A DNA stretch of 42,059 nucleotides from Escherichia phage HHU8. Numbering within the stretch: position 1 is the stretch's first letter; each line of letters starts with the position of its first letter. This document shows, piece by piece, positions 1-42,059 of the stretch. The DNA lies in sequence record PQ641135, one strand, 5' to 3'. The notes below the pieces were generated by a model. That model was not told where the DNA came from. It saw only the letters and a list, made by a program, of their open reading frames with translations, and did no database searches. A program made the position numbers and the translations under genes.

Positions 1-6
1 TACTCC

Positions 7-2337
7 TTATCCAAGGTACTGCACAGAGTGTAGGCGTGCCCCGTCGGATACGTAGCAGTTCTCAATTGGTGTTGTACCAGCAGGTATAGTCACTGAAGCG
101 GTACCAACCTGCACAGCTATGGATTTATTCTGGTTGAACGTTATAGTGCAGTCGTACTGACCAGCAGTAACACCCGGAGCAATGTTGTACACAGTGCCAC
201 GGTAGTTAACGTCTAACGCGCCACCCAGCGATGCCAGTGTAATTGTAAGCGCAGTAGAATGGTTAATATCTACCAGCGTCAGAAGCGTACCTGCTGAAGA
301 TGCGTTCAACACGCAGCGCAGCACTGCACCAGCACACAACAGTGGGCGGTTACGTACCTGATTTGCTGCTGTCATACCGGGCTGTACAATCTCACGCGGA
401 ATCAAGCCAACACCAGAGTAGCCGAAGTCTGTACCAGCACCACCCATATCTGAAGTAGCCAGAATAGAGATTACCTGAAGACCAGCGTACAGCTGACACA
501 CCGTTGGTATGTACTGCGCGTCATAGTCAATAGGTATGGCTGTGCCTTGGTCTAAGCCGCCACTGAGCTGGGTACTCAGCAGGTTGCCGCTCAGCCCGAC
601 ACAGCACACAGAACCTGTACCCCACTGTGGCCCGTAGACCGCCAGCACCGTATCGTCGGTCGGGTTGTCCAGAATAACCGCGTGGTTCACACCAGTAGCA
701 GATGCCTGACGGCGGCCAGTAAGACCACCCCCGAAGCGTGAGCCACTTACGTAGTAGCTGCGGTTCAGCGAGATGTTGTCGAAGTACGTCGAGTTGGCCA
801 ACCCTGCCTTATCCCACGGCTTGTACAGCACATGCGCACACACAAGCGGGATAGCCAAGTTGCGGCCCATCTGAGCATACATCAGCGTTGATGGGTGCGC
901 ACCGTCCGGCACCTGCGTGTTAGGCGAGATGTAGCGTGCAGTCTTCTCTGCGTAGTAGTAGTTATCCACTAGGTCGCAGTTCATGGCGTGAGCCACCTCG
1001 CGCATAACCTGCACGTAGTCGCGCAGACGCTTGGACTTGGCTTCGTCAATGATTTGGTACGTAGTGATGCATGGGTTAAGGTTTGGCGTCACAAGGATTG
1101 GCACCTTACCGTACTTGCGCACTGTCTCGACGAACGTTACCACGTTGAGGCGGTACTGCTCAATGCTGTTAGCCAGCTGGCTATCGTTAATGCAGTGGTT
1201 GCAGTAAACGATATTAGCAGACGAGCTGGCCATCTTAGCTTCGAATGTAGAGCCTGAGCCATCGGTACCAGCCAACATCTGAGCCATAGTAGTACCTGAG
1301 ATGCCCTTGTTGTTGACGGTGTTAGCCATACCATAAAGGTTGGTCAACGTCAGACTGAGCACAGCTGGCTGGTTGTTTGGGTCTTGCACGCCAACGTTGA
1401 TTGTAGTGGCACCCCACATAGTGGAGTCACCGTGGCAGTCGATTACCACAGGAGTACCAGCAGCCAGTTGACGGGCGTAATAGGACGCTTTGCGGTACGT
1501 CGGATACTTGAGCTTAGCTACGTCAGCTGACACTGCGCTAACTGAGTCTGCGCTAGCAGCGCCGCCAACCAGCGTATAGCCAGTAGGAGCAGCCAATTCT
1601 TCACGCAGCGACACGTCATGCAGGGGTACCCATGCGCCAGCACTGATACCGCCTGTGGTAGCTGGAGAGCTGCCCAGCGGAACCGTCTTAGGCAATGCCC
1701 CGGCCCACTTGTACTGCTGCCCATTAGCCCGATACAGCACTGTGCGGTTAGCTACAGTGATAGTCGTGCCCGCCTCGAAAGTGCCAATCAGCACACACCC
1801 GGCTTCACGGGCGTCGCGGTAATGCAGCTCGTCCACACTGAGGTTGGTCTTAGCCAGCTCTGCCGCTACACCAGCAGCAGAATCAGTGTCTGGCAGCAGC
1901 ACCTGTGGGTTACCTTCGCTGTCGAAGCCCAGATACTTGCCAGCACGCTCAGCCACGCTAGGGATTAGCGCAATCTCTGGGTCGGAGTCCGGCACGCGAA
2001 GGGTGCGGCCACGGGCATAGTCCGTCAGGTCTGAGTATTCTTGGAAGGCATACAGCAGCTGGTCGAAGTCAGCATCCAAGTTCTGTCCGGTAAACGCAGC
2101 GCCCTGTCCAAACCTGTAGCGCAGCAGGACTGATGTCAAGCGGCGAAGCATGATGGAAGTGCCCGCGTCTGGCGCACCAACGAACGTCACAGTTTTGGCT
2201 ACTATGTCAATCGTGTAGCCAGTGGTCACAATCACGTTATTGAGGCGTACCTCGACCGAGCTGGAGTCCAGCTGGTCGAAGGTATACGTGTATGTGGTTG
2301 TGCTACCATCTGCAATATACAGGTTGTAGCTTGTCAT
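7..2337 (-). CDS. tail fiber / tailspike protein: T7 gp17-like N-terminal adaptor plus central SGNH (GDSL-type) hydrolase domain
   Basis: 776-aa ORF; ATG at 2335-2337 preceded by AGGAG; stop TAA at 7-9. The N-terminal ~150 aa resemble podovirus tail-fiber adaptor regions. Residues ~295-500 carry all four SGNH blocks: GDS (HGDSTMWG), G (NKGISGTT), xND (HCINDS), DxxH (DGAHPS). Last gene of the structural module. Confidence 0.8.
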   Translation of the reverse strand: MTSYNLYIADGSTTTYTYTFDQLDSSSVEVRLNNVIVTTGYTIDIVAKTVTFVGAPDAGTSIMLRRLTSVLLRYRFGQGAAFTGQNLDADFDQLLYAFQEYSDLTDYARGRTLRVPDSDPEIALIPSVAERAGKYLGFDSEGNPQVLLPDTDSAAGVAAELAKTNLSVDELHYRDAREAGCVLIGTFEAGTTITVANRTVLYRANGQQYKWAGALPKTVPLGSSPATTGGISAGAWVPLHDVSLREELAAPTGYTLVGGAASADSVSAVSADVAKLKYPTYRKASYYARQLAAGTPVVIDCHGDSTMWGATTINVGVQDPNNQPAVLSLTLTNLYGMANTVNNKGISGTTMAQMLAGTDGSGSTFEAKMASSSANIVYCNHCINDSQLANSIEQYRLNVVTFVETVRKYGKVPILVTPNLNPCITTYQIIDEAKSKRLRDYVQVMREVAHAMNCDLVDNYYYAEKTARYISPNTQVPDGAHPSTLMYAQMGRNLAIPLVCAHVLYKPWDKAGLANSTYFDNISLNRSYYVSGSRFGGGLTGRRQASATGVNHAVILDNPTDDTVLAVYGPQWGTGSVCCVGLSGNLLSTQLSGGLDQGTAIPIDYDAQYIPTVCQLYAGLQVISILATSDMGGAGTDFGYSGVGLIPREIVQPGMTAANQVRNRPLLCAGAVLRCVLNASSAGTLLTLVDINHSTALTITLASLGGALDVNYRGTVYNIAPGVTAGQYDCTITFNQNKSIAVQVGTASVTIPAGTTPIENCYVSDGARLHSVQYLG

Positions 2338-2342
2338 ATAAG

Positions 2343-5300
2343 TTAATCTCCTTTAACTGCTTCGGTAAGGGCGCGTACGCCGGGGACTATCGACAGCAGT
2401 GGTAGAGCCATTAGTGTGTTGCCAGTAGCCTGACGCGCATTGTTAAGAATACCCCCAGCGTCGCCTTGTAAAGCAGAACGGCCAACACCAGCGACGTTGC
2501 CAGCTACACCATACACACGGTCAATGAACAGCAGGCCCGGCGCACCAAAGCTGCGCTGCTGTCCAGTCAGGACACCAGTGAACTCAGAGGCGAAGCCGAT
2601 GGCACCGAGATAGTTCAGCGCTTGGCCAGCCAGCGCACCAATAGGTCGCTTATCATCAAAGCCTTTGCCAGAGATAACATTGTTCGCAGCTGTAGCCATC
2701 ATCGCCAGCGGATACTGGTAAGCCATAAGCGTAGCCATACCACGGGCACCCTCACGGTTCCAAGTACCAACCAGCGTCTTGTTGTGCGTAGCCGCGACGA
2801 ATCGACGGAACGTAAACAGGAACTTACCGAGGGTACTGAACTCAGCAAATGCAGGCAGCTCACCTACGCGAGCGCGAACAATAGCGTCATCCATGGCGTT
2901 AATCATGACGATGCGGGAGCGATTGAACACCCCTTCATCCCAAGCGTCAGGCTTGGTGCCATGGGTACCAACCTGCTTGCGAATGTCAGCCAGCAGTGCG
3001 TCATTGGCACCGTAGGTTTTCATGGCTGCAATAGCCTTGGCATCACCTTCGGCTGCCTTACGCAGCGTCTGCATCACGAGCGCAGCATTGGTTCGAGTCT
3101 GGTGGAAGTGGATGTACTTCTGCATGTTGATGAACATCGTAGCATCACGCAGGTGTTCCATACGCATGACCCACGGAGACTTATCCGCAGAGAACATGTC
3201 GTCATAGTGCTGCATGATTGGGCGCATACGAATATCACTCGCTACAGCCGCAGTCAGCGCTTCCTCGGCATCCAGAGCCAATTGACGACCTTCCTTAGTA
3301 GACACCCTCATTTGCTTAAATAGTGCGCGTGCTTCGGGAATTGTACGCATCATGGCGCGAAATGTATTGACTGCCCCGAAACGTTGCATCATCGTGCCGT
3401 ATTCCACCAACTGCCACAGGCCAGATGCAGCCAGACCAGTAGCCTGAGTCAGCGCAGAGAGCTGGCGCATGAACTCCGGCATTTCCTCACCAACAGGAGC
3501 ACCTTGGTAGTAAGCCATGATGTTGTCGTATTGGTCGAGAGCCTTGCGACGTGCCGTGCTATCCGGGATGGATTTGGCCAGAGCCTCACGAGCGGCGGCG
3601 CGTTCAGCGTCAGTACCCAGCCCAGCCTCGTGCAGAGCCAGTCGCCCGGTAATGCGGCGGTTGTAGCTGTCCATCATGCTGGTGATACTGTCATCGAACA
3701 GGTCGCGCACCTGCAAGTTCGGGCCAAGCGTGTGCATCATGTCGATGTTGATACGGCTCTTGAGCATCGACGGTCGGCCAGCGTCCGAGCCAGACTCACG
3801 AAGGAGTGCGGAAGCACGGGCTTTGGCAGCCTCGTCGAGACCTTTCGAGTTCTCAATGATTTCGAGCAATTCATCACGACCTTCCTTGTTGATAATCATG
3901 CCGGAGTTGTCGATACCATAACCCTTACGACGAGCACGCTCAACCATGGCATGGGCGATTACGTTGGCAGTCGGGCGGTCAGTACCGATACCACGCTGCA
4001 CCGCAGTCGTCATCTGCTTCATGAATGGCTTCTTGCCGAGCAACTGCTCAGCCTGCTCAATCTTGGTCACGTTCATCCGGCGCGGGTAGTAGTACGGGTT
4101 CTTGTCTACAAAGCCCGGTTCCACCATGCCCTTCGCTTCCAGCTCACGGCCCACGGCGCGGGAGTATTCCCCCAGTCGGTCGGCGGCAGCGGCCACGTTA
4201 GCGTTCGCGCCACGGAACTCCTTGTCAATCATACGCTTGTCCAGCTCGAGACGAACAGCAGCTTCGAACTCCTGCTGCGCCCGGCGATATCCCACCGGGT
4301 CACGGAAGCGACGTAAGTTGCTCCAGCCATCAGAGTTCAGTGCGTTACGCAGAGTGTCCTCGTACTGGTTCAACAGCACACCAAAGCGAGCCTGAGTCTC
4401 GCGCTGGATTGCAGCAGCAGAGGTCATGTTAGGGTTCAGTGGGTCGTCCAGCAATCGCCCGGCGAGAGCGCTGGCTTCATCAGAATGTTGGCTGAATGAT
4501 TTGAACAGCGACCATTCTAGGAACGGACGTTTCGGGTTGGTCTGCTCCCCACGGCGAGCAAGGTCGAGACCGCGCTGGGCAGTGGCCCGGATGGATTCAG
4601 GCACTTCATCGACCACAGCAGCACCTCGCGGCCCGGCACCGAGTGACATGGCCAATGGCGAGGTCATGTTGTTCGGGTCAAACTGCGGCGGGTTGTTCGG
4701 GTCAATACCGTTGCGACGCTGCATCTCCGCTGCAAATTCCTCCGGCGACAGGTCGGCCAGCGAGCGCTGTACCGGGGCCGGGCGATAGAATGCAGTGGTG
4801 GCCGCCCCGTGCAGGGCAGCCGCGAAGATGATTTCGTTCTGAGACACAGGGCGTGCTTCGTTACCCACCGCTGTCATAGTGGCAGCAGTTGAAGCTGCAC
4901 CGACAGCGGCGGTTCCGAGGCGACCTAATTTCAGGGCAGTGCCTGCTCCCATCGAGAGCAGGTCGGTGGCGAGGTACAGCGGGTCAGCGAATTGCAGAAC
5001 CGCGTTCATCACCGGGGCAGTGTGAGCCAACTGAGTACGCTCGCGCATCTCTTGGAGCTGCTGCGTACGCCAGTTGAACTCATCCATAGATTTGGATTTA
5101 AACAGGAAAGTTCTATCGTCTTCACCAATCGGGAACTGAACCTGCTGCAACGCCTCGTTGGGCTTGAAGTCAGGGTCAGCCTGAAAGGTAGGCTTGTTGA
5201 AGGCGGCATCAAAGAGCTGAGTGGTGTCCCAGTTCTTCACAGAAGCGCTCAACGCCGTGGCAATTGGAGTGGCTTCCAGTTCCTGCATCTTTTCGAACTG

Positions 5301-5441
5301 CTCGACGGCACCCTGACGAGTGGCATCCTGCAGTGGAGTGCTGAGCGTCTCAGCTTTTACGGGAGCTGGAATCACCAGCGTAGGGGCGTTGGCCCCCTGC
5401 TTGGAAGCCATGAACTTGTCGAGCGATTCTTGTGTAATCAT
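2343..5441 (-). CDS. internal virion (ejectosome) protein, T7 gp16-like
   Basis: 1032-aa ORF directly upstream of the tail fiber; ATG at 5439-5441 overlaps the stop of the preceding gene (ATGA). Position and size fit the largest internal core protein; the C-terminal segment resembles the gp16 C-terminus by eye. Confidence 0.65.
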   Translation of the reverse strand: MITQESLDKFMASKQGANAPTLVIPAPVKAETLSTPLQDATRQGAVEQFEKMQELEATPIATALSASVKNWDTTQLFDAAFNKPTFQADPDFKPNEALQQVQFPIGEDDRTFLFKSKSMDEFNWRTQQLQEMRERTQLAHTAPVMNAVLQFADPLYLATDLLSMGAGTALKLGRLGTAAVGAASTAATMTAVGNEARPVSQNEIIFAAALHGAATTAFYRPAPVQRSLADLSPEEFAAEMQRRNGIDPNNPPQFDPNNMTSPLAMSLGAGPRGAAVVDEVPESIRATAQRGLDLARRGEQTNPKRPFLEWSLFKSFSQHSDEASALAGRLLDDPLNPNMTSAAAIQRETQARFGVLLNQYEDTLRNALNSDGWSNLRRFRDPVGYRRAQQEFEAAVRLELDKRMIDKEFRGANANVAAAADRLGEYSRAVGRELEAKGMVEPGFVDKNPYYYPRRMNVTKIEQAEQLLGKKPFMKQMTTAVQRGIGTDRPTANVIAHAMVERARRKGYGIDNSGMIINKEGRDELLEIIENSKGLDEAAKARASALLRESGSDAGRPSMLKSRINIDMMHTLGPNLQVRDLFDDSITSMMDSYNRRITGRLALHEAGLGTDAERAAAREALAKSIPDSTARRKALDQYDNIMAYYQGAPVGEEMPEFMRQLSALTQATGLAASGLWQLVEYGTMMQRFGAVNTFRAMMRTIPEARALFKQMRVSTKEGRQLALDAEEALTAAVASDIRMRPIMQHYDDMFSADKSPWVMRMEHLRDATMFINMQKYIHFHQTRTNAALVMQTLRKAAEGDAKAIAAMKTYGANDALLADIRKQVGTHGTKPDAWDEGVFNRSRIVMINAMDDAIVRARVGELPAFAEFSTLGKFLFTFRRFVAATHNKTLVGTWNREGARGMATLMAYQYPLAMMATAANNVISGKGFDDKRPIGALAGQALNYLGAIGFASEFTGVLTGQQRSFGAPGLLFIDRVYGVAGNVAGVGRSALQGDAGGILNNARQATGNTLMALPLLSIVPGVRALTEAVKGD

Positions 5442-8134
5442 TCCTGCATACCTGCGAGTAGAGTTTGGACGTAATACTGCTTACGCTCGTCCTGCGACAG
5501 CTTGTAAGCCGGGGTCGCAGCCAGAGCCTGAACAGCTTTCTCTCGGTCTCCAACACGGATTGCATCAGCCAGTTTGCTGTACGCACCCTCGGTACGATAC
5601 CAGCTTGAACCTGCCTGATAACCCATCTGCATCATGAACTGGAACTGGGCATCGTTATCACGACTCCACCCCAGTGCAGCAGCAGTGCCGGGCATCTGCC
5701 GGGCTACCATGTTGGTGTGTGCTACGAACGTATCGTGGATAGTTCGCGGAGACCATTCAGTACCGCCTTTCATACCGGAAGCCTGACCCTCAGCAAAGTA
5801 CGGGCTGCGGTCGGAGATACCGACCCCGTTCGTCTGCACGCCAGTGCTGTCACGGTAAGTGGTGCTGCGGATACCTTCGAAGTCAATCAGTTTGCCACGG
5901 GCAACAAGCATACGCTGCTCGTTTACCCCAGCAGTATTCACGCCGTTCACGCGGATACCCACGTTACTGGTCTTATCAACAAAGAGTTTCCCGTCGCCGT
6001 AGACTTCGTTATTGGCAGTGGCCGCTGCACGGTCGTCTTCACGGATGCGTTCTTGTACGACCTGCGGCAGAATGCGTACCGAGTTCGGAGAAACGTCACC
6101 TTGCTTGTTGAAGAACTGAACGTTCAGGGAGCCATCTGGCATAAAGGAGTAGGACGACTCGAAGCCTTCTGGTGCCTTGGTCTGGTCAAGTGCGGCGATA
6201 GCGCGACCGATACGGTCGGGGGCTACGTCAGCAGGCAAGCCGAGCATAGACTGAACAGTTTGGCCTCTCGGTGCGATAAGCACAGAGCCGGGGCTGAATG
6301 TGGTTTCCCCAACGCGGAGGACACGGTTGGCCAGCTTCGCAGAGGCCAGAGCTTCCATACCATCCTTCGTGATATTAGGGTTCTTGAGGACAACAGCTTG
6401 CAGTTCCTCGCGGTACGCGGCAGCCACCTCCGACATTTCCTGCGCGGCAGTAATGTCACCAGATGCGACGCGAGCTTGGAACAGGTTCTGCTGAGTGTCT
6501 GAGAACAGACCAGCCAGCCCCTGCCAAGTGCGAGATAAGAAGCCCTGAGCCTCAAGGGAGTTCACCACGTTGTTAACGTCAGATTGACGCTGCGTGAGAA
6601 TTTGAGATTTCTGTGCCGGGGTTAAGCCAGCATAGTCCTGCTGCTGCTTGATGTAACCCTGACCAGCTTGGTCGATGGTGCGCCCGGCCTTAATCTGCTC
6701 GCGCATGTACACCATCTTCTCTTGGTTTTCCTCGGACAGACCGGACAGGAGTTTAGTCCACGCGGTCTTGTCACCCTGATTCTCGGCCACGGTTACGCGG
6801 TCAATCAGCCCGGTCACGGTAGCGGCTGCGTCAGGGTTCATTTCATCCACGGTGCCGAAGTTCGACAGGGATGGTTCAATCAGTTTCGCGGCAGACTTGT
6901 ACGCGGAAGGGAAACCAGTCTGTGCGCCAACTTGCAGCAGGTCGAATGCCACGGAGCTTGCCGTCGCGCCCGGTTGCTTCATGCGAGCCTTGATGAATGC
7001 GTCAGCACCATCCTGCTCGCTCGCGCCCTGCTGGAGCATGTACGTCTGGTTCCCGGTAGCGTAAGCCTGACCGAGCTGACTGGCCTTGGCTTGCTTGGCG
7101 TAATCCTTGTAGAAGGACTCGATAGCCGAGCTGAAACCACTGGCGCTAATCAGTTTGTTGTCCACCATCTGCTGGAGCGTCTGAGTGTACTGCTCCGGCG
7201 TAACGTCACCGAACACTGCTTGCCGTGCGTCGAGCTGACCTTTCTGTGCCAGCAGACCCATGTTGTCCTGAACCTCGGTACGAGATTTGGATTCACGAAT
7301 CTGACCTTGCAGCTTGGCCAAGTCTTCCGCAGGCAGCTCGTTGAACAGCCCGGAGTTCACAGCAGTCTCGACCGGAGTACGCAAATCCTGCTGGAGCATC
7401 AGCCCCATCATGGACGTTACCTGAGTCCGGCGAGTTTCCAGTGGTAGCTTCTCGTCTGCCAGAATGGACTTGGCCCATGCCATGGTCGCAGCCGTAGCGT
7501 TAGCGTACGCGCCGCCGTCACCAGTTGCTTTGGCCTGAGCCGCCAGAGTAACGAGAGTGTTACCCTGCGAGTTGTACATCGCCGCACGCTGCTCAACCAG
7601 ATACTTACCATGCTGGGCAGCCTGCGTACGGATAAGGGTATTGCTGAACGTGAGCTGGTTTTCCAGCAGAGCCTTACGGCCATTCAGCGTCATGCCATCA
7701 GTGTTCTCGAACAGGCCAGTGGTCTTCTCGTCCACCACCTTCAAGAACTCGTCAGGACTCATTTTCGCGTACTGCGGCATGTTAGCCGAGATTTCAGAGG
7801 CGACGTTCGCCATCTGCATACGCTTGTACTGGTCGTTATAACCAGCCTTTTGGAACTGGGCGGTTAGCCAGTTTGAATCCAAATCCTCAACGGCCTTCCC
7901 GCTCGCGGCGGCGTTGGCACCTTTGAGGTATTCTTCCTCGTTCGCACGTTCAGTGACACGACCAGCCAACTGGCTGGCCATGTTCAGTACGCGCTGAATA
8001 GACTCGGTAGGAAACGTGTCGATGCGAGTATCGCGGCCTGCGAGACTAAACGGAGTCTGCGCCTGCTGCACACTTGGTAATCCCTGCTGCGCAGCATTAA
8101 TGTTAGCGCCACGCTGGTCACGCAAAGTAGCCAT
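5438..8134 (-). CDS. internal virion protein, T7 gp15-like
   Basis: 898-aa ORF between the gp14-like and gp16-like genes; ATG at 8132-8134. Call based on synteny and size. Confidence 0.6.
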   Translation of the reverse strand: MATLRDQRGANINAAQQGLPSVQQAQTPFSLAGRDTRIDTFPTESIQRVLNMASQLAGRVTERANEEEYLKGANAAASGKAVEDLDSNWLTAQFQKAGYNDQYKRMQMANVASEISANMPQYAKMSPDEFLKVVDEKTTGLFENTDGMTLNGRKALLENQLTFSNTLIRTQAAQHGKYLVEQRAAMYNSQGNTLVTLAAQAKATGDGGAYANATAATMAWAKSILADEKLPLETRRTQVTSMMGLMLQQDLRTPVETAVNSGLFNELPAEDLAKLQGQIRESKSRTEVQDNMGLLAQKGQLDARQAVFGDVTPEQYTQTLQQMVDNKLISASGFSSAIESFYKDYAKQAKASQLGQAYATGNQTYMLQQGASEQDGADAFIKARMKQPGATASSVAFDLLQVGAQTGFPSAYKSAAKLIEPSLSNFGTVDEMNPDAAATVTGLIDRVTVAENQGDKTAWTKLLSGLSEENQEKMVYMREQIKAGRTIDQAGQGYIKQQQDYAGLTPAQKSQILTQRQSDVNNVVNSLEAQGFLSRTWQGLAGLFSDTQQNLFQARVASGDITAAQEMSEVAAAYREELQAVVLKNPNITKDGMEALASAKLANRVLRVGETTFSPGSVLIAPRGQTVQSMLGLPADVAPDRIGRAIAALDQTKAPEGFESSYSFMPDGSLNVQFFNKQGDVSPNSVRILPQVVQERIREDDRAAATANNEVYGDGKLFVDKTSNVGIRVNGVNTAGVNEQRMLVARGKLIDFEGIRSTTYRDSTGVQTNGVGISDRSPYFAEGQASGMKGGTEWSPRTIHDTFVAHTNMVARQMPGTAAALGWSRDNDAQFQFMMQMGYQAGSSWYRTEGAYSKLADAIRVGDREKAVQALAATPAYKLSQDERKQYYVQTLLAGMQE

Positions 8135-8136
8135 GA

Positions 8137-8877
8137 TTAGCCCCCAAAGATTGAACCTGAGCCGTAGCCCATGTAACGATTTGAATCATATTGCGCCGGA
8201 ACCGGGTTAAATTCCCCAGCCTTTTGCATCCAGTTAGTTGTTCCATAACTCGCTGTCGTAGAGCCGAGGTTACTGAACGTTGACGCTGTAGCGCCTGCAC
8301 TGCCACTCTGCGTGCCAGTACCTTTCGCACCTTCGGTCGGCATGTAGTCGAAGCTGGTCTGCGCGAGGCTTGAAGCGAACTGCATAGCGGATACGCCAAT
8401 GGCGCGACCCACAATCATGCTGTTGCTCGCTGGTTTCTGCGAATAACGCTGAGCTGCGACTGCTGTGTCGATGATATCGTTGATGCTGGTGTCTAGGTTC
8501 ATCTCCTGAATCTGCTCGTTGAACCGGGTCTGCGCTTGGCTTTCCTGATTCTGTCGGTTGATATCCGTAACCGCCTCATCGACCGACGCACCTTCAATCC
8601 CAGCGGCGGCGGCGTTGTTAATGCTCGCCCCGGCTGCGCGGTTCGCTTCCTTGTTGATGTTGTACAGGTCGGTGCCAGTCTGCTGCCGGAGCAGCCCACG
8701 CTGAAGGTTAACGGTATTGATACGCTGGCCCATTGCTTGCCACGTCTGCTTATTCAGCCGCTCATTCTCGGCTTGCACAGCTTTCATCTGCGCACGCTCA
8801 GCGCGTCCTTGCGCATACGTGGTAATGAAAGAGTTCGTGGCGTCAGCACCAGCTTTGGCGAAGGCAGCCCAACCCAT
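8137..8877 (-). CDS. internal virion protein, T7 gp14-like
   Basis: 246-aa Gly/Ala/Ser/Gln-rich ORF immediately after tail tubular protein B; ATG at 8875-8877. Call based on synteny. Confidence 0.5.
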   Translation of the reverse strand: MGWAAFAKAGADATNSFITTYAQGRAERAQMKAVQAENERLNKQTWQAMGQRINTVNLQRGLLRQQTGTDLYNINKEANRAAGASINNAAAAGIEGASVDEAVTDINRQNQESQAQTRFNEQIQEMNLDTSINDIIDTAVAAQRYSQKPASNSMIVGRAIGVSAMQFASSLAQTSFDYMPTEGAKGTGTQSGSAGATASTFSNLGSTTASYGTTNWMQKAGEFNPVPAQYDSNRYMGYGSGSIFGG

Positions 8878-8878
8878 A

Positions 8879-11323
8879 TTAAATTCTCCGTACTCTGTTG
8901 TAAAACTTAACCAAGTACCCCAATGATTGGAGGTTAAAGTCGCCAGCGGTGGTGGACTCGAACGTTATGCTGCTTGATTCCACTTCCATACCGACCCGTA
9001 TTTTCAAGTGCGCACGTGCAGCAAGCATGGCAGAGGTCAGCCCAAGCTCCTCACTGGTATAACTTATGGAGCTAAATTCCTCTCCGGTGTACACGCTTCC
9101 GCCTCTGTCTTCTGCGGTCACAGTGAATGGACTAGTGTATCGCAGGGTTAAGGTGTAGAACTGCACCATCAGTTTATCCACTTCCATATAGGAACCGTCT
9201 TGGTTGAACATACGCGGCGGCGTGGGGCTGAACTGGGACTTGAAGCGGATACCTACGAACAGGTTTGAGTTGCCATAAGTCGGTTGCAGGTAAAGCCTGC
9301 GGTTGGCGGTGTCTATGGACTTGACACCTACCTCGGCACCTATCCACTGACCAGTACCAACCACGCAAGCTACGAAGTCGAGGTTACCTTCAACAGTGTG
9401 TTTACCAACTATGACATCCCACAGACCAGATTCTGCACCAGTTGACTGAAACTGTATGTAGGCTGAATCAGTAGTAGGAGCGATAACAGGCATGTACTGC
9501 CCGTAGTCTATAGCTGGCAGGAACCGCGCGGGGTCAACTGGATTGGGGCTGTCGCGCATGGACAGGGTGAGCACGTGCATATGTCCGCTCTGCTCTATCA
9601 GCACTACCAGAACCTCGCGCACAAACCATGCTGCATGTATAGTCCCGTACAGTTCCCACTTATGCCAAGAAGACATTACCTTTTCGTCGCCAGACCACAG
9701 GTACTCATTGATGTACAGAGTCGAGCGCTCTGTCGTTGAGCCGAACACTACAATGTTATTTGTGGTACTTGCGGATATGTAGCTGTTAGCCCCTTCCAGA
9801 TAGGTGGGTAGGTGGTCTGTTACGTCCTGACTCACATACTGCAAATCAGTGTAGCCTGACGGAACCATTTCCTTTATGGAGAATGAGCTATTGGAGCGCG
9901 GGTACGAGTAATACAGGCTGCGGCCAGATGTACTAGGCGGCACTCTGGTGTCCATCTGGTACGTGGAAGTAAGCACCGCCGTCGCATTGTTAGGCGTGAT
10001 AATCTGGTTGCGTCCGGGCACTATGGCTTGGTGTTCTTCACTGGCCAGTATCAGGTCAGAGTTGAACGGTACGCCATAGCGGAAGGAAGCACCAGCGAAA
10101 CTTGAGGCAGTAAACTCTATCCTATCATCGTCCAGAACCTGAGTAACCGTAGTCCTAAAGAAATTAGTCCTATCGTCCTTGTTGCTAGACCCCATTGTTA
10201 TGTATGGGCCACTAAATATGATGAGCCTACCTTGGAAAGATGACAGCCCTGTTATACCAACACCGTCTGCATCGGTGAATGCAGGCACTGAGTTCGTAAC
10301 ATCGTCCCCGGCCAACCGTCCCGGCCAACTACCTTGCGCGAATGTATGTTGGTTATGTGCGGCAGTGGTGCGGAACAGCAGCGGCATTGTACTTGGGTCT
10401 ATACCAGTAGGGGAACCATAAGCCCCCCGCTCAACCCAGCGGGAATCACTGTAGCTCCACTGGAAGTATTGAGCAAAGCTCGCGTCACCTACAGTCATCA
10501 CGAAGCCGTCAGCCTGCACAGGCAGTCTGGCTGGGAGCTTTGTAGTCAAGTCAACAGTGTGGCTGTTCGACGCGACAGCGTATGTGCTACCAGTATTGGT
10601 GGACACGTTCAAACTAGGATATGCAGCAGACGTTTGCAGGTACATGTACGCACCATCAGTCTGCACTACCTCAAGACCAGTATCGCCGCCAATCTGCGCA
10701 CTGAGTTGCGAGGCAAGCTGACTGATAATGTGTTCAGGAGTGGACTGGGCCGCAGCACCAGTTTCAGAGCTATCTGGCGTTGTGTATGTTGCGGAGTATG
10801 CGCCGCCGCTTGTCTCAACTTTGCACGTGTATTGTTTCCCATATGCACCAGCCAACACAAAGTAGTAGCCCCTACGGGCTGGGTTCATACGAGTATCGTT
10901 TTCCAGAAGCACTGGCATCCTTGAGCAGTTGGCCACATACATCGTACTACCGACTGTGGTGAACACGATATCTTCTGGATTGTCTGCAATCAAGTAGTTA
11001 GATTGGCCCATGTACTGCACGGTGTCGGCCTCTACCACCGACGTGACGTAGCCAGTTAGTGTGTTGACTAGGAATGTGGTTACACCCCACCCTAGGTTAG
11101 TTGTATAAAAGCGTATGTGGCCGAAGTTACCAAGGCTCCACTGAGCAGCACTGTCGGCATCAGCCAGTTGCAGTAATCGTGTGCCGGGTCGCTTTCTCAG
11201 GCCACGCACAGTGTCTGAGGTCATATTGACCTGCTTCTCTACTTGGGTTAGTTGGCGGTCAGTATATATCTGCTCGCTTACCCCACCGAGAACGGATTTG
11301 TAGTTGCCTTGGTATACGGACAT
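8879..11323 (-). CDS. tail tubular protein B (T7 gp12-like)
   Basis: 814-aa ORF; N-terminus (LGGVSEQ...GLRKRPG) resembles the T7 gp12 N-terminus (GGISQQ...GLQKRPP); ATG at 11321-11323 preceded by GGAGG. Confidence 0.8.
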   Translation of the reverse strand: MSVYQGNYKSVLGGVSEQIYTDRQLTQVEKQVNMTSDTVRGLRKRPGTRLLQLADADSAAQWSLGNFGHIRFYTTNLGWGVTTFLVNTLTGYVTSVVEADTVQYMGQSNYLIADNPEDIVFTTVGSTMYVANCSRMPVLLENDTRMNPARRGYYFVLAGAYGKQYTCKVETSGGAYSATYTTPDSSETGAAAQSTPEHIISQLASQLSAQIGGDTGLEVVQTDGAYMYLQTSAAYPSLNVSTNTGSTYAVASNSHTVDLTTKLPARLPVQADGFVMTVGDASFAQYFQWSYSDSRWVERGAYGSPTGIDPSTMPLLFRTTAAHNQHTFAQGSWPGRLAGDDVTNSVPAFTDADGVGITGLSSFQGRLIIFSGPYITMGSSNKDDRTNFFRTTVTQVLDDDRIEFTASSFAGASFRYGVPFNSDLILASEEHQAIVPGRNQIITPNNATAVLTSTYQMDTRVPPSTSGRSLYYSYPRSNSSFSIKEMVPSGYTDLQYVSQDVTDHLPTYLEGANSYISASTTNNIVVFGSTTERSTLYINEYLWSGDEKVMSSWHKWELYGTIHAAWFVREVLVVLIEQSGHMHVLTLSMRDSPNPVDPARFLPAIDYGQYMPVIAPTTDSAYIQFQSTGAESGLWDVIVGKHTVEGNLDFVACVVGTGQWIGAEVGVKSIDTANRRLYLQPTYGNSNLFVGIRFKSQFSPTPPRMFNQDGSYMEVDKLMVQFYTLTLRYTSPFTVTAEDRGGSVYTGEEFSSISYTSEELGLTSAMLAARAHLKIRVGMEVESSSITFESTTAGDFNLQSLGYLVKFYNRVRRI

Positions 11324-11929
11324 TTATCCTCCCCGCGCCGACTCATAGCGCCGCCAGCTCTGACGCTGACGGGCATTGAACTTTCTCTGACGTATGTGCA
11401 TACTCTGACATTGCTGTAGTGCAATAGCATACCCCGTGGCGACGCTGGCAGGGGCATTGTCGCCCACGTCATCCGCATACGCCATCATAGCTGCTTGATA
11501 AGCAATCATTCTTTGTACAGCGTTAGGCAGGTCATCCCAATCTACGTCATATGTAACTAAGCCCGGAACATCCTCAGTAAAAACAAAGGATTTGGCCTTT
11601 GCGTTGTAAAGATACCCACCTCGCGTGATACATTCGAAACCATCAGGTACGAACGCCAGCGCGTCTGCGGGATATGGGACACGTCCATCGCTCTCACGGT
11701 TGACCGTGATACGGATGTTGTTGAACCACCACCCCTCGTTGAGAACGGCCTGCCGAGACTCATCAATCTTGTCTAACGCAAGCGTTACCGATGGGTGTCG
11801 TATTTCCGTAGAGGATACGGTGTGTTCAGATAGTGCCCGAAGAACAATGTTAACTGCTTCGAGTAAAGTCATAGAACCCCCAGTGATAATCATAGAAGCC
11901 CCTCTTGCGAAGGGCTTCGAGTTTACCAT
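11324..11929 (-). CDS. tail tubular protein A (T7 gp11-like)
   Basis: 201-aa ORF between capsid and tail tubular B; ATG at 11927-11929 overlaps the capsid stop. Call based on size and synteny. Confidence 0.65.
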   Translation of the reverse strand: MVNSKPFARGASMIITGGSMTLLEAVNIVLRALSEHTVSSTEIRHPSVTLALDKIDESRQAVLNEGWWFNNIRITVNRESDGRVPYPADALAFVPDGFECITRGGYLYNAKAKSFVFTEDVPGLVTYDVDWDDLPNAVQRMIAYQAAMMAYADDVGDNAPASVATGYAIALQQCQSMHIRQRKFNARQRQSWRRYESARGG

Positions 11930-12921
11930 TAGGTCTCGGTAGTGACGACTGCCACCACGTCTGGACGACGCTGGCCCACGGTGTACATGTGGAAGCTATC
12001 CAGAACGTTGGTCAGTTCACGTTCGTCATCCCATACGCGGTTGAACAGCGGCTGGGCTTCGACAGTGACCAGAGCCAGAGACGGGTCGAAGATAATCATC
12101 TTGCGCTGAATCTCGTCGGCAGTGACGTTGAAGTCAGGGCCGAGGATGTGGTCAGTGATTGCCGCCTGCGGGAACGCGTTGCTCTCGATGATACGGATAC
12201 CGTTCACGTAAGCCACACGGCGCATTGCGAAGTCGTTGACACCACGGCCACCAGTGAACTCAACGTTCATCAGTTTCTTGTGCTCCAGCAGAATGCTGAA
12301 CCACGCCGGGTCAATCAGCGTAACCAGACGGCCAAGGTCAGCGTCGCGGCGAATGAACGCCTCGATAGCTTTCTTGTGGCCATGTACCAGCGCAGACGCG
12401 TCATCTTCCTCAGATGCCACGGTGCCAGTCAGAGTGACCTGCTCCTTGATACCTGCGTTGAACGCGCCAGCCAGAGAAGCCGGAGGCACGAAGTCAGCAG
12501 ACTTCTGGAGCTGGATGACGTGCGCTTGGTCGAACGCCTTAGCCTGAGCAGTGCCCATGTTACGGGTCAGCTCGGCACGGAAGTCCGGCGCAGTCCAGTC
12601 GTCCTGATAGTCAATCGGGATACGGATGTAGGACACGGTATCCACAGTGACAATCAGTTTCTCAGAGCGAACAGGCTGGTTGTCCAGCGCCTCGCCAGAG
12701 CGACGACCTTTAACAGTCACGGAGCCGAGACGGTCGCCACGCCAAGTGTTGGACTGGTTAGCCACAGACTTGAAGTTGGTCAGACCGGAACGGAAGATGG
12801 AGTTGTAAATGAACTGGGTCTGCACGTCACGGTCATACACCTCAAGGTGAATGTCGTTGTCAGAGTTCGCGCCACCCCAGTGTGGACGGAACTGGTTCGG
12901 GGTATAAGCGTTATCAGCCAT
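11929..12921 (-). CDS. major capsid protein (T7 gp10-like)
   Basis: 330-aa ORF following the scaffolding gene; ATG at 12919-12921 preceded by AAGGA. Size and position fit the T7-like major capsid protein. Confidence 0.75.
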   Translation of the reverse strand: MADNAYTPNQFRPHWGGANSDNDIHLEVYDRDVQTQFIYNSIFRSGLTNFKSVANQSNTWRGDRLGSVTVKGRRSGEALDNQPVRSEKLIVTVDTVSYIRIPIDYQDDWTAPDFRAELTRNMGTAQAKAFDQAHVIQLQKSADFVPPASLAGAFNAGIKEQVTLTGTVASEEDDASALVHGHKKAIEAFIRRDADLGRLVTLIDPAWFSILLEHKKLMNVEFTGGRGVNDFAMRRVAYVNGIRIIESNAFPQAAITDHILGPDFNVTADEIQRKMIIFDPSLALVTVEAQPLFNRVWDDERELTNVLDSFHMYTVGQRRPDVVAVVTTET

Positions 12922-12941
12922 GAGAAATCCTTACGAAGAAA

Positions 12942-14171
12942 TTAGTAACCTTGAGCTTTAGCCTGACGGCGCTGCTCTACCAGTACGGCGTAATGCTTGT
13001 TGTATTCCGGGGAACCAACAGGATGCGCCTGCTCAAGCCAGCCAAGATGCTGACGGAATGCCTCGTTGGTCATAACTTCACGAGGTGCTTGACCGCCACC
13101 ATTAGGCGTCAAAGTTTGTCCAGAGCGCTGAATCAAGTTCCCTGCGGAACCAGCGAACTGGAGAATGGTGTTCACTGCCAGACGTACCTGATTAGGGTCG
13201 CCGGAGTTAACAGCCGCAACAACAGCATCAATAGTGCCCTTGTCAGCAGCAGTATTGAATGCCTGTACAGCCAGACCCCATCGTTCCTCGCCGCCAGCCA
13301 TCTGGTAAACCTGCTGCTCGATTGCAGCGTCGCGCTGCTGACCAGCCGCAACCAGTGCGCCGAATTGACCTTTGAGGATTGATACAGTCTGAGGGTCGAA
13401 CTGAGCCAGATAGCGGTCGTTCACCAGAGACGGGTCACGACGCTCGTAGGCAGAACCGAACGCTGCGAGCAGGTCGATGTTCTGGCCACGGGCAATGGTG
13501 TCCATGCCTTGGAATACGGCGCGACTGGTATCGTCCGGGAAAATCTGAGCAACCTGCTCTGCGGTCAGACCACCTTCCTGAGTCGCCAGTTTCTCAGCCG
13601 TGAGGTTGGGATTCTGGAACTGCTGCGGAGGCTGGCCCGGCTGCTGCGGCTGCAACTGTTGGAAAGGCTGCGGCTGCTGCTGGGGCTGCGGTGCCTGCGG
13701 CTGGCCCGGCTGACGACCATACGGGTCGAAAGCATAAGGCTGTGGAGCTACAGGGTTCTGGAACTGCTGTGCCGGGGCCGCTTGGCCCGGTGGCGTTGCG
13801 CCCGGATTCTGATACCCATTAACCGGAATAGGTGGTGCCGCAAACGGAGAGGTCTGCTGCGGAGCACCATACGGGTTCTGCTGAGGTACGGGTGCGTAAG
13901 GACTTGGATTTCCCTGTTGGGGCTGTGCATACGGGTTGTGCTCCTGTGCAGGAATCAGGCCCGGCTGCTGTCCGAACGGCTGCACTGGCTGCGGGGTAGC
14001 GCCACCGCGAGGTAACTCGATAGGCGTACCCAGTCGGCCTAGCGCTGGGTTCTGTACCACCTGTGGGCTTCCACCATAATCATTACCGCCGTGACCAGAG
14101 GGAGCATAGGTCGGGCCAGCGGGTACGTTTTGGGGAGCGGGTGCGGCAGTAGGTTGGGATTCACCAAACAT
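12942..14171 (-). CDS. scaffolding protein with a Pro/Gln-rich low-complexity N-terminal half
   Basis: 409-aa ORF between portal and capsid; ATG at 14169-14171 preceded by GGAGAA. The first ~190 aa are extremely P/Q/G-rich (e.g. QPQAPQPQQQPQPFQQLQPQQPGQPPQQFQNP). Confidence 0.6.
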   Translation of the reverse strand: MFGESQPTAAPAPQNVPAGPTYAPSGHGGNDYGGSPQVVQNPALGRLGTPIELPRGGATPQPVQPFGQQPGLIPAQEHNPYAQPQQGNPSPYAPVPQQNPYGAPQQTSPFAAPPIPVNGYQNPGATPPGQAAPAQQFQNPVAPQPYAFDPYGRQPGQPQAPQPQQQPQPFQQLQPQQPGQPPQQFQNPNLTAEKLATQEGGLTAEQVAQIFPDDTSRAVFQGMDTIARGQNIDLLAAFGSAYERRDPSLVNDRYLAQFDPQTVSILKGQFGALVAAGQQRDAAIEQQVYQMAGGEERWGLAVQAFNTAADKGTIDAVVAAVNSGDPNQVRLAVNTILQFAGSAGNLIQRSGQTLTPNGGGQAPREVMTNEAFRQHLGWLEQAHPVGSPEYNKHYAVLVEQRRQAKAQGY

Positions 14172-14181
14172 GTATTCTCCA

Positions 14182-15747
14182 TTAAATCTGTGCGATGTTA
14201 GGCGCTACATCAACTGCGCCCGGCTGTACGCCAGCGGCGGCAGCGGCTGCATTGTCGATGGCCTGACCTTCTTGGGCCAAGTCTTGTGGCGACTTACGGT
14301 AGTCGTCCAGCGCAACACCATTGGAGGCAAAGATAACCTCAAGGACTTTCTGAGGGTCGATGGTGTTAGCAACGCCATTAATATTCTGGACAGCAACCAT
14401 TGCTGCCTGCGAGTCGGATAGCGCTCTGATAAGCGTCTCAGCTTCAATGCTTCGACCGAGGGCATCCAAGCCTGCTTCGACTTGAAGCGACAGGATGTTG
14501 CCGACGATATCTGGTACGGTGGACTCGTCAATCTCCGCGAGCAGGACATACGCCAGAGGAATTTGGAGGGTCTTAGCCTGCATTGAGTACGGCCCACCCA
14601 GCCCACGCTCGGCGCTGGTTGCTACCTGCTGCACTTCGGTGGCGGTGGTACGTTCGGAGTCACGGAACTCGCCAGTGTACATGAAGGCTTGCGCCAGTCG
14701 CTGCACAATCTGGTTGATTTCGTCACGGGCCTGTTGAACTTTCTGGTAATCCCCGACCTCCAGCCCCGACAACGTGGTGCCGTTCTGGAGTGGAATGACC
14801 TGACCAGTCTCTGCGCTCTCAATGTCATCGACGTTGCCGCCAGAACCAGTGAGCATCCACAGCACGCGCAACGCTTCCTGCATGTACAGAGCAGAATGCT
14901 CAGACAGGAGCGACAGACGTGCGAAATCCCCAGCGTGGTCTTCGACAATCCCGCGACCGTAATGCTCGCCAGACTTCAAAGACCACACTGGGAATAACCA
15001 TGGGCAGACTTTTTCAGGGTAGTAATCTTTACCGGGGGTATAGACGCAGCCTTGGTAGTTGCCAATCTGCTGCGTTACTTCGTAGCCGTAGTTGCCACTG
15101 TCCTTCTGAACGCGAAGGACACGGGTGTACAGCCACACGCGTTTGTTCCCACCGCAGCGGAAGCCTTTGGAGTTCAGCTCATTCTGAAAATCCTTCGGCA
15201 GAGAATCCCACTGGATGCGCTCCTTGATGACGGCATCCACCACAACGCCACGACCGTCGCGCTGCACCACGAAGGATTCCAATCCGTACACTCGGTACGA
15301 ACCAGTCTCCATATCGCGGTACAGCGCGGCGTTTCCGGTCACAGCTTGCTGGGCAATGCACTGGAGCAGGTCAGCGTAGCCGCCATTCTCTTTGGCTTTG
15401 TCTACGATGGCCTTCTCAATAGTGATAAGCGCCTGATTAACTTGTGACATAGACTGCCGCTGTTGGTCAGACACCTTGTTTAATTTCAGCTTCACGAATC
15501 GTGCGGAAGCCGGGAACAGGAACTCACCTAACCTAGCGGTCAGGTTGTTGACGAGCAGAGCGCCGACAGACTGGTAATCACGAGTAATCTGCTGGCGGTT
15601 CATGTCGTCCACATCACTGCGGTCATACTCGCTCACCAGCTTAGCCAGTGTGTAGCGGCTGTATTCCCGCGCTTTCGTGACAACGTTGCTATCCCGGTAC
15701 TTCTGCCACAGAGACTCATAGCTGACGTTCTGCGCGTCTTGAGTCAT
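14182..15747 (-). CDS. portal (head-tail connector) protein, T7 gp8-like
   Basis: 521-aa ORF at the head of the structural module; ATG at 15745-15747. Size and position match the podovirus portal. Confidence 0.75.
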   Translation of the reverse strand: MTQDAQNVSYESLWQKYRDSNVVTKAREYSRYTLAKLVSEYDRSDVDDMNRQQITRDYQSVGALLVNNLTARLGEFLFPASARFVKLKLNKVSDQQRQSMSQVNQALITIEKAIVDKAKENGGYADLLQCIAQQAVTGNAALYRDMETGSYRVYGLESFVVQRDGRGVVVDAVIKERIQWDSLPKDFQNELNSKGFRCGGNKRVWLYTRVLRVQKDSGNYGYEVTQQIGNYQGCVYTPGKDYYPEKVCPWLFPVWSLKSGEHYGRGIVEDHAGDFARLSLLSEHSALYMQEALRVLWMLTGSGGNVDDIESAETGQVIPLQNGTTLSGLEVGDYQKVQQARDEINQIVQRLAQAFMYTGEFRDSERTTATEVQQVATSAERGLGGPYSMQAKTLQIPLAYVLLAEIDESTVPDIVGNILSLQVEAGLDALGRSIEAETLIRALSDSQAAMVAVQNINGVANTIDPQKVLEVIFASNGVALDDYRKSPQDLAQEGQAIDNAAAAAAGVQPGAVDVAPNIAQI

Positions 15748-15749
15748 GC

Positions 15750-16010
15750 TTAGCTCCCAATGCCGAGGTTACTTGCCACACCAGTTCCGGTACGGCGGCG
15801 GCGACCACCCAGTGTGTCAGAGGCCGAGCTTACTTGGCCACCTGCCTGAATGGTTGGGGTGTTCTCACCAGCGAGGTCGGCTGCAAGGTTAGCTTGCATG
15901 GTTTCTGCCTTGACCTGCGCCGGGTCAGTCTTGATAGTGTACTGCGGCTTTTGGCTACCCAGTCCGAAGACGGAGCCAATGCCCTTGAATACTTTGCCTA
16001 CGCTACCCAT
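15750..16010 (-). CDS. small Gly-rich protein, possible virion protein
   Basis: 86-aa ORF; ATG at 16008-16010 preceded by GGAGAA; Gly-rich N-terminus (GSVGKVFKGIGSVFGLGS); immediately upstream of the portal gene. Confidence 0.4.
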   Translation of the reverse strand: MGSVGKVFKGIGSVFGLGSQKPQYTIKTDPAQVKAETMQANLAADLAGENTPTIQAGGQVSSASDTLGGRRRRTGTGVASNLGIGS

Positions 16011-16429
16011 TACGGTTTCTCCAAATCAATGAAGCGGTACTCCTGAACGTAAGGCCGCACCATATGGGAGTAACCGCACCAACGCACACCCGCTGAACGG
16101 GCCACGTCTTTGAGTACACGGAGGATGGCACGCATCACTCCACGGTTTCTGTACTGGGGCCAGACGTATGAGGCCATAACGACCACCATCTCACCCACAT
16201 GAATATCGAATAACCTGCCGATGTGAGCAACAGCCATGAGGCTGCCGTCATCGTCAGTGATGTAAACGTCAACGCAGCCGGAGGCGGTGGCCTCGTACAT
16301 GCTGTCAACAATCACATCGGGAGATAGGTCTGACCATGGCCGCTCAGCTTGAATGCCCTCGGCCACAGCACGGCGAATGTCGAGTGGCATCGTCGTGTGT
16401 GATGTATTTCCCATAGTAGACACTTTCAT
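16010..16429 (-). CDS. putative GNAT-family N-acetyltransferase
   Basis: 139-aa ORF; contains an R-x-x-G-x-G/A acetyl-CoA-binding-like motif (RNRGVMRAIL) followed by an amphipathic helix, as in GNAT motif A. Its ATG (16427-16429) lies inside a copy of the 21-bp ATGAAAGTGTCTA motif. Confidence 0.4.
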   Translation of the reverse strand: MKVSTMGNTSHTTMPLDIRRAVAEGIQAERPWSDLSPDVIVDSMYEATASGCVDVYITDDDGSLMAVAHIGRLFDIHVGEMVVVMASYVWPQYRNRGVMRAILRVLKDVARSAGVRWCGYSHMVRPYVQEYRFIDLEKP

Positions 16430-16430
16430 T

Positions 16431-16616
16431 TCAAATCACTCTTTCTCTGATGAAATCCAGAACGTCTTGCTTACCAGCCTCTCTGTTAATCAGAGGTAGG
16501 TTAGTGTCGGGAGTGACTGTCTTACCTACCTGAGACCATGTACCGAAGTGCTTCTCCAGTAGAGCTATCTGTGCTTTAGTGAACTGAACTCTTTCAAGCG
16601 TAGATTCTTTACCCAT
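16431..16616 (-). CDS. hypothetical protein
   Basis: 61 aa from the ATG at 16614-16616, which is preceded by GAGAGGA; the longer track ORF would begin at a TTG. Confidence 0.4.
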   Translation of the reverse strand: MGKESTLERVQFTKAQIALLEKHFGTWSQVGKTVTPDTNLPLINREAGKQDVLDFIRERVI

Positions 16617-16677
16617 ACAATCCTCTCTTAGTGGCAGCAACCCCCGCCACTGACGGGGCTACCGGTAGCGTGATATC

Positions 16678-16698
16678 TATCACTATAGACACTTTCAT
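16678..16698 (+). promoter_or_regulatory. second copy of the 21-bp promoter-like element (plus strand TATCACTATAGACACTTTCAT) with an adjacent 14-bp palindrome, between the RNA polymerase gene and the late genes
   Basis: Plus strand 16670-16683 GTGATATCTATCAC is a palindrome; 16678-16698 is identical to the minus-strand sequence at 37488-37508. Lies in the 110-nt gap after the RNA polymerase stop. Orientation of function is ambiguous. Confidence 0.4.
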
Positions 16699-16726
16699 TT
16701 AAGTCAATGATACATATCACTATTTA

Positions 16727-19159
16727 TCAGCAGAAAAACTTGCTTGATTGTTTCACAAGTTGGATATCCAGATTGCCACGCTCAGGTGCAACAGCATTGT
16801 ATCGTACAGCAAGTTGTTGAATCGGGTCATGTTGCTCATACATCTGCACGAACTTTTCACGAATGACCTTGTGGAGTAACCCGGCATGAGCTGCTGCCAC
16901 CCCGAACGAATCGTGGATAGACACCATGTACACCCCGTTATTCCACATCTCCCACAACACCTTCATCATGTGGCTGGCATCCATAGCGTGTACGAAATTC
17001 GGAGCAATCGCAGCGGCACACTTCCTGCCATCAGGCTTGTCCAGATACTCGCGCAGCTTAATGCTGTGGATACCCATGAGGTTGATGTTATTGAGCATCG
17101 TCTCCTTGCTGGCTTGATACAGGTTCACCACTCGCAGCCCTGACGGTGCAATGATTTCCACGTACTCACCGTTGGCTGCCGCCTCTACCGCGATAGCCTG
17201 CAACCATGCCATCAGCTCTGCCGCCTTCGGCACAACGCGAGGGATTGCATTCCACATGAACTCTGCGATGAACTGCGCACACTCCAGTAGGCTCTTGCCG
17301 TCCGGCAGCTTGACCCGGTTCTCACGCAGGTACAGGCAGTAGTAGTCCACCATCCCGTGTCGGGTTGCCCCGTACACGTATGTCATCACTGGCTTCTTAG
17401 CCATCGCCCGGACAATGCCGATTGAAACAAGCCACGAACCCATCTGCGTCGGTGACTGCGCTTCACTATCTTCAAGAGCCTGCATCGCCGCTGCTGCCGT
17501 CTTGAGATATATGTCTGCTTTTCTTCCCACGCTATTGATAAGATTGACAGCAGCACCTCCAACTTCATCTCGTAGCATCGCACTGAGGTGCTGGAGTCCT
17601 GAACAGGTAGCATCCCATTGCGTGACCACTCGGCAGGGATAAGTCTCAGGATTTCCTGAGTCGATAGCGCGAATGAGTTCAACAGAGGCAGCCCACGCGC
17701 TGATAGGGCTATCGGCCTCTGACCAGAACGAATCAAATGCCTCTGGAAGACGGCACGCCTCACGTAGTCGGGGGAGTGTCTTGTCCGTCCACGCCGCCCG
17801 GTCGTCGAAGTCTGTTGCGTCGTAGCCGAAGCAATTCGCAACATGAACCTTGAGCCAGAACAGCCCCTCAGTTCCGAGAGCCACTGGTTCCGCAAGCTCA
17901 AGCAGCGCTCGCACCGCGTCGATAGACTGAGGATTAAGGGTCGAAGAATAATAAATTCGGCCCCGCGTATCGGCGTAAGTCGGGAGATAAATCCTATCGT
18001 ACTGCGCATACCTGTCTGCCTCTTTGACTGCACCATTCAGCGCCAGCATCTGTGACGTGAACTTACGCAACTCATTGTAATACAAGCGAGTCTTCACCTT
18101 GTACTCATGAGCTTCGGCATCCATCTGCTGCTGCATCTCTGGTGGGAACTTGCTGATGTACTGTGCAAAGCTCACACCAGCCGGGATGGTAAACGGAAGT
18201 GTAGGTTCACGAGGCGGCACAGGCAGCCCCATAACGCCTGTACGGTTCGTTCGCAGGAACTCCAGTACCATTGGGTTAACTCGGTACGGAACGCTGCTGA
18301 GCATCATACACGGCTCTATAACGGGGGTAGGGTCAACGTTCAATGCACGATACCCTTTATGGTTCATGCGGCTCATTACCCGGTACATCGCTGCCTGCCC
18401 ATCTGAATGCCACATACCGCTGCGACCGTTAGGTGCAATCTGCTTCGGCGGGATAATCAGTGGTGGGCAGCACATGCCATCAGCACGCGGCATGTCCAAC
18501 CAGTCATTCATCGTAGCCAGCACATCCTCGTGCAATGCAAAGTGTGCCGTACCGCGCTGGCGCTGGTTGCCTCCGACACGAATCGTGGACACCAGACCAG
18601 TTGGCTCAACGCACTTCATCATAAGCTTGCCAATGGTAATCAGCGCACGCTGCGGCAGCACATCAATCTCCACCCCAACGTTCGCCGCCGACGCACGCGC
18701 TTTGTTGTAGACGTGGTTCGCTGACTTCGAGCGAGACTTCTTCACGTCCTGCTTAACGCGCTCCATGTACGCCGCCTGCTGCGGCCCGGTCTGCTTCGCC
18801 CGGAGGTACACCACCTCAGCCATCAGTGCCTTGCCCATGCTCTTGAGCAGACTCAGTACCGCCTGCTCCGACGCAGCACCGGACACCGCCATGCTCAGTG
18901 CAAGAGAGGCACACGCTTTGGTGCCAATCTCACGCATGTACGTCCGGTACTGCGCACCATACCCACGGGTCGTTTCGCTCAGGGTTTCTTGCATCGCAGC
19001 TTCGACCAGAGGATAAGCCTCAACCATCATACGCTGGAGCAACGGCACCGACCCGGCGCGGCCACTGGCCATCGCCTCTTTGATATTATCCAGCCAGCCC
19101 TCGCGGTGTCTGGCTCGCGCTTCTTCTTCAAGTCGAATCTGCTCTGCAAGTAAATCCAC
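16727..19159 (-). CDS. single-subunit DNA-dependent RNA polymerase (T7 RNAP family)
   Basis: 810-aa ORF with hallmark motifs: DATCSGLQH (motif A), VMTYVYGAT (motif B region), HDSFG (motif C). Start is GTG at 19157-19159, 5 nt after a perfect AAGGAG. Confidence 0.9.
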   Translation of the reverse strand: MDLLAEQIRLEEEARARHREGWLDNIKEAMASGRAGSVPLLQRMMVEAYPLVEAAMQETLSETTRGYGAQYRTYMREIGTKACASLALSMAVSGAASEQAVLSLLKSMGKALMAEVVYLRAKQTGPQQAAYMERVKQDVKKSRSKSANHVYNKARASAANVGVEIDVLPQRALITIGKLMMKCVEPTGLVSTIRVGGNQRQRGTAHFALHEDVLATMNDWLDMPRADGMCCPPLIIPPKQIAPNGRSGMWHSDGQAAMYRVMSRMNHKGYRALNVDPTPVIEPCMMLSSVPYRVNPMVLEFLRTNRTGVMGLPVPPREPTLPFTIPAGVSFAQYISKFPPEMQQQMDAEAHEYKVKTRLYYNELRKFTSQMLALNGAVKEADRYAQYDRIYLPTYADTRGRIYYSSTLNPQSIDAVRALLELAEPVALGTEGLFWLKVHVANCFGYDATDFDDRAAWTDKTLPRLREACRLPEAFDSFWSEADSPISAWAASVELIRAIDSGNPETYPCRVVTQWDATCSGLQHLSAMLRDEVGGAAVNLINSVGRKADIYLKTAAAAMQALEDSEAQSPTQMGSWLVSIGIVRAMAKKPVMTYVYGATRHGMVDYYCLYLRENRVKLPDGKSLLECAQFIAEFMWNAIPRVVPKAAELMAWLQAIAVEAAANGEYVEIIAPSGLRVVNLYQASKETMLNNINLMGIHSIKLREYLDKPDGRKCAAAIAPNFVHAMDASHMMKVLWEMWNNGVYMVSIHDSFGVAAAHAGLLHKVIREKFVQMYEQHDPIQQLAVRYNAVAPERGNLDIQLVKQSSKFFC

Positions 19160-19161
19160 GA

Positions 19162-19476
19162 CTACTCCTTAACTTGTTTGCTCAGGTGCTCAATCAGCTT
19201 GCCGTCTTCGGCGTATTGCTCGACGAGGCCCACGCCATATGATGGCTTGCTCGGCTCGTCATATCCCGGCTGCGCTTGGTTACGCTGGCCTAAGTCACTC
19301 AGCACAGAATGTTGCAGTACCGGGTCATTCGTACCCGTACCGCCGCAGGCTTCGCAATCCATCAGGACTACTTGCCCACCAATCAACATGCCACGGTAGG
19401 TGCCGCTACCCATGCAGGCACCACACACTTTATGGTCAACCACCGTGTCGTCAATGGCTCTTTGATAACGACTCAT
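19162..19476 (-). CDS. small DnaJ-type zinc-finger protein
   Basis: 105 aa from the ATG at 19474-19476 (AGGAG 6 nt upstream); two CxxCxGxG repeats (CGACMGSG, CEACGGTG). Confidence 0.5.
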   Translation of the reverse strand: MSRYQRAIDDTVVDHKVCGACMGSGTYRGMLIGGQVVLMDCEACGGTGTNDPVLQHSVLSDLGQRNQAQPGYDEPSKPSYGVGLVEQYAEDGKLIEHLSKQVKE

Positions 19477-19484
19477 ATAATCTC

Positions 19485-19661
19485 CTACGCAAGACAGGCG
19501 AACAGAACAGCAGGGATGACAGCCAAGAATACCCACAGGATAAAGCCTTCTGCCCCGGCAGTGTCAACGTGGCTCTTGTTGTACTGGTCGCACGCGGCCA
19601 GACAGACAACAGAGAACAGGGCAAACCATACCACAGCTACAATCCAAAGTAAAACACTCAT
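19485..19661 (-). CDS. small membrane protein with two predicted transmembrane helices
   Basis: 58 aa from the ATG at 19659-19661 (MSVLLWIVAVVWFALFSVV...FILWVFLAVIPAVLFACLA); two hydrophobic stretches separated by a short polar loop. Confidence 0.4.
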   Translation of the reverse strand: MSVLLWIVAVVWFALFSVVCLAACDQYNKSHVDTAGAEGFILWVFLAVIPAVLFACLA

Positions 19662-20236
19662 TTGCGTTTCCTTAATTCGAGTTCCAGAATGAACAGCGCA
19701 TTGCACGCGGCGTGCGCCAGATGGTGCAGGTTGGATTCGCTATCCAGTTCCTCACCCTTACCCACCGCCGTCAGGTGTCGCAGCAGTGCTGACTTGTAGC
19801 GTTCCTCACCTTCCGGTACGGTCTGCCACGAGTGGGCTGCATACTTCTCAGCGCCGAAGGTCAGCACGCTGGCCACAGCCTCCAGTGCATTAGGGCAGCC
19901 GTCGAGCAGCAGTGACATACGAGGCTTGCCGCCGTCGAACTTCATGCCACCCGGCCCAGCGCCCTTGGCCACAGCCACCTCAACATCATGGGCCGGGTCG
20001 TAAGGGTCAACCGGGATGAATGCAATATCGACTTCCTTCACCTCGTAAGGTTCCAGCACCAGCAGGTGTGTCTTGCCATCCTTGACACAGGTGTAATAAT
20101 CACGGCTATCGTTCGGCACATCGTACGGCTCGTCGTACGTCAGGATGACACCTTGCTCAGCAATGTCGCTCAGCAGCGTGCCAGTACCCCAGTTGCGTGC
20201 CGGGTCTAAGATAAACTTCTGACCTTTCTTACCCAT
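19658..20236 (-). CDS. protein with a dATP/dGTP pyrophosphohydrolase-like C-terminal domain
   Basis: 192 aa from the ATG at 20234-20236 (GGAGGT upstream). The C-terminal half (MKFDGGKPRMSLL...LTFGAEKY...W...RYKSALLRHL...ESNLHHLAHAACNALFILE) follows the pattern I recall for the phage dATP/dGTP diphosphohydrolase N-terminal domain family; recalled from memory, not searched. Confidence 0.45.
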   Translation of the reverse strand: MGKKGQKFILDPARNWGTGTLLSDIAEQGVILTYDEPYDVPNDSRDYYTCVKDGKTHLLVLEPYEVKEVDIAFIPVDPYDPAHDVEVAVAKGAGPGGMKFDGGKPRMSLLLDGCPNALEAVASVLTFGAEKYAAHSWQTVPEGEERYKSALLRHLTAVGKGEELDSESNLHHLAHAACNALFILELELRKRK

Positions 20237-20756
20237 TCGCCTTACCTCCATCGACCTTAGAATCAGCGCCATCGTATTTAGCATTGGCATGAACATACTC
20301 ATGATTGTCCTCGTACCGGGTCACTTCATAAACCGTGATGCCGAGGCCACGCATGAAGTCAACGATGTGTGGCAGGTCGTCGAAAGCACACACGATGTTC
20401 TCAATGCCAATGTCCTCCAGCGCCGCCAGCTTCATCTCTGTGTCTTTACGGCAGTCGCCAATCTCTCTCATGATTAGCTTGTCGTAAACCACACCAGCTT
20501 CGTCAAGCCATTGCTCTGTTACTTCACGGGCCACGGCCCCGCGTCCGGTCAGGATGATAATGCGATACGTGAGGGCCAAGGCGTTCACAATATCAATCGT
20601 GTCCTGAAACGCAGGGTCGTCAGCGCCAGCCAAGTTGAACTCGGCCCACGCTTCATCAAGGTGCCGACGCTCCGGTGGAGGCAGCAGGTGTAGACGCCAG
20701 CGGCCATCAGCCAGCGTGCCGTCCAAATCAACGACTACGGTATCTTTCATGTGCAT
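20229..20756 (-). CDS. HAD-superfamily phosphatase (polynucleotide 3'-phosphatase-like)
   Basis: HAD motif I DxDGT at the N-terminus (VVVDLDGTLADG) when started at the ATGs at 20748-20756; the longer track ORF extends upstream in frame. Downstream acidic motifs are consistent with a HAD fold. Confidence 0.55.
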   Translation of the reverse strand: MHMKDTVVVDLDGTLADGRWRLHLLPPPERRHLDEAWAEFNLAGADDPAFQDTIDIVNALALTYRIIILTGRGAVAREVTEQWLDEAGVVYDKLIMREIGDCRKDTEMKLAALEDIGIENIVCAFDDLPHIVDFMRGLGITVYEVTRYEDNHEYVHANAKYDGADSKVDGGKANG

Positions 20757-20946
20757 CGTGTGCTTCCTCAAGAGCGAAGATAATATCTCGGACGTATGCC
20801 CAAGGCAACCAGACTTCCTCACCGTCCTGCGAAATACAGACGGTGCCATCTTTATACAGCTCGACCTGAGTGTTGGCCTCCCACCCAATGGAGAGGCCAT
20901 CCTCTTTGAGCTGCACCACATCTTCTTGGTACAGTGTTCTCGTCAC
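20728..20946 (-). CDS. hypothetical protein
   Basis: 72-aa ORF starting at a GTG that overlaps the upstream stop (GTGA), GGAG 9 nt upstream; no recognisable motif. Confidence 0.3.
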   Translation of the reverse strand: MTRTLYQEDVVQLKEDGLSIGWEANTQVELYKDGTVCISQDGEEVWLPWAYVRDIIFALEEAHDAHERYRSR

Positions 20947-22070
20947 TCCAACATCTCCGGGCTAATAGTGAATCGTGCGACCTCACCGTACCGGGCATGA
21001 TAAGTAATCACGCTCGCGCTGCGCTCACTCAACCAACCACCACGCGAAGCATAGGCATCCTTCGCCGCCAGCGTACGGTGCTGCTCGACAATCATGACAC
21101 CAGACTCCAGTACCTTCTTGTGGTGCAGGTGGCCAACGTGTGCATACGCATGTTTGGTTCGGCCATACACTTCGCGGAACTTGGCGACCAGTACAGTCTC
21201 CAGTTGTTCTGCCTTACGCTTGTGACCATGGTGGAAGAACAGTGCCGTCTCGCCATGCTCATAGCAGTAGTACGGGTCAGGGCTGCGGTCAACGGTAACA
21301 CGCGGCTCGTCGGCGTACAGTACATGCAGCAGCTCACGCATCCAGATTGAGCTGGCCATGTCGTGGTTGCCCTCGGCGCACACTACGTGAACCTGTGGGA
21401 ACTTATCCAGCAGCATACCAATGATGCGGCGCTGCGCCCGGATAGCCACACGCACCAGTTTCTGGAATCGCGTGTCAGCATCAAGCACATGCCCACTCGA
21501 TGGCGTTACTGCATCTAACCCATCCCAGTGCAGGAAGTCACCGAGCTGGCCGAAGATGGCAACCTGTGCTGGCGGCGCACTGGCAATCGCTGCCGAGAAC
21601 CACTTAACCAGCAGGTCTTCTGCAATCTTCATATCCCAGTCGTCGCCAGTTTCATCTGCCCATGCCAGCATACCGAGGTGGTAGTCAGTCAGCACAAACA
21701 GGTTCAGCAGCTCAGCAGGTGCCGCGCCCCCGGCGTACGGTCGGGCAGCTTCCGGGGTGATGCTCTCACTAATTGCATCGACAGCTTCTTGCAGCAGCGC
21801 CAGCTCCTGCTCACGGTCGAGTGCCGTCTTCACCCACTGCATGACAACGTTGCCGTCCTTATCGTACAGCGTGGACGTACCCTTCACCGCATACGGCTCC
21901 GGCACTTCCTTCGTCATGTCGTGCTCAGGACTCCAGCCGCTCTTGGCAAGCTGGCGCTTCCGGTATCGAATGGCGCTCTCGGTCATGTCGTGCTTCTCAG
22001 CAATGGCCTTGGTGCCAAGCCCTTCGGCAATGTCTTCTTTGAGTTGGTGATTAGTTAACTTGGTCATCAT
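20943..22070 (-). CDS. calcineurin-like metallophosphoesterase with N-terminal helix-turn-helix, putative DNA exonuclease
   Basis: 375-aa ORF; phosphoesterase motifs DxH (VLTDYHLG), GD (GQLGDFLH), GNHD (CAEGNHD) and GHxH (VGHLHH); the N-terminal ~40 aa look like a sigma-70 region-4 / LuxR-type HTH. ATG at 22068-22070 with AAGGGG upstream. Confidence 0.65.
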   Translation of the reverse strand: MMTKLTNHQLKEDIAEGLGTKAIAEKHDMTESAIRYRKRQLAKSGWSPEHDMTKEVPEPYAVKGTSTLYDKDGNVVMQWVKTALDREQELALLQEAVDAISESITPEAARPYAGGAAPAELLNLFVLTDYHLGMLAWADETGDDWDMKIAEDLLVKWFSAAIASAPPAQVAIFGQLGDFLHWDGLDAVTPSSGHVLDADTRFQKLVRVAIRAQRRIIGMLLDKFPQVHVVCAEGNHDMASSIWMRELLHVLYADEPRVTVDRSPDPYYCYEHGETALFFHHGHKRKAEQLETVLVAKFREVYGRTKHAYAHVGHLHHKKVLESGVMIVEQHRTLAAKDAYASRGGWLSERSASVITYHARYGEVARFTISPEMLE

Positions 22071-22399
22071 TTCCCCTTAGTGATTAAGGCTCGCGCTTTC
22101 GCGGCTGCCGCCTTCTTACGTCTCTCGGCTGTCGCCGCTTTCTTCTCTGCCTCGGTCTTGTGCGTTGGGTACATCAGACCAGTGTGTTGCTTACGTCGCC
22201 ACTCGATGGCGCTGTCCAGCCAGTCATCAACTGTGCGCTGGCGCTTCGCTCGGTTGGCAGAGTTCTCTACCTTGCCGAGCTGAGCATTACACCAGCGGCA
22301 GATGACACCGCGAATCTCCCCACTCACATGGTCGTGGTCAACCACCATGAGCTTGAGGTCTACCATCGGCTCGTTACAGAGTGGGCAAGGACAGCCCAT
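22067..22399 (-). CDS. endonuclease VII (Holliday-junction resolvase, T4 gp49-like)
   Basis: Zn-binding and catalytic signature CPCPLC...VVDHDHVSGEIRGVICRWCNAQLG matches the Endonuclease VII family pattern. Start is uncertain: ATGs at 22399, 22414 and 22459 all overlap the end of the exonuclease gene. Confidence 0.7.
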   Translation of the reverse strand: MGCPCPLCNEPMVDLKLMVVDHDHVSGEIRGVICRWCNAQLGKVENSANRAKRQRTVDDWLDSAIEWRRKQHTGLMYPTHKTEAEKKAATAERRKKAAAAKARALITKGK

Positions 22400-23348
22400 C
22401 GCATTCTTCCGCATCTGCAACAAGGTCGCGCCAGTCACTTTCCGCATACCATTCCTCATTCAGTTTCTTGTGCAGCCAGACACGCAGCTCCTTGCTCAAG
22501 GTCAGCGTATTGAGGTGGGCTGCGAATGAGTAGGTCGGCGTGCGGTACAGCCACAACGCCACTGCTTCTGGCCATGGGTTCTGGTCGCGCACCATGTACT
22601 CACGGAGCACGAACTCAGCTACAGCCGACTCGTCATCAGTCTCCTGATAATCGACCAGCATATCGTAAGCTGTCTGCTTACCAATCTTCTTGACACCAGC
22701 GATGTTGTCGGCACTGTCGCCCATCAGCATCTGCGCCCAAAAGAAGATAGGCCCATGACCAATCAGCGACTTGTCACTCTTGGTCTCGTGCCACCACAGA
22801 CGGCCCACACCTTTGCACGGCTCCAGTACCTTGTTGTCGTACGGGTCGAGGAACCTGCCCGGCCAGCAGCGCAGGTCTTTATCTGCGCTGTAGATTACTG
22901 CATCGTTAATGCCAATCGTCCACGCGTCCATGATTAAGGTGTCGTCAGCCTCGAACTCAAAGTTCAGGTGAACGTACCAGTCCTCACCATCAGGAACGTT
23001 GAACATGTTCCGGCCAATTGCTTTACGCAACGGCTCAACCAGACCGGGCTTGCGGTCTTTGTCGCGGTTGCCTTGGTACAGCTTGGCCCCACGCAGCTTG
23101 TACCGTCCAGCTTTCGTACACTCCGCAGCGGTCAACTCGATACGAACTGACTGAGCATTGGCGAGGAACTTGGCAGTCAGTACCCCGGAACAGAATCGTG
23201 TCTTCGCCGTCTCGATGTTCTTCGTGGTTGCTGCCGCGACGTAGACTGTCGAGTCAGCATCACACAGCAGAATACGACCAGACACGTAACCATCAAACTG
23301 GTCATCAAGTTCCTCGGCATTGTGAAGCAAGCGTTTCAATCTGCTCAT
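22374..23348 (-). CDS. 5'-3' exonuclease (T7 gp6-like FEN-family nuclease)
   Basis: 324-aa ORF; helix-3-turn-helix motif MLMGDSADNIAGVKKIGKQTA typical of 5' nucleases; ATG at 23346-23348 with GGAGAG upstream. Confidence 0.8.
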   Translation of the reverse strand: MSRLKRLLHNAEELDDQFDGYVSGRILLCDADSTVYVAAATTKNIETAKTRFCSGVLTAKFLANAQSVRIELTAAECTKAGRYKLRGAKLYQGNRDKDRKPGLVEPLRKAIGRNMFNVPDGEDWYVHLNFEFEADDTLIMDAWTIGINDAVIYSADKDLRCWPGRFLDPYDNKVLEPCKGVGRLWWHETKSDKSLIGHGPIFFWAQMLMGDSADNIAGVKKIGKQTAYDMLVDYQETDDESAVAEFVLREYMVRDQNPWPEAVALWLYRTPTYSFAAHLNTLTLSKELRVWLHKKLNEEWYAESDWRDLVADAEECDGLSLPTL

Positions 23349-23502
23349 TCACTCTCTCCATCAGCATGTTCTCAATCATCTTCTTCAAAGTGAAGAACAT
23401 GTCGTAGCTCATTTCAACTCTCTCGCTGCGGCTTTTGATTACCATGCACATGTCGCTAGGCTCGTCGTAAACGATAACCTCGCCCGGCTCTAACTCTCGC
23501 AT
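23305..23502 (-). CDS. hypothetical protein
   Basis: 65 aa from the ATG at 23500-23502, which has GGAGGA upstream; overlaps the exonuclease start by ~44 nt in another frame. Confidence 0.3.
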   Translation of the reverse strand: MRELEPGEVIVYDEPSDMCMVIKSRSERVEMSYDMFFTLKKMIENMLMERVNEQIETLASQCRGT

Positions 23503-23537
23503 GTATCCTCCACGGCACATCCCTGTGCCATTGTCAG

Positions 23538-24437
23538 TTACAGACTCGGCAGGCCGAAGTCAGCATCGCCAGTCACGTCCGGCTCAGGCTTGGACGCTGC
23601 CGACTTGTCAGCCGCGCCAGCCGTTGCCAGCTCCTGCACTTCCTGCTTAACCTCGGCCACTTCCTCCGGCTGGCCCACGTCGCCCAGCTCCGGCAGCTCA
23701 GCGATTGCCGAGCCAGCACCAGCGCCGTTCAGCAGCAGGTCAAGCGGAGAGCCGGGGAACTCAGGAGATTCCAGCAGCTTGTCCTGAATCCAGTTCTTGG
23801 ATTTGCCATCGTCGTTCTTGCCTTCGATGTACAGGGATTCCCAGTCTTCCTTGGTAGGACGGTTCCACAGGAACAGCTTGAACAGCGTCTCGTCCTCAAC
23901 CTCCGGCACCGGGTACGGCTGGTCAGTCACCGGGTCAACCGCGAGCATGATGTTCTCAAGGTCGATGTTGGCGTACACCTTCTTGTTCTCACCCTCGCCC
24001 GATTCGTTGTGGATAATCGGAACGATGAAGGTGTGGTTCAGAAGCTGCGCGAAGTGCTTCGCAGTCTTGTCCGGGTTCATACGCTTGAACAGTTTGTAAG
24101 CGCCTGACTTGCTGTTCAGGTCTTTCTTCACAGCGATGAACTGCGTGCGCACCTTGCCCGGTACCATCTTACCATTGACAACTTCATGGTAAGTCTCGCC
24201 GTTCTTGGCCTTGCCCCACAGTGCGAACTGGAGGAAGAACTTATTGACAGGCGGTTTGTCCGGTGCCTGCTTGGTCACGCTCGGCCCCACTTCAATGTAG
24301 CCAACCAGCCGCGCCAGTGCCTTACCTTCCGGCAGCAGCTTACCACCACCAGACGTGGCTTCGTTAAAGTCAAGTTCTTCCTCGTCAACATACTGTTCGA
24401 CGATGGAGTTCATGCGGTTCAATACAGATGCGGTCAT
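23538..24437 (-). CDS. hypothetical protein with acidic C-terminal tail (possibly ssDNA-binding or replisome accessory)
   Basis: 299-aa ORF immediately downstream of the DNA polymerase (ATGA overlap at 24434-24437); acidic C-terminus (...EVAEVKQEVQELATAGAADK...DVTGDADFGLPSL). Function inferred only from position and the tail. Confidence 0.4.
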   Translation of the reverse strand: MTASVLNRMNSIVEQYVDEEELDFNEATSGGGKLLPEGKALARLVGYIEVGPSVTKQAPDKPPVNKFFLQFALWGKAKNGETYHEVVNGKMVPGKVRTQFIAVKKDLNSKSGAYKLFKRMNPDKTAKHFAQLLNHTFIVPIIHNESGEGENKKVYANIDLENIMLAVDPVTDQPYPVPEVEDETLFKLFLWNRPTKEDWESLYIEGKNDDGKSKNWIQDKLLESPEFPGSPLDLLLNGAGAGSAIAELPELGDVGQPEEVAEVKQEVQELATAGAADKSAASKPEPDVTGDADFGLPSL

Positions 24438-26896
24438 AATGCGATACCCTTACTCGTCAGGAATTGTCTCTTAAACTCCAGCACTTCATCGGCTGTCGTC
24501 TCTACGTGGTGCTTCTCGTACATGCTTGGCCCTGCTTCCACCTCTGCCGGGAACGGCACTGTCAGGTTATACTCTGGCCATACGTGGTTATAGTATTCCG
24601 GGATGCTCTCCATGATTGCCTTGAGTCCAACGAAGAACTCATGAGGGCAGTCAGGTGCAATGTCGAAATAGAATGCGTCATGCACTTGGTTGATGGGAAC
24701 CACACGCCCACCAAAGAAGTCGTTCGATAGCAGCCAGCGGAACAGCAGGCCACCGATTCCCTGTACCCAAAATGCGGTCTCACCCTGAATAGGGTAGTTA
24801 CGCATCTGAGTTGGTTTGTATTCCATCAGGTGAGCACGCGCCGCCTTGTTCCATTTCTCGTACTGACGGAATGAATAACAAGTTCCACCCGGCGACCGGA
24901 AGTGACCACGGCGATACACCTGCCATCTTCCGTTCTCGTCCTGCTCCTTGAACACATTGCTCTGTCCACTTTTCTCTACGGCTGGGAAGATAACCGAGTC
25001 GAACCATTCTTCAACTTCCGGGAACAGACCCTTCTCGTTGTCGATGAACGCTTGAGCTTCTTCCTCAGAGCAACCAGTCGAGTACGCAATGCCTCGCGCT
25101 GTTGCACCATACTGGTATGAGAACGCCTTCGGCTTAATGTCAGTACGCATCTGACTGTATCGTGCATGGTCAGGATGGGATTCATCCTTGCACTTCTTAA
25201 GCACGTCCTCGTATGGCTCGTTGAGCTGAGCTGACAGACGCATACAGTGCATGTCGATACCGTCGAGCAATGCACGAATCAGGTTCTTATCCTTGCTGAA
25301 CCCGGCCAGCCCCACCACTTCCAGTGCCGAGTAGTCAGCCTCAACGATGCGGCCACCTTCACCAAAGCGGGAGGTGAACATCTGCTTAACTTTACTCGTG
25401 CCTTTACGTGGCAAGTTCTGACTGTTAGGTCGCGCCGATGATAGGCGCGTCGTCTCCGTCGCGGTCATGTTGATGGTGTGGTGTACGATACTGTCCGGCT
25501 GGATGAACTGCATCATCCCCGACTGGCCAGTCACGTTCCCTTCTTCATCGAACGTCTCGCTCAGGTAGTAAGTGCCGAGGTCTTTCTGTGCCTTGGCTCG
25601 GTCGGCAATCTCCACCACGCCGGGAATCTTACGCGCTGCCAGAATGTCCAGCACCTCACCCGCCGTACTGAATACCGGACTGCCATCGGCAAGCCTGCGC
25701 TTACCAACCCAGTCACCCGTGCGCCGCAGGTATTCGCCCGGTCGCTTCGGGTCTTCCCATTCGAGGTTGTCTGCAATCTCCTTCGCTCGTTTGTCCTGCA
25801 CACGCAGGAGGCCCGGCATTCGGAACAGCACCTCACCCCACTTGGTATCCACCTCATCCGTTGCCAGCTTCTCGAACTTGGGCGCACCCTTGTACTTCCC
25901 GCTGGTGTAGATGGTCTGGTGTACCTTCTCAACCGGGTCATACCATAGCCCGGTCTCGGCATCCCACTCGCACTCGTTGGTATGCTTGACCCACTTGTCC
26001 TTGCCACGCTTGAACAGTGGTGCATCCACCTTGACGTAAATGAGATTGCCATCCCCATCCCGGCGCTCGACTCGCGCCTTGTACTTCATCACGCCGCCGA
26101 ACACGAACGCACTCATGTGGTAAGCTGACGTGAACTTGAACTGGTCACGCGCTTCCTGTGGCATGTCGGCTGGCAGGTAACTCAGCAGCGTATCAGTCAG
26201 CCCACTGATTGCATCCTGCAACTCACGGCGGTTGCGCTCGGCAACCTCGCGGTCAACGTGCAGACCAGCGTGCATCATGTACGCCCACATGAGCATACCT
26301 TCGAACCGGGTCAGTGCCATTGGCAACATGCCCTGCTTCGTCAGCTCAGACCACTGACCAACGAACAGCTTGGTCGTGTTCTCAATATCGCCGGACGGCC
26401 CGGACAGATATTCGCTCAGCAGCTCAGGGTCAATCTGGCTGGTCAGGTATCCCGACTCCCACATTGCCTTGACTGCATCCACCTTGTGAGTACCACCATA
26501 CTTCGGTGCTGTCTCGTTCAAGGATGGGTACTGGGATTGTTGGTGCGTCAGCAGATACTCAGCATACGCCGTACAGAATACACGGCCACCTCGTTTGAGG
26601 AAGGCGATGAACTCGTCACCGTAATGCTCGAACCACCAACTCAATTCATACGGCGCATTGTGGGCTACCAGAATGTTCGTGTCGGGATGCAGGTGCAGGC
26701 TCTTGTTCTGCAACCAATCCTCCCTCGAACTGTACCGATATTCCTCGCGCTCGTAGAACACCCAGCCATCCTTGGTCAGCACACAGTCACGCTGACCCTG
26801 CATCACCACATAGTTATCAGGGCAGCGGGGAGATGCTAGCTCCCCGTACCACTCGTGGTTCTCTGTTTCATAGTCAATGATACAGAACCTTGGCAT
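24434..26896 (-). CDS. DNA polymerase (family A, T7 gp5-like) with 3'-5' exonuclease domain
   Basis: 820-aa ORF; Exo I motif at the N-terminus (IIDYETE); a polymerase motif B-like K...YG (KPKAFSYQYGAT); C-terminal ...NQVHDAF. Confidence 0.9.
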   Translation of the reverse strand: MPRFCIIDYETENHEWYGELASPRCPDNYVVMQGQRDCVLTKDGWVFYEREEYRYSSREDWLQNKSLHLHPDTNILVAHNAPYELSWWFEHYGDEFIAFLKRGGRVFCTAYAEYLLTHQQSQYPSLNETAPKYGGTHKVDAVKAMWESGYLTSQIDPELLSEYLSGPSGDIENTTKLFVGQWSELTKQGMLPMALTRFEGMLMWAYMMHAGLHVDREVAERNRRELQDAISGLTDTLLSYLPADMPQEARDQFKFTSAYHMSAFVFGGVMKYKARVERRDGDGNLIYVKVDAPLFKRGKDKWVKHTNECEWDAETGLWYDPVEKVHQTIYTSGKYKGAPKFEKLATDEVDTKWGEVLFRMPGLLRVQDKRAKEIADNLEWEDPKRPGEYLRRTGDWVGKRRLADGSPVFSTAGEVLDILAARKIPGVVEIADRAKAQKDLGTYYLSETFDEEGNVTGQSGMMQFIQPDSIVHHTINMTATETTRLSSARPNSQNLPRKGTSKVKQMFTSRFGEGGRIVEADYSALEVVGLAGFSKDKNLIRALLDGIDMHCMRLSAQLNEPYEDVLKKCKDESHPDHARYSQMRTDIKPKAFSYQYGATARGIAYSTGCSEEEAQAFIDNEKGLFPEVEEWFDSVIFPAVEKSGQSNVFKEQDENGRWQVYRRGHFRSPGGTCYSFRQYEKWNKAARAHLMEYKPTQMRNYPIQGETAFWVQGIGGLLFRWLLSNDFFGGRVVPINQVHDAFYFDIAPDCPHEFFVGLKAIMESIPEYYNHVWPEYNLTVPFPAEVEAGPSMYEKHHVETTADEVLEFKRQFLTSKGIAL

Positions 26897-27567
26897 TAAG
26901 TGTTCTCCGACATGCGTTCTACGTAGTCCATAATGTGGCCATACAAGGCAGCATGCTTCTGCATCATATATGCCTTACGTCCATCACTAGCATCTGCACG
27001 CACAGTATGCAGAGTTAGTAAATCCTCGTAGTCTGTAACCTCGCGGAACTCCACAGGGAAATAGCTAGCTGCTTCTGGTGTGAAGCTTGGCTCGTATGGG
27101 TACGCCATGAAGTCGTTAGGGTCACGGCTGTACTGTCCGGAGTATCGCGGGATACTGGACGGGAAGTAGAACTGGTTCAGGTTGAAGTCGAACTCACCCA
27201 GCACCTGTGACCAGCAGCCACACTTGCTCACGATGATATCGACCGGGCCTAACTTGAACACACCATACAGACGGGAACCGAAGTCGCCGCCTTCGCTCGC
27301 ATCGTGGTAGCTTGGCATGAACTCATACGGCAGATTGTGCTGCTTGGCATAGTCCTCCAGTCTGGAGTCCAGCCAGTCCAGTCGGCCAACCACACGGCCT
27401 ATGTCGCTACCCCAACCGAAGACCACAATGTCATAGTCCTTCGGCTCAACACCCAGCGCGGTATCCCTTGCCCCTCCCCCGGCAACCACGAAGTTCAGTT
27501 CTTCGGATTGCAGCAGACGGCAGATATCTTCTGCCCACACGCGCTTGACTTCGGCATTACTTGTCAT
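26896..27567 (-). CDS. Pol-beta-superfamily nucleotidyltransferase (CCA-adding enzyme / poly(A) polymerase head-domain-like)
   Basis: 223-aa ORF; N-terminal motif FVVAGGGARDTALGVEPKDYDIVVFG is a close match to the class II CCA-adding / poly(A) polymerase head domain signature (GGxxRD...KDxDxxV). ATG at 27565-27567 with AAGGGG upstream. Confidence 0.55.
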   Translation of the reverse strand: MTSNAEVKRVWAEDICRLLQSEELNFVVAGGGARDTALGVEPKDYDIVVFGWGSDIGRVVGRLDWLDSRLEDYAKQHNLPYEFMPSYHDASEGGDFGSRLYGVFKLGPVDIIVSKCGCWSQVLGEFDFNLNQFYFPSSIPRYSGQYSRDPNDFMAYPYEPSFTPEAASYFPVEFREVTDYEDLLTLHTVRADASDGRKAYMMQKHAALYGHIMDYVERMSENT

Positions 27568-27748
27568 GCTTCTGTTTCCCCTTACGATAAGTGAAGTTCA
27601 CCACGGCCACCACATCAGCAGGCGGCACATTGAATCGCTCAGCCAGCGCCTCAGCACCACGGAACGCATCACCCTTCCGGTACTGCGCCCGGATGGTAGC
27701 CTGCTCACGTTGGTTTAAGGGTGCCGCTCGATACGTGCGTTCTTCCAT
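27557..27748 (-). CDS. small putative helix-turn-helix DNA-binding protein
   Basis: 63-aa ORF; ATG at 27746-27748 with GGAG upstream; the segment IRAQYRKGDAFRGAEALAERFNVPPADVVAVV resembles a sigma-70 region-4-like HTH. Confidence 0.4.
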   Translation of the reverse strand: MEERTYRAAPLNQREQATIRAQYRKGDAFRGAEALAERFNVPPADVVAVVNFTYRKGKQKHDK

Positions 27749-27868
27749 ACTGCTTTACTCCACACTTTTCACATTCATAAATCACCAGCACTTTGCCAGT
27801 GGCCTTGCCCTTTACCTGCTCAGTAAGCAGGCTGCTGCCGCAAGAGCAACGGTGATAGCTGCGCCCCT

Positions 27869-28210
27869 TCACCACTTACTCGGCGTGGAACCGGGAAGGT
27901 AGTTGGTCGTAGGCTTGCGCTCGACGTACTGATTGTATGCAGACATGGCATCACACGCTGCCTGATACAGTCGTTCAGCTTCTGCATAGCTCCAGTCCTC
28001 GACAGGTTGTACTGGCTCAGCTACCTCTGCGAGCTGCCAAGACTTGGGCCGCGCAGTCCATGAGCCGCCGACACCGGAACCTCGCGCACCATCATCACGG
28101 TCGATGCTGATGTAGCGGTCGCTCACATCCACGATGGTGCCAGTCGCACCGTAATGCACAGTGCCCTTATCTACGTTTACTACGCGGTCGCCTACTTTCA
28201 GTCTGCTCAT
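27869..28210 (-). CDS. hypothetical protein
   Basis: 113-aa ORF; ATG at 28208-28210 with GAGGA upstream. Confidence 0.45.
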   Translation of the reverse strand: MSRLKVGDRVVNVDKGTVHYGATGTIVDVSDRYISIDRDDGARGSGVGGSWTARPKSWQLAEVAEPVQPVEDWSYAEAERLYQAACDAMSAYNQYVERKPTTNYLPGSTPSKW

Positions 28211-29475
28211 TACATATCCTCATATTGGCAGCGGTCAGCAAAGAAGTGTACCTGTGACCGCACGTTGCTCGGACGCCCAGCAATCTGGCGTTTGTTCTTC
28301 GGCGTACTGACACCGCGCCGCGCCGCCAGCGATGGGTCATCCACGCTGCCGAGCATCACGATAACATCAGTCGCCCCTTGGATACCAGTCTTGGAATCCT
28401 TCAATGCGTCAAGCGCCGGGAACATATCATCGGCACCATCGGCTGATACCTGAACCGTAGCCAGTGACACGAAGTTGTGTCGCACTGCCAGCTCACGTAC
28501 CTCCTGCCATAGCTGCTCAACCTGACTCGCCTTGTTGCTCGACGGGTCAGACACAGACAGCTTGAAGTTGGCAAGCATATCCCACACCACGATGCACGGG
28601 TTCATCGCTTCGATAACCTGCTCAGCTTTCGCCAGCGTCGCGCCGTGCATATCCTTCACACGAATCACGTTGGCTGGCGCACCCAGTGCTTTGGCGTACG
28701 CAGCGTGCAGCTTGCTCCTGTCCTCGCCCAGCTCTTTCAGTTCCGGGAGCGTACAGTTGAGCGCCGCCTGATAGATGCGCGGGATGATGTTGATGCCCTG
28801 CCCTTCGTTGTTGAACCACAGGATTGGTCTGCCCGGATACAGCTTCGCTGCTGTCGCCGCCATTCGCGTAAGGTTAAACGCGATGAAGCTGGTCTTCCCA
28901 CTGTCAGGTCGGGCAGCGATTGCAACGGAGTCGCCGGGAAGCAGTACGCGTACGCTATCTTGCAGACACATGAGACCGAACTTAAAGCCTTGGTCATCAT
29001 CAGTGCGATTAATAATGTCAACCACATCGTCATCGACGTAATCGGTAACTGATGATTGGCCCCGACTGCGGCGTGCGCCCTCAGCCAGACGGCCAAGCTC
29101 ATAGATAATATCCAGTTCTTCACCATTGTCGTACCTCTGCATCAGCAGGTTCGCACGGCCAGCGGTGTCCAACTCTACGAGCTGGTCAAGGATGCCTTCC
29201 TTCTGTTCCTTCGTGGGCTGATACTCTTTGAGCTGAGCACACAATGAATCGAAGGCTGCCATCTGTTCAGGCGTGCTGCCTGTCTTCAAACGAACATGCG
29301 TACCCAGTGTCTCAATGTCAATGAAGTCACTGTCCGGGAACGCGTCAAAGTATGAGCCGTAAGCACGCAGCATATAGCCCGTGGTCTGGCTCATTGTATC
29401 TTCCGGGATGGCGTGTCGCAGGGAGTTATACTTCCCGCGCTCGCGCATCACCGTTAACAACAGCTTGTCAAGCAC
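28210..29475 (-). CDS. replicative DNA helicase (DnaB / T7 gp4 helicase-domain-like)
   Basis: 421-aa ORF with Walker A (AARPDSGKTSF) and downstream helicase-like motifs; GTG start at 29473-29475 with AGGAG 7 nt upstream (an ATG start at 29448 is the alternative). Confidence 0.8.
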   Translation of the reverse strand: MLDKLLLTVMRERGKYNSLRHAIPEDTMSQTTGYMLRAYGSYFDAFPDSDFIDIETLGTHVRLKTGSTPEQMAAFDSLCAQLKEYQPTKEQKEGILDQLVELDTAGRANLLMQRYDNGEELDIIYELGRLAEGARRSRGQSSVTDYVDDDVVDIINRTDDDQGFKFGLMCLQDSVRVLLPGDSVAIAARPDSGKTSFIAFNLTRMAATAAKLYPGRPILWFNNEGQGINIIPRIYQAALNCTLPELKELGEDRSKLHAAYAKALGAPANVIRVKDMHGATLAKAEQVIEAMNPCIVVWDMLANFKLSVSDPSSNKASQVEQLWQEVRELAVRHNFVSLATVQVSADGADDMFPALDALKDSKTGIQGATDVIVMLGSVDDPSLAARRGVSTPKNKRQIAGRPSNVRSQVHFFADRCQYEDM

Positions 29476-29476
29476 A

Positions 29477-30187
29477 TCACTCTCCTACGATTTGCACACG
29501 CCCAACGACACGCAGCTCCCGGCGTATGCGCTGAGCACTTGGGTGGTGGCAGATAACCACGAGGTTGTATCCATACGCCAGCGTCACACTGACCAGCGCC
29601 TGCAACGTTGAGTCGTCCACGTTTGGAACGAACGCGCAGTTGCCGCCGTCGCGTACCTGCTGGAGATACTCGTCCACCTCACCATAAATCCAGAGGCAGT
29701 TGGTCTCAGCATTACCACGAGGGCTGACCTTCATTGCCAAGCTGTGCTTGTGCGGCGAGCGCCACGGGATGAACTGCCTACCAGTGTAGTCCAGACCACA
29801 GTAGCTGCCCGTGTCGTCCGGCAGATACAGCCTGCCATACGTTGGGCTTGCAGTCAGGATAGACAGGTGAGGCATCAGGTTCTCCCGCTCCAGCACAGGT
29901 AGCAGCAAGCGCGGCTGCTTGGCAATCACCTCAGTGATAGGCACTACATCCGTAGGCACCTTCACTTGCACCTCCGCTGGCGGCACATACACAGCATGGG
30001 TTAAGTCATGCTTGCGGCTGTACCCGCAGCGGTGGCACTTGCACCAGATGTAATCCGGCGCACGACCGTACTCGAAGTTGGTCTTGTTGAATGACCGCGA
30101 GCAACTGTGAAACGTCCTTCGCTTTTGTCCTACTGGCAGACGCTTCGCCAGCTCCGGCCACTCGTCGTTGCTCACTGATTTCATCAT
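29477..30187 (-). CDS. DNA primase (zinc-ribbon plus primase core)
   Basis: 236-aa ORF immediately upstream of the helicase; Cys/His cluster (FHSCS...WCKCHRCG) consistent with a primase zinc-binding domain. Split primase and helicase genes are typical of phiKMV-like genomes. Confidence 0.65.
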   Translation of the reverse strand: MMKSVSNDEWPELAKRLPVGQKRRTFHSCSRSFNKTNFEYGRAPDYIWCKCHRCGYSRKHDLTHAVYVPPAEVQVKVPTDVVPITEVIAKQPRLLLPVLERENLMPHLSILTASPTYGRLYLPDDTGSYCGLDYTGRQFIPWRSPHKHSLAMKVSPRGNAETNCLWIYGEVDEYLQQVRDGGNCAFVPNVDDSTLQALVSVTLAYGYNLVVICHHPSAQRIRRELRVVGRVQIVGE

Positions 30188-30624
30188 TCGTTATCCCAGT
30201 CCGGTATGTACTGAATCTTCTTCTTCATCTTCACGCTGGCTACAACTTGCAGCACACGGACAGTACCGCCGTGGCATTCAGCCAGACGCTCAGCTTCTTC
30301 ACGCGCATCCAGTTCAGTGATGTGCTCAACCTTCGGCGGCGCATTGCTACCCACGACCAAGCACATATAGCGGCCCCGGTCTTCCGGCTTGCGGCTGACC
30401 AGACTGGTGTTGTCTTCGAGCCACTCGGATTTGTAGTGGCTGATATCCGGCTGCGCATTCAGGCGCTCACCAATCCAGCTCACGATGTAACGAGTCTCCC
30501 CGCTGCGCTCCCACGCTCGGCGGTCAGGGTTAACCCACGCGATGATACCCAGCTTACCCGACCGGGTGCCAGTGCCATCGTCGCCTACGATTTCATCCCC
30601 GACTTTATACTTTGGCTTCACCAT
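30184..30624 (-). CDS. hypothetical protein
   Basis: 146-aa ORF; ATG at 30622-30624 with GGAGGTGGA upstream. Confidence 0.5.
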   Translation of the reverse strand: MVKPKYKVGDEIVGDDGTGTRSGKLGIIAWVNPDRRAWERSGETRYIVSWIGERLNAQPDISHYKSEWLEDNTSLVSRKPEDRGRYMCLVVGSNAPPKVEHITELDAREEAERLAECHGGTVRVLQVVASVKMKKKIQYIPDWDNE

Positions 30625-30821
30625 TTAATCCACCTCCGGCTCTGGCCTACACTCAGGCTCAACTGCATCAGACCCCAGCCCACCAGCATACCGAGCAGCG
30701 TGCCCAGTGTTGAAGTGGCTGACTCACCGACAGTAGGGATAAGCACCAGTGATGCAAGACCCACCCACAATGCTCCCCAAATAATTACCAGAAGCAGGAA
30801 CAACAATATTACTTTGAACAT
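30618..30821 (-). CDS. small membrane protein with two predicted transmembrane helices
   Basis: 67-aa ORF (MFKVILLFLLLVIIWGALWVGLASLVLIP...LGTLLGMLVGWGLMQLSL); ATG at 30819-30821 with GTGAGGTGA upstream; preceded by a hairpin and a copy of the ATGAAGGTGTCTATA motif. Confidence 0.45.
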   Translation of the reverse strand: MFKVILLFLLLVIIWGALWVGLASLVLIPTVGESATSTLGTLLGMLVGWGLMQLSLSVGQSRRWIKW

Positions 30822-30893
30822 AGTTCACCTCACGTTGGCCAATATAGACACCTTCATAATGCCTGCTAAATAATAACAGGCATGAGTAGATGA

Positions 30894-31064
30894 CTACGCC
30901 GGAATAACATTACGCACTATACGTTGCAGGTCTTCGAGTTTACTCTCGGCCTCCCACTTTGTATCACGTACAGCCAAAGGTTTATTCGGCTGGAGTTTAT
31001 TAACAACCCACCAGAATAATCCGGTGGGTGATTTGATTACGGCCAGCTTAGTGTCGCGTTGCAT
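30894..31064 (-). CDS. hypothetical protein
   Basis: 56 aa from the ATG at 31062-31064 (GGAG upstream); the longer track ORF starts at a GTG. Confidence 0.35.
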   Translation of the reverse strand: MQRDTKLAVIKSPTGLFWWVVNKLQPNKPLAVRDTKWEAESKLEDLQRIVRNVIPA

Positions 31065-31560
31065 TCTTCGACTCCAGCATTGCACGAATCATTTTTTCAA
31101 CGTTACCCTTGAGGGTACGAATCGTTGCGTCAATGAACTCACCCACGAACAGCAGACCCAGCGCAGTCTCGCTGATATCCTTCGGCACGTTGGCACACGC
31201 CATGTACCAGTCGTGATACTGCTCAGCAATATCCTTGCTCGACATAGCCTGCGCCGCCAGCTTGCCAGCCAGACGCAGCTCGACCTGTGCTTCTTCATCG
31301 CCAGCAGCCTGCGCCACCCGCATGTTCATGCCGATGATGACGCTGACGTTGCGAGCCAGCAGCGCACCAGTACGAGTGGCCGGGATAATGTCCAGTGCCG
31401 CCTCTTTACCAGCACGCACCGCGCCGATGTAGCTTTGCTTCGGCATGTACCCGCCTTTGTACTCAATGATTTCACTGAGCATCGGCTCGCTGTCGATGTG
31501 CTCAGCCAGCAGCTTGATTACTTCCAACTGCTTAGGGTTAAATGTTTTGAAGTCAATCAT
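31048..31560 (-). CDS. hypothetical protein
   Basis: 170-aa ORF; ATG at 31558-31560 overlaps the upstream stop (ATGA). Confidence 0.5.
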   Translation of the reverse strand: MIDFKTFNPKQLEVIKLLAEHIDSEPMLSEIIEYKGGYMPKQSYIGAVRAGKEAALDIIPATRTGALLARNVSVIIGMNMRVAQAAGDEEAQVELRLAGKLAAQAMSSKDIAEQYHDWYMACANVPKDISETALGLLFVGEFIDATIRTLKGNVEKMIRAMLESKNATRH

Positions 31561-31856
31561 TTGTTATCCTCTTTCAGAATACGCACGGTGAACTCGTCGT
31601 CCTCGTACGCCTGCCACTCACGTTCAGGGCCATGTCCCAGTTTGGTAACAACCAGTCGGCTGCCGTCATACTCAACGGCACCGATGCGCTGGATGTACCC
31701 GCCGTATGCTACCACGTAGTCGCCCAGCTTAAGCTCCTGCGTTTTCTTCTCGACGTACTGAAACGGCGAGTCGTCATGCACAGGGACTGGCGGTGCGCCA
31801 AAGGCATCCACCAACCAGCGCTGTAGCTTGGCTACGTTCTCACTCCACTTACTCAT
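31557..31856 (-). CDS. hypothetical protein
   Basis: 99 aa from the ATG at 31854-31856, just after the upstream gene's stop. Confidence 0.45.
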   Translation of the reverse strand: MSKWSENVAKLQRWLVDAFGAPPVPVHDDSPFQYVEKKTQELKLGDYVVAYGGYIQRIGAVEYDGSRLVVTKLGHGPEREWQAYEDDEFTVRILKEDNK

Positions 31857-31858
31857 AG

Positions 31859-32143
31859 TCACACCTCTCTTTCTTCCAGCCATTGTTGCGCGGCTGCATA
31901 CGCATCTTCATAACTGATGAAGCCGTCGAACTCGTCGCCGTTCGGTGCGAGGAAGCACCAGTCGAGCTTCACATTAGGATTGCCACGAGCAAAGATAACG
32001 CAGGGAAACACACCGCCTACGCTGTGACCACGCAGGCCACCGTTGCCAGAGAGATGACCACGGGTAGCTGCGACCCCGCGCTTTTCAACTGCCGCCCGGA
32101 TATCTGCGGCGTGCTCAATGATTGATTCGGATGCCAGTACCAT
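31859..32143 (-). CDS. hypothetical protein
   Basis: 94-aa ORF; ATG at 32141-32143 with GTGAGGT upstream. Confidence 0.45.
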   Translation of the reverse strand: MVLASESIIEHAADIRAAVEKRGVAATRGHLSGNGGLRGHSVGGVFPCVIFARGNPNVKLDWCFLAPNGDEFDGFISYEDAYAAAQQWLEEREV

Positions 32144-32145
32144 GA

Positions 32146-32298
32146 TTAATACCTCACTAAATAATATTCCCAGTGCATGAAGTGGCCGCCGAGATACACG
32201 GCATGGCTCACCAGATTAGGGTTGCTTGCCCCACCCAGCGCACAGTAACCAGCGTAGGTTAACTGATTGGCGTGAGCATTATATGTGCTGCCGCCCAT
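32146..32298 (-). CDS. small hypothetical protein (50 aa), below the ORF-track length cutoff
   Basis: My own translation: ATG at 32296-32298 preceded by GGAGGT with ~6-nt spacing; 50 codons (MGGSTYNAHANQLTYAGYCALGGASNPNLVSHAVYLGGHFMHWEYYLVRY) ending at TAA 32146-32148, directly upstream of the next gene's start. Confidence 0.3.
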   Translation of the reverse strand: MGGSTYNAHANQLTYAGYCALGGASNPNLVSHAVYLGGHFMHWEYYLVRY

Positions 32299-32355
32299 AC
32301 TTACCTCCATCGTTTGATAATGACACTGCCCCCGGCACGCAGAGGCAGTAGCTTA

Positions 32356-32601
32356 TCACACTTCGATGGTGCCAGCCAGTTCATACGGGCCGAAGCAATT
32401 GATGACAGCTTGCGACTTGACATGCGTGCGGTTAGCTTCGAAGCCTGCACGCTTGGTGGTTGCGATGCGCTGCACATCAGCCAGTGTCTCAGCCGCCGCG
32501 CCGTTCATTGCAATCACATCGACCGGAGCTACAATCTGCTGCCCTTCCGGTACGATAGTCCAGTCACCCTCGCCGTCTTTGTATACGTCATACTTAGCCA
32601 T
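32356..32601 (-). CDS. hypothetical protein
   Basis: 81-aa ORF; ATG at 32599-32601 with GAGAGG upstream. Confidence 0.45.
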   Translation of the reverse strand: MAKYDVYKDGEGDWTIVPEGQQIVAPVDVIAMNGAAAETLADVQRIATTKRAGFEANRTHVKSQAVINCFGPYELAGTIEV

Positions 32602-32659
32602 GTTTGCCTCTCGTTTATTTGATAGTGGTACAGCCCCTGCAAGCAGAGGCTATAGATTA

Positions 32660-32911
32660 TTACTCGACGAACTTGAATGACTTACCTTCATGGTAGTCAA
32701 TGTGTGCGCTAGCTAAGTCACCCACTTCATCACGGAAACTGACCGAGCGCTTGTCAACTTCATCCCCTTCGGCGTCCACTTCGCCCGGTTCGAGGATGAG
32801 TACATCGTACTCTTTACCCTCAACGGTATCGAGGAACGGACAGAAGGTGCCGAACGGAGTAGGACGGCCACAGTCGTTGCGCAGAATTACAATCTTAGCT
32901 TGAGTGCTCAT
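32660..32911 (-). CDS. hypothetical acidic protein
   Basis: 83 aa from the ATG at 32909-32911 (GAGGT upstream); acidic stretch EPGEVDAEGDEVD. Confidence 0.45.
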   Translation of the reverse strand: MSTQAKIVILRNDCGRPTPFGTFCPFLDTVEGKEYDVLILEPGEVDAEGDEVDKRSVSFRDEVGDLASAHIDYHEGKSFKFVE

Positions 32912-32999
32912 ATAAAACCTCACGTTAGGTTGATGTTATGACCGATGATGCGAATCAGAATTGAACGTGCCATGTTGTTACCCTCTCTTGTGTTGTGGA

Positions 33000-33242
33000 T
33001 TAAACGATTTCAAACCAGTCGTGAGACTGCGTGAAGAAGTCACACGGATGGCCGCGCTCGTCCAGTACAGCCACGGTCTCGAAGCCTGCTACATCTTCGG
33101 CGTTCTTACCGTAGACTTTGGCCAGCTTGGGGAAAGCCTTGACCAGATTCTCGCCAGCATCAATGAGCACTGCATCGTACTCGTTGCCAACGGTGAAGCC
33201 AGCGCGACGGCCTACTACTTTCAACTTAACTTTCTTGCTCAT
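33000..33242 (-). CDS. hypothetical protein
   Basis: 80-aa ORF; ATG at 33240-33242 with GAGGAA upstream; overlaps the upstream stop. Confidence 0.45.
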   Translation of the reverse strand: MSKKVKLKVVGRRAGFTVGNEYDAVLIDAGENLVKAFPKLAKVYGKNAEDVAGFETVAVLDERGHPCDFFTQSHDWFEIV

Positions 33243-33580
33243 GATTGTTCCTCGTTGTCAATACCAAAGAGATACATCTGCCCTTCATAGATGGGAGTCA
33301 GTACCTTGAGCCACGTCTGGACAGCCAGCGGCGCGGCGCTATGATGTTGCTCGTTCAGCAGGTCAATGATGAATGGCCTGCGCCCGGCGTACGCTTTGAA
33401 GCGGTCGATGATTTGCTCGTCGGTCGCCTCGCTCGTCAGCATGTGCTGACCTAAGATTTCAATCTGGTCAATGACGACCAGCCCTTCCTGACCATCGGGC
33501 AGGCGGTACAGCAGTACCGCCACGTCTTGCCCATCCGTAATGTCAGGCCCACGGAATACCTTGACCGGATGCAGCGCCAT
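33239..33580 (-). CDS. hypothetical acidic protein
   Basis: 113-aa ORF; ATG at 33578-33580 with GAGGT upstream. Confidence 0.45.
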   Translation of the reverse strand: MALHPVKVFRGPDITDGQDVAVLLYRLPDGQEGLVVIDQIEILGQHMLTSEATDEQIIDRFKAYAGRRPFIIDLLNEQHHSAAPLAVQTWLKVLTPIYEGQMYLFGIDNEEQS

Positions 33581-33582
33581 GC

Positions 33583-33867
33583 TTAGACCTCGAAGCTACC
33601 AATCGCCTCGTAGCCCTGAGCAGGCATGTTCTCAGCCGCGCTAGCGTTCAAGGTGCCTCCGTTCAGCAGGAACGCCAAGTCACCCATGCGGCTGATATCA
33701 GATTCCAGCGATGGCAGCGCAGCCTTAGCATCTTCCACCGTGTTCAGTTCCGGTACTTCTTTGCAGCCAGAGATACACAGCGCCATGTTGCCTTCTTCGA
33801 ATCCATCGCCCACGACTGCAACGATATCTTTTTGGGAAGCAGAGTAGTAAGCAGTTACTTTAGCCAT
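33583..33867 (-). CDS. small acidic early protein (member of the hairpin/box-preceded array)
   Basis: 94 aa from the ATG at 33865-33867 (GAGGG upstream); preceded by hairpin 33905-33928 and box GGCATGATTGCC 33890-33901 (plus-strand view). Confidence 0.45.
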   Translation of the reverse strand: MAKVTAYYSASQKDIVAVVGDGFEEGNMALCISGCKEVPELNTVEDAKAALPSLESDISRMGDLAFLLNGGTLNASAAENMPAQGYEAIGSFEV

Positions 33868-33889
33868 GATAAAACCCTCAGTTAGTTGC

Positions 33890-33928
33890 GGCATGATTGC
33901 CCTACAGCCCACCGCTACGGATGGGCTG
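33890..33928 (-). promoter_or_regulatory. intergenic hairpin plus GCAATCATGCC box (unit 1 of 4-5)
   Basis: Minus strand: stop, hairpin CAGCCCA-N10-TGGGCTG, then GCAATCATGCC, then ~20 nt, SD, ATG at 33867. Confidence 0.45.
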
Positions 33929-33935
33929 ACAGAAA

Positions 33936-34166
33936 TCACGCAGTCGCTATGACTTCACCTTCGAGTGCAGCTTCCACCGCCTCAGCGTAGCCCGGAATGG
34001 CCTGCGCTTCTTCGATATCTTCCATGTCATCATCGACTTTGAACCAGCGACGAGCGCTGTGTTCGCTGTTGTAGATGGCGACCAGCGTGCGGTCATTAGC
34101 AAACTGCGCGAATGTTTCTTCGCCATCGTTCGGGTCGATGAAGCGTACCAGTTCAAACTTAGCCAT
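33936..34166 (-). CDS. small acidic early protein
   Basis: 76-aa ORF; ATG at 34164-34166 with AGGAG upstream; acidic (DDDMEDIEEAQ). Confidence 0.45.
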   Translation of the reverse strand: MAKFELVRFIDPNDGEETFAQFANDRTLVAIYNSEHSARRWFKVDDDMEDIEEAQAIPGYAEAVEAALEGEVIATA

Positions 34167-34194
34167 GCTTTGTACTCCTATTGTTGGTGGTCGG

Positions 34195-34470
34195 TTACTC
34201 GAAGTCAGCCGCGTCTACGTTGTCGGCTTCGAAGCTGGTGATGAAGCTCGGCTCCAGTTCGTTCAGCTTCTCGACTGACAGCTTGCCACCTTGAATGGCA
34301 ATCAGCATACCGCCGAGGTCTTCCAGAGCCTCGCGCACTTCACCGATTACTTCATCGTGGCTTGCGTCCGGCTTCGGCTGCACGCCCAGCGACGGTGCGT
34401 TATCTTTGGTCTCGCCTACGATGAAAGCCAGACCGCCGTTGTTCAGTGCAAACACATTGATAGTGGACAT
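34195..34470 (-). CDS. small acidic early protein (member of the hairpin/box-preceded array)
   Basis: 91 aa from the ATG at 34468-34470; acidic C-terminus (EADNVDAADFE); preceded by box GGCATGATTGCC at 34492-34503 and a GC-rich hairpin. Confidence 0.45.
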   Translation of the reverse strand: MSTINVFALNNGGLAFIVGETKDNAPSLGVQPKPDASHDEVIGEVREALEDLGGMLIAIQGGKLSVEKLNELEPSFITSFEADNVDAADFE

Positions 34471-34491
34471 AATAAATCCTCGATAGGTTAG

Positions 34492-34530
34492 GGCATGATT
34501 GCCGCATTGCCCCCTCGCAAGGAGGCAACA
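34492..34530 (-). promoter_or_regulatory. intergenic hairpin plus GCAATCATGCC box (unit 2)
   Basis: Box (plus-strand view GGCATGATTGCC) at 34492-34503, preceded on the minus strand by an imperfect GC-rich hairpin (TTGCCTCC...GGGGGCAA); ATG of the downstream gene at 34470. Confidence 0.45.
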
Positions 34531-34535
34531 AGGTA

Positions 34536-34877
34536 TCACGCGTCGAAGTCGATATCGTCTTCCGCGTCGTACTCTTTGAGCACGTTGATAACCACATCTT
34601 CACCCAGTGTTTCGGTGTCGATGTAGGAGTGGCCGCCCATGAGAGCGAACAGTTCCAGCGGGAAGCCAGACTCGCGGAACTCTGCGAAGCTGGTGTCGTT
34701 ATCGAAGTGCGCCACGATAGCGTCAGGTGAATCGCCGTCGCGGTTGCGGCCTGCAATCAGGTAACGCTCGTCGTCCTGAGTGAAGCCAACCCACTCGCTG
34801 GTGATAGCGTCAGCCGGAACGCCTGCACCAAAAGCAGAGGCAGCGATGTTGGACAGCAGAACCAGTTTGATAGACAT
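34536..34877 (-). CDS. small acidic early protein (member of the hairpin/box-preceded array)
   Basis: 113 aa from the ATG at 34875-34877; acidic C-terminus (EYDAEDDIDFDA); preceded by box GGCATTATTGCC at 34900-34911 and hairpin 34915-34937. Confidence 0.45.
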   Translation of the reverse strand: MSIKLVLLSNIAASAFGAGVPADAITSEWVGFTQDDERYLIAGRNRDGDSPDAIVAHFDNDTSFAEFRESGFPLELFALMGGHSYIDTETLGEDVVINVLKEYDAEDDIDFDA

Positions 34878-34899
34878 AGTAAAACCCTCAATTGAGTAA

Positions 34900-34937
34900 G
34901 GCATTATTGCCACGCTGCGCCCTCGTTGAAGGCGCAG
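34900..34937 (-). promoter_or_regulatory. intergenic hairpin plus GCAATAATGCC box (unit 3)
   Basis: Box at 34900-34911, hairpin CTGCGCC-N9-GGCGCAG at 34915-34937; ATG of the downstream gene at 34877. Confidence 0.45.
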
Positions 34938-34948
34938 CAGGACAACGC

Positions 34949-35230
34949 TTACTCGTCGTCAACCTCGGCTTCAAAGGTGCCGATTTCTTCCAGCGTCAGG
35001 CCGCTACCGTGACGCGCTTTCAGCTCGTCTTCATCATGCTCAGCCAGCATGATGATGAACTCATGCGGCAGCGGGATGCCTTTCAGCGTTTCAAGGATGC
35101 CAGCGGCATCGGTCGGCTCACCGTCTTCACGAACGTGGTGCAGGTACTGGCCCGGATTGATGGACACAGCATAGCCGTACACTTCGCCGTCACGATTGGT
35201 AGTGAATGCAGTTACAGTTTTGGTAGTCAT
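34949..35230 (-). CDS. small acidic early protein (member of the hairpin/box-preceded array)
   Basis: 93 aa from the ATG at 35228-35230; acidic (EHDEDELK...EAEVDDE); preceded by box GGCAGAATTGCC at 35254-35265 and hairpin 35269-35292. Confidence 0.45.
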   Translation of the reverse strand: MTTKTVTAFTTNRDGEVYGYAVSINPGQYLHHVREDGEPTDAAGILETLKGIPLPHEFIIMLAEHDEDELKARHGSGLTLEEIGTFEAEVDDE

Positions 35231-35253
35231 GGATGATACTCCGTAATGGTTGG

Positions 35254-35292
35254 GGCAGAATTGCCATAAAGCCAGCGCCTTGACACTGGCTT
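35254..35292 (-). promoter_or_regulatory. intergenic hairpin plus GCAATTCTGCC box (unit 4)
   Basis: Box at 35254-35265, hairpin AAGCCAG-N10-CTGGCTT at 35269-35292; ATG of the downstream gene at 35230. Confidence 0.45.
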
Positions 35293-35306
35293 GAGTCAAT
35301 CCCGGC

Positions 35307-35501
35307 CTATTCCTCACAGATGAGGTAGCGGGTTCCGCTTTCAGTGACCGCAACGGCACCTTCGAACGATGCGACAGGTGAAGTCGTTACAGGCGTGCCA
35401 TTACTGAAACGCTGGTCACGGTCATTGTAGATATGACCTACGAGGCAGCGCCCTCTGGTGATGCTGCTGCGGGTTACGAGAACCGCGTCGAACTCTTGCA
35501 T
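35307..35501 (-). CDS. hypothetical protein
   Basis: 64-aa ORF; ATG at 35499-35501 with GGAG upstream; preceded by hairpin 35532-35552. Confidence 0.4.
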   Translation of the reverse strand: MQEFDAVLVTRSSITRGRCLVGHIYNDRDQRFSNGTPVTTSPVASFEGAVAVTESGTRYLICEE

Positions 35502-35560
35502 GTTTACACTCCAGTTGTGTGGTTACAATTCAGGCCACTCAGTGAATGGCCTGTCAGTAA

Positions 35561-36088
35561 TCACGCAGCTTTCAGCTTGCGCAGCCCGTCCAGTACGTTC
35601 TGAGGCACGACAACCTTGTTCGCGTCCTCATCGCGCCCTTCATGGCGCAGCTCGTTCGCCTTGCTCATTGCTTTTTCAGCTTTGGCAATGAGCTTGTCCA
35701 GCGCTTCTTGCAGGTCGAAGCCTTCGAACGCTGGCTCAGGCTTGCAAGTCCACCACATCGTGGCTTTCGCCTTGTCGATGTTCAGCTTGATATGCTCCGC
35801 GCCTTTCCAGCCCACGAAGCCCGTCTTGCCGTCGTCCTTCTCGCCCACAATCAGTCCGCCGAACTGGACGAACCAGTCAACCAGCGCTTTACCACGGACG
35901 CCTTCACCCAGTTGGTTGGTGAAGGTTTCAGCACGGGTGTAGTCGCCGTGGTTGTAAGCGTGCAGGATAATGCCGACCGCAACGTTCTGAATCTCATTAC
36001 GGAGTGAGTGCGCCTTTTTAACAGTCGCTTCGATAGCTTTGTCCAGCGCCGCAGCGTCTTTGAACGCGGTATATTTAACAGTAGTCAT
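35561..36088 (-). CDS. hypothetical early protein
   Basis: 175 aa from the ATG at 36086-36088 (AAGGTGA upstream); the track ORF begins 3 codons earlier at a GTG. Confidence 0.5.
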   Translation of the reverse strand: MTTVKYTAFKDAAALDKAIEATVKKAHSLRNEIQNVAVGIILHAYNHGDYTRAETFTNQLGEGVRGKALVDWFVQFGGLIVGEKDDGKTGFVGWKGAEHIKLNIDKAKATMWWTCKPEPAFEGFDLQEALDKLIAKAEKAMSKANELRHEGRDEDANKVVVPQNVLDGLRKLKAA

Positions 36089-36163
36089 GATAGTCACCTT
36101 GTCGGTTGGTTGATTTCACATAGCGCCCCGCAGGACGCTATAGGCTATCAGCCACGGCGTTTG

Positions 36164-36556
36164 CTACGCCTCTACTACCCAAAATTGCGCACCATCGTAA
36201 GTCCAAGCAGTGTACTGCCCGGCTTCCATCTCGGCCTCAGTCTTACTGACTAACTTGCCAGCAGGCTTGCCCGGACATGGTGAATCCATGAAGATTGCAT
36301 CATCATCATCAGTCACTACCATGATGCAGTCCTGTTCAAGAGCCTTACAGAACAGCTTAATAGCCTGCCTGATTTCATAGATTCCATCGACAGGAAATAC
36401 CATGCTCAACTCGTACTGATTGTCGAACTTGCCTGTCAGTGTGACCGGAATCACTCCGAACATATCCTGCACCGTTCGCAGTGCCTTGCAATGAAGCGCC
36501 AGATTAACACACTCAGCATTGTTCTGACGATATGCGCTTGCATAGATACGGTACAT
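36164..36556 (-). CDS. hypothetical protein, first early gene downstream of the sigma70-type promoters
   Basis: 130-aa ORF; ATG at 36554-36556 with GGAGAA upstream; lies ~450 nt downstream of the tandem promoters. Confidence 0.5.
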   Translation of the reverse strand: MYRIYASAYRQNNAECVNLALHCKALRTVQDMFGVIPVTLTGKFDNQYELSMVFPVDGIYEIRQAIKLFCKALEQDCIMVVTDDDDAIFMDSPCPGKPAGKLVSKTEAEMEAGQYTAWTYDGAQFWVVEA

Positions 36557-37014
36557 AGTTATTTCTCCAGTTGTTGGCTATTTTCAGGTGGATAGTGAAC
36601 CCATTGTGACGCGCCGTACAGTCTGCACTCGTTGGCATTGATTGGCTTGTCGGATTCACTACCCTGAAAAATCGCCCCGCCCATTTCGCGCTGTGAGTAT
36701 TGTCTTCACTCACTCTCAGGAGTCTTCCAGCAGTCCGGCTCACCGTCACCAGCTTATGCCTACCTACCCGCTATACTCCGCGCCTTATAAGACGTTTGGG
36801 ATTGTGCTGATACTGCGCTGCGTCTATCGCGCTTCTCCGTTCCCTTGCATCGGGCGCTACCCCTACGGCGTTAGCATTGTTGCGATACCGTTGCCTTTCG
36901 GCGATGCCTCACCCAGTTCCAACCTGCGGCGGATACCCAGTGAGCCGTGACACTACGCGGCCAGTTTGCGTTCACTCAGAGCAGGATGCTTTCCATCCTT
37001 TCAACTCGGTGCTG

Positions 37015-37043
37015 ATTACAACACAGTGTATTCAGCTTGTCAA
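37015..37043 (-). promoter_or_regulatory. sigma70-type early promoter P3 (TTGACA - 17 bp - TGTAAT)
   Basis: Minus strand TTGACA (37038-37043), 17-nt spacer, TGTAAT (37015-37020) with TGT upstream; third tandem copy. Confidence 0.6.
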
Positions 37044-37083
37044 CTACTTTTTACTTCTGACTGACTGGCTTACTGCCTGTCAA

Positions 37084-37112
37084 TCTGGTGTGTATTACAG
37101 CATACTCGTTCC
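37084..37112 (-). promoter_or_regulatory. sigma70-type early promoter P2 (TTGACA - 17 bp - TGTAAT)
   Basis: Minus strand TTGACA (37107-37112), 17-nt spacer, TGTAAT (37084-37089) with TGC upstream; same architecture as P1. Confidence 0.6.
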
Positions 37113-37229
37113 ATCCTGTCAACCGATTTAATCAGCGCCCGTTCTGAGATGATTAGACCGTACCAGTTTGCCTGCGTGGGTTTTAACGTCTTTATCCATG
37201 ACTGTTTGGCTTGCTGGTTGACTGGAAGC

Positions 37230-37258
37230 ATTACAGCATAGTGAGTTTGCCTTGTCAA
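37230..37258 (-). promoter_or_regulatory. sigma70-type early promoter P1 (TTGACA - 17 bp - TGTAAT)
   Basis: On the minus strand: TTGACA (plus coordinates 37253-37258), exact 17-nt spacer, TGTAAT (37230-37235), with TGC immediately upstream of the -10 hexamer (extended -10-like). Points toward the early genes. Confidence 0.6.
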
Positions 37259-37330
37259 CACACCAGATTGTTAAAGAGCAGTGTTACCGTTCAATCTTGT
37301 CTACTGGGCTAGTGCCTTTCGACGTGATGA

Positions 37331-37360
37331 ATTACAGCACATAACCAAAACAGTTTGCAA
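37331..37360 (-). promoter_or_regulatory. possible weaker sigma70-type promoter P4 (TTGCAA - 18 bp - TGTAAT)
   Basis: Minus strand TTGCAA (37355-37360), 18-nt spacer, TGTAAT (37331-37336). Confidence 0.35.
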
Positions 37361-37381
37361 GTATTATTTTCAAGAAAAGTG

Positions 37382-37479
37382 ATAAGTTACTGTAATCATT
37401 GAGATTAAAGTTTGATTGGATAATCACAACACTGGATAGAATACCGTTATCAGATAGGTCATAAGTTACTGTAATCATT
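37382..37479. repeat. AT-rich region with a 19-bp perfect direct repeat (ATAAGTTACTGTAATCATT x2)
   Basis: Identical 19-mers at 37382-37400 and 37461-37479 within an AT-rich block between the T-depleted tract and the sigma70 promoters. Confidence 0.5.
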
Positions 37480-37487
37480 AGATAATT

Positions 37488-37508
37488 ATGAAAGTGTCTA
37501 TAGTGATA
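37488..37508 (-). promoter_or_regulatory. promoter-like element with T7-class core (minus strand reads TATCACTATAGACACTTTCAT), upstream of the sigma70 promoters
   Basis: Minus strand carries ...GATACTATATCACTATAG|ACAC...; the core TCACTATAG matches the conserved -8..+1 of T7/SP6/K11-group promoters. It sits just upstream of the tandem early promoters, comparable to the T7 left-end phage promoter. Perfect 21-bp inverted copy of 16678-16698. Confidence 0.4.
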
Positions 37509-37519
37509 TAGTATCGCTA

Positions 37520-37960
37520 GATACGCAGAGCGAGCGCGGCGCAGCCGAAACAAGCGAGCGCGGAACGTCAACGGATGGAATCCGACAGGATGACAGGCGG
37601 CAGACAGTGAACGCAGTAGGACAGTAGACAGAGTGTAACAGCAGGTAGCAGAGCATGACGCGCAGAGCTGGAGGCGCAGACAGTAGACCAGCAGACAGGA
37701 CAGCACCACGCAGCACCACGCCGCGCCACGAAAAGAGACAGATACCCGCCCGACCACAGGCAGCACGCAGCACCGCGCAGCCAGCGCAGAGCGTCCCCAT
37801 AGGACAGCACCGCACAGCACAGCCAGCAGGACAGCACCGCGCCGAGTGATGAAACGCGACACGCACGAGCTATACCGCACGCAGGCAATCCTCTTGACGC
37901 GCCGCGCAGCGCACGCGAGCAATTATCGCGCACGTCGCGAGGCTAAACCGCGCACACGCT
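37520..37960. repeat. thymine-depleted, short-repeat-rich non-coding tract (candidate terminal-repeat / concatemer-junction region)
   Basis: About 440 bp in which the plus strand is nearly devoid of T and is built from degenerate short repeats (AGGACAGCACC at 37697, 37800 and 37828; GACAGTAGAC at 37625 and 37681; many ACGCAG/CAGCAC units). No credible ORF; lies between the last gene (endolysin) and the early promoters. Confidence 0.5.
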
Positions 37961-38072
37961 ATGGGGGCACGCGCGGTCATTTGGGTCGAGGGAGGGGCAC
38001 GTACAAATAGTCAATTTTCAAGCCGGGGTATTGCACCCACGGCCTGTTCATTGCATCAGCTTTTGGATACCC

Positions 38073-38609
38073 CTACAGCGTCGCACAGTAAGCGCTACAG
38101 CGTTTTGCACGGGCAACCAAGGCATCCCTATAGCGAACCACTGTCGGGGCTGTAGAAGCCTTTAGGAACGCAATACGAAGGTCACAGATGGCTGCTGCTG
38201 CGGAGTGAGGTTCCAGACGTTTGGCTGCTGCCACGGTAGCAGGGCCAATAACCCCGTCTTGTGCAACACCGCATACCCGCTGTAGAGCTTTCGCAGCACG
38301 GGAGACGCCGGAGTTGACGCCGTAATCAAACACGGCACATGCAATCGCAGGGTGAAGCTCGTCACCTCTGATGGGGCTGTAGTAGTCCCGGCGATAGATT
38401 GCCTCGGCTTGCTCTTTGGTGAGCTGCTTGATAGGCACACACACAGTGCCGCCAAGCCCAGTAGGGACACCACAAGCTCTACCATCCAGCTTCCCATCAC
38501 GAGCGTCACTAATTCCATGGTTGGTCTCCCCTCCAGTGTCACCGGGCAGCTTGGTGTACCCACCCTCGGCCAGCCCGGTGAACTTCATACAGATTTCAAA
38601 GTTAGTCAT
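38073..38609 (-). CDS. endolysin: glycoside hydrolase family 108-like N-terminal domain plus PG_binding_3-like C-terminal domain
   Basis: 178-aa ORF; N-terminal GLAEGGYTKLPGDTGGETNHGI fits the GH108 lysozyme motif pattern (EGGY...D.GG.T..GI), and the C-terminal GVAQDGVIGPATVAAAKR fits a peptidoglycan-binding domain. No signal peptide, so holin-dependent. ATG at 38607-38609 overlaps the upstream stop (TAATG). Confidence 0.75.
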   Translation of the reverse strand: MTNFEICMKFTGLAEGGYTKLPGDTGGETNHGISDARDGKLDGRACGVPTGLGGTVCVPIKQLTKEQAEAIYRRDYYSPIRGDELHPAIACAVFDYGVNSGVSRAAKALQRVCGVAQDGVIGPATVAAAKRLEPHSAAAAICDLRIAFLKASTAPTVVRYRDALVARAKRCSAYCATL

Positions 38610-38992
38610 TACATCCCCATAATCGTTGTGATAAAGGACTGGAGCGCCGTGAGGTCGCCAGCCTTGACCGCAAGATAGATACCGCTAACGAGTGAAGCGG
38701 TCAGGAGACACCACTTGACGGCGTGAGCCGCGTAAGAGAGTAGCTTACCGATGTGGCTCATAGTCTTTTGAATGTCCTGAATTTGCTCGACGACACGGAG
38801 CTGCTGCTGAATCTCCAGCCACCGGGAGTCGTTCTCCGATAGCTTGGCCAGCATAGCAGCGTCACCTTTTTCCAGCGATGCGATTTGCAGTTCGTGTTTG
38901 TCGAGGCGAGTTTCTACGGATTGCATACGAGCCTCCACAGCGCCCATACGCGAGTGGATGTTAGGAGCTGGCTCCTTCTTTGCTTCCGTCAT
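38609..38992 (-). CDS. membrane protein with N-terminal coiled coil and single C-terminal transmembrane helix; candidate atypical holin
   Basis: 127-aa ORF; ATG at 38990-38992 with GAAGGTGA upstream; heptad-like N-terminal ~90 aa, hydrophobic stretch AVKWCLLTASLVSGIYLAV near the C-terminus. Embedded in the lysis cassette, overlapping the end of the lipoprotein gene. Confidence 0.45.
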   Translation of the reverse strand: MTEAKKEPAPNIHSRMGAVEARMQSVETRLDKHELQIASLEKGDAAMLAKLSENDSRWLEIQQQLRVVEQIQDIQKTMSHIGKLLSYAAHAVKWCLLTASLVSGIYLAVKAGDLTALQSFITTIMGM

Positions 38993-39449
38993 CTTTCACC
39001 TTCTTCTTCCACGGAGATGGTACAAACCACATCACCAGACCTAAGATACAAGTAAGGCCCATGCCAAATGCCCACAGGAGACTGCGTGGGTCGCTCTGAG
39101 AGACAACAATAGTCTTAGCCTGCACGTTTCCATTGGTAATCTGCGAACCCTGCTTAGAAGCGTTTACAGAGCCTCCTGTGACATTCTTCACAGTCGTCGA
39201 ATCACTACCCTGTTTAGCGGTATCCACTTGCGCGTTACCAGATACGTCACCGACCTTCGTTTCGTCGGACTGTTTCGCAGTCAAGCCGATGCCTTGTTTC
39301 GTGTTCTCTGCGCCAACCTGTGCCGTTAGTTCCGGCTTATTGGGAGAGACAGCCGAGGTTACAGCAGACAGTGCGCTTGTTGCGGAGCAGCCCGTCAAAG
39401 TCAAGGACAGTGACAGGACTGCCCCGGCCATAAGCCGAGACAGTTTCAT
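38961..39449 (-). CDS. lipoprotein with C-terminal transmembrane helix; candidate unimolecular spanin
   Basis: 162-aa ORF; N-terminal signal with lipobox (LSLSLTLTG-C-SA), polar Ser/Thr/Gln-rich middle, C-terminal hydrophobic helix (LLWAFGMGLTCILGLVMWFV) then a basic tail. This is the architecture of a u-spanin such as phage T1 gp11. ATG at 39447-39449 with AAGGGG upstream. Confidence 0.5.
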   Translation of the reverse strand: MKLSRLMAGAVLSLSLTLTGCSATSALSAVTSAVSPNKPELTAQVGAENTKQGIGLTAKQSDETKVGDVSGNAQVDTAKQGSDSTTVKNVTGGSVNASKQGSQITNGNVQAKTIVVSQSDPRSLLWAFGMGLTCILGLVMWFVPSPWKKKVKDDGSKEGASS

Positions 39450-39458
39450 ATTGACCCC

Positions 39459-39644
39459 TTAGTTGGTCAGTGCAGTGAGGGCGTTCGACACGCGGGTAAC
39501 AAAGGTCTGGTAGTAAGCCACCAGCGCAGTGTTGGTCGTGTCGAAGTAACCGTCCTCAACCCAAACGTTCAGATACTTGGCCGCCATATTACAGGCTGCC
39601 ACGAACTCCGCACGTTCAGCAGCGGTAGAGTCAACAAGTGCCAT
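39459..39644 (-). CDS. hypothetical protein
   Basis: 61-aa ORF; ATG at 39642-39644 with AAGGAGA upstream; no hydrophobic segment. Confidence 0.4.
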   Translation of the reverse strand: MALVDSTAAERAEFVAACNMAAKYLNVWVEDGYFDTTNTALVAYYQTFVTRVSNALTALTN

Positions 39645-39826
39645 AAAGATTCTCCTTAAGAGAGTGTGATGCCAGTGATTGCACCAGCGGAAATAGCGAA
39701 GGTCGCGGTGTCGGTGTACGTGCCAGTGACCGGGATGGTCAGTGCATCACCGTTATCCACCATAGCCACAGTAGCGCCGTCCTCCAGCAGAGCGGAACCT
39801 TCCGGCGTACCCGCGTAACCAGCAGC

Positions 39827-39991
39827 CTAAAGTACCACCACCAGATTTGTGATGGCAGTTTCAATGTCAGCAGCCTGAGCTGCCGTCACTGTACGGGTAC
39901 CATTGATGAAGCGTTGAGTCACGTTAGCTGCGATACCACAGCGATAACCAAGCTCGTAACGCTGAGCATCAGTGATGGTGGTGATGGACAT
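39827..39991 (-). CDS. hypothetical small protein; reading frame continues 57 codons past its TAG stop
   Basis: 54 aa from the ATG at 39989-39991 (GGAGAA upstream; ATG overlaps the terminase stop as TAATG). Its TAG at 39827-39829 is followed in frame by an open stretch down to TAA at 39656-39658. Confidence 0.35.
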   Translation of the reverse strand: MSITTITDAQRYELGYRCGIAANVTQRFINGTRTVTAAQAADIETAITNLVVVL

Positions 39992-41751
39992 TATTTGATT
40001 CTCCGTCGCGTGCCGCGCACAGGTTTGTGGCTGCGCCACTTCGAGTCGTCGTAACCCATCGGGTTGGCAAGGAACTCTCGTGCAGCAGCAGTCTCACGCT
40101 TGGCGGCTTCTTCATGTTCGTCCTGCTGTAGCACCTCAGCGTGCAGGTACACGGCAGCAGACAGGGTTTCAATGCGGTCGTCGTGGGGGATGGATTGACG
40201 GTCTTGTGTCAGGTTCTGGAGCTGCCAGAACAGACTGAACTCACGACCACCGTTATTCATGCCCCGGCACAGCCGCAGGTCTTCTTCAACAACACACCAA
40301 TGCACAACGACACGGTGGCGCTGCATGATTGGGCCGAGGCGGTTGATGATACGCACCTCTTTCTGACCGGACGAGTACACGCCATCACAGCCAATGGTCA
40401 AGCTCTGACGCTTAACCTCACCTCGGTACATGTTGGTCACGGTGCCGTGGCCCATGTTATCCTCAATGACCAGTCGCTTAACCCCGGTTTCAGCAAGCCA
40501 CTCTACCGCCGCCTTGATGTTTTCCTCCGTCTGACCGCCGTGGTAGACGTGCATACCGATGACGTGGATAAACGGGCCGACAGAAGCGGTGGCAATGATA
40601 ACTGATTCGTCCGACCCACCACCAGCAGGGTCAAGAAACGCCGAGGTATTTTCGAATGGTACATAAGTGTCCGAGAAATCAGCAGCCAAGAATAGCTGAG
40701 CGCGAGCCAGTGGGAAATCCAATGGCAGCTCGGCGGCATGGCGCGGGTGGTTCGACCAATGCAGAACCTCCGGCGCAGACTGCGTAGAGCCGTGGAAGAA
40801 GATTAAGTCTTTGAGATGTAACGTCTGTTTGAGCGCATCCGACAGCGACGTGTCCAGCATGAACTGCAACTGGAAGCCTGCCTGCTGGTAGTCTCGTTCG
40901 TTCTGCAACTGCTTCTCTTCGGAGTAGCGTTGCGGGTCAGTCTGTGCGCCACGGTTCCCAAGGATACCGTACCCAGTACGCAGTTCAGGGTGGCCATCCA
41001 TCTTCTGCTTAATCCACGGGGCCAGACAGCCGCCGTAGCGTTCTTCTTCCTCAACCGTTGGGAAACGACCGGGCCAGATGCGAACGTCGAAGCCACGCTG
41101 CGGGAGCGTGTTGTAGATGGAGTCCTGAGTCTGCGGTGTACCAAGGTACAGAATCTCTGCACCATCATTGGCGATAGCCGCGAACTCTTTGGTCAGAGTG
41201 TTGATACGGGCGCGGTTGGCAGGAGAGCTACCGTTACTGGTAGTCTCCACGTCATCGGCAATCAACAGCGATACGTGGTTCCCCTGCAACTGGCCGAAGA
41301 TACCAACTGCTTTGACAGAGGGCTGTTTGTCAGGAATACGAAATGCGTGGTGTACGTCGAAACCGTCCGTATAGGAGGTACGTGCGCCAGCGCGAGTTTC
41401 AGGGCGCAGCCATTCCAGTCTGTCCCATTGCATAATGGCAGACACGATGGCGTGCGAGAGCGTACCCGCATAGTCGTCAGAACCAGATACCAGCAGCACA
41501 GTGGCGTTAGGCATCTGGATGAACTCATACAGAGCACGGGCAATGCCGATGGTGGACTTAGCCTCACCGCGCTGAGCCATGACGCACTTGTTCTTTAGCG
41601 TCCGGTCGGCCATGTAGCGGCCAATATCGAGCTGCATTTCAGTGAGGTCAAAGCCCAGCCATGCGAAGTAGTCATGCAGGAACAGCGGGAAGTTGTTCTC
41701 GTAGTGGGCGCGAACAATTCCTGCCATCACCATGCGGCGTTGTAAATCCAT
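39991..41751 (-). CDS. terminase large subunit (T7 gp19-like)
   Basis: 586-aa ORF, the same length as T7 gp19; N-terminal region resembles T7-group terminases; follows the small-terminase gene with a TAATG overlap. Confidence 0.85.
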   Translation of the reverse strand: MDLQRRMVMAGIVRAHYENNFPLFLHDYFAWLGFDLTEMQLDIGRYMADRTLKNKCVMAQRGEAKSTIGIARALYEFIQMPNATVLLVSGSDDYAGTLSHAIVSAIMQWDRLEWLRPETRAGARTSYTDGFDVHHAFRIPDKQPSVKAVGIFGQLQGNHVSLLIADDVETTSNGSSPANRARINTLTKEFAAIANDGAEILYLGTPQTQDSIYNTLPQRGFDVRIWPGRFPTVEEEERYGGCLAPWIKQKMDGHPELRTGYGILGNRGAQTDPQRYSEEKQLQNERDYQQAGFQLQFMLDTSLSDALKQTLHLKDLIFFHGSTQSAPEVLHWSNHPRHAAELPLDFPLARAQLFLAADFSDTYVPFENTSAFLDPAGGGSDESVIIATASVGPFIHVIGMHVYHGGQTEENIKAAVEWLAETGVKRLVIEDNMGHGTVTNMYRGEVKRQSLTIGCDGVYSSGQKEVRIINRLGPIMQRHRVVVHWCVVEEDLRLCRGMNNGGREFSLFWQLQNLTQDRQSIPHDDRIETLSAAVYLHAEVLQQDEHEEAAKRETAAAREFLANPMGYDDSKWRSHKPVRGTRRRIK

Positions 41752-42056
41752 TAGTGCATCACCCCGCTATCTTCTGCAATCTTGTCGATTGCTGCTTTCA
41801 AGATTGACTTGCGCTCTGCTTCCGTGCGCTCGCCGTCGAGTTGTGCCTGCAATGCCAGCAGGTCGTCAGCATCACCTTTGTCGGCTGCTATGCCGTTATC
41901 CTTTAGGAACTGTCGAAGCACAGATAACTCAGCAGCAGGCATTGGGGCGATGATGTTGCCATCATCGTCCTTTTTCATGGATGCATGAAGCCGTTCTGTG
42001 AGGTATTCGACCAGCGCCCTATGCAGGGCGTCGAGTTCCTTGTTAGTGCCAGCCAT
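41751..42056 (-). CDS. terminase small subunit (T7 gp18-like)
   Basis: 101-aa ORF with ATG at 42054-42056, charged helical protein directly upstream of the large terminase. Its Shine-Dalgarno (GGAG) lies at window positions 2-5, i.e. across the circular junction. Confidence 0.55.
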   Translation of the reverse strand: MAGTNKELDALHRALVEYLTERLHASMKKDDDGNIIAPMPAAELSVLRQFLKDNGIAADKGDADDLLALQAQLDGERTEAERKSILKAAIDKIAEDSGVMH

Positions 42057-42059
42057 GAT

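Follow-up and report, generated by a model that had tools for sequence, protein, structure and literature searches.

The early region of Escherichia phage HHU8 contains a run of small genes, several of which are preceded by the same non-coding unit, a GC-rich hairpin followed by a conserved box. The question raised by this arrangement is whether each of these genes has a switch of its own, as the preliminary description of this DNA proposed, or whether the units serve a message that the genes have in common. The window analysed here (the whole stretch of 42,059 nucleotides, record PQ641135) represents a genome of the genus Bonnellvirus (Autographiviridae, J8-65-like) in circularly permuted form, and its genes all lie on the minus strand. 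Tandem host-type promoters, with copies at 37230-37259, 37094-37123 and 37015-37044 and a weaker copy near 37331-37360, are likely to mark the start of an early polycistronic transcript, and the early genes lie downstream of them within one transcription unit (Table 1).

Table 1. Features of the HHU8 early region and related hairpins elsewhere in the window (aa, amino acids; box positions refer to the conserved 12-nt element)
Feature	Position	Strand	Basis or remark
Tandem host-type early promoters, three to four, TTGACA-N17-TGnTGTAAT	37015-37360	-	Sequence reading; direct-repeat family D3
S-adenosylmethionine lyase (SAMase), T3 gene 0.3-type anti-restriction enzyme, first early gene	36164-36556	-	Pfam PF23780, E 2.2e-25
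Hairpin U0, 3' of the SAMase gene, UGGCUGAUAGCCUAUAGCGUCC..GGGCGCUAUGUGAAAUCAACCA	36107-36154	-	Fold; weak box-unit model match, E 0.087
175-aa early protein, phrog_1448 (function unknown)	35561-36088	-	
Unit U5, previously described as 'degenerate', before the gene starting at 35501	35513-35568	-	T7-site model 35.3 bits, E 3.5e-7; fold z-score -3.98
64-aa early protein	35307-35501	-	
Unit U4, two-tier hairpin; box GGCAAUUCUGCC at 35254-35265	35250-35312	-	T7-site model E 3.4e-4; box-unit model E 2.3e-15; fold
93-aa acidic protein, net charge -14	34949-35230	-	Model pLDDT 80.6
Unit U3; box GGCAAUAAUGCC at 34900-34911	34896-34957	-	Fold -36.3 kcal/mol, z-score -4.11; box-unit model E 4.4e-15
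113-aa acidic protein, net charge -18	34536-34877	-	Model pLDDT 74
Unit U2; box GGCAAUCAUGCC at 34492-34503	34488-34548	-	Fold; box-unit model
91-aa acidic protein	34195-34470	-	Shares inter-unit segment 33936-34470 with the 76-aa gene
76-aa acidic protein	33936-34166	-	Shares inter-unit segment 33936-34470 with the 91-aa gene
Unit U1; box GGCAAUCAUGCC at 33890-33901	33886-33948	-	Fold z-score -3.32; box-unit model E 2.5e-17; T7-site model E 0.14
94-aa acidic protein, net charge -9, phrog_32287 (function unknown)	33583-33867	-	
Unit U7, two-tier hairpin, GUGUGAUAAG...CAUUAUCA	32315-32358	-	Fold; box-unit model E 0.0096
T7-type hairpin, start of the DNA-metabolism block	30841-30898	-	T7-site model E 3.8e-4
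T7-type hairpin directly 3' of a 330-aa ORF (11929-12921)	11877-11933	-	T7-site model 41.2 bits, E 7e-9

That four early genes are each preceded by the same hairpin and box is borne out by the counts. The box, GGCAATNNTGCC, has four exact matches, all on the coding strand, against a mean of 0.19 in shuffles of the window, and none of 100 shuffles reached four. There are no further exact copies in the 42 kb, the sole additional site found when one mismatch is allowed (13491-13502) lies on the opposite strand, and a genome scan found no box before middle or late genes. Each box is located 3' of a GC-rich hairpin and is followed 21-23 nt further on by an ATG (at 33867, 34470, 34877 and 35230) with an SD-like GAGG or GGAG before it. 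The fifth unit proposed earlier, U5, is also real, as judged by its fold and by a covariance model of T7 sites discussed below. The units occupy gaps of 59-76 nt between co-oriented genes, on the transcribed strand and downstream of host-type promoters, which is where a T7-type RNase III site would be expected to lie. According to the folds, no hairpin separates the 91-aa and 76-aa genes, and the latter is without a unit of its own. A full-text literature search for the box sequence returned only unrelated primer sequences. Related hairpins are also present beyond 33583-35560, namely U0, U7 and the hairpins at 30841-30898 and 11877-11933.

The hairpin and the box are not separate elements, as had been thought, but one longer RNA stem-loop. 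When the units are folded to minimum free energy, the box is in every case paired with the flank 5' of the hairpin (z-scores -3.3 to -4.1). The product is a single domain of 17-25 bp built in two tiers, in which a lower stem of at least 7-9 bp is separated by a small internal loop or bulge from an upper stem rich in GC. The upper stems comprise 7-11 bp and the loops 3-6 nt in these folds, in place of the loops of 9-10 nt originally described. The box forms the 3' strand of the lower stem, and the 5' strand is supplied by the upstream gene, whose last codon and stop (GCG UGA U) pair with it. In U1 this 5' strand comes from the end of the 76-aa gene (GCG UGA UU), in U2 from the final codon and stop of the 113-aa gene (GCG UGA U), and in U3 the lower stem starts around the stop codon (GAGUAAGCGUUGU) and continues past the box. 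U4 combines the box GGCAAUUCUGCC as lower-stem 3' strand with a T7-like internal loop (ACUC ... UUAUG). U5, with an upper stem-loop (ACAGGCCAUUCACUGAGUGGCCUGAAU) resembling that of T7 R1 and a lower stem formed by GUGAUUAC/GUAACCAC, is the most T7-like of the early hairpins, and the lower stem of U7 resembles that of T7 R0.5. Across 12 related phages the box is paired with the upstream flank in 27 of 35 distinct sequence contexts; in U3 orthologues carrying the box GGCAAUACUGCC, and in one U4 orthologue, the change in the box weakens the lower stem and is uncompensated.

As was correctly noted at the outset, the hairpins are without a U tract. A terminator scan identified none of the units as an intrinsic terminator, and the sequences 3' of the upper stems are UAGGGC, UGCGGC, CGUGGC and UUUAUGG. 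An Rfam search (E ≤ 5) over 31000-38200 returned chance-level matches only, and none of the phage records examined carries an annotation of these hairpins. A genome-wide scan for stable 64-nt folds was uninformative because the genome is GC-rich, with windows of -24 kcal/mol or below numbering 153 on the coding strand and 115 on the other.

Comparison between phages indicates that it is pairing at the level of RNA that has been maintained in evolution, as would be expected of T7-type RNase III sites. The upper helix is 99.4% paired among 20 Bonnellvirus box units, with compensatory changes at seven of nine pairs, and 100% paired among 29 distinct units from IMG/VR, with compensatory changes at all nine; no shuffled or slid control came near these values. 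The same element is present in LIMEzero, LIMElight, KP34, Buco and BF25/12, and was not found in the early regions of SP6 and phiKMV. In one alignment (A6) part of the lower-stem conservation was built in, since GCGTGAT and GGCAATCATGCC were fixed in the scan that collected the sequences. Compensation in the lower stem is seen in LIMEzero, where stop UGA with box C7 has become UAA with U7, and in BF25/12, where GCG with G10 has become GUG with A10, and across genera a change of U9 to C turns a G.U pair into G-C. G.U pairs are frequent, one of them being invariant in 20/20 box units, and the structure therefore belongs to the transcript of the coding strand.

These observations bear directly on the proposal that the box is a control element in its own right and the genes individually controlled. 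If each unit were a promoter, for host sigma-70 polymerase or a phage RNA polymerase, each gene would be transcribed and controlled alone, and the conservation of a motif some 25 nt 5' of the start codons is compatible with this, as is the U0 motif with CCTATAG, which recalls T7-type promoters. However, the box is one strand of a lower stem that has undergone compensatory change across genera, and such changes, like the G.U pairs, reflect selection on RNA pairing for which a promoter has no need. No promoter is evident in the units: a consensus scan of the coding strand from 31000 to 38200 found no sigma-70-like site, a scan that also missed the evident early promoters because their -10 hexamer has G at position 2. 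The sole phage-promoter-like repeat of the genome, ATGAARGTGTCTATAKTG, is unrelated to the box, which is itself missing before middle and late genes. The units are therefore highly improbable as promoters. Two more specific candidates were rejected, a sigma-54 site at GG..GC, the spacing of which was judged by eye to be wrong, and a -10 element in the box with its -35 in the hairpin loop, for which the spacing varies between units.

The promoter interpretation has a precedent in Kp34-like phages, where AGCCTATAGCGTCCTACGGGGCGCTATGTGAA was listed as a 'putative phage promoter' and read as a promoter or nick site, by authors who also noted that the motif cannot explain late transcription (Eriksson et al., 2015, PMC4411677). 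This motif is identical to U0 except for one loop base and has the same early position between small genes, but in HHU8 it is a two-tier hairpin, and U0 is a divergent relative of the units. The published motif copies contain a compensatory change in the upper stem (GCAUCC/GGGUGC vs GCGUCC/GGGCGC), and the KP34 copy at 2508-2561 is a weak match to the T7-site model (E 0.044). For these two reasons the 'putative phage promoter' of Kp34-like phages is, on sequence grounds, more likely to be an RNA structure of the same broad family.

The likeness to T7 was assessed with a covariance model trained only on the T7 sites R0.3, R0.5, R1, R1.1 and R1.3, whose coordinates were not drawn from annotation and which we take to be those given by Dunn and Studier in 1983; the T7 records NC_001604 and V01146 contain no RNase III site features. 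Four sites of the window match this model at E < 0.001, namely U5, U4 and the hairpins at 30841-30898 and 11877-11933, and all four are intergenic and on the coding strand. The last of these, the top match in the window, follows an ORF that is read as the major capsid gene by position only, and the 3' strand of the hairpin at 30841-30898 overlaps a candidate promoter motif for the phage RNA polymerase. The model also matches many units of other Bonnellviruses, as well as units of LIMEzero, KP34, Buco and BF25/12. By contrast with U5 and U4, U1 is matched weakly and U2 and U3 are undetected at E ≤ 10. Assignment of U1-U3 to the same type would rest on their shared architecture, their shared lower stem and the existence of intermediate units in other phages: U4 carries the box and is matched by both the T7-site and the box-unit model, and some units of other phages, including those of BF25/12 and KP34, are likewise matched by both.

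When folded, the T7 sites have 17-21 pairs in the same layout as the units, and the helix of the units, at about two turns, has the length described for E. coli RNase III substrates (PMC1540722). T7 sites and units have in common the strings ACUCAAGG..CCUUUAUGA, CAGGUCAU..GUGGCCUGAAU and GAGUGAUAG..UUAUCAC, seen also as ACUCAAGG..CCUUUAUG, CAGGxCAU..GUGGCCUGAAU and GUGAUA..UAUCAC in the comparison with the five T7 early sites, of which R0.5 and R1.1 are functional RNase III sites (PMC3643576). In both systems the hairpins lie between cistrons of an early transcript made by the host polymerase, are two-tiered with about 18-20 bp and an internal loop, and have a stop codon in or adjoining the lower stem, followed by a ACUAACUGGAG-type leader and an SD; the model match is significant for U5 and U4. 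There are also differences. HHU8 has a phiKMV-like gene order, falls outside the Studiervirinae and has its RNA polymerase gene far downstream (16727-19159), and three of its five units, U1-U3, form a nearly continuous helix with a fixed lower stem, GCGUGAU/AUCAUGC, a subtype that the T7-site model scores weakly or not at all. Internal loops restrict RNase III to cutting a single strand, with a protective hairpin remaining at the 3' end (PMC1540722). Box units are without the asymmetric internal loop of T7 and, if cut, could be cut in a different pattern, for example on both strands.

Structure, compensatory conservation, similarity to T7 sites and position, all of them observed, argue that the repeated hairpin and box constitute a T7-type RNase III processing signal in the early mRNA and not a switch for each gene, a reading to which we assign a probability of roughly 0.7. 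The suggestion in the preliminary description that the hairpins might be sites of RNase III-type processing, as in the T7 early region, thus gains support by homology, since the T7-site-model matches, the architecture and the position relative to stop codon and SD agree with T7. The signal would then serve ordinary mRNA processing, although it has gone unannotated. The early genes would be transcribed by the host RNA polymerase from the tandem promoters as one long message, in which the RNA between cistrons would fold into two-tier stem-loops of 17-25 bp; in the lower stem the 'box' GGCAAUNNUGCC would lie on the 3' side and face the final codon and stop of the upstream gene on the 5' side. By analogy with T7 R0.3 to R1.3, host RNase III would bind these helices and cut on the 3' side, probably just 5' of the box. 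The upstream mRNA would retain a 3' hairpin that may protect it, and the downstream mRNA would begin about 35 nt before its AUG, with the 12-nt box and a leader of 21-23 nt.

Two other roles for the RNA have to be considered. The hairpins might be generic intercistronic stabilisers or folding insulators with which RNase III has nothing to do, blocking 3' exonucleases after cleavage by, for example, RNase E, or modulating translational coupling. A 3' end that carries a strong GC hairpin is protected whatever enzyme made it, the T7-site model misses U2 and U3, and the stop codon lies within the lower stem, so that a terminating ribosome must open the stem, as would fit a role in coupling. Against this, both the sequence and the structure of U5 and U4 are like those of proven T7 RNase III sites, the total helix stays at 17-25 bp, the size of an RNase III substrate, and the lower stem is kept by compensatory changes although the upper hairpin alone would suffice as a 3' barrier; we consider this explanation unlikely. 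Alternatively, the box may have an RNA function of its own, either as a binding site for a phage or host protein or, after cleavage, as a 5'-terminal mini-hairpin (GGCA-NNNN-UGCC) protecting or regulating each processed mRNA. The GGCA and UGCC arms are invariant in 41/41 Bonnellvirus box copies while positions 7-8 vary, a paired change of G2 to A and C11 to U (GACAAUCAUGU, GACAAUUCUGU) is found in two different unit types, and the cut predicted from T7 would coincide with the 5' edge of the box, which is moreover kept in J8-65 and Lidtsur, where it lies directly 3' of a hairpin that is already complete without it. However, the change of U9 to C in LIMEzero and in an IMG/VR locus (L054) breaks the mini-hairpin and improves or keeps the lower stem, as G10 to A in BF25/12 breaks it and is compensated in the 5' strand of the lower stem. 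A stem of 4 bp is only marginally stable, and invariance within the genus could be explained by ancestry, by exchange between units or by coding constraint on the opposite strand (GCG UGA). Such a function of the box is quite improbable, and the 5'-terminal mini-hairpin is retained as a minor alternative because the cross-genus variants are mixed.

Whatever their role in processing, the units, being repeated, also serve as joints for the loss or exchange of accessory genes. In the phage mellemsur the 5' half of U5 is joined to the 3' half of U1 in a hybrid unit and the five intervening genes are absent, and a comparison of 12 phages shows that the genes present between units vary. This is reminiscent of the PeSL (promoter-early stem-loop) cassettes of T4-type phages, in which repeated regulatory units reportedly flank small variable early ORFs and serve as recombination joints. 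The hybrid unit of mellemsur and the variable inter-unit gene content match that picture; PeSLs, however, contain an early promoter, and the HHU8 units have no detectable one.

With regard to the gene products, the proteins of 93, 113, 91 and 94 aa have net charges of -14, -18, -12 and -9 and, together with the 76-aa protein, are the most acidic of the genome (-10 to -16% net charge vs about -3% for most others), as their description as small and strongly acidic early proteins implied. That they form an array of DNA-mimic anti-restriction or anti-defence proteins in the manner of Ocr is unlikely. In addition to their acidity, the genes are variable and accessory and are encoded early, directly after the SAMase anti-restriction gene. 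They thereby resemble the leftmost early genes for T7 Ocr, T3 SAMase and other early anti-restriction proteins, with a true SAMase first and small acidic proteins. However, acidity alone is common among small early phage proteins. For the acidic proteins Pfam gave only sub-threshold noise at E ≤ 1 and no Ocr, ArdA or other family, no sequence match to a solved structure fell below E 0.03, and neither the model of the 113-aa protein (pLDDT 74) nor that of the 93-aa protein (pLDDT 81) had a PDB match at E ≤ 0.001 in Foldseek; both proteins are predicted to adopt mixed alpha/beta globular folds. Unlike their supposed counterpart, the small HHU8 proteins are thus without sequence, profile or, for the two models, fold similarity to Ocr or solved proteins. 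The fold result is not decisive on mimicry, since DNA mimics are diverse in fold, and the models rest on thin alignments because homologue searches with two proteins found close relatives only (4 and 9 clusters); BFVD structure matches for the 113-aa model are Bonnellvirus proteins only. Mellemsur, a phage isolated on E. coli K-12 MG1655, lacks the entire set. The paralogy that had been envisaged was not detectable in all-against-all BLASTP of the early proteins, and profile comparison gave three partial signals only, from shallow alignments. From their sequences, the acidic proteins appear to be early accessory proteins restricted to close relatives.

A further idea, offered tentatively and at long odds, is that the box-type units represent a distinct and widespread subfamily of phage RNase III sites that locks coding to RNA structure in at least six genera of enterobacterial Autographiviridae. 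In that event the lower stem would be built on one side from the final Ala codon and stop of the upstream gene (GCG UGA) and on the other from the 12 nt with which the next processed mRNA starts (GGCAAUNNUGCC). Processing would be gated by ribosomes as they terminate, the 5' end set free could refold or attract a binding factor, and the joint, being fixed, would allow accessory genes unrelated to one another to be exchanged as ready-made 'box-leader-gene-GCGUGA' cassettes.

Collectively, these results offer an explanation for the most conspicuous repeated non-coding element of the Bonnellvirus early region, one that extends to phages of the LIMEzero, LIMElight, KP34, Buco and BF25/12 type and suggests that the published 'putative phage promoter' of Kp34-like phages belongs, as an RNA hairpin, to the same broad family. 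They take away the grounds for regarding the array as a set of anti-defence genes with individual switches, and the acidic proteins are still worth testing. By homology, mRNA processing signals of the T7 style would occur outside the Studiervirinae, in genomes with phiKMV-like gene order, though SP6 and phiKMV lack them in their early regions. In annotation and engineering, the units would serve as markers of mRNA boundaries and of the natural joints of cassettes.

The 12-nt box GGCAATNNTGCC occurs in four exact copies, against a chance expectation of 0.19, all of them intergenic and on the coding strand, and each is preceded by a GC hairpin and followed by an SD and ATG 21–23 nt downstream. 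The array of hairpins and boxes noticed in the preliminary description is therefore borne out, and the starts that it assigned to the four genes are correct. Hairpin and box had been regarded there as separate parts; folding revises this, and pairs the box with sequence upstream of the hairpin, so that each unit (U1 to U4) is a single two-tier stem-loop of 17–25 bp. In U1 and U2 the 5' partner of the box is GCGUGAU, that is, the last codon of the preceding gene together with its stop codon, while in U3 and U4 it folds from sequence just downstream of the stop codon. When each intergenic region was folded the units gave z-scores of -3.3 to -4.1, and one short gap without a unit gave no fold. 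Box positions 7–8 vary from unit to unit (CA, AA or TC), with the opposite strand changing accordingly.

It is unlikely that each unit is a promoter: a scan of 31000–38200 found no sigma-70-like site on the coding strand, the box is not present upstream of middle and late genes, and the genome's only phage-promoter-like repeat, ATGAARGTGTCTATAKTG, differs from it. Termination is likewise an unlikely function because the hairpins have no following U tract, a feature already remarked upon from the sequence.

Genes in the window run on the minus strand throughout, and the region is 82–91% identical to that of members of the genus Bonnellvirus (Autographiviridae), including Escherichia phages megetsur, altidsur and J8-65. 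The order begins with the large terminase and lysis genes, followed by a GC-rich repeat zone and an AT-rich zone that carries tandem host-type promoters on the minus strand; downstream of the SAM lyase (SAMase) gene and the small genes come those for helicase, DNA polymerase A and RNA polymerase, and then the structural genes. Gene order and promoter position together place the units in the early region transcribed by the host polymerase, in a phage whose gene order is phiKMV-like. The tandem promoters had been missed by a consensus scan because the second position of their -10 hexamer is G. Between them and the first gene lies a leader of ~450 nt. An irregular 69-nt hairpin (UAGUGAAUCC...GGGUUCACUA), ending 36 nt upstream of the SAMase start codon, is kept in every related phage examined, with the ROV85 copy differing apically, and may correspond to T7 R0.3 or form a leader structure. 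The AT-rich direct repeat AAGTTACTGTAATCATT is present twice, 79 bp apart, beside a GC-rich zone in which short GTGCTG/CTGTCC repeats abound; this repeat region probably represents genome ends or the terminal repeat of a permuted window. Two hairpins, the first of which is followed by UUGUU, lie directly 3' of the gene ending at 31048 and just upstream of a hairpin-plus-promoter-motif (30840–30898), and are a candidate for the end of the early transcription unit.

Coordinates of the features discussed (window positions unless a phage or locus is named)
Feature	Position	Strand	Remarks
Tandem strong host-type promoters, 3–4 copies	37015-37360	-	TTGACA-N17-TGnTGTAAT, extended -10 (TGnTGTAAT)
AT-rich direct repeat and adjoining GC-rich repeat zone	37373-37479, 37540-37980
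Hairpin upstream of SAMase gene	36593-36661	-
SAM lyase gene	36164-36556	-	then 175-aa phrog_1448 protein, then ~15 small genes
Hairpin U0	36107-36154	-	after SAMase gene
Unit U5	35513-35568	-	T7-site model, E 3.5e-7
Unit U4	35250-35312	-	T7-site model match 35251-35309, E 3.4e-4
Unit U3	34896-34957	-
Unit U2	34488-34548	-
Unit U1	33886-33948	-	T7-site model, E 0.14
80-aa protein gene	33000-33242	-	repeat 33151-33188
83-aa protein gene	32660-32911	-	repeat 32781-32818
Two hairpins	30970-31033	-
T7-site model match	30841-30898	-	E 3.8e-4
RNA polymerase gene	16727-19159	-
330-aa ORF	11929-12921
T7-site model match	11877-11933	-	E 7e-9
Motif ATGAA(A/G)GTGTCTATA(G/T)TG	16681-16698, 30840-30857	-
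Motif ATGAA(A/G)GTGTCTATA(G/T)TG	37488-37505	+
Motif ATGAA(A/G)GTGTCTATA(G/T)TG, weaker copy	16412-16429	-
Ala-stop	33936-33941, 34536-34541, 35561-35566		GCG UGA; GCG UAA in one LIMEzero gene
Ala-stop, comparison locus L058	3917-3922, 4290-4295, 4649-4654
Hybrid unit, mellemsur	5535-5585
AGCCTATAGCGTCCTACGGGGCGCTATGTGAA-type motif, KP34	1487-1538, 2508-2559

Five intergenic hairpins in the T7 early region, which we take to be the RNase III sites R0.3, R0.5, R1, R1.1 and R1.3, have on folding both an architecture and strings in common with the units. The T7 RNase III positions, which we take to be those of Dunn and Studier 1983 (890, 1468, 3138, 5887 and 6448) and which carry no annotation in the T7 records, all fall at one place in the fold, 5 nt 3' of the upper stem. 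A covariance model trained on the five T7 sequences alone (the T7-site model) and run unfiltered over the whole window gave six matches, five of them intergenic on the coding strand and the sixth the reverse-strand image of U5. The best (41 bits) lies directly 3' of a 330-aa ORF that is taken, by position only, to be the major capsid gene. Among the early units it is U5, previously called degenerate, that most resembles the T7 sites, and U4 combines the box with a T7-like internal loop (ACUC...UUAUG). The proposed likeness to T7 early RNase III sites accordingly holds for U5 and U4, whereas U2 and U3 are assigned to putative RNase III sites through family resemblance only. Other Bonnellviruses yield many sites with this model; the early 12 kb of SP6 and that of phiKMV yield none that is significant.

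Across 20 distinct Bonnellvirus box units the upper helix is 99.4% paired, with compensatory changes at seven of its nine pairs, and one lower-stem pair is G.U in every unit. A wider collection came from viral contigs, scanned first by pattern and then with a model built from box units (the box-unit model), which located the element in many contigs of ~43–45 kb; in 29 distinct sequences of this set the upper helix is 100% paired and all nine pairs show compensatory changes. Lower-stem conservation in the set is imposed in part by the search pattern, but additional units, from these loci as well as from phages in GenBank, do show true compensation in that stem: LIMEzero has UAA with U7 in place of UGA with C7, BF25/12 has GUG with A10 in place of GCG with G10, and a G.U to G-C change also occurs. 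Both models match the early regions of LIMEzero, BF25/12, KP34 and Buco, and the box-unit model matches that of LIMElight. Since some units are matched by both, the T7-type and box subtypes grade into each other. The abundance of G.U pairs indicates that the structure belongs to the coding-strand RNA. These elements go unmentioned in the Bonnellvirus papers.

The element is real and non-random, and is best explained by T7-type RNase III hairpins. Substrates of E. coli RNase III typically span two helical turns, and internal loops confine the cut to one strand and leave a 3' hairpin that is protective (PMC1540722). Two efficient sites, R0.5 and R1.1, derive from the T7 early region (PMC3643576). 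Homology makes a function as RNase III processing and stabilising sites the best-supported reading of the units. The early polycistronic RNA would be cut into gene-sized messages, with the cut predicted, from the T7 cut between CCUUUAU and GAU, immediately before the first base of the box. The box might have a separate role of its own, as it is invariant in 41 Bonnellvirus copies, follows an already complete hairpin in two cases, and undergoes a paired change from G2/C11 to A2/U11; other variants, however, keep the lower stem yet break the internal symmetry of the box.

The AGCCTATAGCGTCCTACGGGGCGCTATGTGAA motif was presented as a 'putative phage promoter' in the Kp34likevirus paper, which remarked that it could not account for late transcription (PMC4411677). 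In the window this motif is the hairpin U0, the KP34 copies form a two-tier hairpin, and the copies given in that paper (PMC4411677) show a compensatory stem change. An RNA structure akin to the units is the likelier reading of the U0-type motif, an assignment weaker than that of the units themselves. The motif ATGAA(A/G)GTGTCTATA(G/T)TG, with three exact copies against 0.05 expected and a CTATAG core like those of T7 and SP6 promoters, is a candidate promoter for the phage RNA polymerase. Of the exact copies, one closely follows the RNA polymerase gene and another stands where the DNA-metabolism block begins; the third lies on the other strand and faces the GC-rich repeat zone, with all genes behind it.

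Comparison of 12 phages indicates that the units persist at the boundaries of a variable set of intervening genes. In mellemsur the five genes between U5 and U1 are deleted, and a single hybrid unit is present, to which U5 contributes the 5' half and U1 the 3' half, with one upper-stem mismatch. The acidic array is thus dispensable on E. coli K-12 MG1655. In J8-65 and Lidtsur a 'box-leader-gene' module directly abuts a complete T7-type hairpin. Upstream proteins that are unrelated have a terminal Ala in common because GCG UGA is the lower stem's 5' strand, and the last codon is in this way dictated by RNA structure.

The four proteins noted for their strong acidity are, with the 76-aa protein, the most acidic of the genome. 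Pfam has no family for the acidic proteins, their PHROG matches are to function-unknown families only, and searches for two of them found homologues in Bonnellvirus-size contigs only. The 113-aa and 93-aa proteins were modelled with AlphaFold as mixed alpha/beta folds of moderate confidence (pLDDT 74 and 81); neither model has a match in the PDB, and the BFVD matches are Bonnellvirus proteins only. Sequence searches against solved structures gave nothing significant. Paralogy, envisaged for the four proteins, was not found by BLASTP among the early proteins; profile comparison (hhalign), which rests on shallow alignments, gives a weak signal between the 91-aa and 94-aa proteins (65%) and relates the 91-aa protein to the C-terminal half of the 175-aa protein with 97% probability. 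The results lend no support to the suggested DNA-mimic role, which the proteins may nonetheless have. The 83-aa and 80-aa proteins are apparent paralogues, with an hhalign probability of 89% from shallow alignments and a common 38-nt DNA repeat (71% identity) in their genes.

The finding gains some interest from the spread of the element over several genera, from a published motif that may have to be re-read, and from the role of the units as the joints of gene cassettes.

Follow-up and report, generated by a model that had tools for sequence, protein, structure and literature searches.

The window analysed here, a stretch of 42,059 nt from Escherichia phage HHU8 (sequence record PQ641135), derives by taxonomy and gene order from a T7-like coliphage of the genus Bonnellvirus (Autographiviridae). 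Its overall G+C content is 55.0%, and the minus strand carries all of its tiled long ORFs. The first early gene encodes an S-adenosylmethionine (SAM) lyase (PF23780 match, E = 2.2e-25) and is annotated in relatives as 'anti-restriction SAMase', so that an anti-restriction function, here an S-AdoMet lyase, occupies first place as is typical of T7-type genomes. The features that precede this gene are listed below in the direction of transcription. Conservation of the promoters and of boxA was assessed in a comparison set of 16 Bonnellvirus genomes.

37757..37989, minus strand: counterpart, by homology, of the 259-bp direct terminal repeat in phage J8-65
37361..37520, minus strand: AT-rich block, 29% G+C, upstream of the promoters
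37331..37360, minus strand: putative promoter P0, TTGCAA-N18-TGC-TGTAAT, predicted start about 37324
37281..37330, minus strand: sequence-variable stretch from P0 to boxA, where a boxB-like hairpin would lie
37268..37280, minus strand: boxA, TGCTCTTTAACAA, followed by the boxC-like TCTGGTGTG
37230..37258, minus strand: putative promoter P1, TTGACA-N17-TGC-TGTAAT, predicted start about 37223
37127..37157, minus strand: small conserved hairpin between P1 and P2 (UAAUCA...UGAUUA), from RNAalifold on 13 genomes
37094..37122, minus strand: putative promoter P2, TTGACA-N17-TGC-TGTAAT, predicted start about 37087
37079..37084, minus strand: orphan TTGACA without a -10 partner, invariant in relatives
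37015..37043, minus strand: putative promoter P3, TTGACA-N17-TGT-TGTAAT, predicted start about 37010-37007
36557..37010, minus strand: non-coding structured leader RNA of ~450 nt, beginning at the predicted P3 start
36164..36568, minus strand: first early gene, S-adenosylmethionine lyase, with its Shine-Dalgarno (SD) sequence (GGAG at 36568-36565; ATG at 36556)

The physical left end of the genome can be placed by homology near 37989, reading downwards. In J8-65, bases 1-259 recur exactly at 40723-40981 and carry a repeat_region annotation; the junction ...CCTCCC/TCGACCC of that phage aligns at window positions 37990/37989, with the end of the repeat at about 37757. The paper describing J8-65 mentions neither genome ends nor promoters. 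The left end inferred in this way lies ~630 bp upstream of the first promoter, and it is the terminal-repeat homology that places it there rather than the promoters, which the first-pass annotation had taken to fix it. The intervening AT-rich block holds two direct repeats of AATGATTACAGTAACTTAT (37479-37452 and 37400-37373) and, at about 37506, a single T7-promoter-like ATCACTATAG. The latter was rejected as a phage-polymerase promoter consensus, the coding strand having no further copy of it. Similarly, CACTATAG has no second copy on the coding strand and is therefore not a general phage-promoter consensus here.

Promoter architecture and boxA

The exact motif TTGACA-N17-TGTAAT occurs three times in 42 kb, on the minus strand only, and in none of 100 dinucleotide-preserving shuffles, which bears out the initial claim of three minus-strand sites of this form with a TGn extension. 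Two of the sites had been correctly located (37230-37258 and 37015-37043), but the third had been given as 37084-37112, 10 bp away from its correct position of 37094-37122; an orphan TTGACA starts at 37084 (37084-37079). This orphan is possibly the remnant of a promoter duplication. The dinucleotide TG is present at -15/-14 in all four sites, within TGC at P0, P1 and P2 and within TGT at P3. No rival sites with a comparable TG extension occur on either strand of the whole window, which contains one TATAAT per strand and no TGnTATAAT.

The -35 element is TTGACA in P1-P3, where it is invariant in the 16 genomes, and TTGCAA in P0. All spacers fall within 17 ± 1 bp, and their length is kept while their sequence drifts. 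Across the 16 genomes, two of 48 hexamer columns vary, compared with 28 of 69 in the spacers and 41 of 50 in the segment between P0 and boxA. At P0, which is preceded by an invariant, A-rich and UP-element-like GAAAATAA, the -10 element and TGn are invariant, the -35 element varies in one of its six columns, and the spacer varies in 11 of 18 columns with a length of 17 or 18. A homologous site with TGTAAT is found both in Pantoea phage LIMEzero (Waewaevirus) and in L026. The hexamers of P1 are invariant in relatives, and in Lidtsur a deletion fuses the P1 -35 element to the P2 -10 element. At P3 the spacer varies in 9 of 17 columns and the -10 element reads TGTAAT in 15 of 16 genomes, with TGAAAT in smaasur.

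Alternative -10 registers (GTAATN, TAATNN) entail spacers of 18-20 bp, lose the T at -7 and misplace the TG, which leaves TGTAAT at 17 bp as the sole coherent register. A LexA box at P1 (CTGTAAT...CAG) was rejected by inspection, its spacing being one base short and the box itself not being kept in relatives, as was an unconserved 23-codon ORF between P1 and P2. In the small hairpin between these two promoters, one AU to UA compensatory swap (8 versus 4 sequences) provides weak evidence for conservation as an RNA structure.

Measured from the inferred end at 37989, the predicted starts lie at about 665, 766, 902 and 981 nt. The window thus has the T7-type arrangement of tandem host promoters less than ~1 kb from the left end, past the terminal repeat and facing the genes. 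Given that the hexamers are kept while the spacers drift, and that three host promoters are annotated at this place in LIMEzero, the sigma-70 early-promoter reading of the first-pass annotation is sustained, and P0-P3 are very probably the host-RNA-polymerase early promoters of a T7-like phage. A literature search found no published transcript mapping or in vitro transcription in either Bonnellvirus or Waewaevirus. Several host-matched isolates are available, namely the Danish '-sur' phages on MG1655, which makes direct testing feasible.

BoxA sits between P0 and P1-P3, ~45-57 nt past the predicted P0 start, and is the only match with fewer than two mismatches in the window; no second boxA within three mismatches is present downstream of P3. 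Within it, GCTCTTTAACA (37279-37269) conforms to the gamma-proteobacterial boxA consensus GYTCTTTAANA (PMC5725501), and identity to the rrn TGCTCTTTAACAA is 13/13. Over 17 nt, CACTGCTCTTTAACAAT, the boxA region is also identical to the E. coli rrnB leader, and over another 17 nt, GCTCTTTAACAATCTGG, to T7 812-829. The boxA core is invariant in the 16 Bonnellvirus genomes and conserved in L024 and L026, and T7-like contigs often have the boxA word at about 800 nt. In the relatives, the segment between P0 and boxA folds into stable hairpins of differing sequence (z = -2.4 to -4.0), and the rrnB and T7 boxA are likewise preceded by hairpin-forming segments; the hairpin that the window itself forms at this position is weak (-8.1 kcal/mol, z = -1.1).

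The T7 boxA is reported to be functional, with NusB/NusE binding and Rho resistance, in a statement of PMC3709561 that cites Savalia et al. 2010. In T7 boxA is downstream of the major early promoters, and here it is downstream of P0 only. Most transcripts would consequently lack boxA, unlike those of T7, and because three of the four promoters lie beyond boxA, two classes of early elongation complex, Nus-modified and unmodified, are predicted on one template. As the sole promoter upstream of boxA, P0 may be the functionally distinct one. It is the fourth site originally proposed at 37331-37360 and described there as 'weaker'.

The G at position -11

By match count P1-P3 deserve the label 'near-consensus' that they were first given, with 11 of 12 hexamer positions plus TGn, but their sole mismatch is a G at position 2 of the -10 element, where the normally critical A at -11 of TATAAT is expected. 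The T at -7 is present. The A at -11 is the base flipped out by sigma-70 region 2 to nucleate melting. As the G replaces this base, textbook rules predict weak promoters, and promoter strength is not inferable from the match count. For the same reason a sigma-70 scanner that requires A at position 2 listed none of P0-P3.

The G at -11 is found in all four sites and in their relatives (four paralogues, ~20 genomes) and TATAAT is never found in its place, though only one mutation away from TGTAAT. Among 98 other viral loci, TGTAAT with this G is absent from 29 promoter-like sites upstream of boxA. Some E. coli constitutive promoters are listed with a predicted TGTAAT (PMC3946193). The retention of this -10 element across four paralogous promoters and two phage genera (hosts E. 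coli K-12 and relatives) is evident purifying selection, and these promoters offer a natural and genetically tractable test of how sigma-70 handles a non-A base at -11, or of the phage's reason for keeping one.

The leader RNA

Five elements make up the leader between the predicted P3 start and the first gene.

36974..37010, minus strand: 5'-terminal stem-loop, GGAUG-GAAAG-CAUCC here and GGUUG-CAAAA-CAACC in others
36847..36944, minus strand: helix 8 (36944-36908) and a three-way region with a GNRA hairpin and an optional 25-nt insert
36798..36844, minus strand: nested hairpin GGGA...(GCGC-GAUAGACGCA-GCGC)...UCCC, from covariation
36678..36794, minus strand: closing helix CGUCU/GGGCG around a central module (36794-36790 with 36682-36678)
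36576..36676, minus strand: long irregular 3' hairpin, ~28 bp in 5 segments, the best-conserved part

With a G+C content of 54.4% against 55.0% for the window, the leader is not GC-rich as first described; it is G-rich and poor in C and U (G/C = 1.34), with G exceeding C over most of its length. That it contains no convincing ORF is confirmed. Its sole sizeable ORF, of 41 codons (36684-36559), is broken by stops in five relatives, and two share an 8-nt insertion that shifts its frame; its start codon is lost in one frameshifted relative and is a stop in the LIMEzero group. Small leader ORFs were rejected as genes, not being conserved in relatives.

In an alignment of 21 leaders from two genera, 95.6% of cells are paired compared with 33-39% when slid, and 29 pairs show double changes compared with 14.2 ± 2.0 in shuffles (0 of 500) and 1-9 when slid. 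An alignment restricted to Bonnellvirus gives 15 such pairs compared with 10.1 ± 1.4 in shuffles (0 of 500) and 1-4 when slid. Many of the G.U pairs form solely on the coding strand. The whole-leader MFE z-score is only -1.55. No Rfam 15 family is matched anywhere in the window at gathering thresholds, and at E<=10 the best E-values in 36400-37600 (4.9 and 5.9) belong to unrelated sRNAs outside the leader, which itself matches no SAM riboswitch, 6S RNA, group I intron, ribozyme or other Rfam 15 family. On this comparative evidence the leader is a multi-domain structured RNA with strong covariation that is absent from Rfam.

Compensatory change is distributed along the molecule. The 5' stem-loop exchanges UA, AU and GC at one pair, with further swaps in the LIMEzero group, and helix 8 has five double-change pairs. 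The GNRA hairpin GCCGAAAGGC at 36902-36893 exchanges CG for UA (GCCGAAAGGC to GCUGAAAAGC), as does its enclosing helix, and the nested hairpin exchanges GC, UA and CG at one pair across the two genera. The central module exists in at least 3-4 versions among relatives and is wholly replaced in BHUENT7, Lidtsur, RZ4, Ga0172378 and the LIMEzero group, despite which the closing helix around it is kept (U.G to U.A). The 3' hairpin is invariant within the genus, so that its support comes from one double compensatory swap in LIMEzero (UAGUGAA/UUCACUA to UAGUUCA/UGAACUA) and a few other changes; its identity between genera is 64-73%, compared with 43% (nucleotide) and 29% (amino acid) for the adjacent gene. 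Model R1 matched the 3' hairpin only in the window among 85 sources and, when run against T7 and ~80 boxA-bearing viral loci, matched the window alone. A 21.7-bit match to model R1 in L084, on the strand opposite to the boxA of that locus, was judged spurious.

Several other origins and readings of the leader were rejected. A host or plasmid origin finds no blastn match among 5,426 E. coli genomes and PLSDB. Leader-only matches to Lidtsur, Kc261 and RZ4 are record-boundary artefacts, because these records are permuted to start at gene 1, and a match to contig L027 is due to chance, lying inside a high-GC bacterial gene without flanking homology. Nor is this a generic SAM-lyase leader, since in Era103-group phages, which have a homologous SAM lyase, that gene follows small ORFs, a long leader is missing and model R1 has no match. 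A long-range helix of the rRNA type, joining the boxA/promoter region to the leader's 3' end, was likewise unsupported, the inter-promoter pairs being almost all invariant.

What appeared to be a spacer before gene 1 is thus a covarying multi-domain RNA, not in Rfam, that outconserves the anti-restriction gene behind it. A role in cis only would not readily account for the keeping of a 450-nt multi-domain RNA with a swappable central module, or for its being better conserved than the gene it serves.

Proposed early control and comparison with known systems

The sequence elements, their selective conservation and the secondary structure of the RNA are brought together in a model that we consider probable, in which host sigma-70 promoters, boxA and a cis-acting leader RNA form an early control region before the SAM lyase gene. 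After DNA entry, E. coli sigma-70 holoenzyme would bind P0-P3 and transcribe rightwards, which is downwards in the window. Transcripts from P0 would carry the hairpin and the exact rrn/T7-type boxA which, by analogy with rRNA operons and T7, may load NusB/NusE together with NusA, NusG and SuhB to give a Rho-resistant polymerase. Transcripts of all four promoters would cross the ~450-nt untranslated, G-rich and folded leader before reaching an exposed ribosome-binding site (RBS) and the SAM-lyase anti-restriction gene. The 5' stem-loop and the compact fold may guard against Rho loading and against 5'-end-dependent decay of the early mRNA. The long 3' hairpin by the RBS would be the likely counterpart of the T7 R0.3 RNase III site; it ends 8 nt before the SD, and model R1 detects no similarity to R0.3.

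Alternatively, the leader may be an autonomous trans-acting ncRNA, abundant in the first minutes and possibly cleaved at the 3' hairpin, that decoys a host factor such as a defence system, an RNA-binding protein or a nuclease. This is possible but unlikely. Its GNRA hairpin, long-range closing helix and replaceable module resemble those of free-standing structured RNAs, up to four promoters would drive it, it is 64-73% identical between genera compared with 43% (nucleotide) and 29% (amino acid) for the adjacent gene, and it is absent from Era103-group phages with the same kind of SAM lyase. However, it is not set off from gene 1 by a terminator or a mapped processing site, it has no known target, its distribution is very narrow (two genera), and no Rfam or host similarity hints at mimicry. 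A regulatory sensor (riboswitch, thermosensor or similar) gating SAM-lyase translation, for example by pairing of the 5' end with the SD, seems highly improbable. RNAalifold on the genus alignment does pair 37011-37002 with 36573-36565 including GGAG, a compatible pairing is kept in the LIMEzero group (two C-G pairs, 19 sequences), and the RBS-proximal domain has near-invariant internal-loop sequences. These 5'-end/SD pairs, however, are invariant within the genus and thus unsupported by covariation, and some of the 5' arm may fall upstream of the P3 start. In addition, Rfam at E<=10 brings up neither a SAM riboswitch nor any other riboswitch, the 3' domain consists of one simple extended hairpin and lacks a multi-helix junction, and ligand control would be of little evident use to an immediate-early anti-restriction gene.

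The T7 left-end region is involved in DNA entry and in secondary replication origins, and the leader lies within the first 1.4 kb of the genome. Even so, a function at the DNA level (replication origin, packaging or entry signal) is scarcely credible as the cause of its conservation, given compensatory changes that keep pairing, many conserved G.U pairs that are A-C mismatches on the other strand, and a structure that begins at the predicted transcription start. For the promoters, the G at -11 might make the TTGACA...TGTAAT repeats mainly tight polymerase-binding or other protein-binding sites (capture of polymerase on the entering DNA end, regulator, iteron) rather than productive promoters, with most early transcription beginning from P0 or elsewhere. 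The G at -11, strictly kept in four paralogues and ~20 genomes though TATAAT is one mutation off, and without a counterpart among the 29 promoter-like sites that precede boxA in 98 other viral loci, would fit such a role, as would the position of boxA after P0 only and the conserved orphan TTGACA. We nevertheless regard this as improbable. Fixed hexamers, TGn and spacer length combined with free spacer sequence are the pattern of sigma-70 promoters, the structured RNA starts right at the predicted P3 start, the early genes are preceded by no other promoter-like sites, and TGTAAT has its predicted E. coli counterparts (PMC3946193).

Beyond the early control region favoured here, a bolder and rather unlikely proposal is that the leader represents a new class of large structured phage RNA, immediate-early and modular, that acts on a host factor or defence, with the promoters and boxA as an 'rRNA-operon mimic'. 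If true, the TGn-TGTAAT promoters with G at -11 and the P0-hairpin-boxA arrangement would be adaptations for making and folding a highly expressed leader RNA composed of conserved 5' and 3' domains and an exchangeable central module.

Among known systems, lambdoid nut and HK022 put sites are likewise promoter-proximal RNA signals in early phage transcripts. These RNAs confer termination resistance. BoxA is part of nut (PMC2800207), but no N-like protein or lambda-type boxB is evident here, and the put RNAs are ~70 nt with two stems whereas the leader is ~450 nt and of unrelated sequence. The E. coli rRNA operon leader combines tandem strong promoters, boxB-boxA-boxC and a Nus-factor antitermination complex. 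The window resembles it in its tandem promoters, hairpin, boxA (17/17 nt with rrnB), GU-rich boxC-like stretch and long untranslated structured RNA. It differs in that three further promoters lie downstream of boxA, no long-range leader-spacer helix was found, and beyond boxA the leader resembles neither rRNA nor the rRNA leader, by sequence or by Rfam.

Closer at hand is LIMEzero, whose first 1.45 kb carry three annotated 'putative Pantoea specific promoters', of which two have the form TTGTCA/TTGACG-N17-TGTAAT. Like the window, it has an element resembling boxA and a gap of ~450 nt ahead of ORF1, which encodes a SAM-lyase homologue, and its leader RNA is homologous; neither the RNA nor boxA is annotated in its record. 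Its boxA has one mismatch to the consensus, its central RNA module differs, and an unannotated ORF of ~115 codons stands in place of the P1-P2 segment.

Tandem host promoters at T7-like left ends are textbook knowledge, and the promoter trio itself is ordinary. The likeness to T7 A1/A2/A3 noted in the first-pass annotation is well founded, as the layout parallels that of A1/A2/A3, boxA and gene 0.3. In both phages, members of the same virus family, a terminal repeat and an AT-rich stretch precede tandem sigma-70 promoters, which are spaced 80-140 bp apart and fall in the first ~1 kb; both also have an anti-restriction gene 1 and an identical 17-nt boxA word, GCTCTTTAACAATCTGG. In T7, transcription starts at 498, 626 and 750, and boxA (812-829) follows A3 (750) and all of the A promoters. 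The T7 -10 boxes have A at -11 (GATACT, TAAGAT, TACGAT), whereas here all are TGTAAT. Gene 1 encodes a SAM lyase here, as in T3, and Ocr in T7. Finally, where ~175 nt separate the A3 start from gene 0.3 in T7, the corresponding interval in this phage is occupied by a covarying structured RNA of ~450 nt.

Predicted tandem host-type promoters and their conservation

The HHU8 window is a Bonnellvirus genome (Autographiviridae, T7 supergroup), circularly permuted and reverse-oriented. Over 36400-37700 it shares 84-92% identity with Escherichia phages megetsur, mellemsur, altidsur, LF82-23 and J8-65, Pantoea phage ROV85, Kosakonia virus Kc261 and others, and the gene direction in all of the relatives' records corresponds to the minus strand of the window, which also carries all of its tiled ATG-initiated long ORFs. 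The first gene downstream of the promoters (gene 1; 36556-36164, minus strand) encodes an S-adenosylmethionine (SAM) lyase (PF23780, E = 2.2e-25), the functional equivalent of T3 gene 0.3. This protein is a 'SAM-dependent methyltransferase' in RefSeq (records compared: NC_025445, NC_048177 and NC_015585) and PHROGs, a member of the S-AdoMet lyase family PF23780 in Pfam and an anti-restriction SAMase to the GenBank submitters; 'methyltransferase' seems to be a misannotation. The early-gene intergenic regions also hold three copies of a ~41-nt repeat (33861-33901, 34463-34503 and 34871-34911, plus coordinates), each of which, read on the minus strand, starts with GGCAATCATGCC and finishes with a GAGGGTTTTATCATG-like Shine-Dalgarno sequence (SD) and ATG. 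These repeats could be translation-initiation or processing signals, or phage-polymerase promoters.

Four predicted host-type promoters lie upstream of gene 1:

37360-37331, minus strand: P0, the fourth site, TTGCAA-N18-TGC-TGTAAT
37258-37230, minus strand: P1, exact pattern TTGACA-N17-TGTAAT
37122-37094, minus strand: P2, exact pattern TTGACA-N17-TGTAAT
37043-37015, minus strand: P3, exact pattern TTGACA-N17-TGTAAT

The exact pattern occurs three times in the window, all on the minus strand and nowhere else on either strand, and is absent from all 100 dinucleotide-preserving shuffles. The first-pass annotation had reported this trio and a weaker fourth site, and the pattern stands, but its middle promoter (37084-37112) was placed 10 bp off: 37084 is the first base of an orphan TTGACA. 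This orphan (37084-37079, minus strand) has no recognisable -10; it sits 41 bp ahead of the P3 -35 and does not vary in any of the relatives. P1-P3 each carry TG at -15/-14, and an invariant A-rich GAAAATAA directly precedes the P0 -35. A relaxed scan of the whole window gave no further site in which good -35 and -10 hexamers go together with TGn; the 42 kb contain just one TATAAT per strand and no TGnTATAAT.

Across 16 aligned Bonnellvirus genomes only 2 of the 48 columns in the eight hexamers vary and the P0 TGn does not vary at all, against 28 of 69 columns in the four spacers, whose length is kept, and 41 of 50 between P0 and boxA, the putative antitermination element discussed below. The P0 spacer has at least ten sequence versions flanked by invariant TTGCAA and TGCTGTAAT. 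Fixed hexamers with free spacers are, at the level of sequence comparison, the classical footprint of a two-hexamer promoter, and on this evidence we take P0-P3 to be real promoters and infer their activity. In Lidtsur a deletion joins the P1 -35 to the P2 -10, regenerating one promoter, as would be expected from recombination between tandem promoter repeats; the P1-P2 interval (window 37258-37094) is missing at about 1018-1046 of that locus (L015), with the junction at a shared TATGCTGTAAT. The record of the more distant Pantoea phage LIMEzero (Waewaevirus) annotates three 'putative Pantoea specific promoters' in the corresponding region, two of which are TTGTCA-N17-TGTAAT and TTGACG-N17-TGTAAT, and TGTAAT is likewise used in two LIMEzero-like IMG/VR contigs.

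A sigma-70 scanner reported none of P0-P3 because it demands A at position 2 of the -10, where TGTAAT has G (position -11). The -11 base is flipped out by sigma-70 region 2 to nucleate DNA melting and, together with the T at -7, is the best-conserved promoter position. Near-consensus is therefore a correct description if matches are counted (11/12 plus TGn), but it misleads about how strong the sites are. Alternative -10 registers give A at -11 only with a 19-20-bp spacer and loss of the T at -7. G is kept at -11 in four paralogues, about 20 genomes and two genera, and TATAAT is never seen at these -10 elements in about 20 genomes, though one mutation away. By comparison, in 98 other viral loci with the same boxA word, boxA is preceded by 29 promoter-like sites of the form TTGAC[AT]-N17; these have A (24) or T (5) at -11 and never G, and among the sequences compared the -11G is lineage-specific. 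The one form in which TGTAAT was found in the literature searched is as the predicted -10 of some E. coli constitutive promoters (PMC3946193).

The boxA element and the genome left end

An invariant block directly upstream of P1 contains the window's only boxA match with fewer than two mismatches:

37280-37268, minus strand: boxA, TGCTCTTTAACAA

It has 17 consecutive bases in common with the E. coli rrnB leader boxA (CACTGCTCTTTAACAAT) and 17 with T7 812-829 (GCTCTTTAACAATCTGG), and agrees with the gamma-proteobacterial consensus GYTCTTTAANA (PMC5725501). The T7 boxA, which follows the early promoters, is described as acting in antitermination, and Gp2 is dispensable when it is mutated, as summarised in PMC3709561, which cites Savalia et al. 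2010. The word also turns up in at least 120 IMG/VR contigs, often some 800 nt along genomes of ~39-40 kb, so boxA is widespread in the family and already known there; the Bonnellvirus records examined do not annotate it. What is new is its position. In T7 boxA follows A1, A2 and A3, whereas here it lies after P0, about 45-57 nt past the predicted start, and before P1-P3. As the window scan found no second boxA-like sequence downstream of P3, only P0 transcripts would carry the element.

In most relatives the highly variable segment between P0 and boxA forms stable hairpins from differing sequences (z = -2.4 to -4.0). The stretches that precede boxA in rrnB and in T7 fold likewise; the hairpin of the window itself is weak. 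BHUENT7 (L013) has a ~86-nt insertion here, at about 37286 of the window, which would lengthen the P0-to-boxA distance; Ec1-ASingh and SS-2025, with identical three-piece blastn matches over the same span, probably have it too. In LIMEzero-like phages the place of the Bonnellvirus P1-P2, directly downstream of boxA, is taken by an ORF of ~115 codons that has a good SD and is not annotated (about 988-1335 in LIMEzero, L022; about 8233-8575 in L026).

The promoters had also been thought to fix the left end of the genome, which the terminal repeat of J8-65 places elsewhere. That record has a 259-bp direct repeat, identical at both ends, whose first base aligns to 37989 of the window, where the endolysin gene and the short unique tail behind it have just ended, and whose last base aligns to ~37757. 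By homology, then, the left end would precede the predicted P0 start by ~665 nt and the first start codon by ~1,434 nt. The window holds a single copy of the repeat and its two ends do not overlap. The stretch spanning the inferred repeat (37989-37521, minus strand) is repetitive, G+C-rich and 7.9% A, with many indels of irregular length (1 to about 20 bases) among relatives. Its ORFs (e.g. 37332..37922, 196 aa) match 'hypothetical proteins' annotated in forsur, Kc261, Lidtsur and ROV85, but being indel-rich and upstream of all promoters they are probably not genes. Between this stretch and P0 lies a 29%-GC block that resembles in position T7's phiOL and AT-rich secondary origin:

about 37506-37497, minus strand: single T7-promoter-like ATCACTATAG
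37479-37452 and 37400-37373, minus strand: direct repeats of AATGATTACAGTAACTTAT

CACTATAG does not recur on the coding strand of the window.

A conserved structured leader RNA

The leader (P3 start to SD, about 37010-36557) is highly conserved, with compensatory substitutions. Its composition is G-rich and C- and U-poor; at 54.4% G+C, against 55.0% for the genome, it is not the GC-rich segment first described. The accompanying statement that it lacks a convincing ORF holds among relatives, where no conserved ORF was found: a 41-codon ORF adjoining gene 1 has stop codons in five relatives and is frameshifted by the same 8-nt insertion in two, in one of which the start codon is also lost, while the LIMEzero group has a stop in its place. 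The predicted fold comprises:

37010-36974, minus strand: 5'-terminal stem-loop, starting at the predicted P3 start
36944-36908, minus strand: helix 8
36902-36893, minus strand: GNRA hairpin GCCGAAAGGC (GCUGAAAAGC in others), in a three-way region with an optional 25-nt insert
36844-36798, minus strand: nested hairpin
36794-36790 with 36682-36678, minus strand: closing helix around the central module
36676-36576, minus strand: irregular ~28-bp 3' hairpin, ending 8 nt before the GGAG

For 21 leaders of the two genera aligned with MAFFT (A1), RNAalifold predicts 68-122 pairs. Pairing holds in 95.6% of cells, against 33-39% with partners slid by 1-3 columns; double changes occur in 29 pairs, compared with 14.2 +/- 2.0 for shuffled columns (0/500 reach 29) and 1-9 when slid, and covariation scores 0.160, compared with 0.048 at most. 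Because alignment between the genera is poor in the 5' half (about 40% identity), the test was redone on 17 Bonnellvirus-type sequences at 82% identity (A3), giving 15 double-change pairs against 10.1 +/- 1.4 (0/500) and 1-4 when slid, with 97.9% of cells paired against 32-39%. Independent events are fewer than these cell counts suggest, as variants segregate in few recombining haplotype blocks. The inter-promoter region has almost no covariation except in a small hairpin (37157-37127). Within the genus the 3' hairpin does not vary; in LIMEzero it carries a double compensatory swap, UAGUGAA/UUCACUA to UAGUUCA/UGAACUA.

The central module (36789-36683; homologous A1/A3 columns) has at least three to four unrelated versions among relatives: the window type, a two-insert type (ROV85, usur, forsur, glasur, Kc261, smaasur), a replacement (BHUENT7, Lidtsur, RZ4, Ga0172378) and the LIMEzero type. 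Their mosaic spread relative to flanking haplotypes suggests frequent recombination within the leader.

Exact-word scans found the leader RNA only in Bonnellvirus- and LIMEzero-like contigs, a single bacterial match being ruled a chance one; blastn against E. coli genomes and plasmids gave no match, and Rfam 15 none at gathering thresholds or at E<=10. A covariance model of the 3' domain (R1), run against 85 sources with T7, Era103-group phages and about 80 viral loci that carry boxA among them, matched the window only (133.6 bits). Nor is this a generic SAM-lyase leader, since in Era103-group phages the homologous gene sits behind small ORFs without one. Comparison of the window with the LIMEzero group gives 64-73% identity for the 3' domain (78-85% in the blastn core block), but only 43% for the neighbouring SAM-lyase genes, counted over aligned codons, and 29% for their proteins.

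Early control in HHU8 and T7

The elements, their conservation and the secondary structure demonstrated here are probably best explained by host promoters, a boxA and a structured leader acting in cis. Host sigma-70 holoenzyme would initiate at P0-P3, and boxA may provide P0 complexes with Nus factors and hence Rho resistance, by likeness to rrn operons and T7. Transcripts from all promoters would cross the long untranslated leader, whose G-rich, tight fold may avoid Rho loading. Its 5' stem-loop is of the kind that could protect mRNAs from 5'-end-dependent decay, and the long hairpin before the exposed ribosome-binding site is, by analogy, the likely counterpart of the RNase III site R0.3 of T7.

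The main rival, a leader that is a trans-acting RNA in its own right, we consider rather unlikely, even though it better accounts for the leader's size, modularity and conservation above that of gene 1. A translational sensor is less likely: RNAalifold on the genus alignment pairs 37011-37002 (C-CC-AGUUG) with 36573-36565 (CAACUGG-G), covering the SD, but these pairs are all invariant and thus offer zero covariation evidence, and the 5' arm may partly fall upstream of the P3 start. It is also less likely that the conservation reflects a DNA-level signal; read on the opposite strand, many of the conserved G.U pairs become A-C mismatches, which assigns the structure to the minus-strand transcript. 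The TTGACA-N17-TGTAAT sites are similarly less likely to be non-productive polymerase-binding sites.

The HHU8 region merits experiments, for which phages of E. coli K-12 offer an easily handled system. The likeness to the T7 early promoters noted in the first-pass annotation is sound, as both phages have tandem host-type promoters and the same boxA word, and the tandem early-promoter core is a known kind of arrangement. What is new relative to a T7-type early control region is the conserved -11G, a boxA that precedes three of the four promoters, and a previously undescribed, covarying ~450-nt leader RNA.

Follow-up and report, generated by a model that had tools for sequence, protein, structure and literature searches.

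Two perfect direct copies of a 19-bp sequence, ATAAGTTACTGTAATCATT, lie in AT-rich DNA near the left end of the Escherichia phage HHU8 genome. We propose, with a probability of roughly 40%, that these copies, here called Y boxes, are sequence-specific protein-binding sites which serve a divergent promoter pair, formed by the host-type promoter P1 and the predicted phage-polymerase promoter X1. Judged by their conservation, the Y boxes are a real, conserved cis element in a control region of a known kind, and their function is most likely that of a protein-binding control element. The binding-site reading is suggested by a phylogenetic footprint, by a core that was kept while its flanks decayed, by derived changes which both copies share in a diverged contig, and by the fixed or phased distance of the boxes to the promoters. 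The term window is used here for the whole stretch of DNA that was analysed (42,059 nucleotides).

Genomic setting of the AT-rich block

The genome in the window is that of a Bonnellvirus phage of the J8-65/LIMEzero-like type (T7 supergroup); it is permuted, and the minus strand carries its genes. Pfam matches identify the T7-type RNA polymerase (16727-19159; Pfam: PF00940), a Rac-like protein of the GNAT family (16010-16429), the S-AdoMet lyase or SAMase (36164-36556), the endolysin (38073-38609) and the large terminase (39991-41751), and the DNA polymerase and helicase genes, likewise on the minus strand, are also confirmed by Pfam. A BLAST search of phage records with positions 36900-38100 matched 19 records at 70-90% identity, including J8-65, Lidtsur, the Danish 'sur' phages and phages of Pantoea, Cronobacter, Kosakonia and Enterobacter. 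Among the annotations examined, all matches classified to the genus level belong to Bonnellvirus (Autographiviridae/Autoscriptoviridae), and two matches carry no genus-level classification.

The J8-65 record has direct terminal repeats of 259 bp, and the repeat aligns to a tract of the window (37521-37989) in which T makes up 7.9% of the plus strand. This T-depleted tract includes the collapsed direct terminal repeat. The first bases of J8-65, TCGACCC..., correspond to position 37989 on the minus strand, and from the terminal repeat and the start of that record we infer that the left end of the genome lies at about 37989. Read in phage orientation, the left end is followed by the terminal repeat and the A-depleted tract, then by the AT-rich block (37520 to 37340), by four host-type promoters and finally by the SAMase and the other early genes.

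The AT-rich block (37340-37520, no strand) combines the lowest GC content with the lowest stability. In the 150 bp from 37364 to 37513 the GC content is 27%, the minimum of the genome, which has a mean of 55%, and by nearest-neighbour energy the block is the thermodynamically least stable DNA of the 42 kb. It had been singled out as AT-rich in the first-pass annotation of this DNA, and these values bear that out. Searching the block against Rfam gave no family match at E<=1, apart from one meaningless miRNA hit. An ORF on the minus strand (37332-37922) spans the block, and a coding reading was rejected as an artefact because stop codons are rare on the A-poor strand and because 1-bp and 11-bp indels are found among the relatives.

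The 19-bp repeat

ATAAGTTACTGTAATCATT occurs exactly twice, both times on the plus strand, as Y1 at 37382-37400 and as Y2 at 37461-37479, which places the two starts 79 bp apart. No further copy with up to three mismatches was found in the whole window, and none of 100 dinucleotide-preserving shuffles yielded any match to the repeat, so that the perfect 19-bp direct repeat reported by the first-pass annotation is confirmed in position and spacing and lies far beyond chance. The repeat unit reaches 28 nt at 89% identity (37373-37400 versus 37452-37479), and by eye the similarity extends, at lower identity and fading on both sides, to about 45 nt. Within this duplication of about 45 bp the 19-bp core is identical at 19 of 19 positions, whereas the flanks have diverged. 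In phage orientation the Y box reads AATGATTACAGTAACTTAT, and the pattern of the family is AATG-NN-TACA-NNN-ACTT-R-T.

Y1 is positioned at about -58 to -76 of the inferred start of P1, or at -69 to -87 in the longer version of the region. Y2 ends 8 bp upstream of X1, which corresponds to about -42 to -24 of the inferred X1 start. Relative to P1, the two boxes are centred near -67 and -146.

Predicted promoters on both sides of the boxes

P1, the first host sigma70-type early promoter, was read from the sequence at 37331-37381 on the minus strand. It is composed of a -10 hexamer TGTAAT (37336-37331) that follows TGC, a -35 hexamer TTGCAA (37360-37355) and an UP-like A/T tract (37381-37361). P2, P3 and P4 (37015-37259, minus strand; direct-repeat family D1) are host promoters of the form TTGACA-N17-TGTAAT. 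All four units share the layout TTGACA (TTGCAA in P1), N17-18 and TGnTGTAAT, and the core of P1 is the weaker one, with TTGCAA and an 18-bp spacer. Fifteen phages share GAATTACAGCA, TTGCAAG and the neighbouring TTATTTTC tract without any change. A stricter consensus scan lists none of P1-P4, because they have a G at position 2 of the -10 hexamer; the record of LIMEzero annotates the equivalent sites as host promoters. The repeat had been placed earlier between the T-depleted tract and the sigma70 promoters, correctly so, as the -10 hexamers are found at 37331, 37230, 37094 and 37015.

An rrn-type boxA, CACTGCTCTTTAACAATCTGG, is present in the P1 leader upstream of P2 (37263-37283, minus strand), with an exact 12-mer and as the single match in the window. 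Its sequence is that of the rrn 'CAC-ugcucuuuaacaau' (CAC-boxA) RNA oligonucleotide (PMC2724277). The boxA 16-mer is also found in T7 at 814 and in T3 at 782.

On the side of the terminal repeat, the predicted phage-RNA-polymerase promoter X1, ATGAAAGTGTCTATAGTGATA, is located at 37488-37508 on the plus strand, which is leftward in phage orientation. With the P1 -35 hexamer at 37355-37360, X1 thus has the terminal repeat on one side and the first host promoter on the other. The 21-mer is identical at 21 of 21 positions to an inverted copy at 16678-16698, where the chance expectation is 0 matches. This copy, X3 (16678-16699, minus strand), follows directly after the stop codon of the RNA polymerase gene and points in gene direction. 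Two weaker, promoter-like copies complete the family of four in the window: X4 (16409-16430, minus strand), which overlaps the start codon of the GNAT gene and has 5 mismatches in 22, and X2 (30837-30858, minus strand), which comes after a hairpin upstream of the replication genes and has 6 mismatches in 22. In J8-65 and Lidtsur a covarying version, ATGAAAGTAACTG..., occupies all four kinds of site, and there too the copy at the left end is inverted; equivalents of X2 are found in J8-65 at 5663, in Lidtsur at 5998 and in LIMEzero at 7294.

X1 is predicted to fire leftward into the T-depleted tract and the terminal repeat. Its resemblance to T7-type promoters at CTATA|G suggests a start at about G37503. 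X1, P1 and their directions are deduced from the sequence and from other phages. Reading X as CACTATAG in the rightward direction, similar to phiOL, was rejected, since the copies behind the RNA polymerase gene and before the replication genes would then be antisense; the opposite polarity in LIMEzero and LUZ19 also contradicts it. The first-pass annotation had placed the repeat next to the early promoters, a description that is incomplete, as it overlooked X1, which is only 8 bp from Y2 and points away from the early genes. Given this position and direction of X1, the block is the spacer of a divergent promoter pair.

Another reading takes the Y boxes themselves as rightward phage-polymerase promoters of a second class, arranged in tandem like phi1.1A/1.1B of T7 and resembling TAATGTTACAGGAGTA, the strong promoter of KP34. 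The minus-strand reading of the box, TAATGATTACAGTAAC..., shares AATG and TTACAG with that promoter, KP34 has a rightward promoter of this kind at its left end (475-490), and two unrelated promoter classes are recognised by the KP34 polymerase. However, the match is not in register, as it needs a 1-nt indel, and it spans only about 10 positions. No further copy is found at any gene-start position in the window, the sole related sequence (16707-16728) points antisense into the RNA polymerase gene, the box variants do not follow the promoter and polymerase variants across phages, and the X family already fills the expected promoter positions. We rejected the KP34-like reading because of the indel and the missing other copies, and regard it as very improbable.

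Conservation and geometry among related phages

The pair of Y1 and Y2 with a spacing of 79-80 bp was found in 13 related Bonnellvirus loci, in 5 of which Y2 is a variant with three mismatches that turns TGTAAT into TGATAT. Across 15 aligned phages, the mean pairwise identity is 0.946 for Y1, the highest value in the block, and 0.859 for Y2, which is similar to X1; the 60 bp between the boxes reach 0.791 and the P1 spacer 0.641. Since even the stretch between the boxes reaches 0.86 among the 13 closest phages, where the entire block is fairly conserved, part of the footprint contrast comes from a small number of diverged genomes.

These diverged genomes keep the boxes to different degrees. J8-65 and smaasur retain only Y1, with two mismatches, and Lidtsur has a diverged Y1. 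In all three the Y2 position holds other sequence although X1 is kept, so Y2 is not indispensable for X1. The IMG/VR contig L151, which is unclassified and more diverged, has boxes of the AAGTGTATGTAT type at both positions and in register, at a spacing of 128 bp. By our own count these two boxes are identical to each other at 15 of 19 positions and to the window box at 13 of 19, and both copies share the derived core AAGTGTATGTAT. In LIMEzero, which belongs to a separate genus, the Y-type box GTAAGTGTATGTATTGATT adjoins the leftward promoter and is identical to Y2 of L151 at 17 of 19 positions (own count), and this likeness exists despite different phage promoter motifs in LIMEzero and L151. 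The Y1 of aldrigsur is intermediate between both box types. The surrounding sequence cannot be aligned in L151 and LIMEzero, yet the boxes persist at the same two positions, and their direct orientation is kept in all lineages.

By this distribution the boxes predate the divergence of the group, and the box is older and more conserved than the polymerase promoter motif, because the boxes are homologous in L151, Lidtsur and LIMEzero and the promoter motif varies among those phages.

The search for relatives with other queries added few loci. A locus search anchored on the SAMase gene yielded just Lidtsur, J8-65 and a single new contig, the pattern TTGCAAGNNTTATTTTC lacked specificity (120 random loci), and a pattern based on P1, run on IMG/VR and metagenomes, added only L151 and L145. 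Searching with the pattern of the second box type gave no new relatives.

The distances between boxes and promoters are constrained as well. In four lineages, represented by the window, usur, L151 and LIMEzero, the start of Y2 precedes the ATG of X by 27-28 bp. From the start of Y1 to the start of the P1 -35 hexamer there are either 26/27 or 38 bp in all relatives examined, and these two classes differ by an indel of 11 bp, which is about one helical turn. Both Y1 and Y2 are thus conserved sequences at a fixed or helically phased distance upstream of a core promoter.

The outward decay of the repeat identity on both sides would also be expected if the repeat were a relic of a duplication of about 45 bp of the region upstream of X1, with no sequence-specific function and with a conservation that is only apparent, through kinship or homogenising recombination. 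Identity across the region as a whole is 85-90% for the 13 closest phages, and the variants are distributed among the relatives as a mosaic, which suggests recombination. However, the core is intact in both copies while the flanks of the duplication diverged, Y1 is more conserved than the neighbouring promoter spacer, and homologous boxes are present at both positions in L151 and LIMEzero amid sequence that cannot be aligned. Such a relic is therefore an unlikely explanation.

The variants also bear on the idea that the repeat units are weak leftward host sigma70 promoters on the plus strand, comparable to A0 of T7 and T3, whose -10 region would explain the conservation of the 19-mer. The box contains CTGTAAT and with it the same unusual -10 hexamer TGTAAT as P1-P4. 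Y2 can be read as TTATCA-N17-TGTAAT and Y1 as TTTTCA-N18-TGTAAT, the latter version being found only in the window-type phages. Moreover, leftward E. coli promoters are annotated at the left end of T7 (224) and of T3 (126-150). Against this, the consensus scan lists no site at the boxes, and the box does not have the TG of the TGn extension seen in P1-P4. In most relatives the 11-bp insertion displaces the -35-like hexamer of Y1, the versions of L151, Lidtsur and LIMEzero (TGTATT...) have no consistent -10/-35 pair, and the common Y2 variant described above alters the hexamer TGTAAT. We hold this possibility for improbable, about as much so as the duplication relic.

The shared direct orientation in all lineages could alternatively matter with respect to the genome end, if the boxes were recognition sites of the small terminase for packaging or had another function of the end. 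The inferred left end is 510-610 bp away from the boxes, and the R sites of lambda cosB are a precedent for spaced repeats near a genome end. In addition, conservation across genera is stronger for the box than for the polymerase promoter motif, as would be expected for the site of a conserved phage protein. On the other hand, the fixed distances are those to the promoters, the length of the tract between the boxes and the genome end varies among the relatives, and Y2 is absent from three phages with the same terminase. A role in packaging thus appears quite improbable.

Proposed function of the Y boxes

We return to the reading of the Y boxes as protein-binding sites in the spacer of the P1/X1 pair. 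The boxes lie in an AT-rich spacer of about 130 bp that neither promoter would transcribe, with X1 predicted to fire leftward through the T-depleted tract and the terminal repeat and P1 to fire toward the early genes on the right. In this arrangement Y1 would exert its effect on P1 from a single face of the helix, with Y2 just upstream of X1, and both boxes would help to set the balance or timing of transcription by the host and the phage polymerase at the genome end. The binding factor may be a host protein common to the Enterobacterales or a conserved phage protein, because the box is conserved across genera more strongly than the promoter motif. One counterpoint is that the boxes, being direct repeats, face opposite ways relative to their nearest promoter, which is unusual for a shared role as upstream elements. 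The first-pass annotation had offered a protein-binding region or upstream promoter elements as one of its suggestions, and this suggestion fits the phylogenetic footprints, the fixed distances to two promoters and the untranscribed spacer.

With its weak core, UP-like tract and boxA, P1 resembles the rrn P1 control region in design, by analogy. Upstream activator sites are the rule in rrn P1 control regions.

The host factors suggested earlier, IHF, Fis and DnaA, did not find support. Out of 17 host-factor consensus sequences (IHF, Fis, DnaA, CRP, LexA, Fur and others), none matched the block above the level of shuffled sequence. The best matches were 8/9 for IHF (44% of shuffles as good), 9/11 for Fis (96%) and 6/8 for DnaA (100%). 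Ten early phage proteins that were examined gave no Pfam hit and no DNA-binding or initiator domain, and their PHROG hits were to families of unknown function only.

These negative results also bear on an origin of replication, the other suggestion made for the block in the first-pass annotation, which stands only as an analogy with phiOL of T7. The block would in this case be the melting part of a promoter-coupled left-end origin, the divergent transcription from P1 and X1 would unwind the spacer, and the boxes would be unwinding repeats or loading or initiator sites. Direct repeats in AT-rich DNA are typical of origins. The extreme instability of the block would suit such a role, and the AT-rich DNA adjoins a promoter for the phage polymerase as in T7-type origins. 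The place of the block on the map, after the left-end phage promoter and before the first host promoter, is also that of T7, where phiOL is annotated as 'replication promoter and origin of replication'. In T7-type origins, however, the AT-rich region is downstream of the promoter, and DNA synthesis is primed there by the transcript, whereas X1 is directed out of the block, toward the GC-rich T-depleted tract. Instead of at least three regular iterons, the region has just two boxes at a spacing of 79 bp (128 bp in L151); neither an initiator-like domain in the early proteins nor DnaA boxes above chance are found. Furthermore, the four most AT-rich places of the window are the four X sites, so that the other AT minima of the genome coincide with the other X promoters and the AT-richness goes with the promoter type. 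Finally, LUZ19 has the same leftward promoter without an AT-rich block. Taken together we consider an origin at this place doubtful.

A more far-reaching version of the binding-site proposal is that the Y box is the site of an unrecognised factor common to the LIMEzero-like and Bonnellvirus lineages, perhaps related to TAATCATTG upstream of phiOL in T7. The left end would be organised by this factor, which would link the switch from host to phage polymerase to a leftward, U-poor transcription through the terminal repeat. We consider this rather unlikely. If it were true, leftward transcription of the terminal repeat might serve replication priming or concatemer processing.

Novelty and significance

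Left-end control regions decide how phages of the T7 supergroup start infection. It is believed that host polymerase, starting at the left-end promoters, pulls the genome into the cell, and these regions also shape the later switch to the phage's own polymerase, replication and the cutting of concatemers. The left-end phage promoter, the host promoters and boxA are already known from T7, and the leftward phage promoter is known from LUZ19. The leftward phage promoter of phiKMV-like phages was mapped only recently, in LUZ19, and the same arrangement is now seen in Bonnellvirus and LIMEzero, which infect Enterobacterales, with E. coli as the host of most of the Bonnellviruses included here.

What is added here is the conserved pair of boxes and the rrn-type boxA. 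The Y-box pair with its fixed geometry has no annotation in the phage records examined, and no description of the block was found in the literature searched, which yielded nothing pertinent on origins of phiKMV-like phages either, though several of these searches missed their target. The region offers a compact and genetically tractable model for the role of an antisense promoter and its spacer. Its practical value is moderate and concerns a better promoter annotation for E. coli phages in collections as well as polymerase/promoter pairs as candidate parts for synthetic biology.

Comparison with known systems

The closest mapped counterpart is LUZ19, for which ONT-cappable-seq identified four phage-specific promoters with the same layout as the X family (PMC10914365, Putzeys et al. 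2024). P001, one of the four, is a left-end promoter of reversed orientation that gives rise to antisense transcripts heading toward the opposite end of the genome (PMC10914365). We located the P001 motif at about 748 on the minus strand, after an A-poor tract. In LUZ19 as in the window, the terminal repeat is followed by a tract depleted of one base (A 6.7%, top strand), by the leftward phage promoter and by host sigma70 promoters, and copies of the promoter motif are found directly behind the RNA polymerase gene. Unlike in the window, the DNA from P001 to the host promoters of LUZ19 contains no AT-rich block, and inspection by eye showed no comparable repeat there. Its promoter motif is GGTTATGTCACACACANNGG, and its transcription starts were mapped experimentally, whereas those of the window are inferred.

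For KP34 the strong promoter is T(A/G)ATGTTACAGGAGTA (Lu et al. 2019, PMC6834552). The left-end copy in KP34 is a mapped in vitro promoter, in contrast to the Y box, which is known from its sequence, and the KP34-type motif has no copies behind the RNA polymerase gene or in the structural region of the window.

In the control region of rrn P1 of E. coli, an UP element is combined with upstream Fis sites and boxA antitermination. This promoter and P1 of the window share the A/T-rich UP-like tract, the upstream boxes and an exact rrn boxA in the leader. They differ in that the Y boxes do not fit the Fis consensus and in that the constant spacing between the second box, Y2, and X1 accounts for this box better than its distance to P1 does.

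At the left end of T7, as in the window, the DNA that separates the terminal-repeat region from the first strong host promoter (A1) contains a phage promoter and an AT-rich interval. Both also have a boxA-like 16-mer downstream, and in each the pause-like signal ATCTGT marks the inner edge of the repeat. The orientation is different, as phiOL is directed rightward with the AT-rich DNA downstream and X1 leftward with the AT-rich DNA upstream. Just upstream of phiOL, T7 has AAAGTGATAA-N4-TAATCATTG, compared with AAAGTGATAA-N7-TAATCATTG for Y1 and its flank. This likeness is marginal, with 18 of 500 shuffles as good (p about 0.04), and we keep a homology of the Y box to T7 only as a lead. The T7 element is kept in three other Teseptimavirus-like phages that were aligned and is tandemly triplicated in Bas104. 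It was absent when sought in T3 and in all other T7 promoters, and AAGTGATAA and TAATCATT are not general features of T7 promoters.

LIMEzero (Waewaevirus) combines a similar promoter arrangement with Y-type boxes. Its 'putative phage specific promoter' motif occurs five times, at 7294, 20330 (right behind the RNA polymerase gene), 20740, 33866 and, on the opposite strand, 656. The record annotates only two of these five promoters, neither of which is the leftward one. As in the window, the leftward left-end copy (656) abuts an AT-rich block that is followed by host promoters, and the motif shares the ATGAA(A/G)G start with the X family at equivalent positions. In LIMEzero the boxes are not identical copies, three TAAGT units are present and the promoter motif is ...GGCAAGCACTAAGG, all of which differs from the window. 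Nevertheless, GTAAGTGTATGTATTGATT starts 28 bp before the leftward promoter and GTGATAAGT starts 38 bp from the first -35 hexamer.

Predicted phage RNA polymerase promoters

The motif (A/T)ATGAA(A/G)GTGTCTA... forms a family of four copies in the window, which are predicted to be promoters of the phage RNA polymerase (RNAP). X1 (37488-37508, plus strand) is the copy at the left end and has reversed orientation. The three others are located on the minus strand: X2 (30858-30837) after a hairpin and ahead of the replication genes, X3 (16699-16678) immediately behind the RNAP gene, and X4 (16430-16409) overlapping the start of the second gene after RNAP, at its start codon. The mapped promoters of LUZ19 and the predicted promoters of LIMEzero share this layout. 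X1 and X3 are each followed, closely downstream of their inferred starts, by a small hairpin, GTATC-GCTA-GATAC (37512-37525, plus strand) and GTGATA-GA-TATCAC (16686-16673, minus strand) respectively; these are possible 5' stem-loops of the phage polymerase transcripts. The GenBank record of glasur (MN850583) starts within the X1 motif (TATCACTATAG...), at about 37506 in window coordinates. This start is probably an arbitrary assembly break, but a coverage discontinuity could instead lie behind it.

The ATG within X4 is the start codon of a gene for a GNAT acetyltransferase (16010-16429, minus strand), and a small ORF separates this gene from RNAP. J8-65 offers a parallel, since the motif's ATG is a genuine start codon there at two sites, 5664 and 19870. 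The same gene position is occupied in phiKMV-like phages by the 'Rac' protein, which is reported to inactivate the alpha subunit of the host RNA polymerase (PMC7552054).

Early host promoters and the adjacent indel

All four early host promoters, P1 to P4, have the -10 hexamer TGTAAT preceded by TGn (37331-37336, 37230-37235, 37094-37099 and 37015-37020, minus strand). The hexamer is unusual in having a G at position 2, and the four sites were missed by a consensus promoter scan. The hexamer and its flanks do not vary across 15 phages, and LIMEzero uses them too. An exact match to the rrn-type 'CAC-boxA' (CACTGCTCTTTAACAATCTGG, 37283-37263, minus strand) is positioned between P1 and P2 and is therefore carried by P1 transcripts only. 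BoxA is the antitermination signal of NusB/NusE.

The UP-like tract of P1 is separated from Y1, one of the two copies of a 19-bp box in the AT-rich block, by an 11-bp indel (CTGAATAGCTC; columns 78-88 of the alignment of the block region, between window positions 37373 and 37374), which divides the aligned relatives into two groups. Because J8-65 and Lidtsur carry the longer form as well, and the spacing in LIMEzero is likewise 38 bp, this form is probably the ancestral one.

The T-depleted tract

Thymine makes up 7.9% of the plus strand in the tract at 37521-37989, which would be the stretch transcribed from the leftward X1, yielding U-poor RNA. The same depletion is seen as A in the equivalent tracts of J8-65 (8.2%, top strand), LIMEzero (13%) and LUZ19 (6.7%), whereas it is absent in T7 (A 29%).

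Three long minus-strand ORFs cover the tract and the AT-rich block (37332-37922, 37498-37866 and 37568-37933). We rejected them as genes, as they are artefacts of an A-poor strand, in which stop codons are rare because each of them needs an A. In several GenBank relatives 'hypothetical proteins' are annotated over this region (forsur_28, Kc261, ROV85 gp21-24 and Lidtsur).

Comparison with T7 and related phages

The 16-mer of the window boxA is found identically in T7 (814) and T3 (782). Directly upstream of phiOL, the element CTTTAATCATTGTC is conserved in four of the four Teseptimavirus-like phages aligned, namely T7 (372-383), Bas104 (PQ850595, approximately 3800-3850), phiA1122 and AH67C600_Q5; it forms tandem repeats, with three units in Bas104 and roughly two in AH67C600_Q5.

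The sequence TATCTGTCTCTTTTCG (approximately 37745-37730, minus strand), located close to where the terminal repeat ends on its inner side, is kept in J8-65 (approximately 271-286) and Lidtsur (approximately 41161-41176). Rightward late transcription may pause at this site, at the concatemer junction. It resembles ATCTGTT, the class II pause/termination signal of T7, whose copy is likewise positioned at the terminal-repeat boundary (T7 161).

Follow-up and report, generated by a model that had tools for sequence, protein, structure and literature searches.

A thymine-depleted tract in Escherichia phage HHU8 is the probable non-coding genome-end region of Bonnellvirus

The thymine-poor tract at 37520-37960 of Escherichia phage HHU8 is best read as the non-coding genome-end region of Bonnellvirus, seen as a collapsed concatemer junction; from sequence comparison we put the probability of this reading at roughly 0.85. 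The window, that is, the whole stretch of DNA analysed here, is the HHU8 record (PQ641135, 42,059 nt), placed by taxonomy and synteny comparison in Bonnellvirus, T7 supergroup. All HHU8 genes lie on the minus strand and the record is circularly permuted; below, the sense strand is the minus strand, in gene direction, and an A-poor sense strand is the same thing as a T-poor plus strand. The result will not surprise a T7 specialist; this is a known kind of genome-end region.

Thymine makes up 7.0% of the plus strand at 37520-37960 (31/441), whereas the genome averages 23.3%. Of all 441-nt segments in the 42,059 bases, T is lowest here (minimum at 37519, z = -5.95); elsewhere in the genome the next-lowest value is 15.9%. 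The AT skew of the tract is +0.5 to +0.7, and a 40-nt running count sets the T-poor limits at ~37510 and ~37975-37989. The sequence-only reading had described a plus strand almost free of T for ~440 bp, lying between the last late gene and the early promoters; the depletion is the genome minimum, its coordinates were right to within ~30 nt, and the endolysin and the promoter-like repeats do flank it.

The tract is thus bounded by a GH108 endolysin on one side and by an AT-rich zone, promoter-like repeats and an S-adenosylmethionine (SAM) lyase on the other, all on the minus strand (Table 1). Relatives' records likewise annotate homologues of the last late gene as endolysin, and label those of the SAM lyase SAMase. 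Both terminase matches, PF11123 (gp18-like small subunit) and PF22530 (gp19-like large subunit), exceed the curated cut-offs, and the junction is the expected substrate of these T7-type subunits. The promoter-like repeats form conserved blocks in the 10-genome alignment and are presumed to be early host-polymerase promoters. A sigma-70 consensus scan of 36500-38300 called no promoter, missing the repeats because the -10-like element TGTAAT has G at its second position, so the promoter reading comes solely from the recurring TTGACA-N17-TGTAAT pattern. A candidate T7/SP6-type phage promoter at 37498-37505 (sense CACTATAG) was set aside: with 3 copies in the window where 2.7 would be expected, its motif does not form a promoter family.

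Table 1. Features of the HHU8 junction and of flanking genes (window coordinates; sequences in sense orientation, a slash marking the predicted cut)
Feature	Position	Strand	Basis or remark
T7-type terminase small subunit	41751-42056	-	Pfam PF11123, E = 2e-17
T7-type terminase large subunit	39991-41751	-	Pfam PF22530, E = 4e-23
GH108 endolysin, 178 aa, last late gene before the junction	38073..38609	-	Pfam PF05838, E = 7e-22
Spacer, 83 nt, endolysin stop to predicted left end	37990..38072	-	normal composition
Spacer block GCCTGTTC	38042-38049	-	invariant run, 10-genome alignment
Spacer block CAATTTTCAAGCC	38012-38024	-	invariant run, 10-genome alignment
Predicted left-end cleavage context CCTCCC/TCGACCC	37985..37995	-	cut between 37990 and 37989
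CCCCCATAG motif, 23-31 nt from predicted end	37959..37967	-	counterparts at other phage ends
End-proximal part of repeat, conserved, GC-rich	37846..37989	.	genome-wide maximum of alternating purine-pyrimidine (CG/CA) runs
Predicted direct terminal repeat, ~234-235 bp	~37754-37756..37989	-	column-by-column alignment to J8-65 repeat; inner boundary ~+/-5 nt
Conserved island GGGTATCTGTCTCTTTT	37731..37747	-	candidate RNA-polymerase pause/termination element, just outside repeat
ATCTGTC	37737-37743	-	inside island
TATCTGTC and T-run	island region	-	candidate pause-signal elements
Left-end unique array, degenerate short repeats (CTGTC, TGCTG, CTGCG), T-free, sense A-free	37520..37730	-	composition and motif counts
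AT-rich zone, 68% A+T	37300..37519	-	composition
Two 28-nt direct repeats inside AT-rich zone	37373-37400 and 37452-37479
Four promoter-like repeats, TTGACA or TTGCAA, 17-18 nt spacer, TGTAAT	37015..37372	-	repeat family and direct reading
SAM lyase (anti-restriction), first early gene	36164..36556	-	Pfam PF23780, E = 2e-25

The case for genome ends comes from phage J8-65 (Bonnellvirus J865, KM247287), which is homologous and syntenic with the HHU8 tract and carries an exact 259-bp repeat at both ends of its record (repeat_region 1-259 and 40723-40981; A 6.9% on the sense strand). This repeat aligns within the tract, to 37756-37989, so that the tract divides into a direct terminal repeat of ~235 bp and ~235 bp of left-end short-repeat array. 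The J8-65 record begins TCGACCC, which aligns to HHU8 37989-37983. The HHU8 cuts are accordingly placed, as predictions from a relative only 66% identical across the junction and with ends known from GenBank annotation alone, between 37990 and 37989 and at ~37754. J8-65 further resembles HHU8 in its CCCCC(A/G)TA motif at 23-24 nt, its T-poor composition and an island beyond the repeat, followed by an AT-rich zone, promoter-like repeats and SAM lyase; it differs in repeat length (259 bp against the predicted ~234) and in many filler indels. The window holds no second copy of the predicted repeat (its longest direct repeat is 41 nt), the single copy being attributed to collapse in assembly. No contig starting or ending at the predicted termini was found among phage records, IMG/VR or assemblies encoding an identical endolysin, where breaks fall in the AT-rich/promoter repeats or at arbitrary points. 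In the literature searched we found no paper describing the J8-65 end mapping, and nothing that dealt with the termini of Bonnellvirus or with skewed composition at the ends of phiKMV-like phages. For another phage, JG068, run-off Sanger sequencing has been used in this way on the terminal repeat (PMC3765740).

Conservation around the predicted cut is consistent with this placement. The 11-nt block GTCGAGGGAGG at the cut is invariant in 10/10 genomes, and the same context recurs, together with an A-poor tract and the island, in LIMEzero, three IMG/VR contigs and four further assemblies. The motif CCCCRTAS lies 24 nt from the end in HHU8 (predicted) and J8-65, 27 nt in T7, phiKMV and KP34, and 29 nt in SP6, hence at 24-29 nt in six ends that are mapped or annotated, that of HHU8 being predicted by homology. 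The earlier proposal of a terminal repeat or concatemer-junction region is supported by homology: the J8-65 repeat, the invariant left terminus and the CCCCRTAS spacing speak for it, with the refinement that only the endolysin-proximal ~37754-37989 is the predicted repeat and 37520 to ~37753 is unique left-end sequence.

These regularities also bear on the alternative that the tract is intergenic slippage filler with no role in the ends, the termini lying elsewhere or the DNA being permuted. Its middle parts are indeed hypervariable and indel-rich, its short motifs differ from genus to genus, and no ends have been mapped in this clade, all of which would suit filler. However, two genera show little or no variation in the cut-site context and the island, the J8-65 repeat occupies exactly the homologous place, the terminase belongs to the T7-type family that is associated with exact terminal repeats, and the distance-from-end motif is common to five other phages with mapped or annotated ends. 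Moreover, composition is kept as the sequence changes, which slippage of arbitrary motifs alone would not achieve. We consider filler very unlikely.

Just outside the predicted repeat, the 20-nt bin 37730-37749 that holds the conserved island is 70% invariant, with hypervariable stretches on both sides. The element within it starts 11-13 nt past the predicted repeat boundary and is followed by CTCTTTT, and so agrees in position and T-richness with the class II signal described for T7 RNA polymerase (10.1101/2021.01.11.426313; 10.64898/2026.02.12.705533), for which a pause role in T7 packaging has been described (PMC3276506). Positional counterparts are ATCTGTT at 161 in T7 (repeat 160) and at 174 in SP6 (repeat 174); in J8-65 the element stands 13 nt after the repeat and reads ATCTATC rather than the ATCTGTC of HHU8, and LIMEzero-like phages have CTCTAYC at this place. 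The exact class II core is ATCTGTT preceded by A, C or T, and the HHU8 element, T-ATCTGTC, agrees with the T7 core at only 6/7 positions; for T7 RNA polymerase, any base change in the core is reported to abolish the signal (10.1101/2021.01.11.426313). The HHU8 polymerase, by position the 810-aa ORF at 16727-19159, is not the T7 polymerase. The island was also flagged as a weak terminator-like site. By analogy with the counterparts in T7 and SP6, we infer that the phage polymerase may pause here. Genome-wide avoidance of the motif on the sense strand, considered as a sign of a terminator, was not significant, either for ATCTGT (7 against 10.4 expected) or for ATCTGTY (2 against 4.4).

The island is followed by the short-repeat array. 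Sense-strand counts are 11 for CTGTC, where composition predicts 1.2, 10 for TGCTG (1.2 predicted) and 11 for CTGCG (1.4 predicted); AGGACAGCACC is found at 37697, 37801 and 37828, GCAGACAGT at 37600 and 37676, and CAGCACCACG as a threefold array at 37701-37730. The short degenerate repeats named in the sequence-only reading are therefore present and above what composition predicts, although Tandem Repeats Finder scores them at just 34-46. Array length differs between strains, with 80 gap columns at 37710-37729 in the 10-genome alignment. As in arrays of the T7 type, a motif of 5-7 nt is present in many copies, strand-asymmetric and directly after the left repeat, with sense A at 6-8%. No matching array stands directly before the right-end repeat, where there is only the 83-nt spacer. 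We infer a role for the array at the junction; no account of the function of such arrays beside T7-type terminal repeats was found in the papers searched. On the T-poor strand GCA is ~3-fold enriched and GTC and CTG are depleted, largely as a result of composition, and the idea that the GCA enrichment marks primase sites was dropped for that reason.

The T7 junction consists of a 160-bp terminal repeat, ATCTGTT and a CCTAAAG short-repeat array, reportedly named SRL by Dunn and Studier in 1983. T7 and HHU8 share one order: repeat, pause-type element at the inner boundary, strand-asymmetric array, AT-rich zone, host promoters and an anti-restriction first gene. They also share the CCCCCATAG motif, ~25 nt from the end in T7, and a T7-type terminase. 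The arrays themselves have no sequence homology, that of T7 being G-poor and A-rich, not A-free. T7 has a second array before its right-end repeat and phage promoters near both ends; neither was found in HHU8. In the Salmonella phage SP6 (174-bp repeat), GGGCTATCTGTT straddles the repeat boundary, the HHU8 equivalent being GGGTATCTGTC; a CCTTAGT array follows the repeat, a G-rich repeat gives way to a C/T-rich array, as in HHU8, and CCCCATAG lies 29 nt from the end. SP6 belongs to another subfamily, is less depleted of A (13-17%) and has its element overlapping the boundary instead of 13 nt beyond it. Among the phiKMV-like phages, with repeats of 414 bp (phiKMV), 298 bp (LKA1) and 216 bp (KP34), the sense strand is A-poor in phiKMV and LKA1 (2-15% per 100 nt) and somewhat less so in KP34 and LIMEzero. 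As in HHU8, this poverty spans the repeat and 100-400 nt beyond in the phiKMV- and LIMEzero-like groups, and a T-run lies just past the boundary (TGCCTCTTTTGCC in LKA1, CTCTACCTCTTTT in LIMEzero-like phages). The LIMEzero group also shares the CCTCCC/TCGAC context. Unlike HHU8, the phiKMV-like and LIMEzero-like phages carry unrelated motifs (CCTGG, CTCTC, CTAGT) and no ATCTGT core.

The tract itself is ordinary for the T7-like group, and its one-sided base composition is marked and conserved. Across 10 genomes the T-poor strand stays at 6.8-8.9% T despite 66-90% identity and many indels, so it is composition, not sequence, that is apparently maintained: a three-letter composition, with a sense strand nearly without A, is kept while the sequence is replaced through insertions and deletions. 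Sense-strand A-depletion is common to LIMEzero, phiKMV and LKA1 and is weaker in KP34 and SP6; no motif shared between genera was found in the A-poor tracts, which have composition alone in common. The sense-strand G-C skew drops across the repeat boundary in 9/9 compared genomes, though in KP34 the drop is seen only 150 nt past the boundary.

Such persistence raises the possibility that the A-free sense strand is itself selected, beyond marking the ends. Three benefits can be envisaged. The first-entering DNA would lack motifs that need A and T on one strand (most restriction sites, -10 elements, stop codons); exposed single strands of the repeat would stay poorly structured and anneal into concatemers; or a G-rich transcript upstream of the pause would favour an RNA-DNA hybrid, opening the repeat so that it can be cut or copied. 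Although their motifs are unrelated, Bonnellvirus, LIMEzero-like phages, phiKMV and LKA1 all keep the asymmetry, which is weaker in KP34 and SP6; the array at 37520..37730, as single-stranded DNA, folds weakly for its GC content (z +1.7 to +3.0); the sense-strand G excess of the repeat falls beyond it; and 36900-38072 contains no EcoKI or EcoBI site. On the other hand, the depletion of six-base palindromes is not significant (2 found, 2.9 +/- 2.1 expected), few restriction sites are expected anyway in ~470 nt, the end-proximal 120 nt are highly structure-prone rather than structure-poor, and the G excess is modest (+0.18). Nor does the supergroup follow one base rule: the array of T7 is skewed differently, being poor in G, and the GAP227 record begins with a sense strand poor in T. 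Selection on the strand as such seems unlikely to us, if less so than filler. Equally doubtful is the broader proposal that near-absence of one base is selected and functionally required at phiKMV-like, LIMEzero-like and Bonnellvirus ends, with the island as a lineage-specific class II equivalent having a different core.

The same composition accounts for the minus-strand reading frames of the tract. ORFs of 196, 122 and 121 aa exist there and cover all three frames; they had already been called spurious, and we reach the same judgement. Hypothetical-protein CDS are annotated over the homologous tract in Kc261, Lidtsur, forsur, ROV85 and glasur, and in keeping with such annotation at least one ORF could in principle encode a real protein. 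However, the three frames all bear long overlapping ORFs with just 1-3 stop codons each, because the strand is almost without A and every stop codon contains A. Only 0-23% of the indels between the window and its relatives are divisible by three, under the one third expected by chance, the translations are low-complexity strings of Cys, Trp, Arg, Leu and Ala, and no PHROG matches were found for the tract ORFs. ORF lengths and positions vary from record to record, and the tract takes in the homologue of J8-65's non-coding terminal repeat. With neither frame conservation, protein-like composition nor family matches, a protein-coding tract is effectively refuted. We also weighed whether low complexity had misled sequencing or assembly, since assemblers typically err in repeat- and GC-rich sequence where coverage is discontinuous, and the usur, glasur and BHUENT7 records are broken in or near the tract. 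Homologous tracts built in the same way nevertheless appear in J8-65, IMG/VR contigs, Logan assemblies and 19 phage records that come from several hosts, laboratories and platforms, and this recurrence in independent assemblies refutes an artefact.

The GC-rich small hairpins once proposed at 37895-37976 did not hold up. This segment is in the top 1% of genome windows by absolute fold energy, but it folds no better than dinucleotide-preserving shuffles (z -0.36 and +0.38) and is structure-prone only because of its composition; indeed, no specific hairpin there, in the repeat or in the array folds better than shuffles. The segment is more aptly characterised by its alternating purine-pyrimidine (CG/CA) runs, which cluster more densely there than anywhere else in the genome. 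Alternating runs of at least 8 nt take up 42% of the bases in the end-proximal part of the repeat, compared with 3.6% genome-wide (99.95th percentile). In J8-65, alternating runs reach 20 nt between positions 35 and 127 from the end, whereas phiKMV is without such a cluster. The 83-nt spacer has a weak hairpin (-10.5 kcal/mol, z -1.07). The search for known RNA families in the region gave a lone chance match to a miRNA model (E = 0.46), and protection of the ends by Chi was discarded, as the sense strand of the tract carries neither Chi nor a one-mismatch Chi.

By analogy with T7 and SP6, a mechanism can be proposed for the genome-end region. In gene direction, the junction would comprise the endolysin stop, the 83-nt spacer, the cut CCTCCC/TCGACCC, one ~235-bp repeat, the island GGGTATCTGTCTCTTTT with its pyrimidine/T-run, ~210 nt of strain-variable short repeats, the AT-rich zone, host-type early promoters and the SAM lyase. 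Replication would yield head-to-tail concatemers in which each junction has a single repeat. On its way out of the late genes, phage RNA polymerase would cross the repeat and pause at the island, and the T7-type terminase would cut at both repeat boundaries; with the repeat duplicated, each packaged genome would have it at both ends. On infection, the left end would enter first, presenting the early promoters.

For HHU8 and ~20 Bonnellvirus records that were deposited permuted and without ends, these results supply predicted ends and a predicted repeat length, and annotators gain a point at which to linearise Bonnellvirus genomes. Several deposited "hypothetical protein" genes are artefacts of the A-free strand. 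The junction layout of T7 and SP6 (repeat, pause-type element, strand-asymmetric array) appears to reach a distant branch of the supergroup, where conservation extends to base composition and three small islands but leaves out most of the sequence. The Bonnellvirus junction may thus offer a clean system for asking what purpose short-repeat arrays serve beside T7-type repeats, and would permit the generality of polymerase pausing at junctions to be tested.

The region matches 19 phage records at 66-90% identity, all of them Bonnellvirus (Autographiviridae/Autoscriptoviridae) and including J8-65, Lidtsur and "-sur" coliphages, Kc261, RZ4, ROV85 and LF82-23. All long ORFs of the window lie on the minus strand, here the sense strand, along which left end, right end and inner boundary are read. 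Since both window ends fall within coding sequence and no long repeat is present internally, the window is a collapsed, circularly permuted assembly of a linear genome. The four promoter-like repeats past the tract (see table) look like strong early host promoters; a consensus promoter scan made no call on them, owing to a G in the second position of the -10-like element, where sigma-70 promoters nearly always carry A. The 28-nt repeat, whose copies lie between the tract and these promoter-like repeats and are kept in relatives, may be a protein-binding site. Further into the early region, each copy of a 41-nt repeat terminates in a small early gene's ribosome-binding site and its start codon, and may serve in RNA processing or as a promoter element. 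GATC sites (Dam/MboI/DpnI) are absent from the 42-kb genome, where roughly 150 would be expected, and so are CCWGG sites (Dcm/EcoRII), where roughly 80 would be; this is very strong site avoidance, complete here, of a kind known for T7-like coliphages.

Features around the thymine-poor tract, and genes deposited over its counterparts in relatives
Feature	Record	Positions	Strand	Basis
T7-type small terminase	window	41751-42056	minus	Pfam
T7-type large terminase	window	39991-41751	minus	Pfam
GH108 endolysin, final gene ahead of tract	window	38073-38609	minus	Pfam
AT-rich zone (68% A+T, two 28-nt repeats), between tract and lyase	window	37300-37519		
28-nt repeat AGA(A/T)AGGT(G/C)ATAAGTTACTGTAATCATT, two copies in AT-rich zone	window	37373-37400 and 37452-37479		
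Four promoter-like repeats TTGACA/TTGCAA-N17-18-TGTAAT, TGY ahead of each	window	37015-37372	minus	
S-adenosylmethionine lyase, first gene past tract	window	36164-36556	minus	Pfam
41-nt repeat GGCAATCATGCC...GAGGGTTTTATCATG, three copies in early region	window	33861-33901, 34463-34503 and 34871-34911	minus	
Deposited "hypothetical protein"	Kc261 MW250275	41017-41556		
Deposited "hypothetical protein"	Lidtsur MK629528	41053-41460		
Deposited "hypothetical protein"	forsur MN850617	25940-26455		
Deposited "hypothetical protein"	ROV85 PP526764	23520-24086		
Deposited "hypothetical protein"	glasur			

Thymine accounts for 31 of 441 nt (7.0%; genome mean 23.3%) in the tract, 37520-37960, which is the lowest-T 441-nt window of the whole sequence (z = -5.95; runner-up elsewhere 15.9%), with an AT skew of up to +0.7. 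A 40-nt running count places the T-poor stretch, A-poor on the sense strand, at ~37510 to ~37980, and the depletion described in the sequence-only reading was thus accurately located. The short repeats it named are also present. Their arrays are weak by Tandem Repeats Finder (scores 34-46); on the sense strand CTGTC, TGCTG and CTGCG occur 11, 10 and 11 times, against 1.2, 1.2 and 1.4 expected from composition.

We considered whether the tract is protein-coding. Each frame of its minus strand is interrupted by just 1-3 stops, and overlapping minus-strand ORFs of 196, 122 and 121 aa together occupy the three frames; as there is no stop codon without A, few are expected in any frame of an A-poor strand. 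Indels divisible by three make up 0/6 to 2/9 of those separating the window from close relatives and 4-5 of 22-23 of those separating it from the J8-65 clade. The translations are of low complexity, rich in Leu, Ala, Arg, Cys and Trp, and have no PHROG match. On these grounds a coding role was rejected, and the ORFs are spurious, as had been suspected. The "hypothetical protein" genes deposited inside the tract (window 37332-37933, minus) in five relatives' records are almost certainly artefacts, because an A-poor strand can hardly encode a stop codon.

The Bonnellvirus J8-65 (KM247287) has an annotated repeat_region at 1-259 and 40723-40981; the two copies do not differ, and sense-strand A makes up 6.9% of them. 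The J8-65 concatemer junction, rebuilt from both record ends, was put into an alignment with the window and eight other genomes (ten in total). The first bases of J8-65, TCGACCC, align to window 37989-37983 (minus), falling within GTCGAGGGAGG (37985-37995), which is invariant in 10/10 genomes, and the inner boundary of its repeat aligns to ~37756 (within ~5 nt either way, as this zone is variable). Because the J8-65 repeat ends align there, the terminal repeat of the window genome is predicted to be ~234 bp long, at 37756-37989. Homology therefore supports the earlier proposal of a terminal repeat or concatemer junction, with two corrections, one of which concerns the hairpins (below); the other is that the predicted repeat covers just the half of the tract next to the endolysin, and 37520 to ~37753 would be unique left-end sequence. 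The cut-site context CCTCCC^TCGAC(C/A)C (^, cut) also occurs in LIMEzero, in three LIMEzero-like IMG/VR contigs and in four further assemblies encoding an identical endolysin. The distance of the motif CCCC(A/G)TA(G/C) from the left end is near-constant in the six genomes compared, at 24 nt in the window (from the predicted end) and J8-65, 27 nt in T7, phiKMV and KP34, and 29 nt in SP6. As a separate observation, the LIMEzero record (FR751545) starts 40 nt upstream of the CCTCCC^TCGAC context and extends no further than the stop codon that closes its last CDS, without a repeat at the right end; the physical end therefore probably lies elsewhere than at the deposited start, and the terminal repeat has probably gone unannotated.

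The junction is a patchwork in which conserved stretches (37730-37749, 37770-37796, 37850-37890 and 37930-38024) are separated by hypervariable, indel-rich filler, with 80 gap columns at 37710-37729 alone. One conserved island, 37731-37747 (GGGTATCTGTCTCTTTT on the sense strand), starts 11-13 nt past the predicted repeat boundary, and its J8-65 counterpart, GGGGCTATCTATCTTTTTT, lies at the same offset, 13 nt after position 259. In T7, whose record has a repeat of exactly 160 bp, ATCTGTT starts directly after it at 161; in SP6, with a repeat of exactly 174 bp, GGGCTATCTGTT straddles position 174. ATCTGTT is the core of the T7 RNA polymerase class II pause/termination signal, natural at the T7 concatemer junction (10.1101/2021.01.11.426313; 10.64898/2026.02.12.705533), where pausing has been linked to packaging start via gp18/gp19 (PMC3276506). 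The island matches this core at 6/7 positions in the window and 5/7 in J8-65, and reads CTCTAYCTCTTTT in LIMEzero-like phages. Because the match is incomplete, we rejected the island as a strict T7 class II signal; where it lies and how it is oriented, together with its T-run and richness in pyrimidines, would fit a functional counterpart for a different polymerase. No description of the island was found in the searchable literature.

The pause element is followed by an array of CCTAAAG in T7 and of CCTTAGT in SP6, a layout like that of the window with its CTGTC, TGCTG and CTGCG units. Each genus examined has motifs of its own (CTCTC in LIMEzero, CCTGG in phiKMV and LKA1, CTAGT in KP34); what the arrays have in common across genera is strand asymmetry and a drop in G-C skew. 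Counted per 100 nt, A on the sense strand amounts to 4-11% in phiKMV (about 800 nt), 2-15% in LKA1 (500 nt), 6-14% in the LIMEzero record (positions 101-600) and 5-12% in J8-65 (500 nt), whereas KP34, SP6 and T7 show weaker depletion. Sense-strand G-C skew drops across the inner repeat boundary in 9/9 genomes compared, in KP34 only from 150 nt beyond it; in the window it runs from +0.18 through -0.03 to -0.22. T7 reportedly has a second, right-hand array, whereas the window has none ahead of the right-end repeat, only an 83-nt spacer. The record of GAP227 (NC_020078, Cronosvirus) begins with 200 nt in which the sense strand has little T (6-14%), is rich in purines and carries (CCCAGAGAG)-type repeats, a polarity opposite to that of the A-poor tracts of phiKMV-like phages. 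The searchable literature yielded no description of the compositional asymmetry.

The GC-rich hairpins proposed at 37895-37976 did not hold up, as dinucleotide shuffles of this segment fold as well as it does (z -0.36 and +0.38). Against the rest of the genome, the internal T-free part, 37561-37860, shows weak folding on the T-poor strand given its GC content (corrected z +1.5 to +3.0), and the end-proximal 120 nt are within the 1% most stable genome windows in absolute terms. Alternating purine-pyrimidine (CG/CA) runs reach their genome-wide maximum at 37846-37989 (42% of bases vs 3.6%). In J8-65 the corresponding place has alternating (TG/CG) runs that reach 20 nt, and some such runs occur in LKA1 and LIMEzero and none in phiKMV and T7.

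Evolution of the end region is much faster than that of the neighbouring endolysin gene. Phages encoding an identical endolysin (L046, L048-L050) are 83-88% identical to the window across 37250-38110, with 54-95 gap positions. Because the junction diverges by 12-17% plus gaps, yet tract A is held at 6.6-8.1% in these phages, composition seems to be maintained while sequence turns over. The candidate reasons for the A-free composition, which would be a rival or additional explanation of the tract, found no support in a significant test.

Taken as a whole, the comparisons support the tract as a T7-supergroup phage's concatemer junction with its terminal repeat. What is demonstrated is where the tract lies, its composition, its pattern of conservation, that it is non-coding, that it is homologous to a verified repeat, and that a T7-type terminase is present; a mechanism can be proposed from T7 biology. 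Concatemers would carry one repeat per junction; late transcription would cross the repeat and pause at the island; cutting by the terminase would take place at CCTCCC^TCGACCC as well as near 37754, with duplication of the repeat. At infection the left end would lead the way into the cell, with the early promoters and the anti-restriction lyase behind it. The genus's type species already carries such a terminal repeat in its annotation, and the compositional asymmetry and the conserved island are modestly interesting leads rather than surprises.

Follow-up and report, generated by a model that had tools for sequence, protein, structure and literature searches.

The window analysed here, a stretch of 42,059 nucleotides from Escherichia phage HHU8 (PQ641135), is by its sequence a near-complete Bonnellvirus genome (phiKMV-type, T7-like, Autographiviridae); it is matched by 19 Bonnellvirus genomes at 86-96% nucleotide identity. 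The lysis module is late-expressed and is located at the right end of the Bonnellvirus genome. Four ORFs are found there on the minus strand, in the order 61-aa ORF (39459-39644), 162-aa lipoprotein (38961-39449), 127-aa protein (38609-38992) and 178-aa endolysin (38073-38609), the last three being tightly packed. These coordinates were re-derived and are those of the original prediction, which had also placed the 61-aa ORF first after the terminase. The series of ORFs downstream of the terminase stands, but the 61-aa ORF does not come first: a disrupted gene at 39656-39991, which the prediction had skipped, lies directly after the terminase. Because the cassette ORFs are conserved in 19-21 phage records, they are considered to be real genes and not chance reading frames. 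Gene order is the same in J8-65, LF82-23, mellemsur and LIMEzero.

The genes of the cassette are closely coupled. The 127-aa gene was predicted to start 32 nt inside the lipoprotein gene, and this is the case: its ATG is at 38992 and the lipoprotein stop codon is at 38961-38963, giving an overlap at 38961-38992 on the minus strand. The length of this overlap varies elsewhere (41 nt in LIMEzero, 8 nt in L009, 83 nt in L010 and 32 nt in L023). The stop codon of the 127-aa gene and the start codon of the endolysin gene also overlap, as ATGTAATG. Given that the three lysis genes overlap or abut, they are expected to be co-translated. An Rfam scan of positions 36400-40100 gave no match, and consensus scans inside the cassette identified neither a convincing sigma-70 promoter nor a convincing intrinsic terminator, so that co-transcription with the terminase genes is uncontradicted.

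The 61-aa protein encoded upstream of the cassette (39459-39644, minus strand) is predicted to be soluble, with no transmembrane segment and a weak similarity to phrog_9732. It is conserved in the sense that LIMEzero, PPWS2 and metagenomic contigs have positional counterparts; sequence conservation is low. This protein was considered as a lysis protein and rejected, as it has neither a transmembrane domain (TMD) nor informative homology.

The 162-aa protein (38961-39449, minus strand) is, on the basis of its sequence, a unimolecular spanin (u-spanin) of the T1 gp11 family, one that is already catalogued through its orthologues and is therefore nothing new. In a BLASTP comparison it is 36% identical to T1 gp11 (E=4e-16), both proteins match phrog_1804 (5e-37 for the 162-aa protein and 1e-44 for T1 gp11), and both contain the motif TAQVGAENTKQ. 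Homologues are present in 638 phage records, in many of which the protein is annotated as a u-spanin; the names 'Rz-like spanin' and 'Rz1A' used in databases refer loosely to the same protein. Kongari et al. 2018 (PMC6139136) list the J8-65 and LIMEzero orthologues (163 aa and 188 aa, respectively) as T1-family u-spanins in their Table 5. Within this family, outer-membrane disruption by complementation of lambda Rz/Rz1 has been demonstrated for T1 gp11 only (PMC6139136).

Both membrane anchors of the u-spanin were recognizable. The lipoprotein signal peptide (39387-39449, minus strand) ends in the lipobox L-T-G-C: the N-terminus, MKLSRLMAGAVLSLSLTLTG followed by CS, conforms to a PROSITE-type lipobox rule with Cys21 as the lipidated residue, and the serine at position +2 predicts sorting to the outer membrane. 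All 21 aligned relatives conform to the same rule with S or A at +2, and alignment A6 shows no variation at L18 or C21. At the other end is a transmembrane helix, RSLLWAFGMGLTCILGLVMWFV (39021-39086, minus strand; approximately residues 122-143), with a hydropathy peak of 2.01 over residues 125-143, followed by a basic, predicted cytoplasmic tail, PSPWKKKVK, that has five K/R residues. The combination of lipobox, C-terminal TMD and basic tail is retained in each of the 22 family sequences that were examined. An AlphaFold model of the monomer, built with 22 sequences, places a helix at 121-142 and no strands in residues 31-120, at low confidence (pLDDT 51); the row for the J8-65 u-spanin in the supplement of Kongari et al. 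(PMC6139136) gives 102 periplasmic residues with values of 15 (14.7%) and 35 (34.3%), taken here as helix and strand. The lipobox and C-terminal helix had both been proposed for the 162-aa protein, as had its equivalence to T1 gp11, and the homology, the common PHROG and the catalogued orthologues bear this out. The accompanying statement that the cassette does not encode an Rz/Rz1 pair also holds, since the N-terminus of the 127-aa protein lacks a TMD and its gene does not contain an embedded lipobox ORF. The 127-aa protein was rejected as an i-spanin for the same reasons.

The 178-aa product of the last gene (38073-38609, minus strand) is a canonical GH108 endolysin with a PG_binding_3-like C-terminal domain. 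The match to Pfam GH108 (PF05838) is well above threshold (E=6.9e-22; 78.2 bits against a cut-off of 21.2), whereas the match to PG_binding_3 is just below its gathering score (22.9 against 24.6 bits). The protein also matches the GH108-fold structures 7dnp (8e-24) and 2ikb (2e-16) and phrog_315 (8e-41), and it has an EGGY motif; the score against the NCBIfam model 'holin-associated N-acetylmuramidase' is 61 bits, the cut-off being 240. A scan for windows with a hydropathy of at least 1.5 found none anywhere in the endolysin, and hence none at its N-terminus, in agreement with the earlier description of a GH108/PG_binding_3-type enzyme without a signal sequence. Within the endolysin gene, an alternative reading frame that is open in Bonnellvirus (38162-38563) encodes a TMD; it was considered as a hidden holin and rejected, as the frame is interrupted and non-hydrophobic in LIMEzero.

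Between the u-spanin and the endolysin is the 127-aa protein (38609-38992, minus strand), which is annotated as 'hypothetical' in all records, often in a version cut to 105 aa, and belongs to phrog_35530 (7e-55). Its coiled coil is followed by a transmembrane helix, by a G-D turn that is invariant and, at the C-terminus, by a short helix. In the AlphaFold model (mean pLDDT 85), a long helix spans residues 12-110 and a short helix residues 114-126. The single hydrophobic segment, AVKWCLLTASLVSGIYLAV (residues 91-109; 38666-38722, minus strand), is moderately hydrophobic and rich in Ser, Thr and Gly. The long coiled-coil N-terminus and single C-terminal helix of the original prediction are thus both present. 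The N-in topology that it called unusual is also predicted here: the residues flanking the TMD carry a charge of +2 N-terminally and 0 C-terminally, favouring N-in/C-out. A single helix with this orientation is uncommon in phages of Gram-negative bacteria but is the arrangement of XhlA and gp24.1 of Bacillus phages. The 18 C-terminal residues, KAGDLTALQSFITTIMGM, have a net charge of 0, and the highly charged C-terminal tail that is typical of holins is not present.

The 127-aa gene may also give rise to a 105-aa product, as its sequence includes, at Met23, an internal ATG behind a strong Shine-Dalgarno sequence (GGAGG-CTCGT-ATG; 38924-38936, minus strand). LIMEzero and six Bonnellvirus sequences keep this element at the DNA level. 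Met23 is the start annotated in RefSeq for both J8-65 and LIMEzero, and the E. kobei protein P0026, being 105 aa long, agrees with it.

Database searches with the 127-aa protein returned little. It did not reach any holin model in Pfam, PHROG or NCBIfam, with XhlA and phrog_1193 matching below threshold. A PDB sequence-profile search gave generic coiled coils only, and the NCBIfam search gave only coiled-coil noise of the SMC/Rad50 type. A BFVD fold search with the AlphaFold model found no match at E<=0.001, a single long helix being uninformative for this purpose. The match to Pfam XhlA (PF10779) has an E-value of 0.0017 and scores 18.9 bits, below the gathering score of 34.7; sub-threshold matches to the same model were obtained for 7 of 10 members of the 127-aa family. 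When alignment A4 was compared by hhalign with an alignment of 18 XhlA sequences, the probability was 91.6% and the score 41, over only 38 columns that are all coiled coil (controls: 22-23 for reversed alignments, 17±4 with a maximum of 32.5 for block shuffles). Coiled coils readily produce spurious matches in profile comparisons, and this bears on the hhalign result. A conserved motif with a His residue, (V/L)E-x-R-x-D-x-H-x-x-Q-I, falls within the matched region.

Among cultured phages, the 127-aa family is found in Bonnellvirus and LIMEzero only. A profile search detected full-length relatives with 22-30% identity in uncultured T7-like phages; these distant relatives were confirmed by reciprocal tblastn and by phrog_35530, and the TMD and G-D turn are conserved among those that were aligned. 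An IMG/VR search for related loci with P0037 and P0035 found nothing. In every relative examined, representing about ten diverged lineages, the 127-aa-type gene is directly upstream of an endolysin gene whose product has no hydrophobic segment at its N-terminus. This enzyme is of the GH108 type in three lineages and is a PF00959 (T4-type) lysozyme in six. No other ORF with a TMD was seen in the cassettes of these relatives, most of which are on short contigs with the rest of the genome outside view; on contig L011 (10 kb), a stretch of the late region running from the tail genes past the endolysin encodes no other TMD protein. The u-spanin and the 127-aa protein are the only membrane proteins common to Bonnellvirus and LIMEzero. 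In related u-spanin cassettes, the position of the 127-aa gene is the holin slot, occupied by a P21-type holin in PPWS2 and by the KP34-like holin. According to Kongari et al. (PMC6139136), J8-65 and LIMEzero are the only phages with a T1-family u-spanin that lack a pinholin/SAR-endolysin pair, so that a holin making large holes should be needed.

From these sequence comparisons, we infer that the 127-aa protein is a candidate holin. The original description of an 'atypical holin candidate' is the best available reading of the protein, given its location in the holin slot, its coupling to the endolysin and the constant association of its family with signal-less endolysins. The claim that it is the sole membrane protein of the cassette eligible to act as a holin is correct but does not extend to the genome, as two small ORFs with two TMDs each are located elsewhere. 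One, in the DNA-metabolism region (19485-19661, minus strand), encodes a protein of 58 aa with two transmembrane helices. It is present in 13 of the 19 Bonnellvirus records (J8-65, Lidtsur, LF82-23 and smaasur are among those without it); this protein is unlikely to be a holin and, being missing from 6 of 19 records, was rejected as one. The other, in the early region (30618-30821, minus strand), encodes a 67-aa protein whose two TMDs are strong and whose C-terminus is basic. Each of the 19 Bonnellvirus records has this protein, with identities of 41-98%, and it could be either the real holin or a partner of the XhlB type for the 127-aa protein.

We consider it probable that the three genes form a three-step lysis module, with the 127-aa protein as holin, followed by the GH108 endolysin and the u-spanin. 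The 127-aa protein would reside in the inner membrane, with a coiled coil of approximately 90 residues in the cytoplasm and about 18 residues outside. It would accumulate harmlessly, oligomerizing through the coiled coil, until at a set time it forms a lesion that releases the folded endolysin; a 105-aa product from the internal start could tune this timing. The endolysin, muramidase-type by family and signal-less, would then degrade the peptidoglycan. The u-spanin would meanwhile be tethered by its lipidated Cys21 in the outer membrane and its C-terminal helix in the inner membrane and, once the wall is gone, would be free to fuse or disrupt both membranes, as proposed by analogy with T1 gp11.

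A further step, which we put forward as a tentative proposal with somewhat less than an even chance of being correct, is that phrog_35530 is a new class of stand-alone, tail-anchored-type holin of Gram-negative T7-like phages, in which the coiled coil bundles a weakly hydrophobic helix; it would be linked to XhlA and gp24.1 and would act without an XhlB-type partner. In such a class, the timing of lysis might be set by the 127-aa and 105-aa products of the same frame.

The closest analogues of the 127-aa protein speak against a holin that acts by itself. XhlA and SPP1 gp24.1 are not lethal alone and become so only with the 2-TMD partners XhlB and gp26, respectively (PMC6316719). By this parallel, and in view of its XhlA-like architecture and local profile match, the 127-aa protein could be a component that is inactive alone, the lethal lesion requiring the 67-aa two-helix protein. 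SPP1 gene 26 is transcribed early (PMC6316719), and the division of labour in SPP1, with an early 2-TMD holin and a late XhlA-like protein that sets the time of lysis, would fit the early location of the 67-aa gene and its presence throughout Bonnellvirus. We regard such a two-component system as unlikely. LIMEzero has a homologue of the 127-aa protein but no homologue of the 67-aa protein, and no 2-TMD ORF is found on its whole coding strand, in the cassette studied here or near the genes of distant family members on related contigs. The 67-aa protein does not match any holin family. Moreover, it diverges to 41-52% identity where the lysis genes retain 86-96% identity at the nucleotide level, a pattern typical of accessory early genes.

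We assign a similarly low probability to the 127-aa protein being a lysis accessory (an antiholin, a timer, or a protein that regulates the endolysin or tethers it to the membrane) while the holin is the 67-aa protein, the 53-aa ORF35 product of LIMEzero or a protein that is unrecognised. The uncharged C-terminal tail and the want of a holin family match fit this role, each genome has other small TMD proteins, and tight coupling to the endolysin would be equally expected of a regulator. However, the alternative holins of Bonnellvirus and LIMEzero are non-homologous, whereas very distant phages retain members of the 127-aa family in a syntenic position; it would be unusual for an accessory to be more widely conserved than the holin, which is essential, and the late-region stretch of contig L011 offers no other TMD protein for the role. 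Least probable, and in our estimation very improbable, is a protein unrelated to lysis, such as a virion-assembly or membrane-associated replication factor that adjoins the endolysin by accident. No database assigns the family a function, and many of the matches drawn by coiled coils are non-specific; against this, the stop/start overlap and the adjacency to two unrelated endolysin families in about ten diverged lineages, the conserved TMD and G-D turn and the synteny with the holin slot of related cassettes all argue for a part in lysis. The reading of the 127-aa protein as the holin of the module is accordingly preferred.

The useful result of this analysis is a holin candidate that is specific, conserved and easy to test. 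In phages of the Bonnellvirus/LIMEzero type, the endolysin is cytoplasmic and no holin has been recognised, an exception that Kongari et al. 2018 (PMC6139136) flagged and left unsolved. If the assignment is true, it would describe a holin architecture so far undescribed for phages of Gram-negative bacteria, connect this architecture with the XhlA-type proteins, which are poorly understood, and correct the annotation of about 20 phage genomes. In the present annotations, the spanin is mislabelled as Rz/Rz1A. Lysis timing in Bonnellvirus is also of practical interest, with isolates that target E. coli LF82, Enterobacter, Cronobacter and Pantoea.

The proposed module can be compared with several known systems. 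Among GH108 N-acetylmuramidase endolysins, the enzyme in this window is an ordinary member with nothing notable. With XhlA and gp24.1 of Bacillus phages (phrog_689/1193), the 127-aa protein has in common its small size, a cytoplasmic N-terminal coiled coil, a single C-terminal TMD, a gene that adjoins the endolysin and a possible in-frame dual start, as in gp24.1/24.1*. It differs in having approximately 35 additional helical residues between the motif and the TMD, a conserved G-D turn and a C-terminal helix, in the Gram-negative host, and in its gene having no adjacent 2-TMD partner of the XhlB/gp26 type. Class III holins (T4 T and T5-type) resemble it in their one transmembrane helix, N-in/C-out as is predicted here, and in their use with a cytoplasmic, signal-less endolysin. 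In those holins, a short N-terminus is cytoplasmic and a large domain is periplasmic (PMC9636201), whereas the large domain of the 127-aa protein would be cytoplasmic and approximately 18 residues periplasmic; there is no sequence similarity between the two.

The likeness to the T1 gp11 family extends over the Cys lipobox, the TAQVGAENTKQ motif, the C-terminal TMD with its basic tail and the location in a lysis cassette. The 162-aa protein is approximately 30 residues longer than T1 gp11 because its periplasmic domain has extra copies of a Gly/Ser/Lys-rich repeat of about 21 residues. The order of genes in T1 is holin-endolysin-spanin, in contrast to spanin-holin-endolysin here, and the u-spanin is combined with a signal-less endolysin and no pinholin, whereas all other T1-family members, setting aside the J8-65 and LIMEzero type, occur with a pinholin and a SAR endolysin (PMC6139136). 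Similar in layout is the cassette of KP34-like phages and PPWS2, which has the same position after the terminase, the same order of u-spanin, holin slot and endolysin, a homologous u-spanin (about 50% identity) and a spanin gene that likewise overlaps the next gene. The holin slot in these phages is occupied by a P21/HP1-type holin (PF04971/PF16080), and the KP34-like gene is described as a pinholin accompanied by a SAR-type endolysin. Relative to these cassettes, the pinholin and SAR endolysin are replaced in the present module by the non-homologous phrog_35530 protein and a canonical GH108 endolysin.

All long ORFs of the window lie on the minus strand. Its 1.6-kb cassette region is 86-96% identical to that of 19 complete Bonnellvirus (Autographiviridae) genomes, including Cronobacter phage RZ4, Escherichia phages usur, forsur and J8-65, and Kosakonia virus Kc261, indicating that the window is an almost complete phage genome of approximately 42 kb, circularly permuted and reverse-complemented. 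No gene separates the endolysin from the terminal repeat in J8-65, which places the cassette at the genome's right end, past the terminase genes, a layout shared with phiKMV-type phages. Re-derivation of the ORFs bore out the original prediction exactly, giving a 162-aa protein (38961-39449), a 127-aa protein (38609-38992) that starts 32 nt inside the 162-aa gene, and a 178-aa endolysin (38073-38609). The stop codon of the 127-aa gene and the endolysin start have one base in common (ATGTAATG).

The predicted gene order downstream of the terminase stands for the cassette genes, but it had skipped a disrupted gene (39656-39991, minus strand) between the terminase and the 61-aa gene (39459-39644). 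This gene, which directly follows the terminase and is homologous to RZ4 ORF50 and forsur_23 (226 aa), has an in-frame amber codon (GAG to TAG at 39827-39829) and an in-frame deletion of approximately 320 nt between two repeated ATVAMVDNGDAL modules, leaving pieces of 54 and 55 aa. Possible explanations are a pseudogene, a natural amber variant and an error in the assembly. At 37015-37259, read on the minus strand, a 30-nt element (GTTGACA-N17-TGTAAT on the coding strand) occurs three times with spacings of 79 and 136 nt. From their sequence, these elements look like a cluster of early promoters for the host RNA polymerase, comparable to the three annotated early promoters of LIMEzero; their -10 hexamer has G as its second base, which is why they escaped a consensus promoter scan. 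Just past the endolysin, in a 1.4-kb ORF-free stretch corresponding to the place of the terminal repeat in J8-65, degenerate short GC-rich direct repeats (CAGCACCACGC-like) are found at 37640-37850; long apparent ORFs in this area, such as 37332-37922, are probably not genes. Two proteins deposited as Enterobacter kobei (P0160 and P0026; locus tags NOX27_24725 and NOX27_24730) are 95-99% identical to the 162-aa and 127-aa proteins. Both are encoded on a 42.7-kb contig, so that a bacterial assembly contains a complete genome of this phage type.

The proposal that the 162-aa protein is a u-spanin like T1 gp11 is borne out by homology. Its N-terminus (MKLSRLMAGAVLSLSLTLTG/CS) satisfies the PROSITE-type lipobox rule with Ser at +2, and its C-terminal hydrophobic helix is followed by PSPWKKKVK. 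It is 36% identical to T1 gp11 (E=4e-16), with the lipobox, a TAQVGAENTKQ motif and the C-terminal helix aligned in register, and both proteins match phrog_1804 (5e-37 and 1e-44, respectively). Homologues were found by tblastn in 638 phage records, many of them T1-like or KP34-like and labelled 'U-spanin', and all 22 aligned relatives retain a lipobox with a residue other than Asp at +2, as well as the C-terminal helix and the basic tail. We consider the assignment very probably correct. Both the protein and the cassette type are already known: the J8-65 (163 aa) and LIMEzero (188 aa) proteins were placed in the T1 gp11 family by Kongari et al. in 2018, as 'unusually long' members with 'the least sequence similarity' (PMC6139136). 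The extra length relative to T1 gp11 consists of added copies of a periplasmic repeat. These repeats are approximately 21 residues long, of the form DVSGNAxVxxAKQG (39130-39290 in the window, residues ~54-107); compared with the window, LIMEzero carries one additional copy and PPWS2 and T1 carry fewer, so that gain or loss of repeats may adjust spanin length. Its periplasmic part, a region reported to be beta-rich in this family, did not yield a confident AlphaFold structure. In public records the protein is labelled 'Rz-like spanin', 'Rz1A' or 'hypothetical', the first two being loose database names for a u-spanin.

The 178-aa endolysin is ordinary and, as predicted, a GH108/PG_binding_3-type enzyme without a signal sequence. 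It matches GH108 (E=6.9e-22) and, near threshold, PG_binding_3, contains an EGGY motif, and has PDB relatives 7dnp and 2ikb; a scan of its N-terminus revealed no hydrophobic segment. A 133-aa ORF with a strong hydrophobic segment (2.35) lies in the +1 frame inside this gene (38162-38563, minus strand). It is open in the window, J8-65, LF82-23 and mellemsur, and interrupted and non-hydrophobic in LIMEzero; the likeliest explanation is a side effect of the conserved endolysin frame at a genomic GC content of 55%.

The 127-aa protein matches phrog_35530, a family of unknown function (7e-55), and is annotated as hypothetical in all 21 phage records carrying it (19 Bonnellvirus and two LIMEzero); the LIMEzero product, ORF54, is 52% identical. 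While a large protein database contained only close relatives, a profile search of 1.84 billion representatives retrieved full-length relatives at 22-30% identity (P0035-39, P0041 and P0046), which were confirmed by reciprocal tblastn to LIMEzero and Bonnellvirus and by phrog_35530 matches of 1e-9 to 1e-17. The family plan comprises an N-terminal coiled coil, a transmembrane domain (TMD), an invariant Gly-Asp turn and a short C-terminal helix. The coiled-coil N-terminus, single C-terminal membrane helix and N-in topology originally proposed agree with these predictions: AlphaFold models a single unbroken helix (residues 12-110), a turn and a short helix (pLDDT 85), the sole hydrophobic segment is residues 91-109, and the TMD has a basic N-side flank (+2 or +3 in most members) and a neutral or acidic C-side flank, which fits an N-in/C-out orientation.

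Residues 9-22 are conserved even in relatives of 25% identity, showing that the long frame from Met1 is genuinely coding and that the 105-aa RefSeq annotations are N-terminally truncated. Annotations that start at the internal Met23 (105-106 aa; J8-65 locus L001, 4528-4845; LIMEzero locus L005, 3552-3872; P0026) drop approximately 22 residues. Met1 is preceded by AAGGTGA and Met23 by GGAGG-CTCGT, and six Bonnellvirus sequences and LIMEzero keep both arrangements in their DNA while nearby synonymous sites vary, so two products, of 127 and 105 aa, may be made. This possible dual start is a lead from a small sample, and Met23 is absent from the distant relatives.

The main evidence for a holin role of the 127-aa protein is its genomic context. 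In every lineage the gene lies directly upstream of, and often overlaps, an endolysin gene whose product has no N-terminal hydrophobic segment. This endolysin is a GH108 enzyme in the window, LIMEzero and locus L023, and a T4-type lysozyme (PF00959) in loci L009, L010, L011-14, L015, L016 and L018, and probably L008; linkage conserved across two unrelated enzyme families argues that the protein partners cytoplasmic endolysins in general. The 127-aa-family gene is preceded and overlapped by a gp11-type u-spanin gene in L009, L010 and L023. On the metagenomic contig L010 the gene caller missed the u-spanin (1170-1673; 167 aa; lipobox LWGC, TAQVG motif and C-terminal TMD), in agreement with the report that spanin genes often escape annotation (Kongari et al., PMC6139136); its gene overlaps the next by 83 nt. 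In PPWS2, the closest u-spanin outgroup, and in KP34-like phages, the slot between u-spanin and endolysin is instead occupied by a P21-type holin, described in KP34-like phages as a pinholin acting with a SAR endolysin. J8-65 and LIMEzero are the only phages with T1-family u-spanins that lack a pinholin/SAR pair (Kongari et al., PMC6139136). Most simply read, a pinholin and SAR endolysin were displaced by a non-orthologous pair, the 127-aa protein and a canonical endolysin.

Other membrane proteins could in principle supply the holin. The 127-aa protein had been predicted to be the only one available; this is true of the cassette, but a hydropathy scan of all ORFs revealed two more plausible small membrane proteins elsewhere on the coding strand. 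Each has two strong transmembrane helices, neither has a functional annotation, and no holin family match was found for either. The 67-aa protein (30618-30821, minus strand, early region) is present in all 19 Bonnellvirus records (41-98% identity), and the 58-aa protein (19485-19661, minus strand) in 13 of the 19; J8-65, Lidtsur, LF82-23 and smaasur lack it. Neither has a counterpart found in LIMEzero, where a coding-strand scan for membrane proteins yielded a signal-peptide protein (ORF11), a 53-aa one-helix protein (ORF35), the u-spanin and ORF54, and no two-helix protein. Together, these scans leave the u-spanin and the 127-aa family as the only membrane proteins common to the canonical-endolysin clade. 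On balance we favour the 127-aa protein as the holin or its essential core, a modest but concrete lead that is easy to test.

Beyond the observed gene identities, predicted topologies, conservation, synteny and gene coupling, a lysis pathway can be envisaged. The 127-aa protein would build up in the inner membrane, the coiled coil remaining cytoplasmic, and its Ser/Thr/Gly-rich helix would form an oligomeric lesion at a critical concentration. The folded GH108 enzyme would then escape and degrade the wall, after which the u-spanin, held in both membranes, would disrupt the outer membrane, as proposed for T1 gp11 (PMC6139136; PMC9636201).

The candidate new element is thus the conserved, uncharacterised 127-aa family, which probably fills the unexplained 'holin gap' of these phages. 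A literature search found no paper describing it, and holins with this architecture have not been described from Gram-negative phages; in class III holins the mass is distributed the other way round (PMC9636201). A remote link to XhlA, a Bacillus phage holin component, is plausible from sequence comparison. Pfam XhlA (PF10779) matches the 127-aa protein at 18.9 bits, below the 34.7 threshold, with sub-threshold matches in seven of ten family members, and phrog_1193 (an XhlA-type 'hemolysin' family) weakly matches both the 127-aa protein and its distant relative P0046. Profile-profile comparison (hhalign) with an 18-sequence XhlA alignment built from SPP1 gp24.1 homologues gave 91.6% probability and a score of 41 over 38 columns, spanning a common (V/L)E-x-R-x-D-x-H-x-x-Q-I motif with a conserved His. 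This similarity exceeds the controls (22-23 for reversed profiles; 17±4, maximum 32.5, for sixty 7-column-block shuffles); as the match is local and inside the coiled coil, homology can be called plausible but not established. XhlA and gp24.1, each with a C-terminal transmembrane helix, are 'components of holin' and act with two-helix XhlB/gp26, each partner being harmless alone (PMC6316719; PMC5589764). Unlike them, the 127-aa gene has no adjacent XhlB/gp26-type partner, and its product is either self-sufficient by now or has a partner encoded elsewhere. As an analogy, the functional parallel with XhlA and gp24.1 is apt, and SPP1 gene 24.1 has an in-frame dual start (PMC6316719; PMC5589764).

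Follow-up and report, generated by a model that had tools for sequence, protein, structure and literature searches.

An in-frame TAG codon within an alpha-paw-type decoration protein gene of Escherichia phage HHU8

The locus downstream of TerL and its counterparts in related phages

The window analyzed in this work, i.e., the whole stretch of 42,059 nucleotides, represents an approximately complete, circularly permuted genome of a Bonnellvirus (phiKMV-like, Autographiviridae), with a GC content of 55% and all of its genes on the minus strand. It is related to J8-65, mellemsur, megetsur, BHUENT7, and Kc261, with a DNA identity of 85-97% over most of its length. The gene order at the locus of interest is TerL (ORF 39991..41751), a gene split by an in-frame TAG, a 61-aa paralogue, a u-spanin gene (PHROG 1804, E = 5e-37), and the endolysin gene. 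The TAA stop of TerL (39993-39991, minus strand) overlaps the ATG of the split gene (39991-39989) as TAATG, and a GGAG motif (40004-40001, minus strand) is located 9 nt 5' of this ATG. The features of the locus are the following:

39830..39991, minus strand: upstream half of the split gene, 54 sense codons, MSITTITDAQRYELGYRCGIAANVTQRFINGTRTVTAAQAADIETAITNLVVVL; predicted N-terminal helix-turn-helix (alpha-claw motif) of an alpha-paw-type decoration protein
39827..39829, minus strand: in-frame TAG, codon 55, placed by the DNA and protein alignments
39659..39826, minus strand: downstream half of the split gene, 56 sense codons, AAGYAGTPEGSALLEDGATVAMVDNGDALTIPVTGTYTDTATFAISAGAITGITLS; linker plus the last forearm module of about 40 aa
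39768..39776, minus strand: deletion junction, 9-bp microhomology CGCTACTGT, placed by alignments to the 226-aa relatives
39834..39837, minus strand: A52V (GCG->GTG, 39837) and A53V (GCA->GTA, 39834), private and non-synonymous
39900, minus strand: D31G (GAT->GGT), private; located where the clip loop joining the two helices starts
39459..39644, minus strand: intact 61-aa ORF, putative alpha-claw paralogue, directly 3' of the split gene

The downstream frame closes at a TAA (39658-39656, minus strand) that overlaps the AAGGAG Shine-Dalgarno sequence of the next gene (ATG at 39644). An earlier, sequence-only reading of this DNA had placed the ATG at 39991, the TAG at 39827-39829, and the TAA at 39656-39658, coinciding with the Shine-Dalgarno sequence of the next gene; read on the minus strand, all of these positions are right. 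The same reading described a further 57 open codons after the TAG; the frame is indeed open, and it contains 56 sense codons, 57 being reached only if the TAA is counted.

The relatives harbor a single ORF after TerL, whose length is 226 aa in mellemsur, Kc261, BHUENT7, usur, RZ4, megetsur, and Lidtsur, 222-223 aa in glasur, aldrigsur, J8-65, and smaasur, and 102 aa in Pantoea phage ROV85. The two halves of the window gene align to the N- and C-termini of this single protein; the downstream frame shares 97-100% protein identity with its C-terminus, and the last 36 codons differ from Kc261 by one amino acid. The check proposed together with the sequence-only reading, i.e., whether the position of the TAG is a sense codon in relatives, gave a positive answer for 12 out of 12 isolates. 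In the protein alignment the column contains Glu in ten of the 12 relatives, Ala in one, and Val in one, and in the DNA alignment the codon is GAG in all six close relatives, one base different from that of the window (GTG GTG GTA CTT TAG GCT in the window vs. GTG GCG GCA CTT GAG GC. in the close relatives).

Single-ORF members of the family are also located beside TerL in more distant phages, that is, LIMEzero ORF51 (150 aa), PP16 gp53 (136 aa), PhiM1_48 (179 aa), and a homologue of 180 aa in a Klebsiella phage. Among 5.8 billion proteins searched, 96 clusters (135-331 aa) were retrieved, and in 43 of them the N-domain is joined to between one and four C-modules of about 40 aa each. In IMG/VR, a query with the family alignment (a single 75-aa query had yielded no confirmed loci) retrieved 27 loci; all 12 with an N-domain have it together with the C-module in one stop-free segment, the window alone being split. 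According to these alignments, the two frames represent the halves of one ancestral gene, which is uninterrupted in every relative examined.

Some other regions of the window also differ from those of its relatives. The tailspike (776 aa; 7-2337, minus strand) is unlike that of any Bonnellvirus relative, and nothing in the phage collection matches it at the DNA level; its N-terminal region of about 270 aa is the only part matching the mellemsur colanidase spike (33% identity). The domains recognized are a T7 tail-fibre N-terminus, Tail_spike_N, and an SGNH/GDSL esterase, and the best match is the tail spike of Pectobacterium phage PP99 (42% identity). These features point to a receptor-binding module that was swapped in, probably a polysaccharide deacetylase, and to a different host. 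The mellemsur_21 gene, a 62-aa ORF lying between the genes for the major capsid protein and tail tubular protein A, is absent, with a gap of about 57 nt in the window at 11872-11932, and mellemsur_2 has no orthologue in the window (early region around 32150-32660); small accessory ORFs are variably present within Bonnellvirus. The non-coding stretch of about 1.5 kb between the endolysin and the early genes (features at 36990-37260 and 37640-37850) contains three tandem repeats of about 30 nt, which on the coding strand read as sigma70-type promoters (GTTGACA-17 nt-TGTAAT), like the early promoters A1-A3 of T7. The same stretch embeds short, imperfect GC-rich repeats (GCACCACGCAGCAC...), such as typify the end or the terminal-repeat region of T7-like genomes, and the many long "ORFs" listed in it are spurious.

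Relationship with the alpha-paw and alpha-claw proteins of PhiM1

In Pectobacterium phage PhiM1, the two decoration proteins alpha-claw and alpha-paw form homodimeric helix-turn-helix bundles ("alpha-claw motifs"); the former consists of the motif only, and the latter of the motif plus a long flexible forearm, which was not resolved and is possibly involved in adhesion (PMC11440229). The alpha-paw homodimer sits at the quasi-2-fold axes of the T=7 capsid, as determined by cryo-EM; a role of the clip loop has been described as well, the alpha-paw-type loop being associated with weaker binding and different capsid sites (PMC11440229).

The profile of the 27-member family matched PDB 8VB0_J, the "Alpha-paw decoration protein (gp43)" of PhiM1, with E = 1.3e-47 (E = 3e-32 for domain 1), and its N-terminal part matched 8VB0_H, "Alpha-claw (gp44)", a protein of 62 aa identical to PhiM1_47, with E = 6e-4. 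Each half of the window gene could also be recognized: the upstream one by PHROG 9732 (E = 2.9e-6) and by the N-domain HMM (E = 5.5e-25), the downstream one, by itself, by residues 139-179 of 8VB0_J, i.e., the last module (E = 1e-5), and by the C-module HMM (E = 4e-28). The forearm modules of the family end in ...TGTYT.TVTF.V..G.ITGI.LS, and such a module is present in the window as the downstream frame. Pfam gave nothing significant for the two halves, the fused protein, or the neighboring 61-aa ORF. Probing the PDB with the 54-aa sequence alone retrieved no meaningful match and did not reach 8VB0, the family profile being required; the 61-aa ORF alone did not retrieve any match either.

The AF2 model of a full-length relative (P0004) consists of a helix (residues 8-31), a loop (32-36), a second helix (37-56), a linker, and beta modules, with a mean pLDDT of 75.6 (about 90 for the N-domain and 46-89 for the forearm). 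The best PDB matches of its N-domain in Foldseek were chains N, J, K, and H of 8VB0, with TM scores of 0.72-0.79 (0.79 for 8VB0_J); the forearm part, modeled with low-to-moderate confidence, gave no informative Foldseek match. The TAG (codon 55) falls at the end of helix 2, so that the 54-aa product stops short of the last two residues predicted for this helix. The modeled part of the alpha-paw chain J in 8VB0 is 55 residues long.

On the basis of these profile and fold matches, the split gene is assigned as the Bonnellvirus orthologue of the PhiM1 alpha-paw decoration gene, and its upstream half is predicted, by homology to PhiM1, to be the capsid-binding and dimerization domain. PhiM1 gp43 and the window gene share the family, the N-terminal alpha-claw motif of about 46-55 residues, and the C-terminal modules of about 40 aa; moreover, both genes lie between TerL and a u-spanin/holin/endolysin cassette, with a small alpha-claw paralogue alongside. 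They differ in that the window gene has a TAG at the boundary between motif and forearm, and a forearm cut to one module. The order of the two genes is also reversed, with paw then claw in Bonnellvirus and claw then paw in PhiM1, and capsid binding in Bonnellvirus is predicted. In the window, motif and forearm are not encoded as one uninterrupted polypeptide (TAG at 39829-39827). Since the window gene is split and those of the relatives are not, the locus should be regarded as a nonsense allele of the alpha-paw family and not as an intact member of it.

The 61-aa ORF located directly after the split gene shows the same two-helix layout, and its family starts with MAL..STAAER.E.... Aligning this family with the alpha-paw N-domain family by hhalign gave a probability of 96.2% (E = 2.6e-9, 57 columns), and the family did not align significantly with PhiM1 alpha-claw taken as one sequence (probability 2%); thus, the connection to alpha-claw goes via the alpha-paw N-domain family, for which hhalign against alpha-claw gave 89.7% (E = 1.8e-6) and Foldseek a TM of 0.72. 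A second small N-domain-like ORF is present at every related locus, upstream of the alpha-paw gene in PhiM1/PP16-like phages and downstream of it in Bonnellvirus, LIMEzero, and the Klebsiella phages. Labelled "hypothetical" in all relatives, the 61-aa ORF most likely encodes the alpha-claw-type decoration protein of Bonnellvirus. A similarity that is structural only links the family with the decoration protein of the Shigella podophage HRP29 (8ELD_H), likewise a small helical clip sitting on the capsid of a podophage (Foldseek probability 0.98, TM 0.80, rmsd 2.1 A over 57 columns, 24% identity).

The decoration genes are followed by a lysis cassette in three parts (38609-39449, minus strand). 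It comprises a unimolecular spanin of 162 aa, bearing a lipobox (LTGC) and, at its C-terminal end, a transmembrane segment, matching PHROG 1804 as "Rz-like spanin" and variously labelled Rz1A or Rz-like in relatives; a 127-aa coiled-coil protein in the holin position, which overlaps the spanin and has a C-terminal transmembrane segment (phrog_35530); and an endolysin of 178 aa, whose stop codon is TAG. In GenBank, homologues of the split gene (PP16 gp53, PPWS2, Peat1) are labelled "putative Rz-like lysis protein" or "type VII integral membrane protein", a mis-annotation presumably due to the adjoining lysis cassette. The CB5 paper treats the gene only as a conserved hypothetical protein, and no functional data for it were found in the literature on LIMEzero and on Bonnellvirus proteomics.

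The forearm module of about 40 aa is also found fused to unrelated N-terminal domains, such as DUF1737 in P0017; P0014, P0016, and others likewise carry it on other N-termini. Moreover, it weakly matches (E = 0.007) a 104-aa "minor structural protein" (PDB 9S9B, chain m). It looks like a mobile surface-fibre module common to phage structural proteins.

Forearm deletion and origin of the TAG codon

Compared to the 226-aa relatives, the window lacks 118 internal codons, in frame, and with them the internal forearm modules, only one module being left; accordingly, a 901-nt query from the window covers about 1255 nt in the relatives. The sequence CGCTACTGT, located at 39776-39768 in the window, is present at both ends of the deleted block in the relatives, which indicates an in-frame, repeat-mediated deletion. 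The forearm deletion of ROV85 has a different junction and is independent. The junction of the window had zero exact matches in the viral, metagenome, and genome contig collections.

The TAG goes back to one substitution, G->T on the coding strand, which is private to the window genome. In total, 12 private substitutions occur in the 336 nt of the locus, six synonymous and six non-synonymous: I4T, D31G, A52V, A53V, E55*, and three synonymous changes are found upstream of or at the stop, V96A and three synonymous ones downstream of it. A53 is invariant in the 27 diverse family members, and position 31 is D or N in 11 of the 12 relatives. Against close relatives, the pairwise dN/dS amounts to 0.08-0.27 in the part downstream of the TAG and to 0.10-0.23 in the upstream part. 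On the branch leading to the window, the N-domain accumulated five non-synonymous vs. three synonymous changes (P = 0.03 under the family dN/dS of 0.12), and downstream of the stop one change out of four is non-synonymous, fewer than under neutrality (P = 0.07); the contrast between the window and its relatives (five non-synonymous and 15 synonymous) is not significant (Fisher p = 0.25). The N-domain changes, including A53V, fit a relaxed or altered constraint on the window copy in a suggestive but weak way, and pseudogenization of the N-domain is not claimed, given the overall Fisher test. Gene conversion was considered for the clustered substitutions and rejected, the search for an internal donor having matched only the site itself. 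The downstream remnant has no further stops or frameshifts and no sign of decay; this, in turn, would imply that the TAG is recent, or an error, or that the remnant is still translated, the counts being too small to separate these cases.

In our opinion, the probable explanation is that a private GAG->TAG change truncates the alpha-paw gene to approximately its capsid-binding motif, as an ordinary mutation and not as a programmed signal. Among the origins proposed in the sequence-only reading, the mutational one is thus supported. We can depict the following succession of events. The starting point would be a single protein like that of the relatives (102-226 aa), whose residues ~8-56 form a dimerizing helix-turn-helix that, by homology to PhiM1, would clip across neighboring major-capsid subunits at the quasi-2-fold axes, and whose remainder would be a flexible fibre, the forearm, of one to four modules of about 40 aa. 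The forearm would have shrunk first, or would have been shrinking already, through the in-frame loss of 118 codons between two CGCTACTGT repeats; then, one G->T change would have turned Glu55 (GAG) into TAG, two residues short of the predicted end of helix 2. Ribosomes terminating there would produce a 54-aa protein, roughly the capsid-binding motif alone, and the remnant of 56 codons would go untranslated, save for background amber read-through.

This product would be close in size and design to the 62-aa alpha-claw, and also to the 55 ordered residues of alpha-paw in the cryo-EM structure. Like PhiM1 gp44, it would consist of the helix-turn-helix motif only; the natural alpha-claw ends about 4-7 residues past the aligned position of the window TAG. 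It differs from gp44 in deriving from the truncation of an alpha-paw and not from a dedicated gene, and in having an alpha-paw-type clip loop. The 54-aa fragment may still bind the capsid, and any one of A52V, A53V, D31G, and the missing end of helix 2 might impair this predicted binding; the most likely consequence would be a "bald" clip-only protein, either on the capsid or absent from it. The loss of the forearm would be tolerated since this would be an accessory appendage of the adhesion type. Fibrous or Ig-like decorations of the head that are dispensable, and that are thought to act in adhesion rather than in assembly, are represented by T4 Hoc, T5 pb10, N4 gp17, and phi29 gp8.5 (PMC11440229). 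Their tolerated loss is in line with a complete phage genome carrying a nonsense/deletion allele, although they differ from alpha-paw in having unrelated folds and in being located at hexamer centres rather than at 2-fold axes.

The first alternative is a sequencing or assembly error, the true codon being GAG or another sense codon and the product an intact 110-aa alpha-paw with a short forearm. A single-base change is involved and the TAG allele was found nowhere else: the allele (with N at the first base of the codon) had zero exact matches in viral, metagenome, and genome contigs. No exact copies of the 54-aa product, of its 61-aa neighbor, or of TerL are on record in public assemblies, where no independent assembly was found. 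In addition, the downstream frame is perfectly kept, with a low dN/dS and private changes in a 3:1 synonymous to non-synonymous ratio, and three private substitutions in 9 nt (39837, 39834, 39829) could mark a poor local consensus. However, three of 12 substitutions would fall within 9 nt by chance 24% of the time, and the 12 changes in 336 nt, half of them synonymous, indicate a genuinely diverged region. None of the other ~45 orthologous genes is broken or shortened, so the assembly is clean elsewhere, and substitution errors are rare in consensus assemblies. An error therefore appears rather unlikely, and less probable than a private amber substitution; we infer that the TAG is real.

A second alternative is a functional leaky stop, decoded in part by an amber suppressor of the host (such as a supE-type tRNA) or a near-cognate tRNA, with a major 54-aa and a minor full-length product. 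The TAG lies exactly at a domain boundary and the frame after it is intact, with no decay. Minor C-terminally extended capsid isoforms also occur in other phages: Qbeta A1 arises via UGA read-through and T7 gp10B via a -1 frameshift, both being programmed extensions of capsid proteins. The likeness is that a capsid-associated protein is concerned and that the extension past the stop would be a surface-exposed accessory domain. The signals of Qbeta and T7 are conserved within their lineages, in defined contexts; unlike them, the stop of the window is confined to a single genome and is accompanied by no stimulatory context, no structure, and no suppressor tRNA. A stop at this position was found in none of the 12 isolates, the 12 IMG/VR loci, and the 43 protein clusters. 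ARAGORN detected no tRNA or tmRNA gene in the whole window, hence no phage-borne suppressor; the 93-nt fold after the TAG was no better than those of shuffled sequences (z = +0.38), and Rfam had no match there at E <= 1.

Moreover, five ordinary genes have TAG as their normal stop, those for the endolysin and the SAMase among them, and in mellemsur these stops occupy the same positions. When the 48 annotated mellemsur proteins were mapped to the window, about 46 orthologues were obtained, with an internal stop in the split gene only; together, these two observations exclude a genome-wide reassignment of TAG. As to a possible adaptation to an amber-suppressor host, also proposed in the sequence-only reading, an internal TAG occurs in only one of the approximately 46 genes. 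A mixed population of claw-only and claw-plus-fibre proteins does exist in PhiM1, in a 5:2 ratio (PMC11440229). However, the intact 61-aa ORF adjoins the split gene, so the phage retains a dedicated claw gene and has no obvious need for a second claw-only product. On these grounds the programmed amber read-through suggested in the sequence-only reading is quite unlikely, a functional leaky stop in general is improbable, and the more specific possibility of a real TAG that is leaky in the natural host, yielding abundant claw-only clips and rare forearm clips from one gene, is decidedly improbable. In a weaker version of the latter possibility, the locus would represent a snapshot of the birth of a short alpha-claw gene from an alpha-paw gene by a single stop gain, accompanied by D31G, A52V, and A53V as adaptive changes.

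A third alternative foresees two products, with re-initiation after the TAG at a GTG (39769) releasing a free forearm module of 37 aa. The GTG ORF (39656..39769) is open and a GGAGGA (39785-39780) is located 10 nt upstream, but this motif merely encodes the conserved L-E-D-G, the deletion having brought the GTG beside it, and the spacing is longer than optimal. The arrangement occurs in no relative, and a 37-aa module lacking the capsid-binding domain has no evident function; we consider this scenario very improbable.

Lastly, the downstream frame might be a random stop-free stretch unrelated to the upstream gene: base composition gives a probability of about 0.10 for 56 open codons, and 9-14% of stop-to-stop segments are that long. 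Since such a length is unremarkable, the question had to be decided by homology, and chance, also contemplated in the sequence-only reading, is refuted by the correspondence of both halves to one continuous gene in all relatives; the identity with the relatives' C-terminus and the match with the PhiM1 module, i.e., the conserved C-terminal module of the same family, leave it a practically negligible probability.

Significance for the decoration genes of Bonnellvirus and related phages

As a candidate for recoding, the locus carries little weight, since what it contains is an accessory gene with a nonsense mutation private to this genome, or possibly with a base-call error. If the TAG were leaky, it would be a newly arisen read-through means of setting the claw:paw stoichiometry, for which PhiM1 uses two genes.

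The analysis assigns a predicted function, alpha-paw plus alpha-claw, to a gene pair labelled "hypothetical", "Rz-like", or "type VII integral membrane protein", and this annotation would extend to Bonnellvirus, Waewaevirus, Kotilavirus, Phimunavirus, and the KP34-like Klebsiella phages. The forearm appears as a modular repeat, which grows and shrinks as short repeats lying in register recombine with each other. Should the TAG be real and the phage viable, the genome would be a natural forearm knockout, the experiment that the authors of the PhiM1 study set as future work (PMC11440229). A real TAG, together with the independent deletion in ROV85, would argue that the forearm is dispensable and evolutionarily labile.
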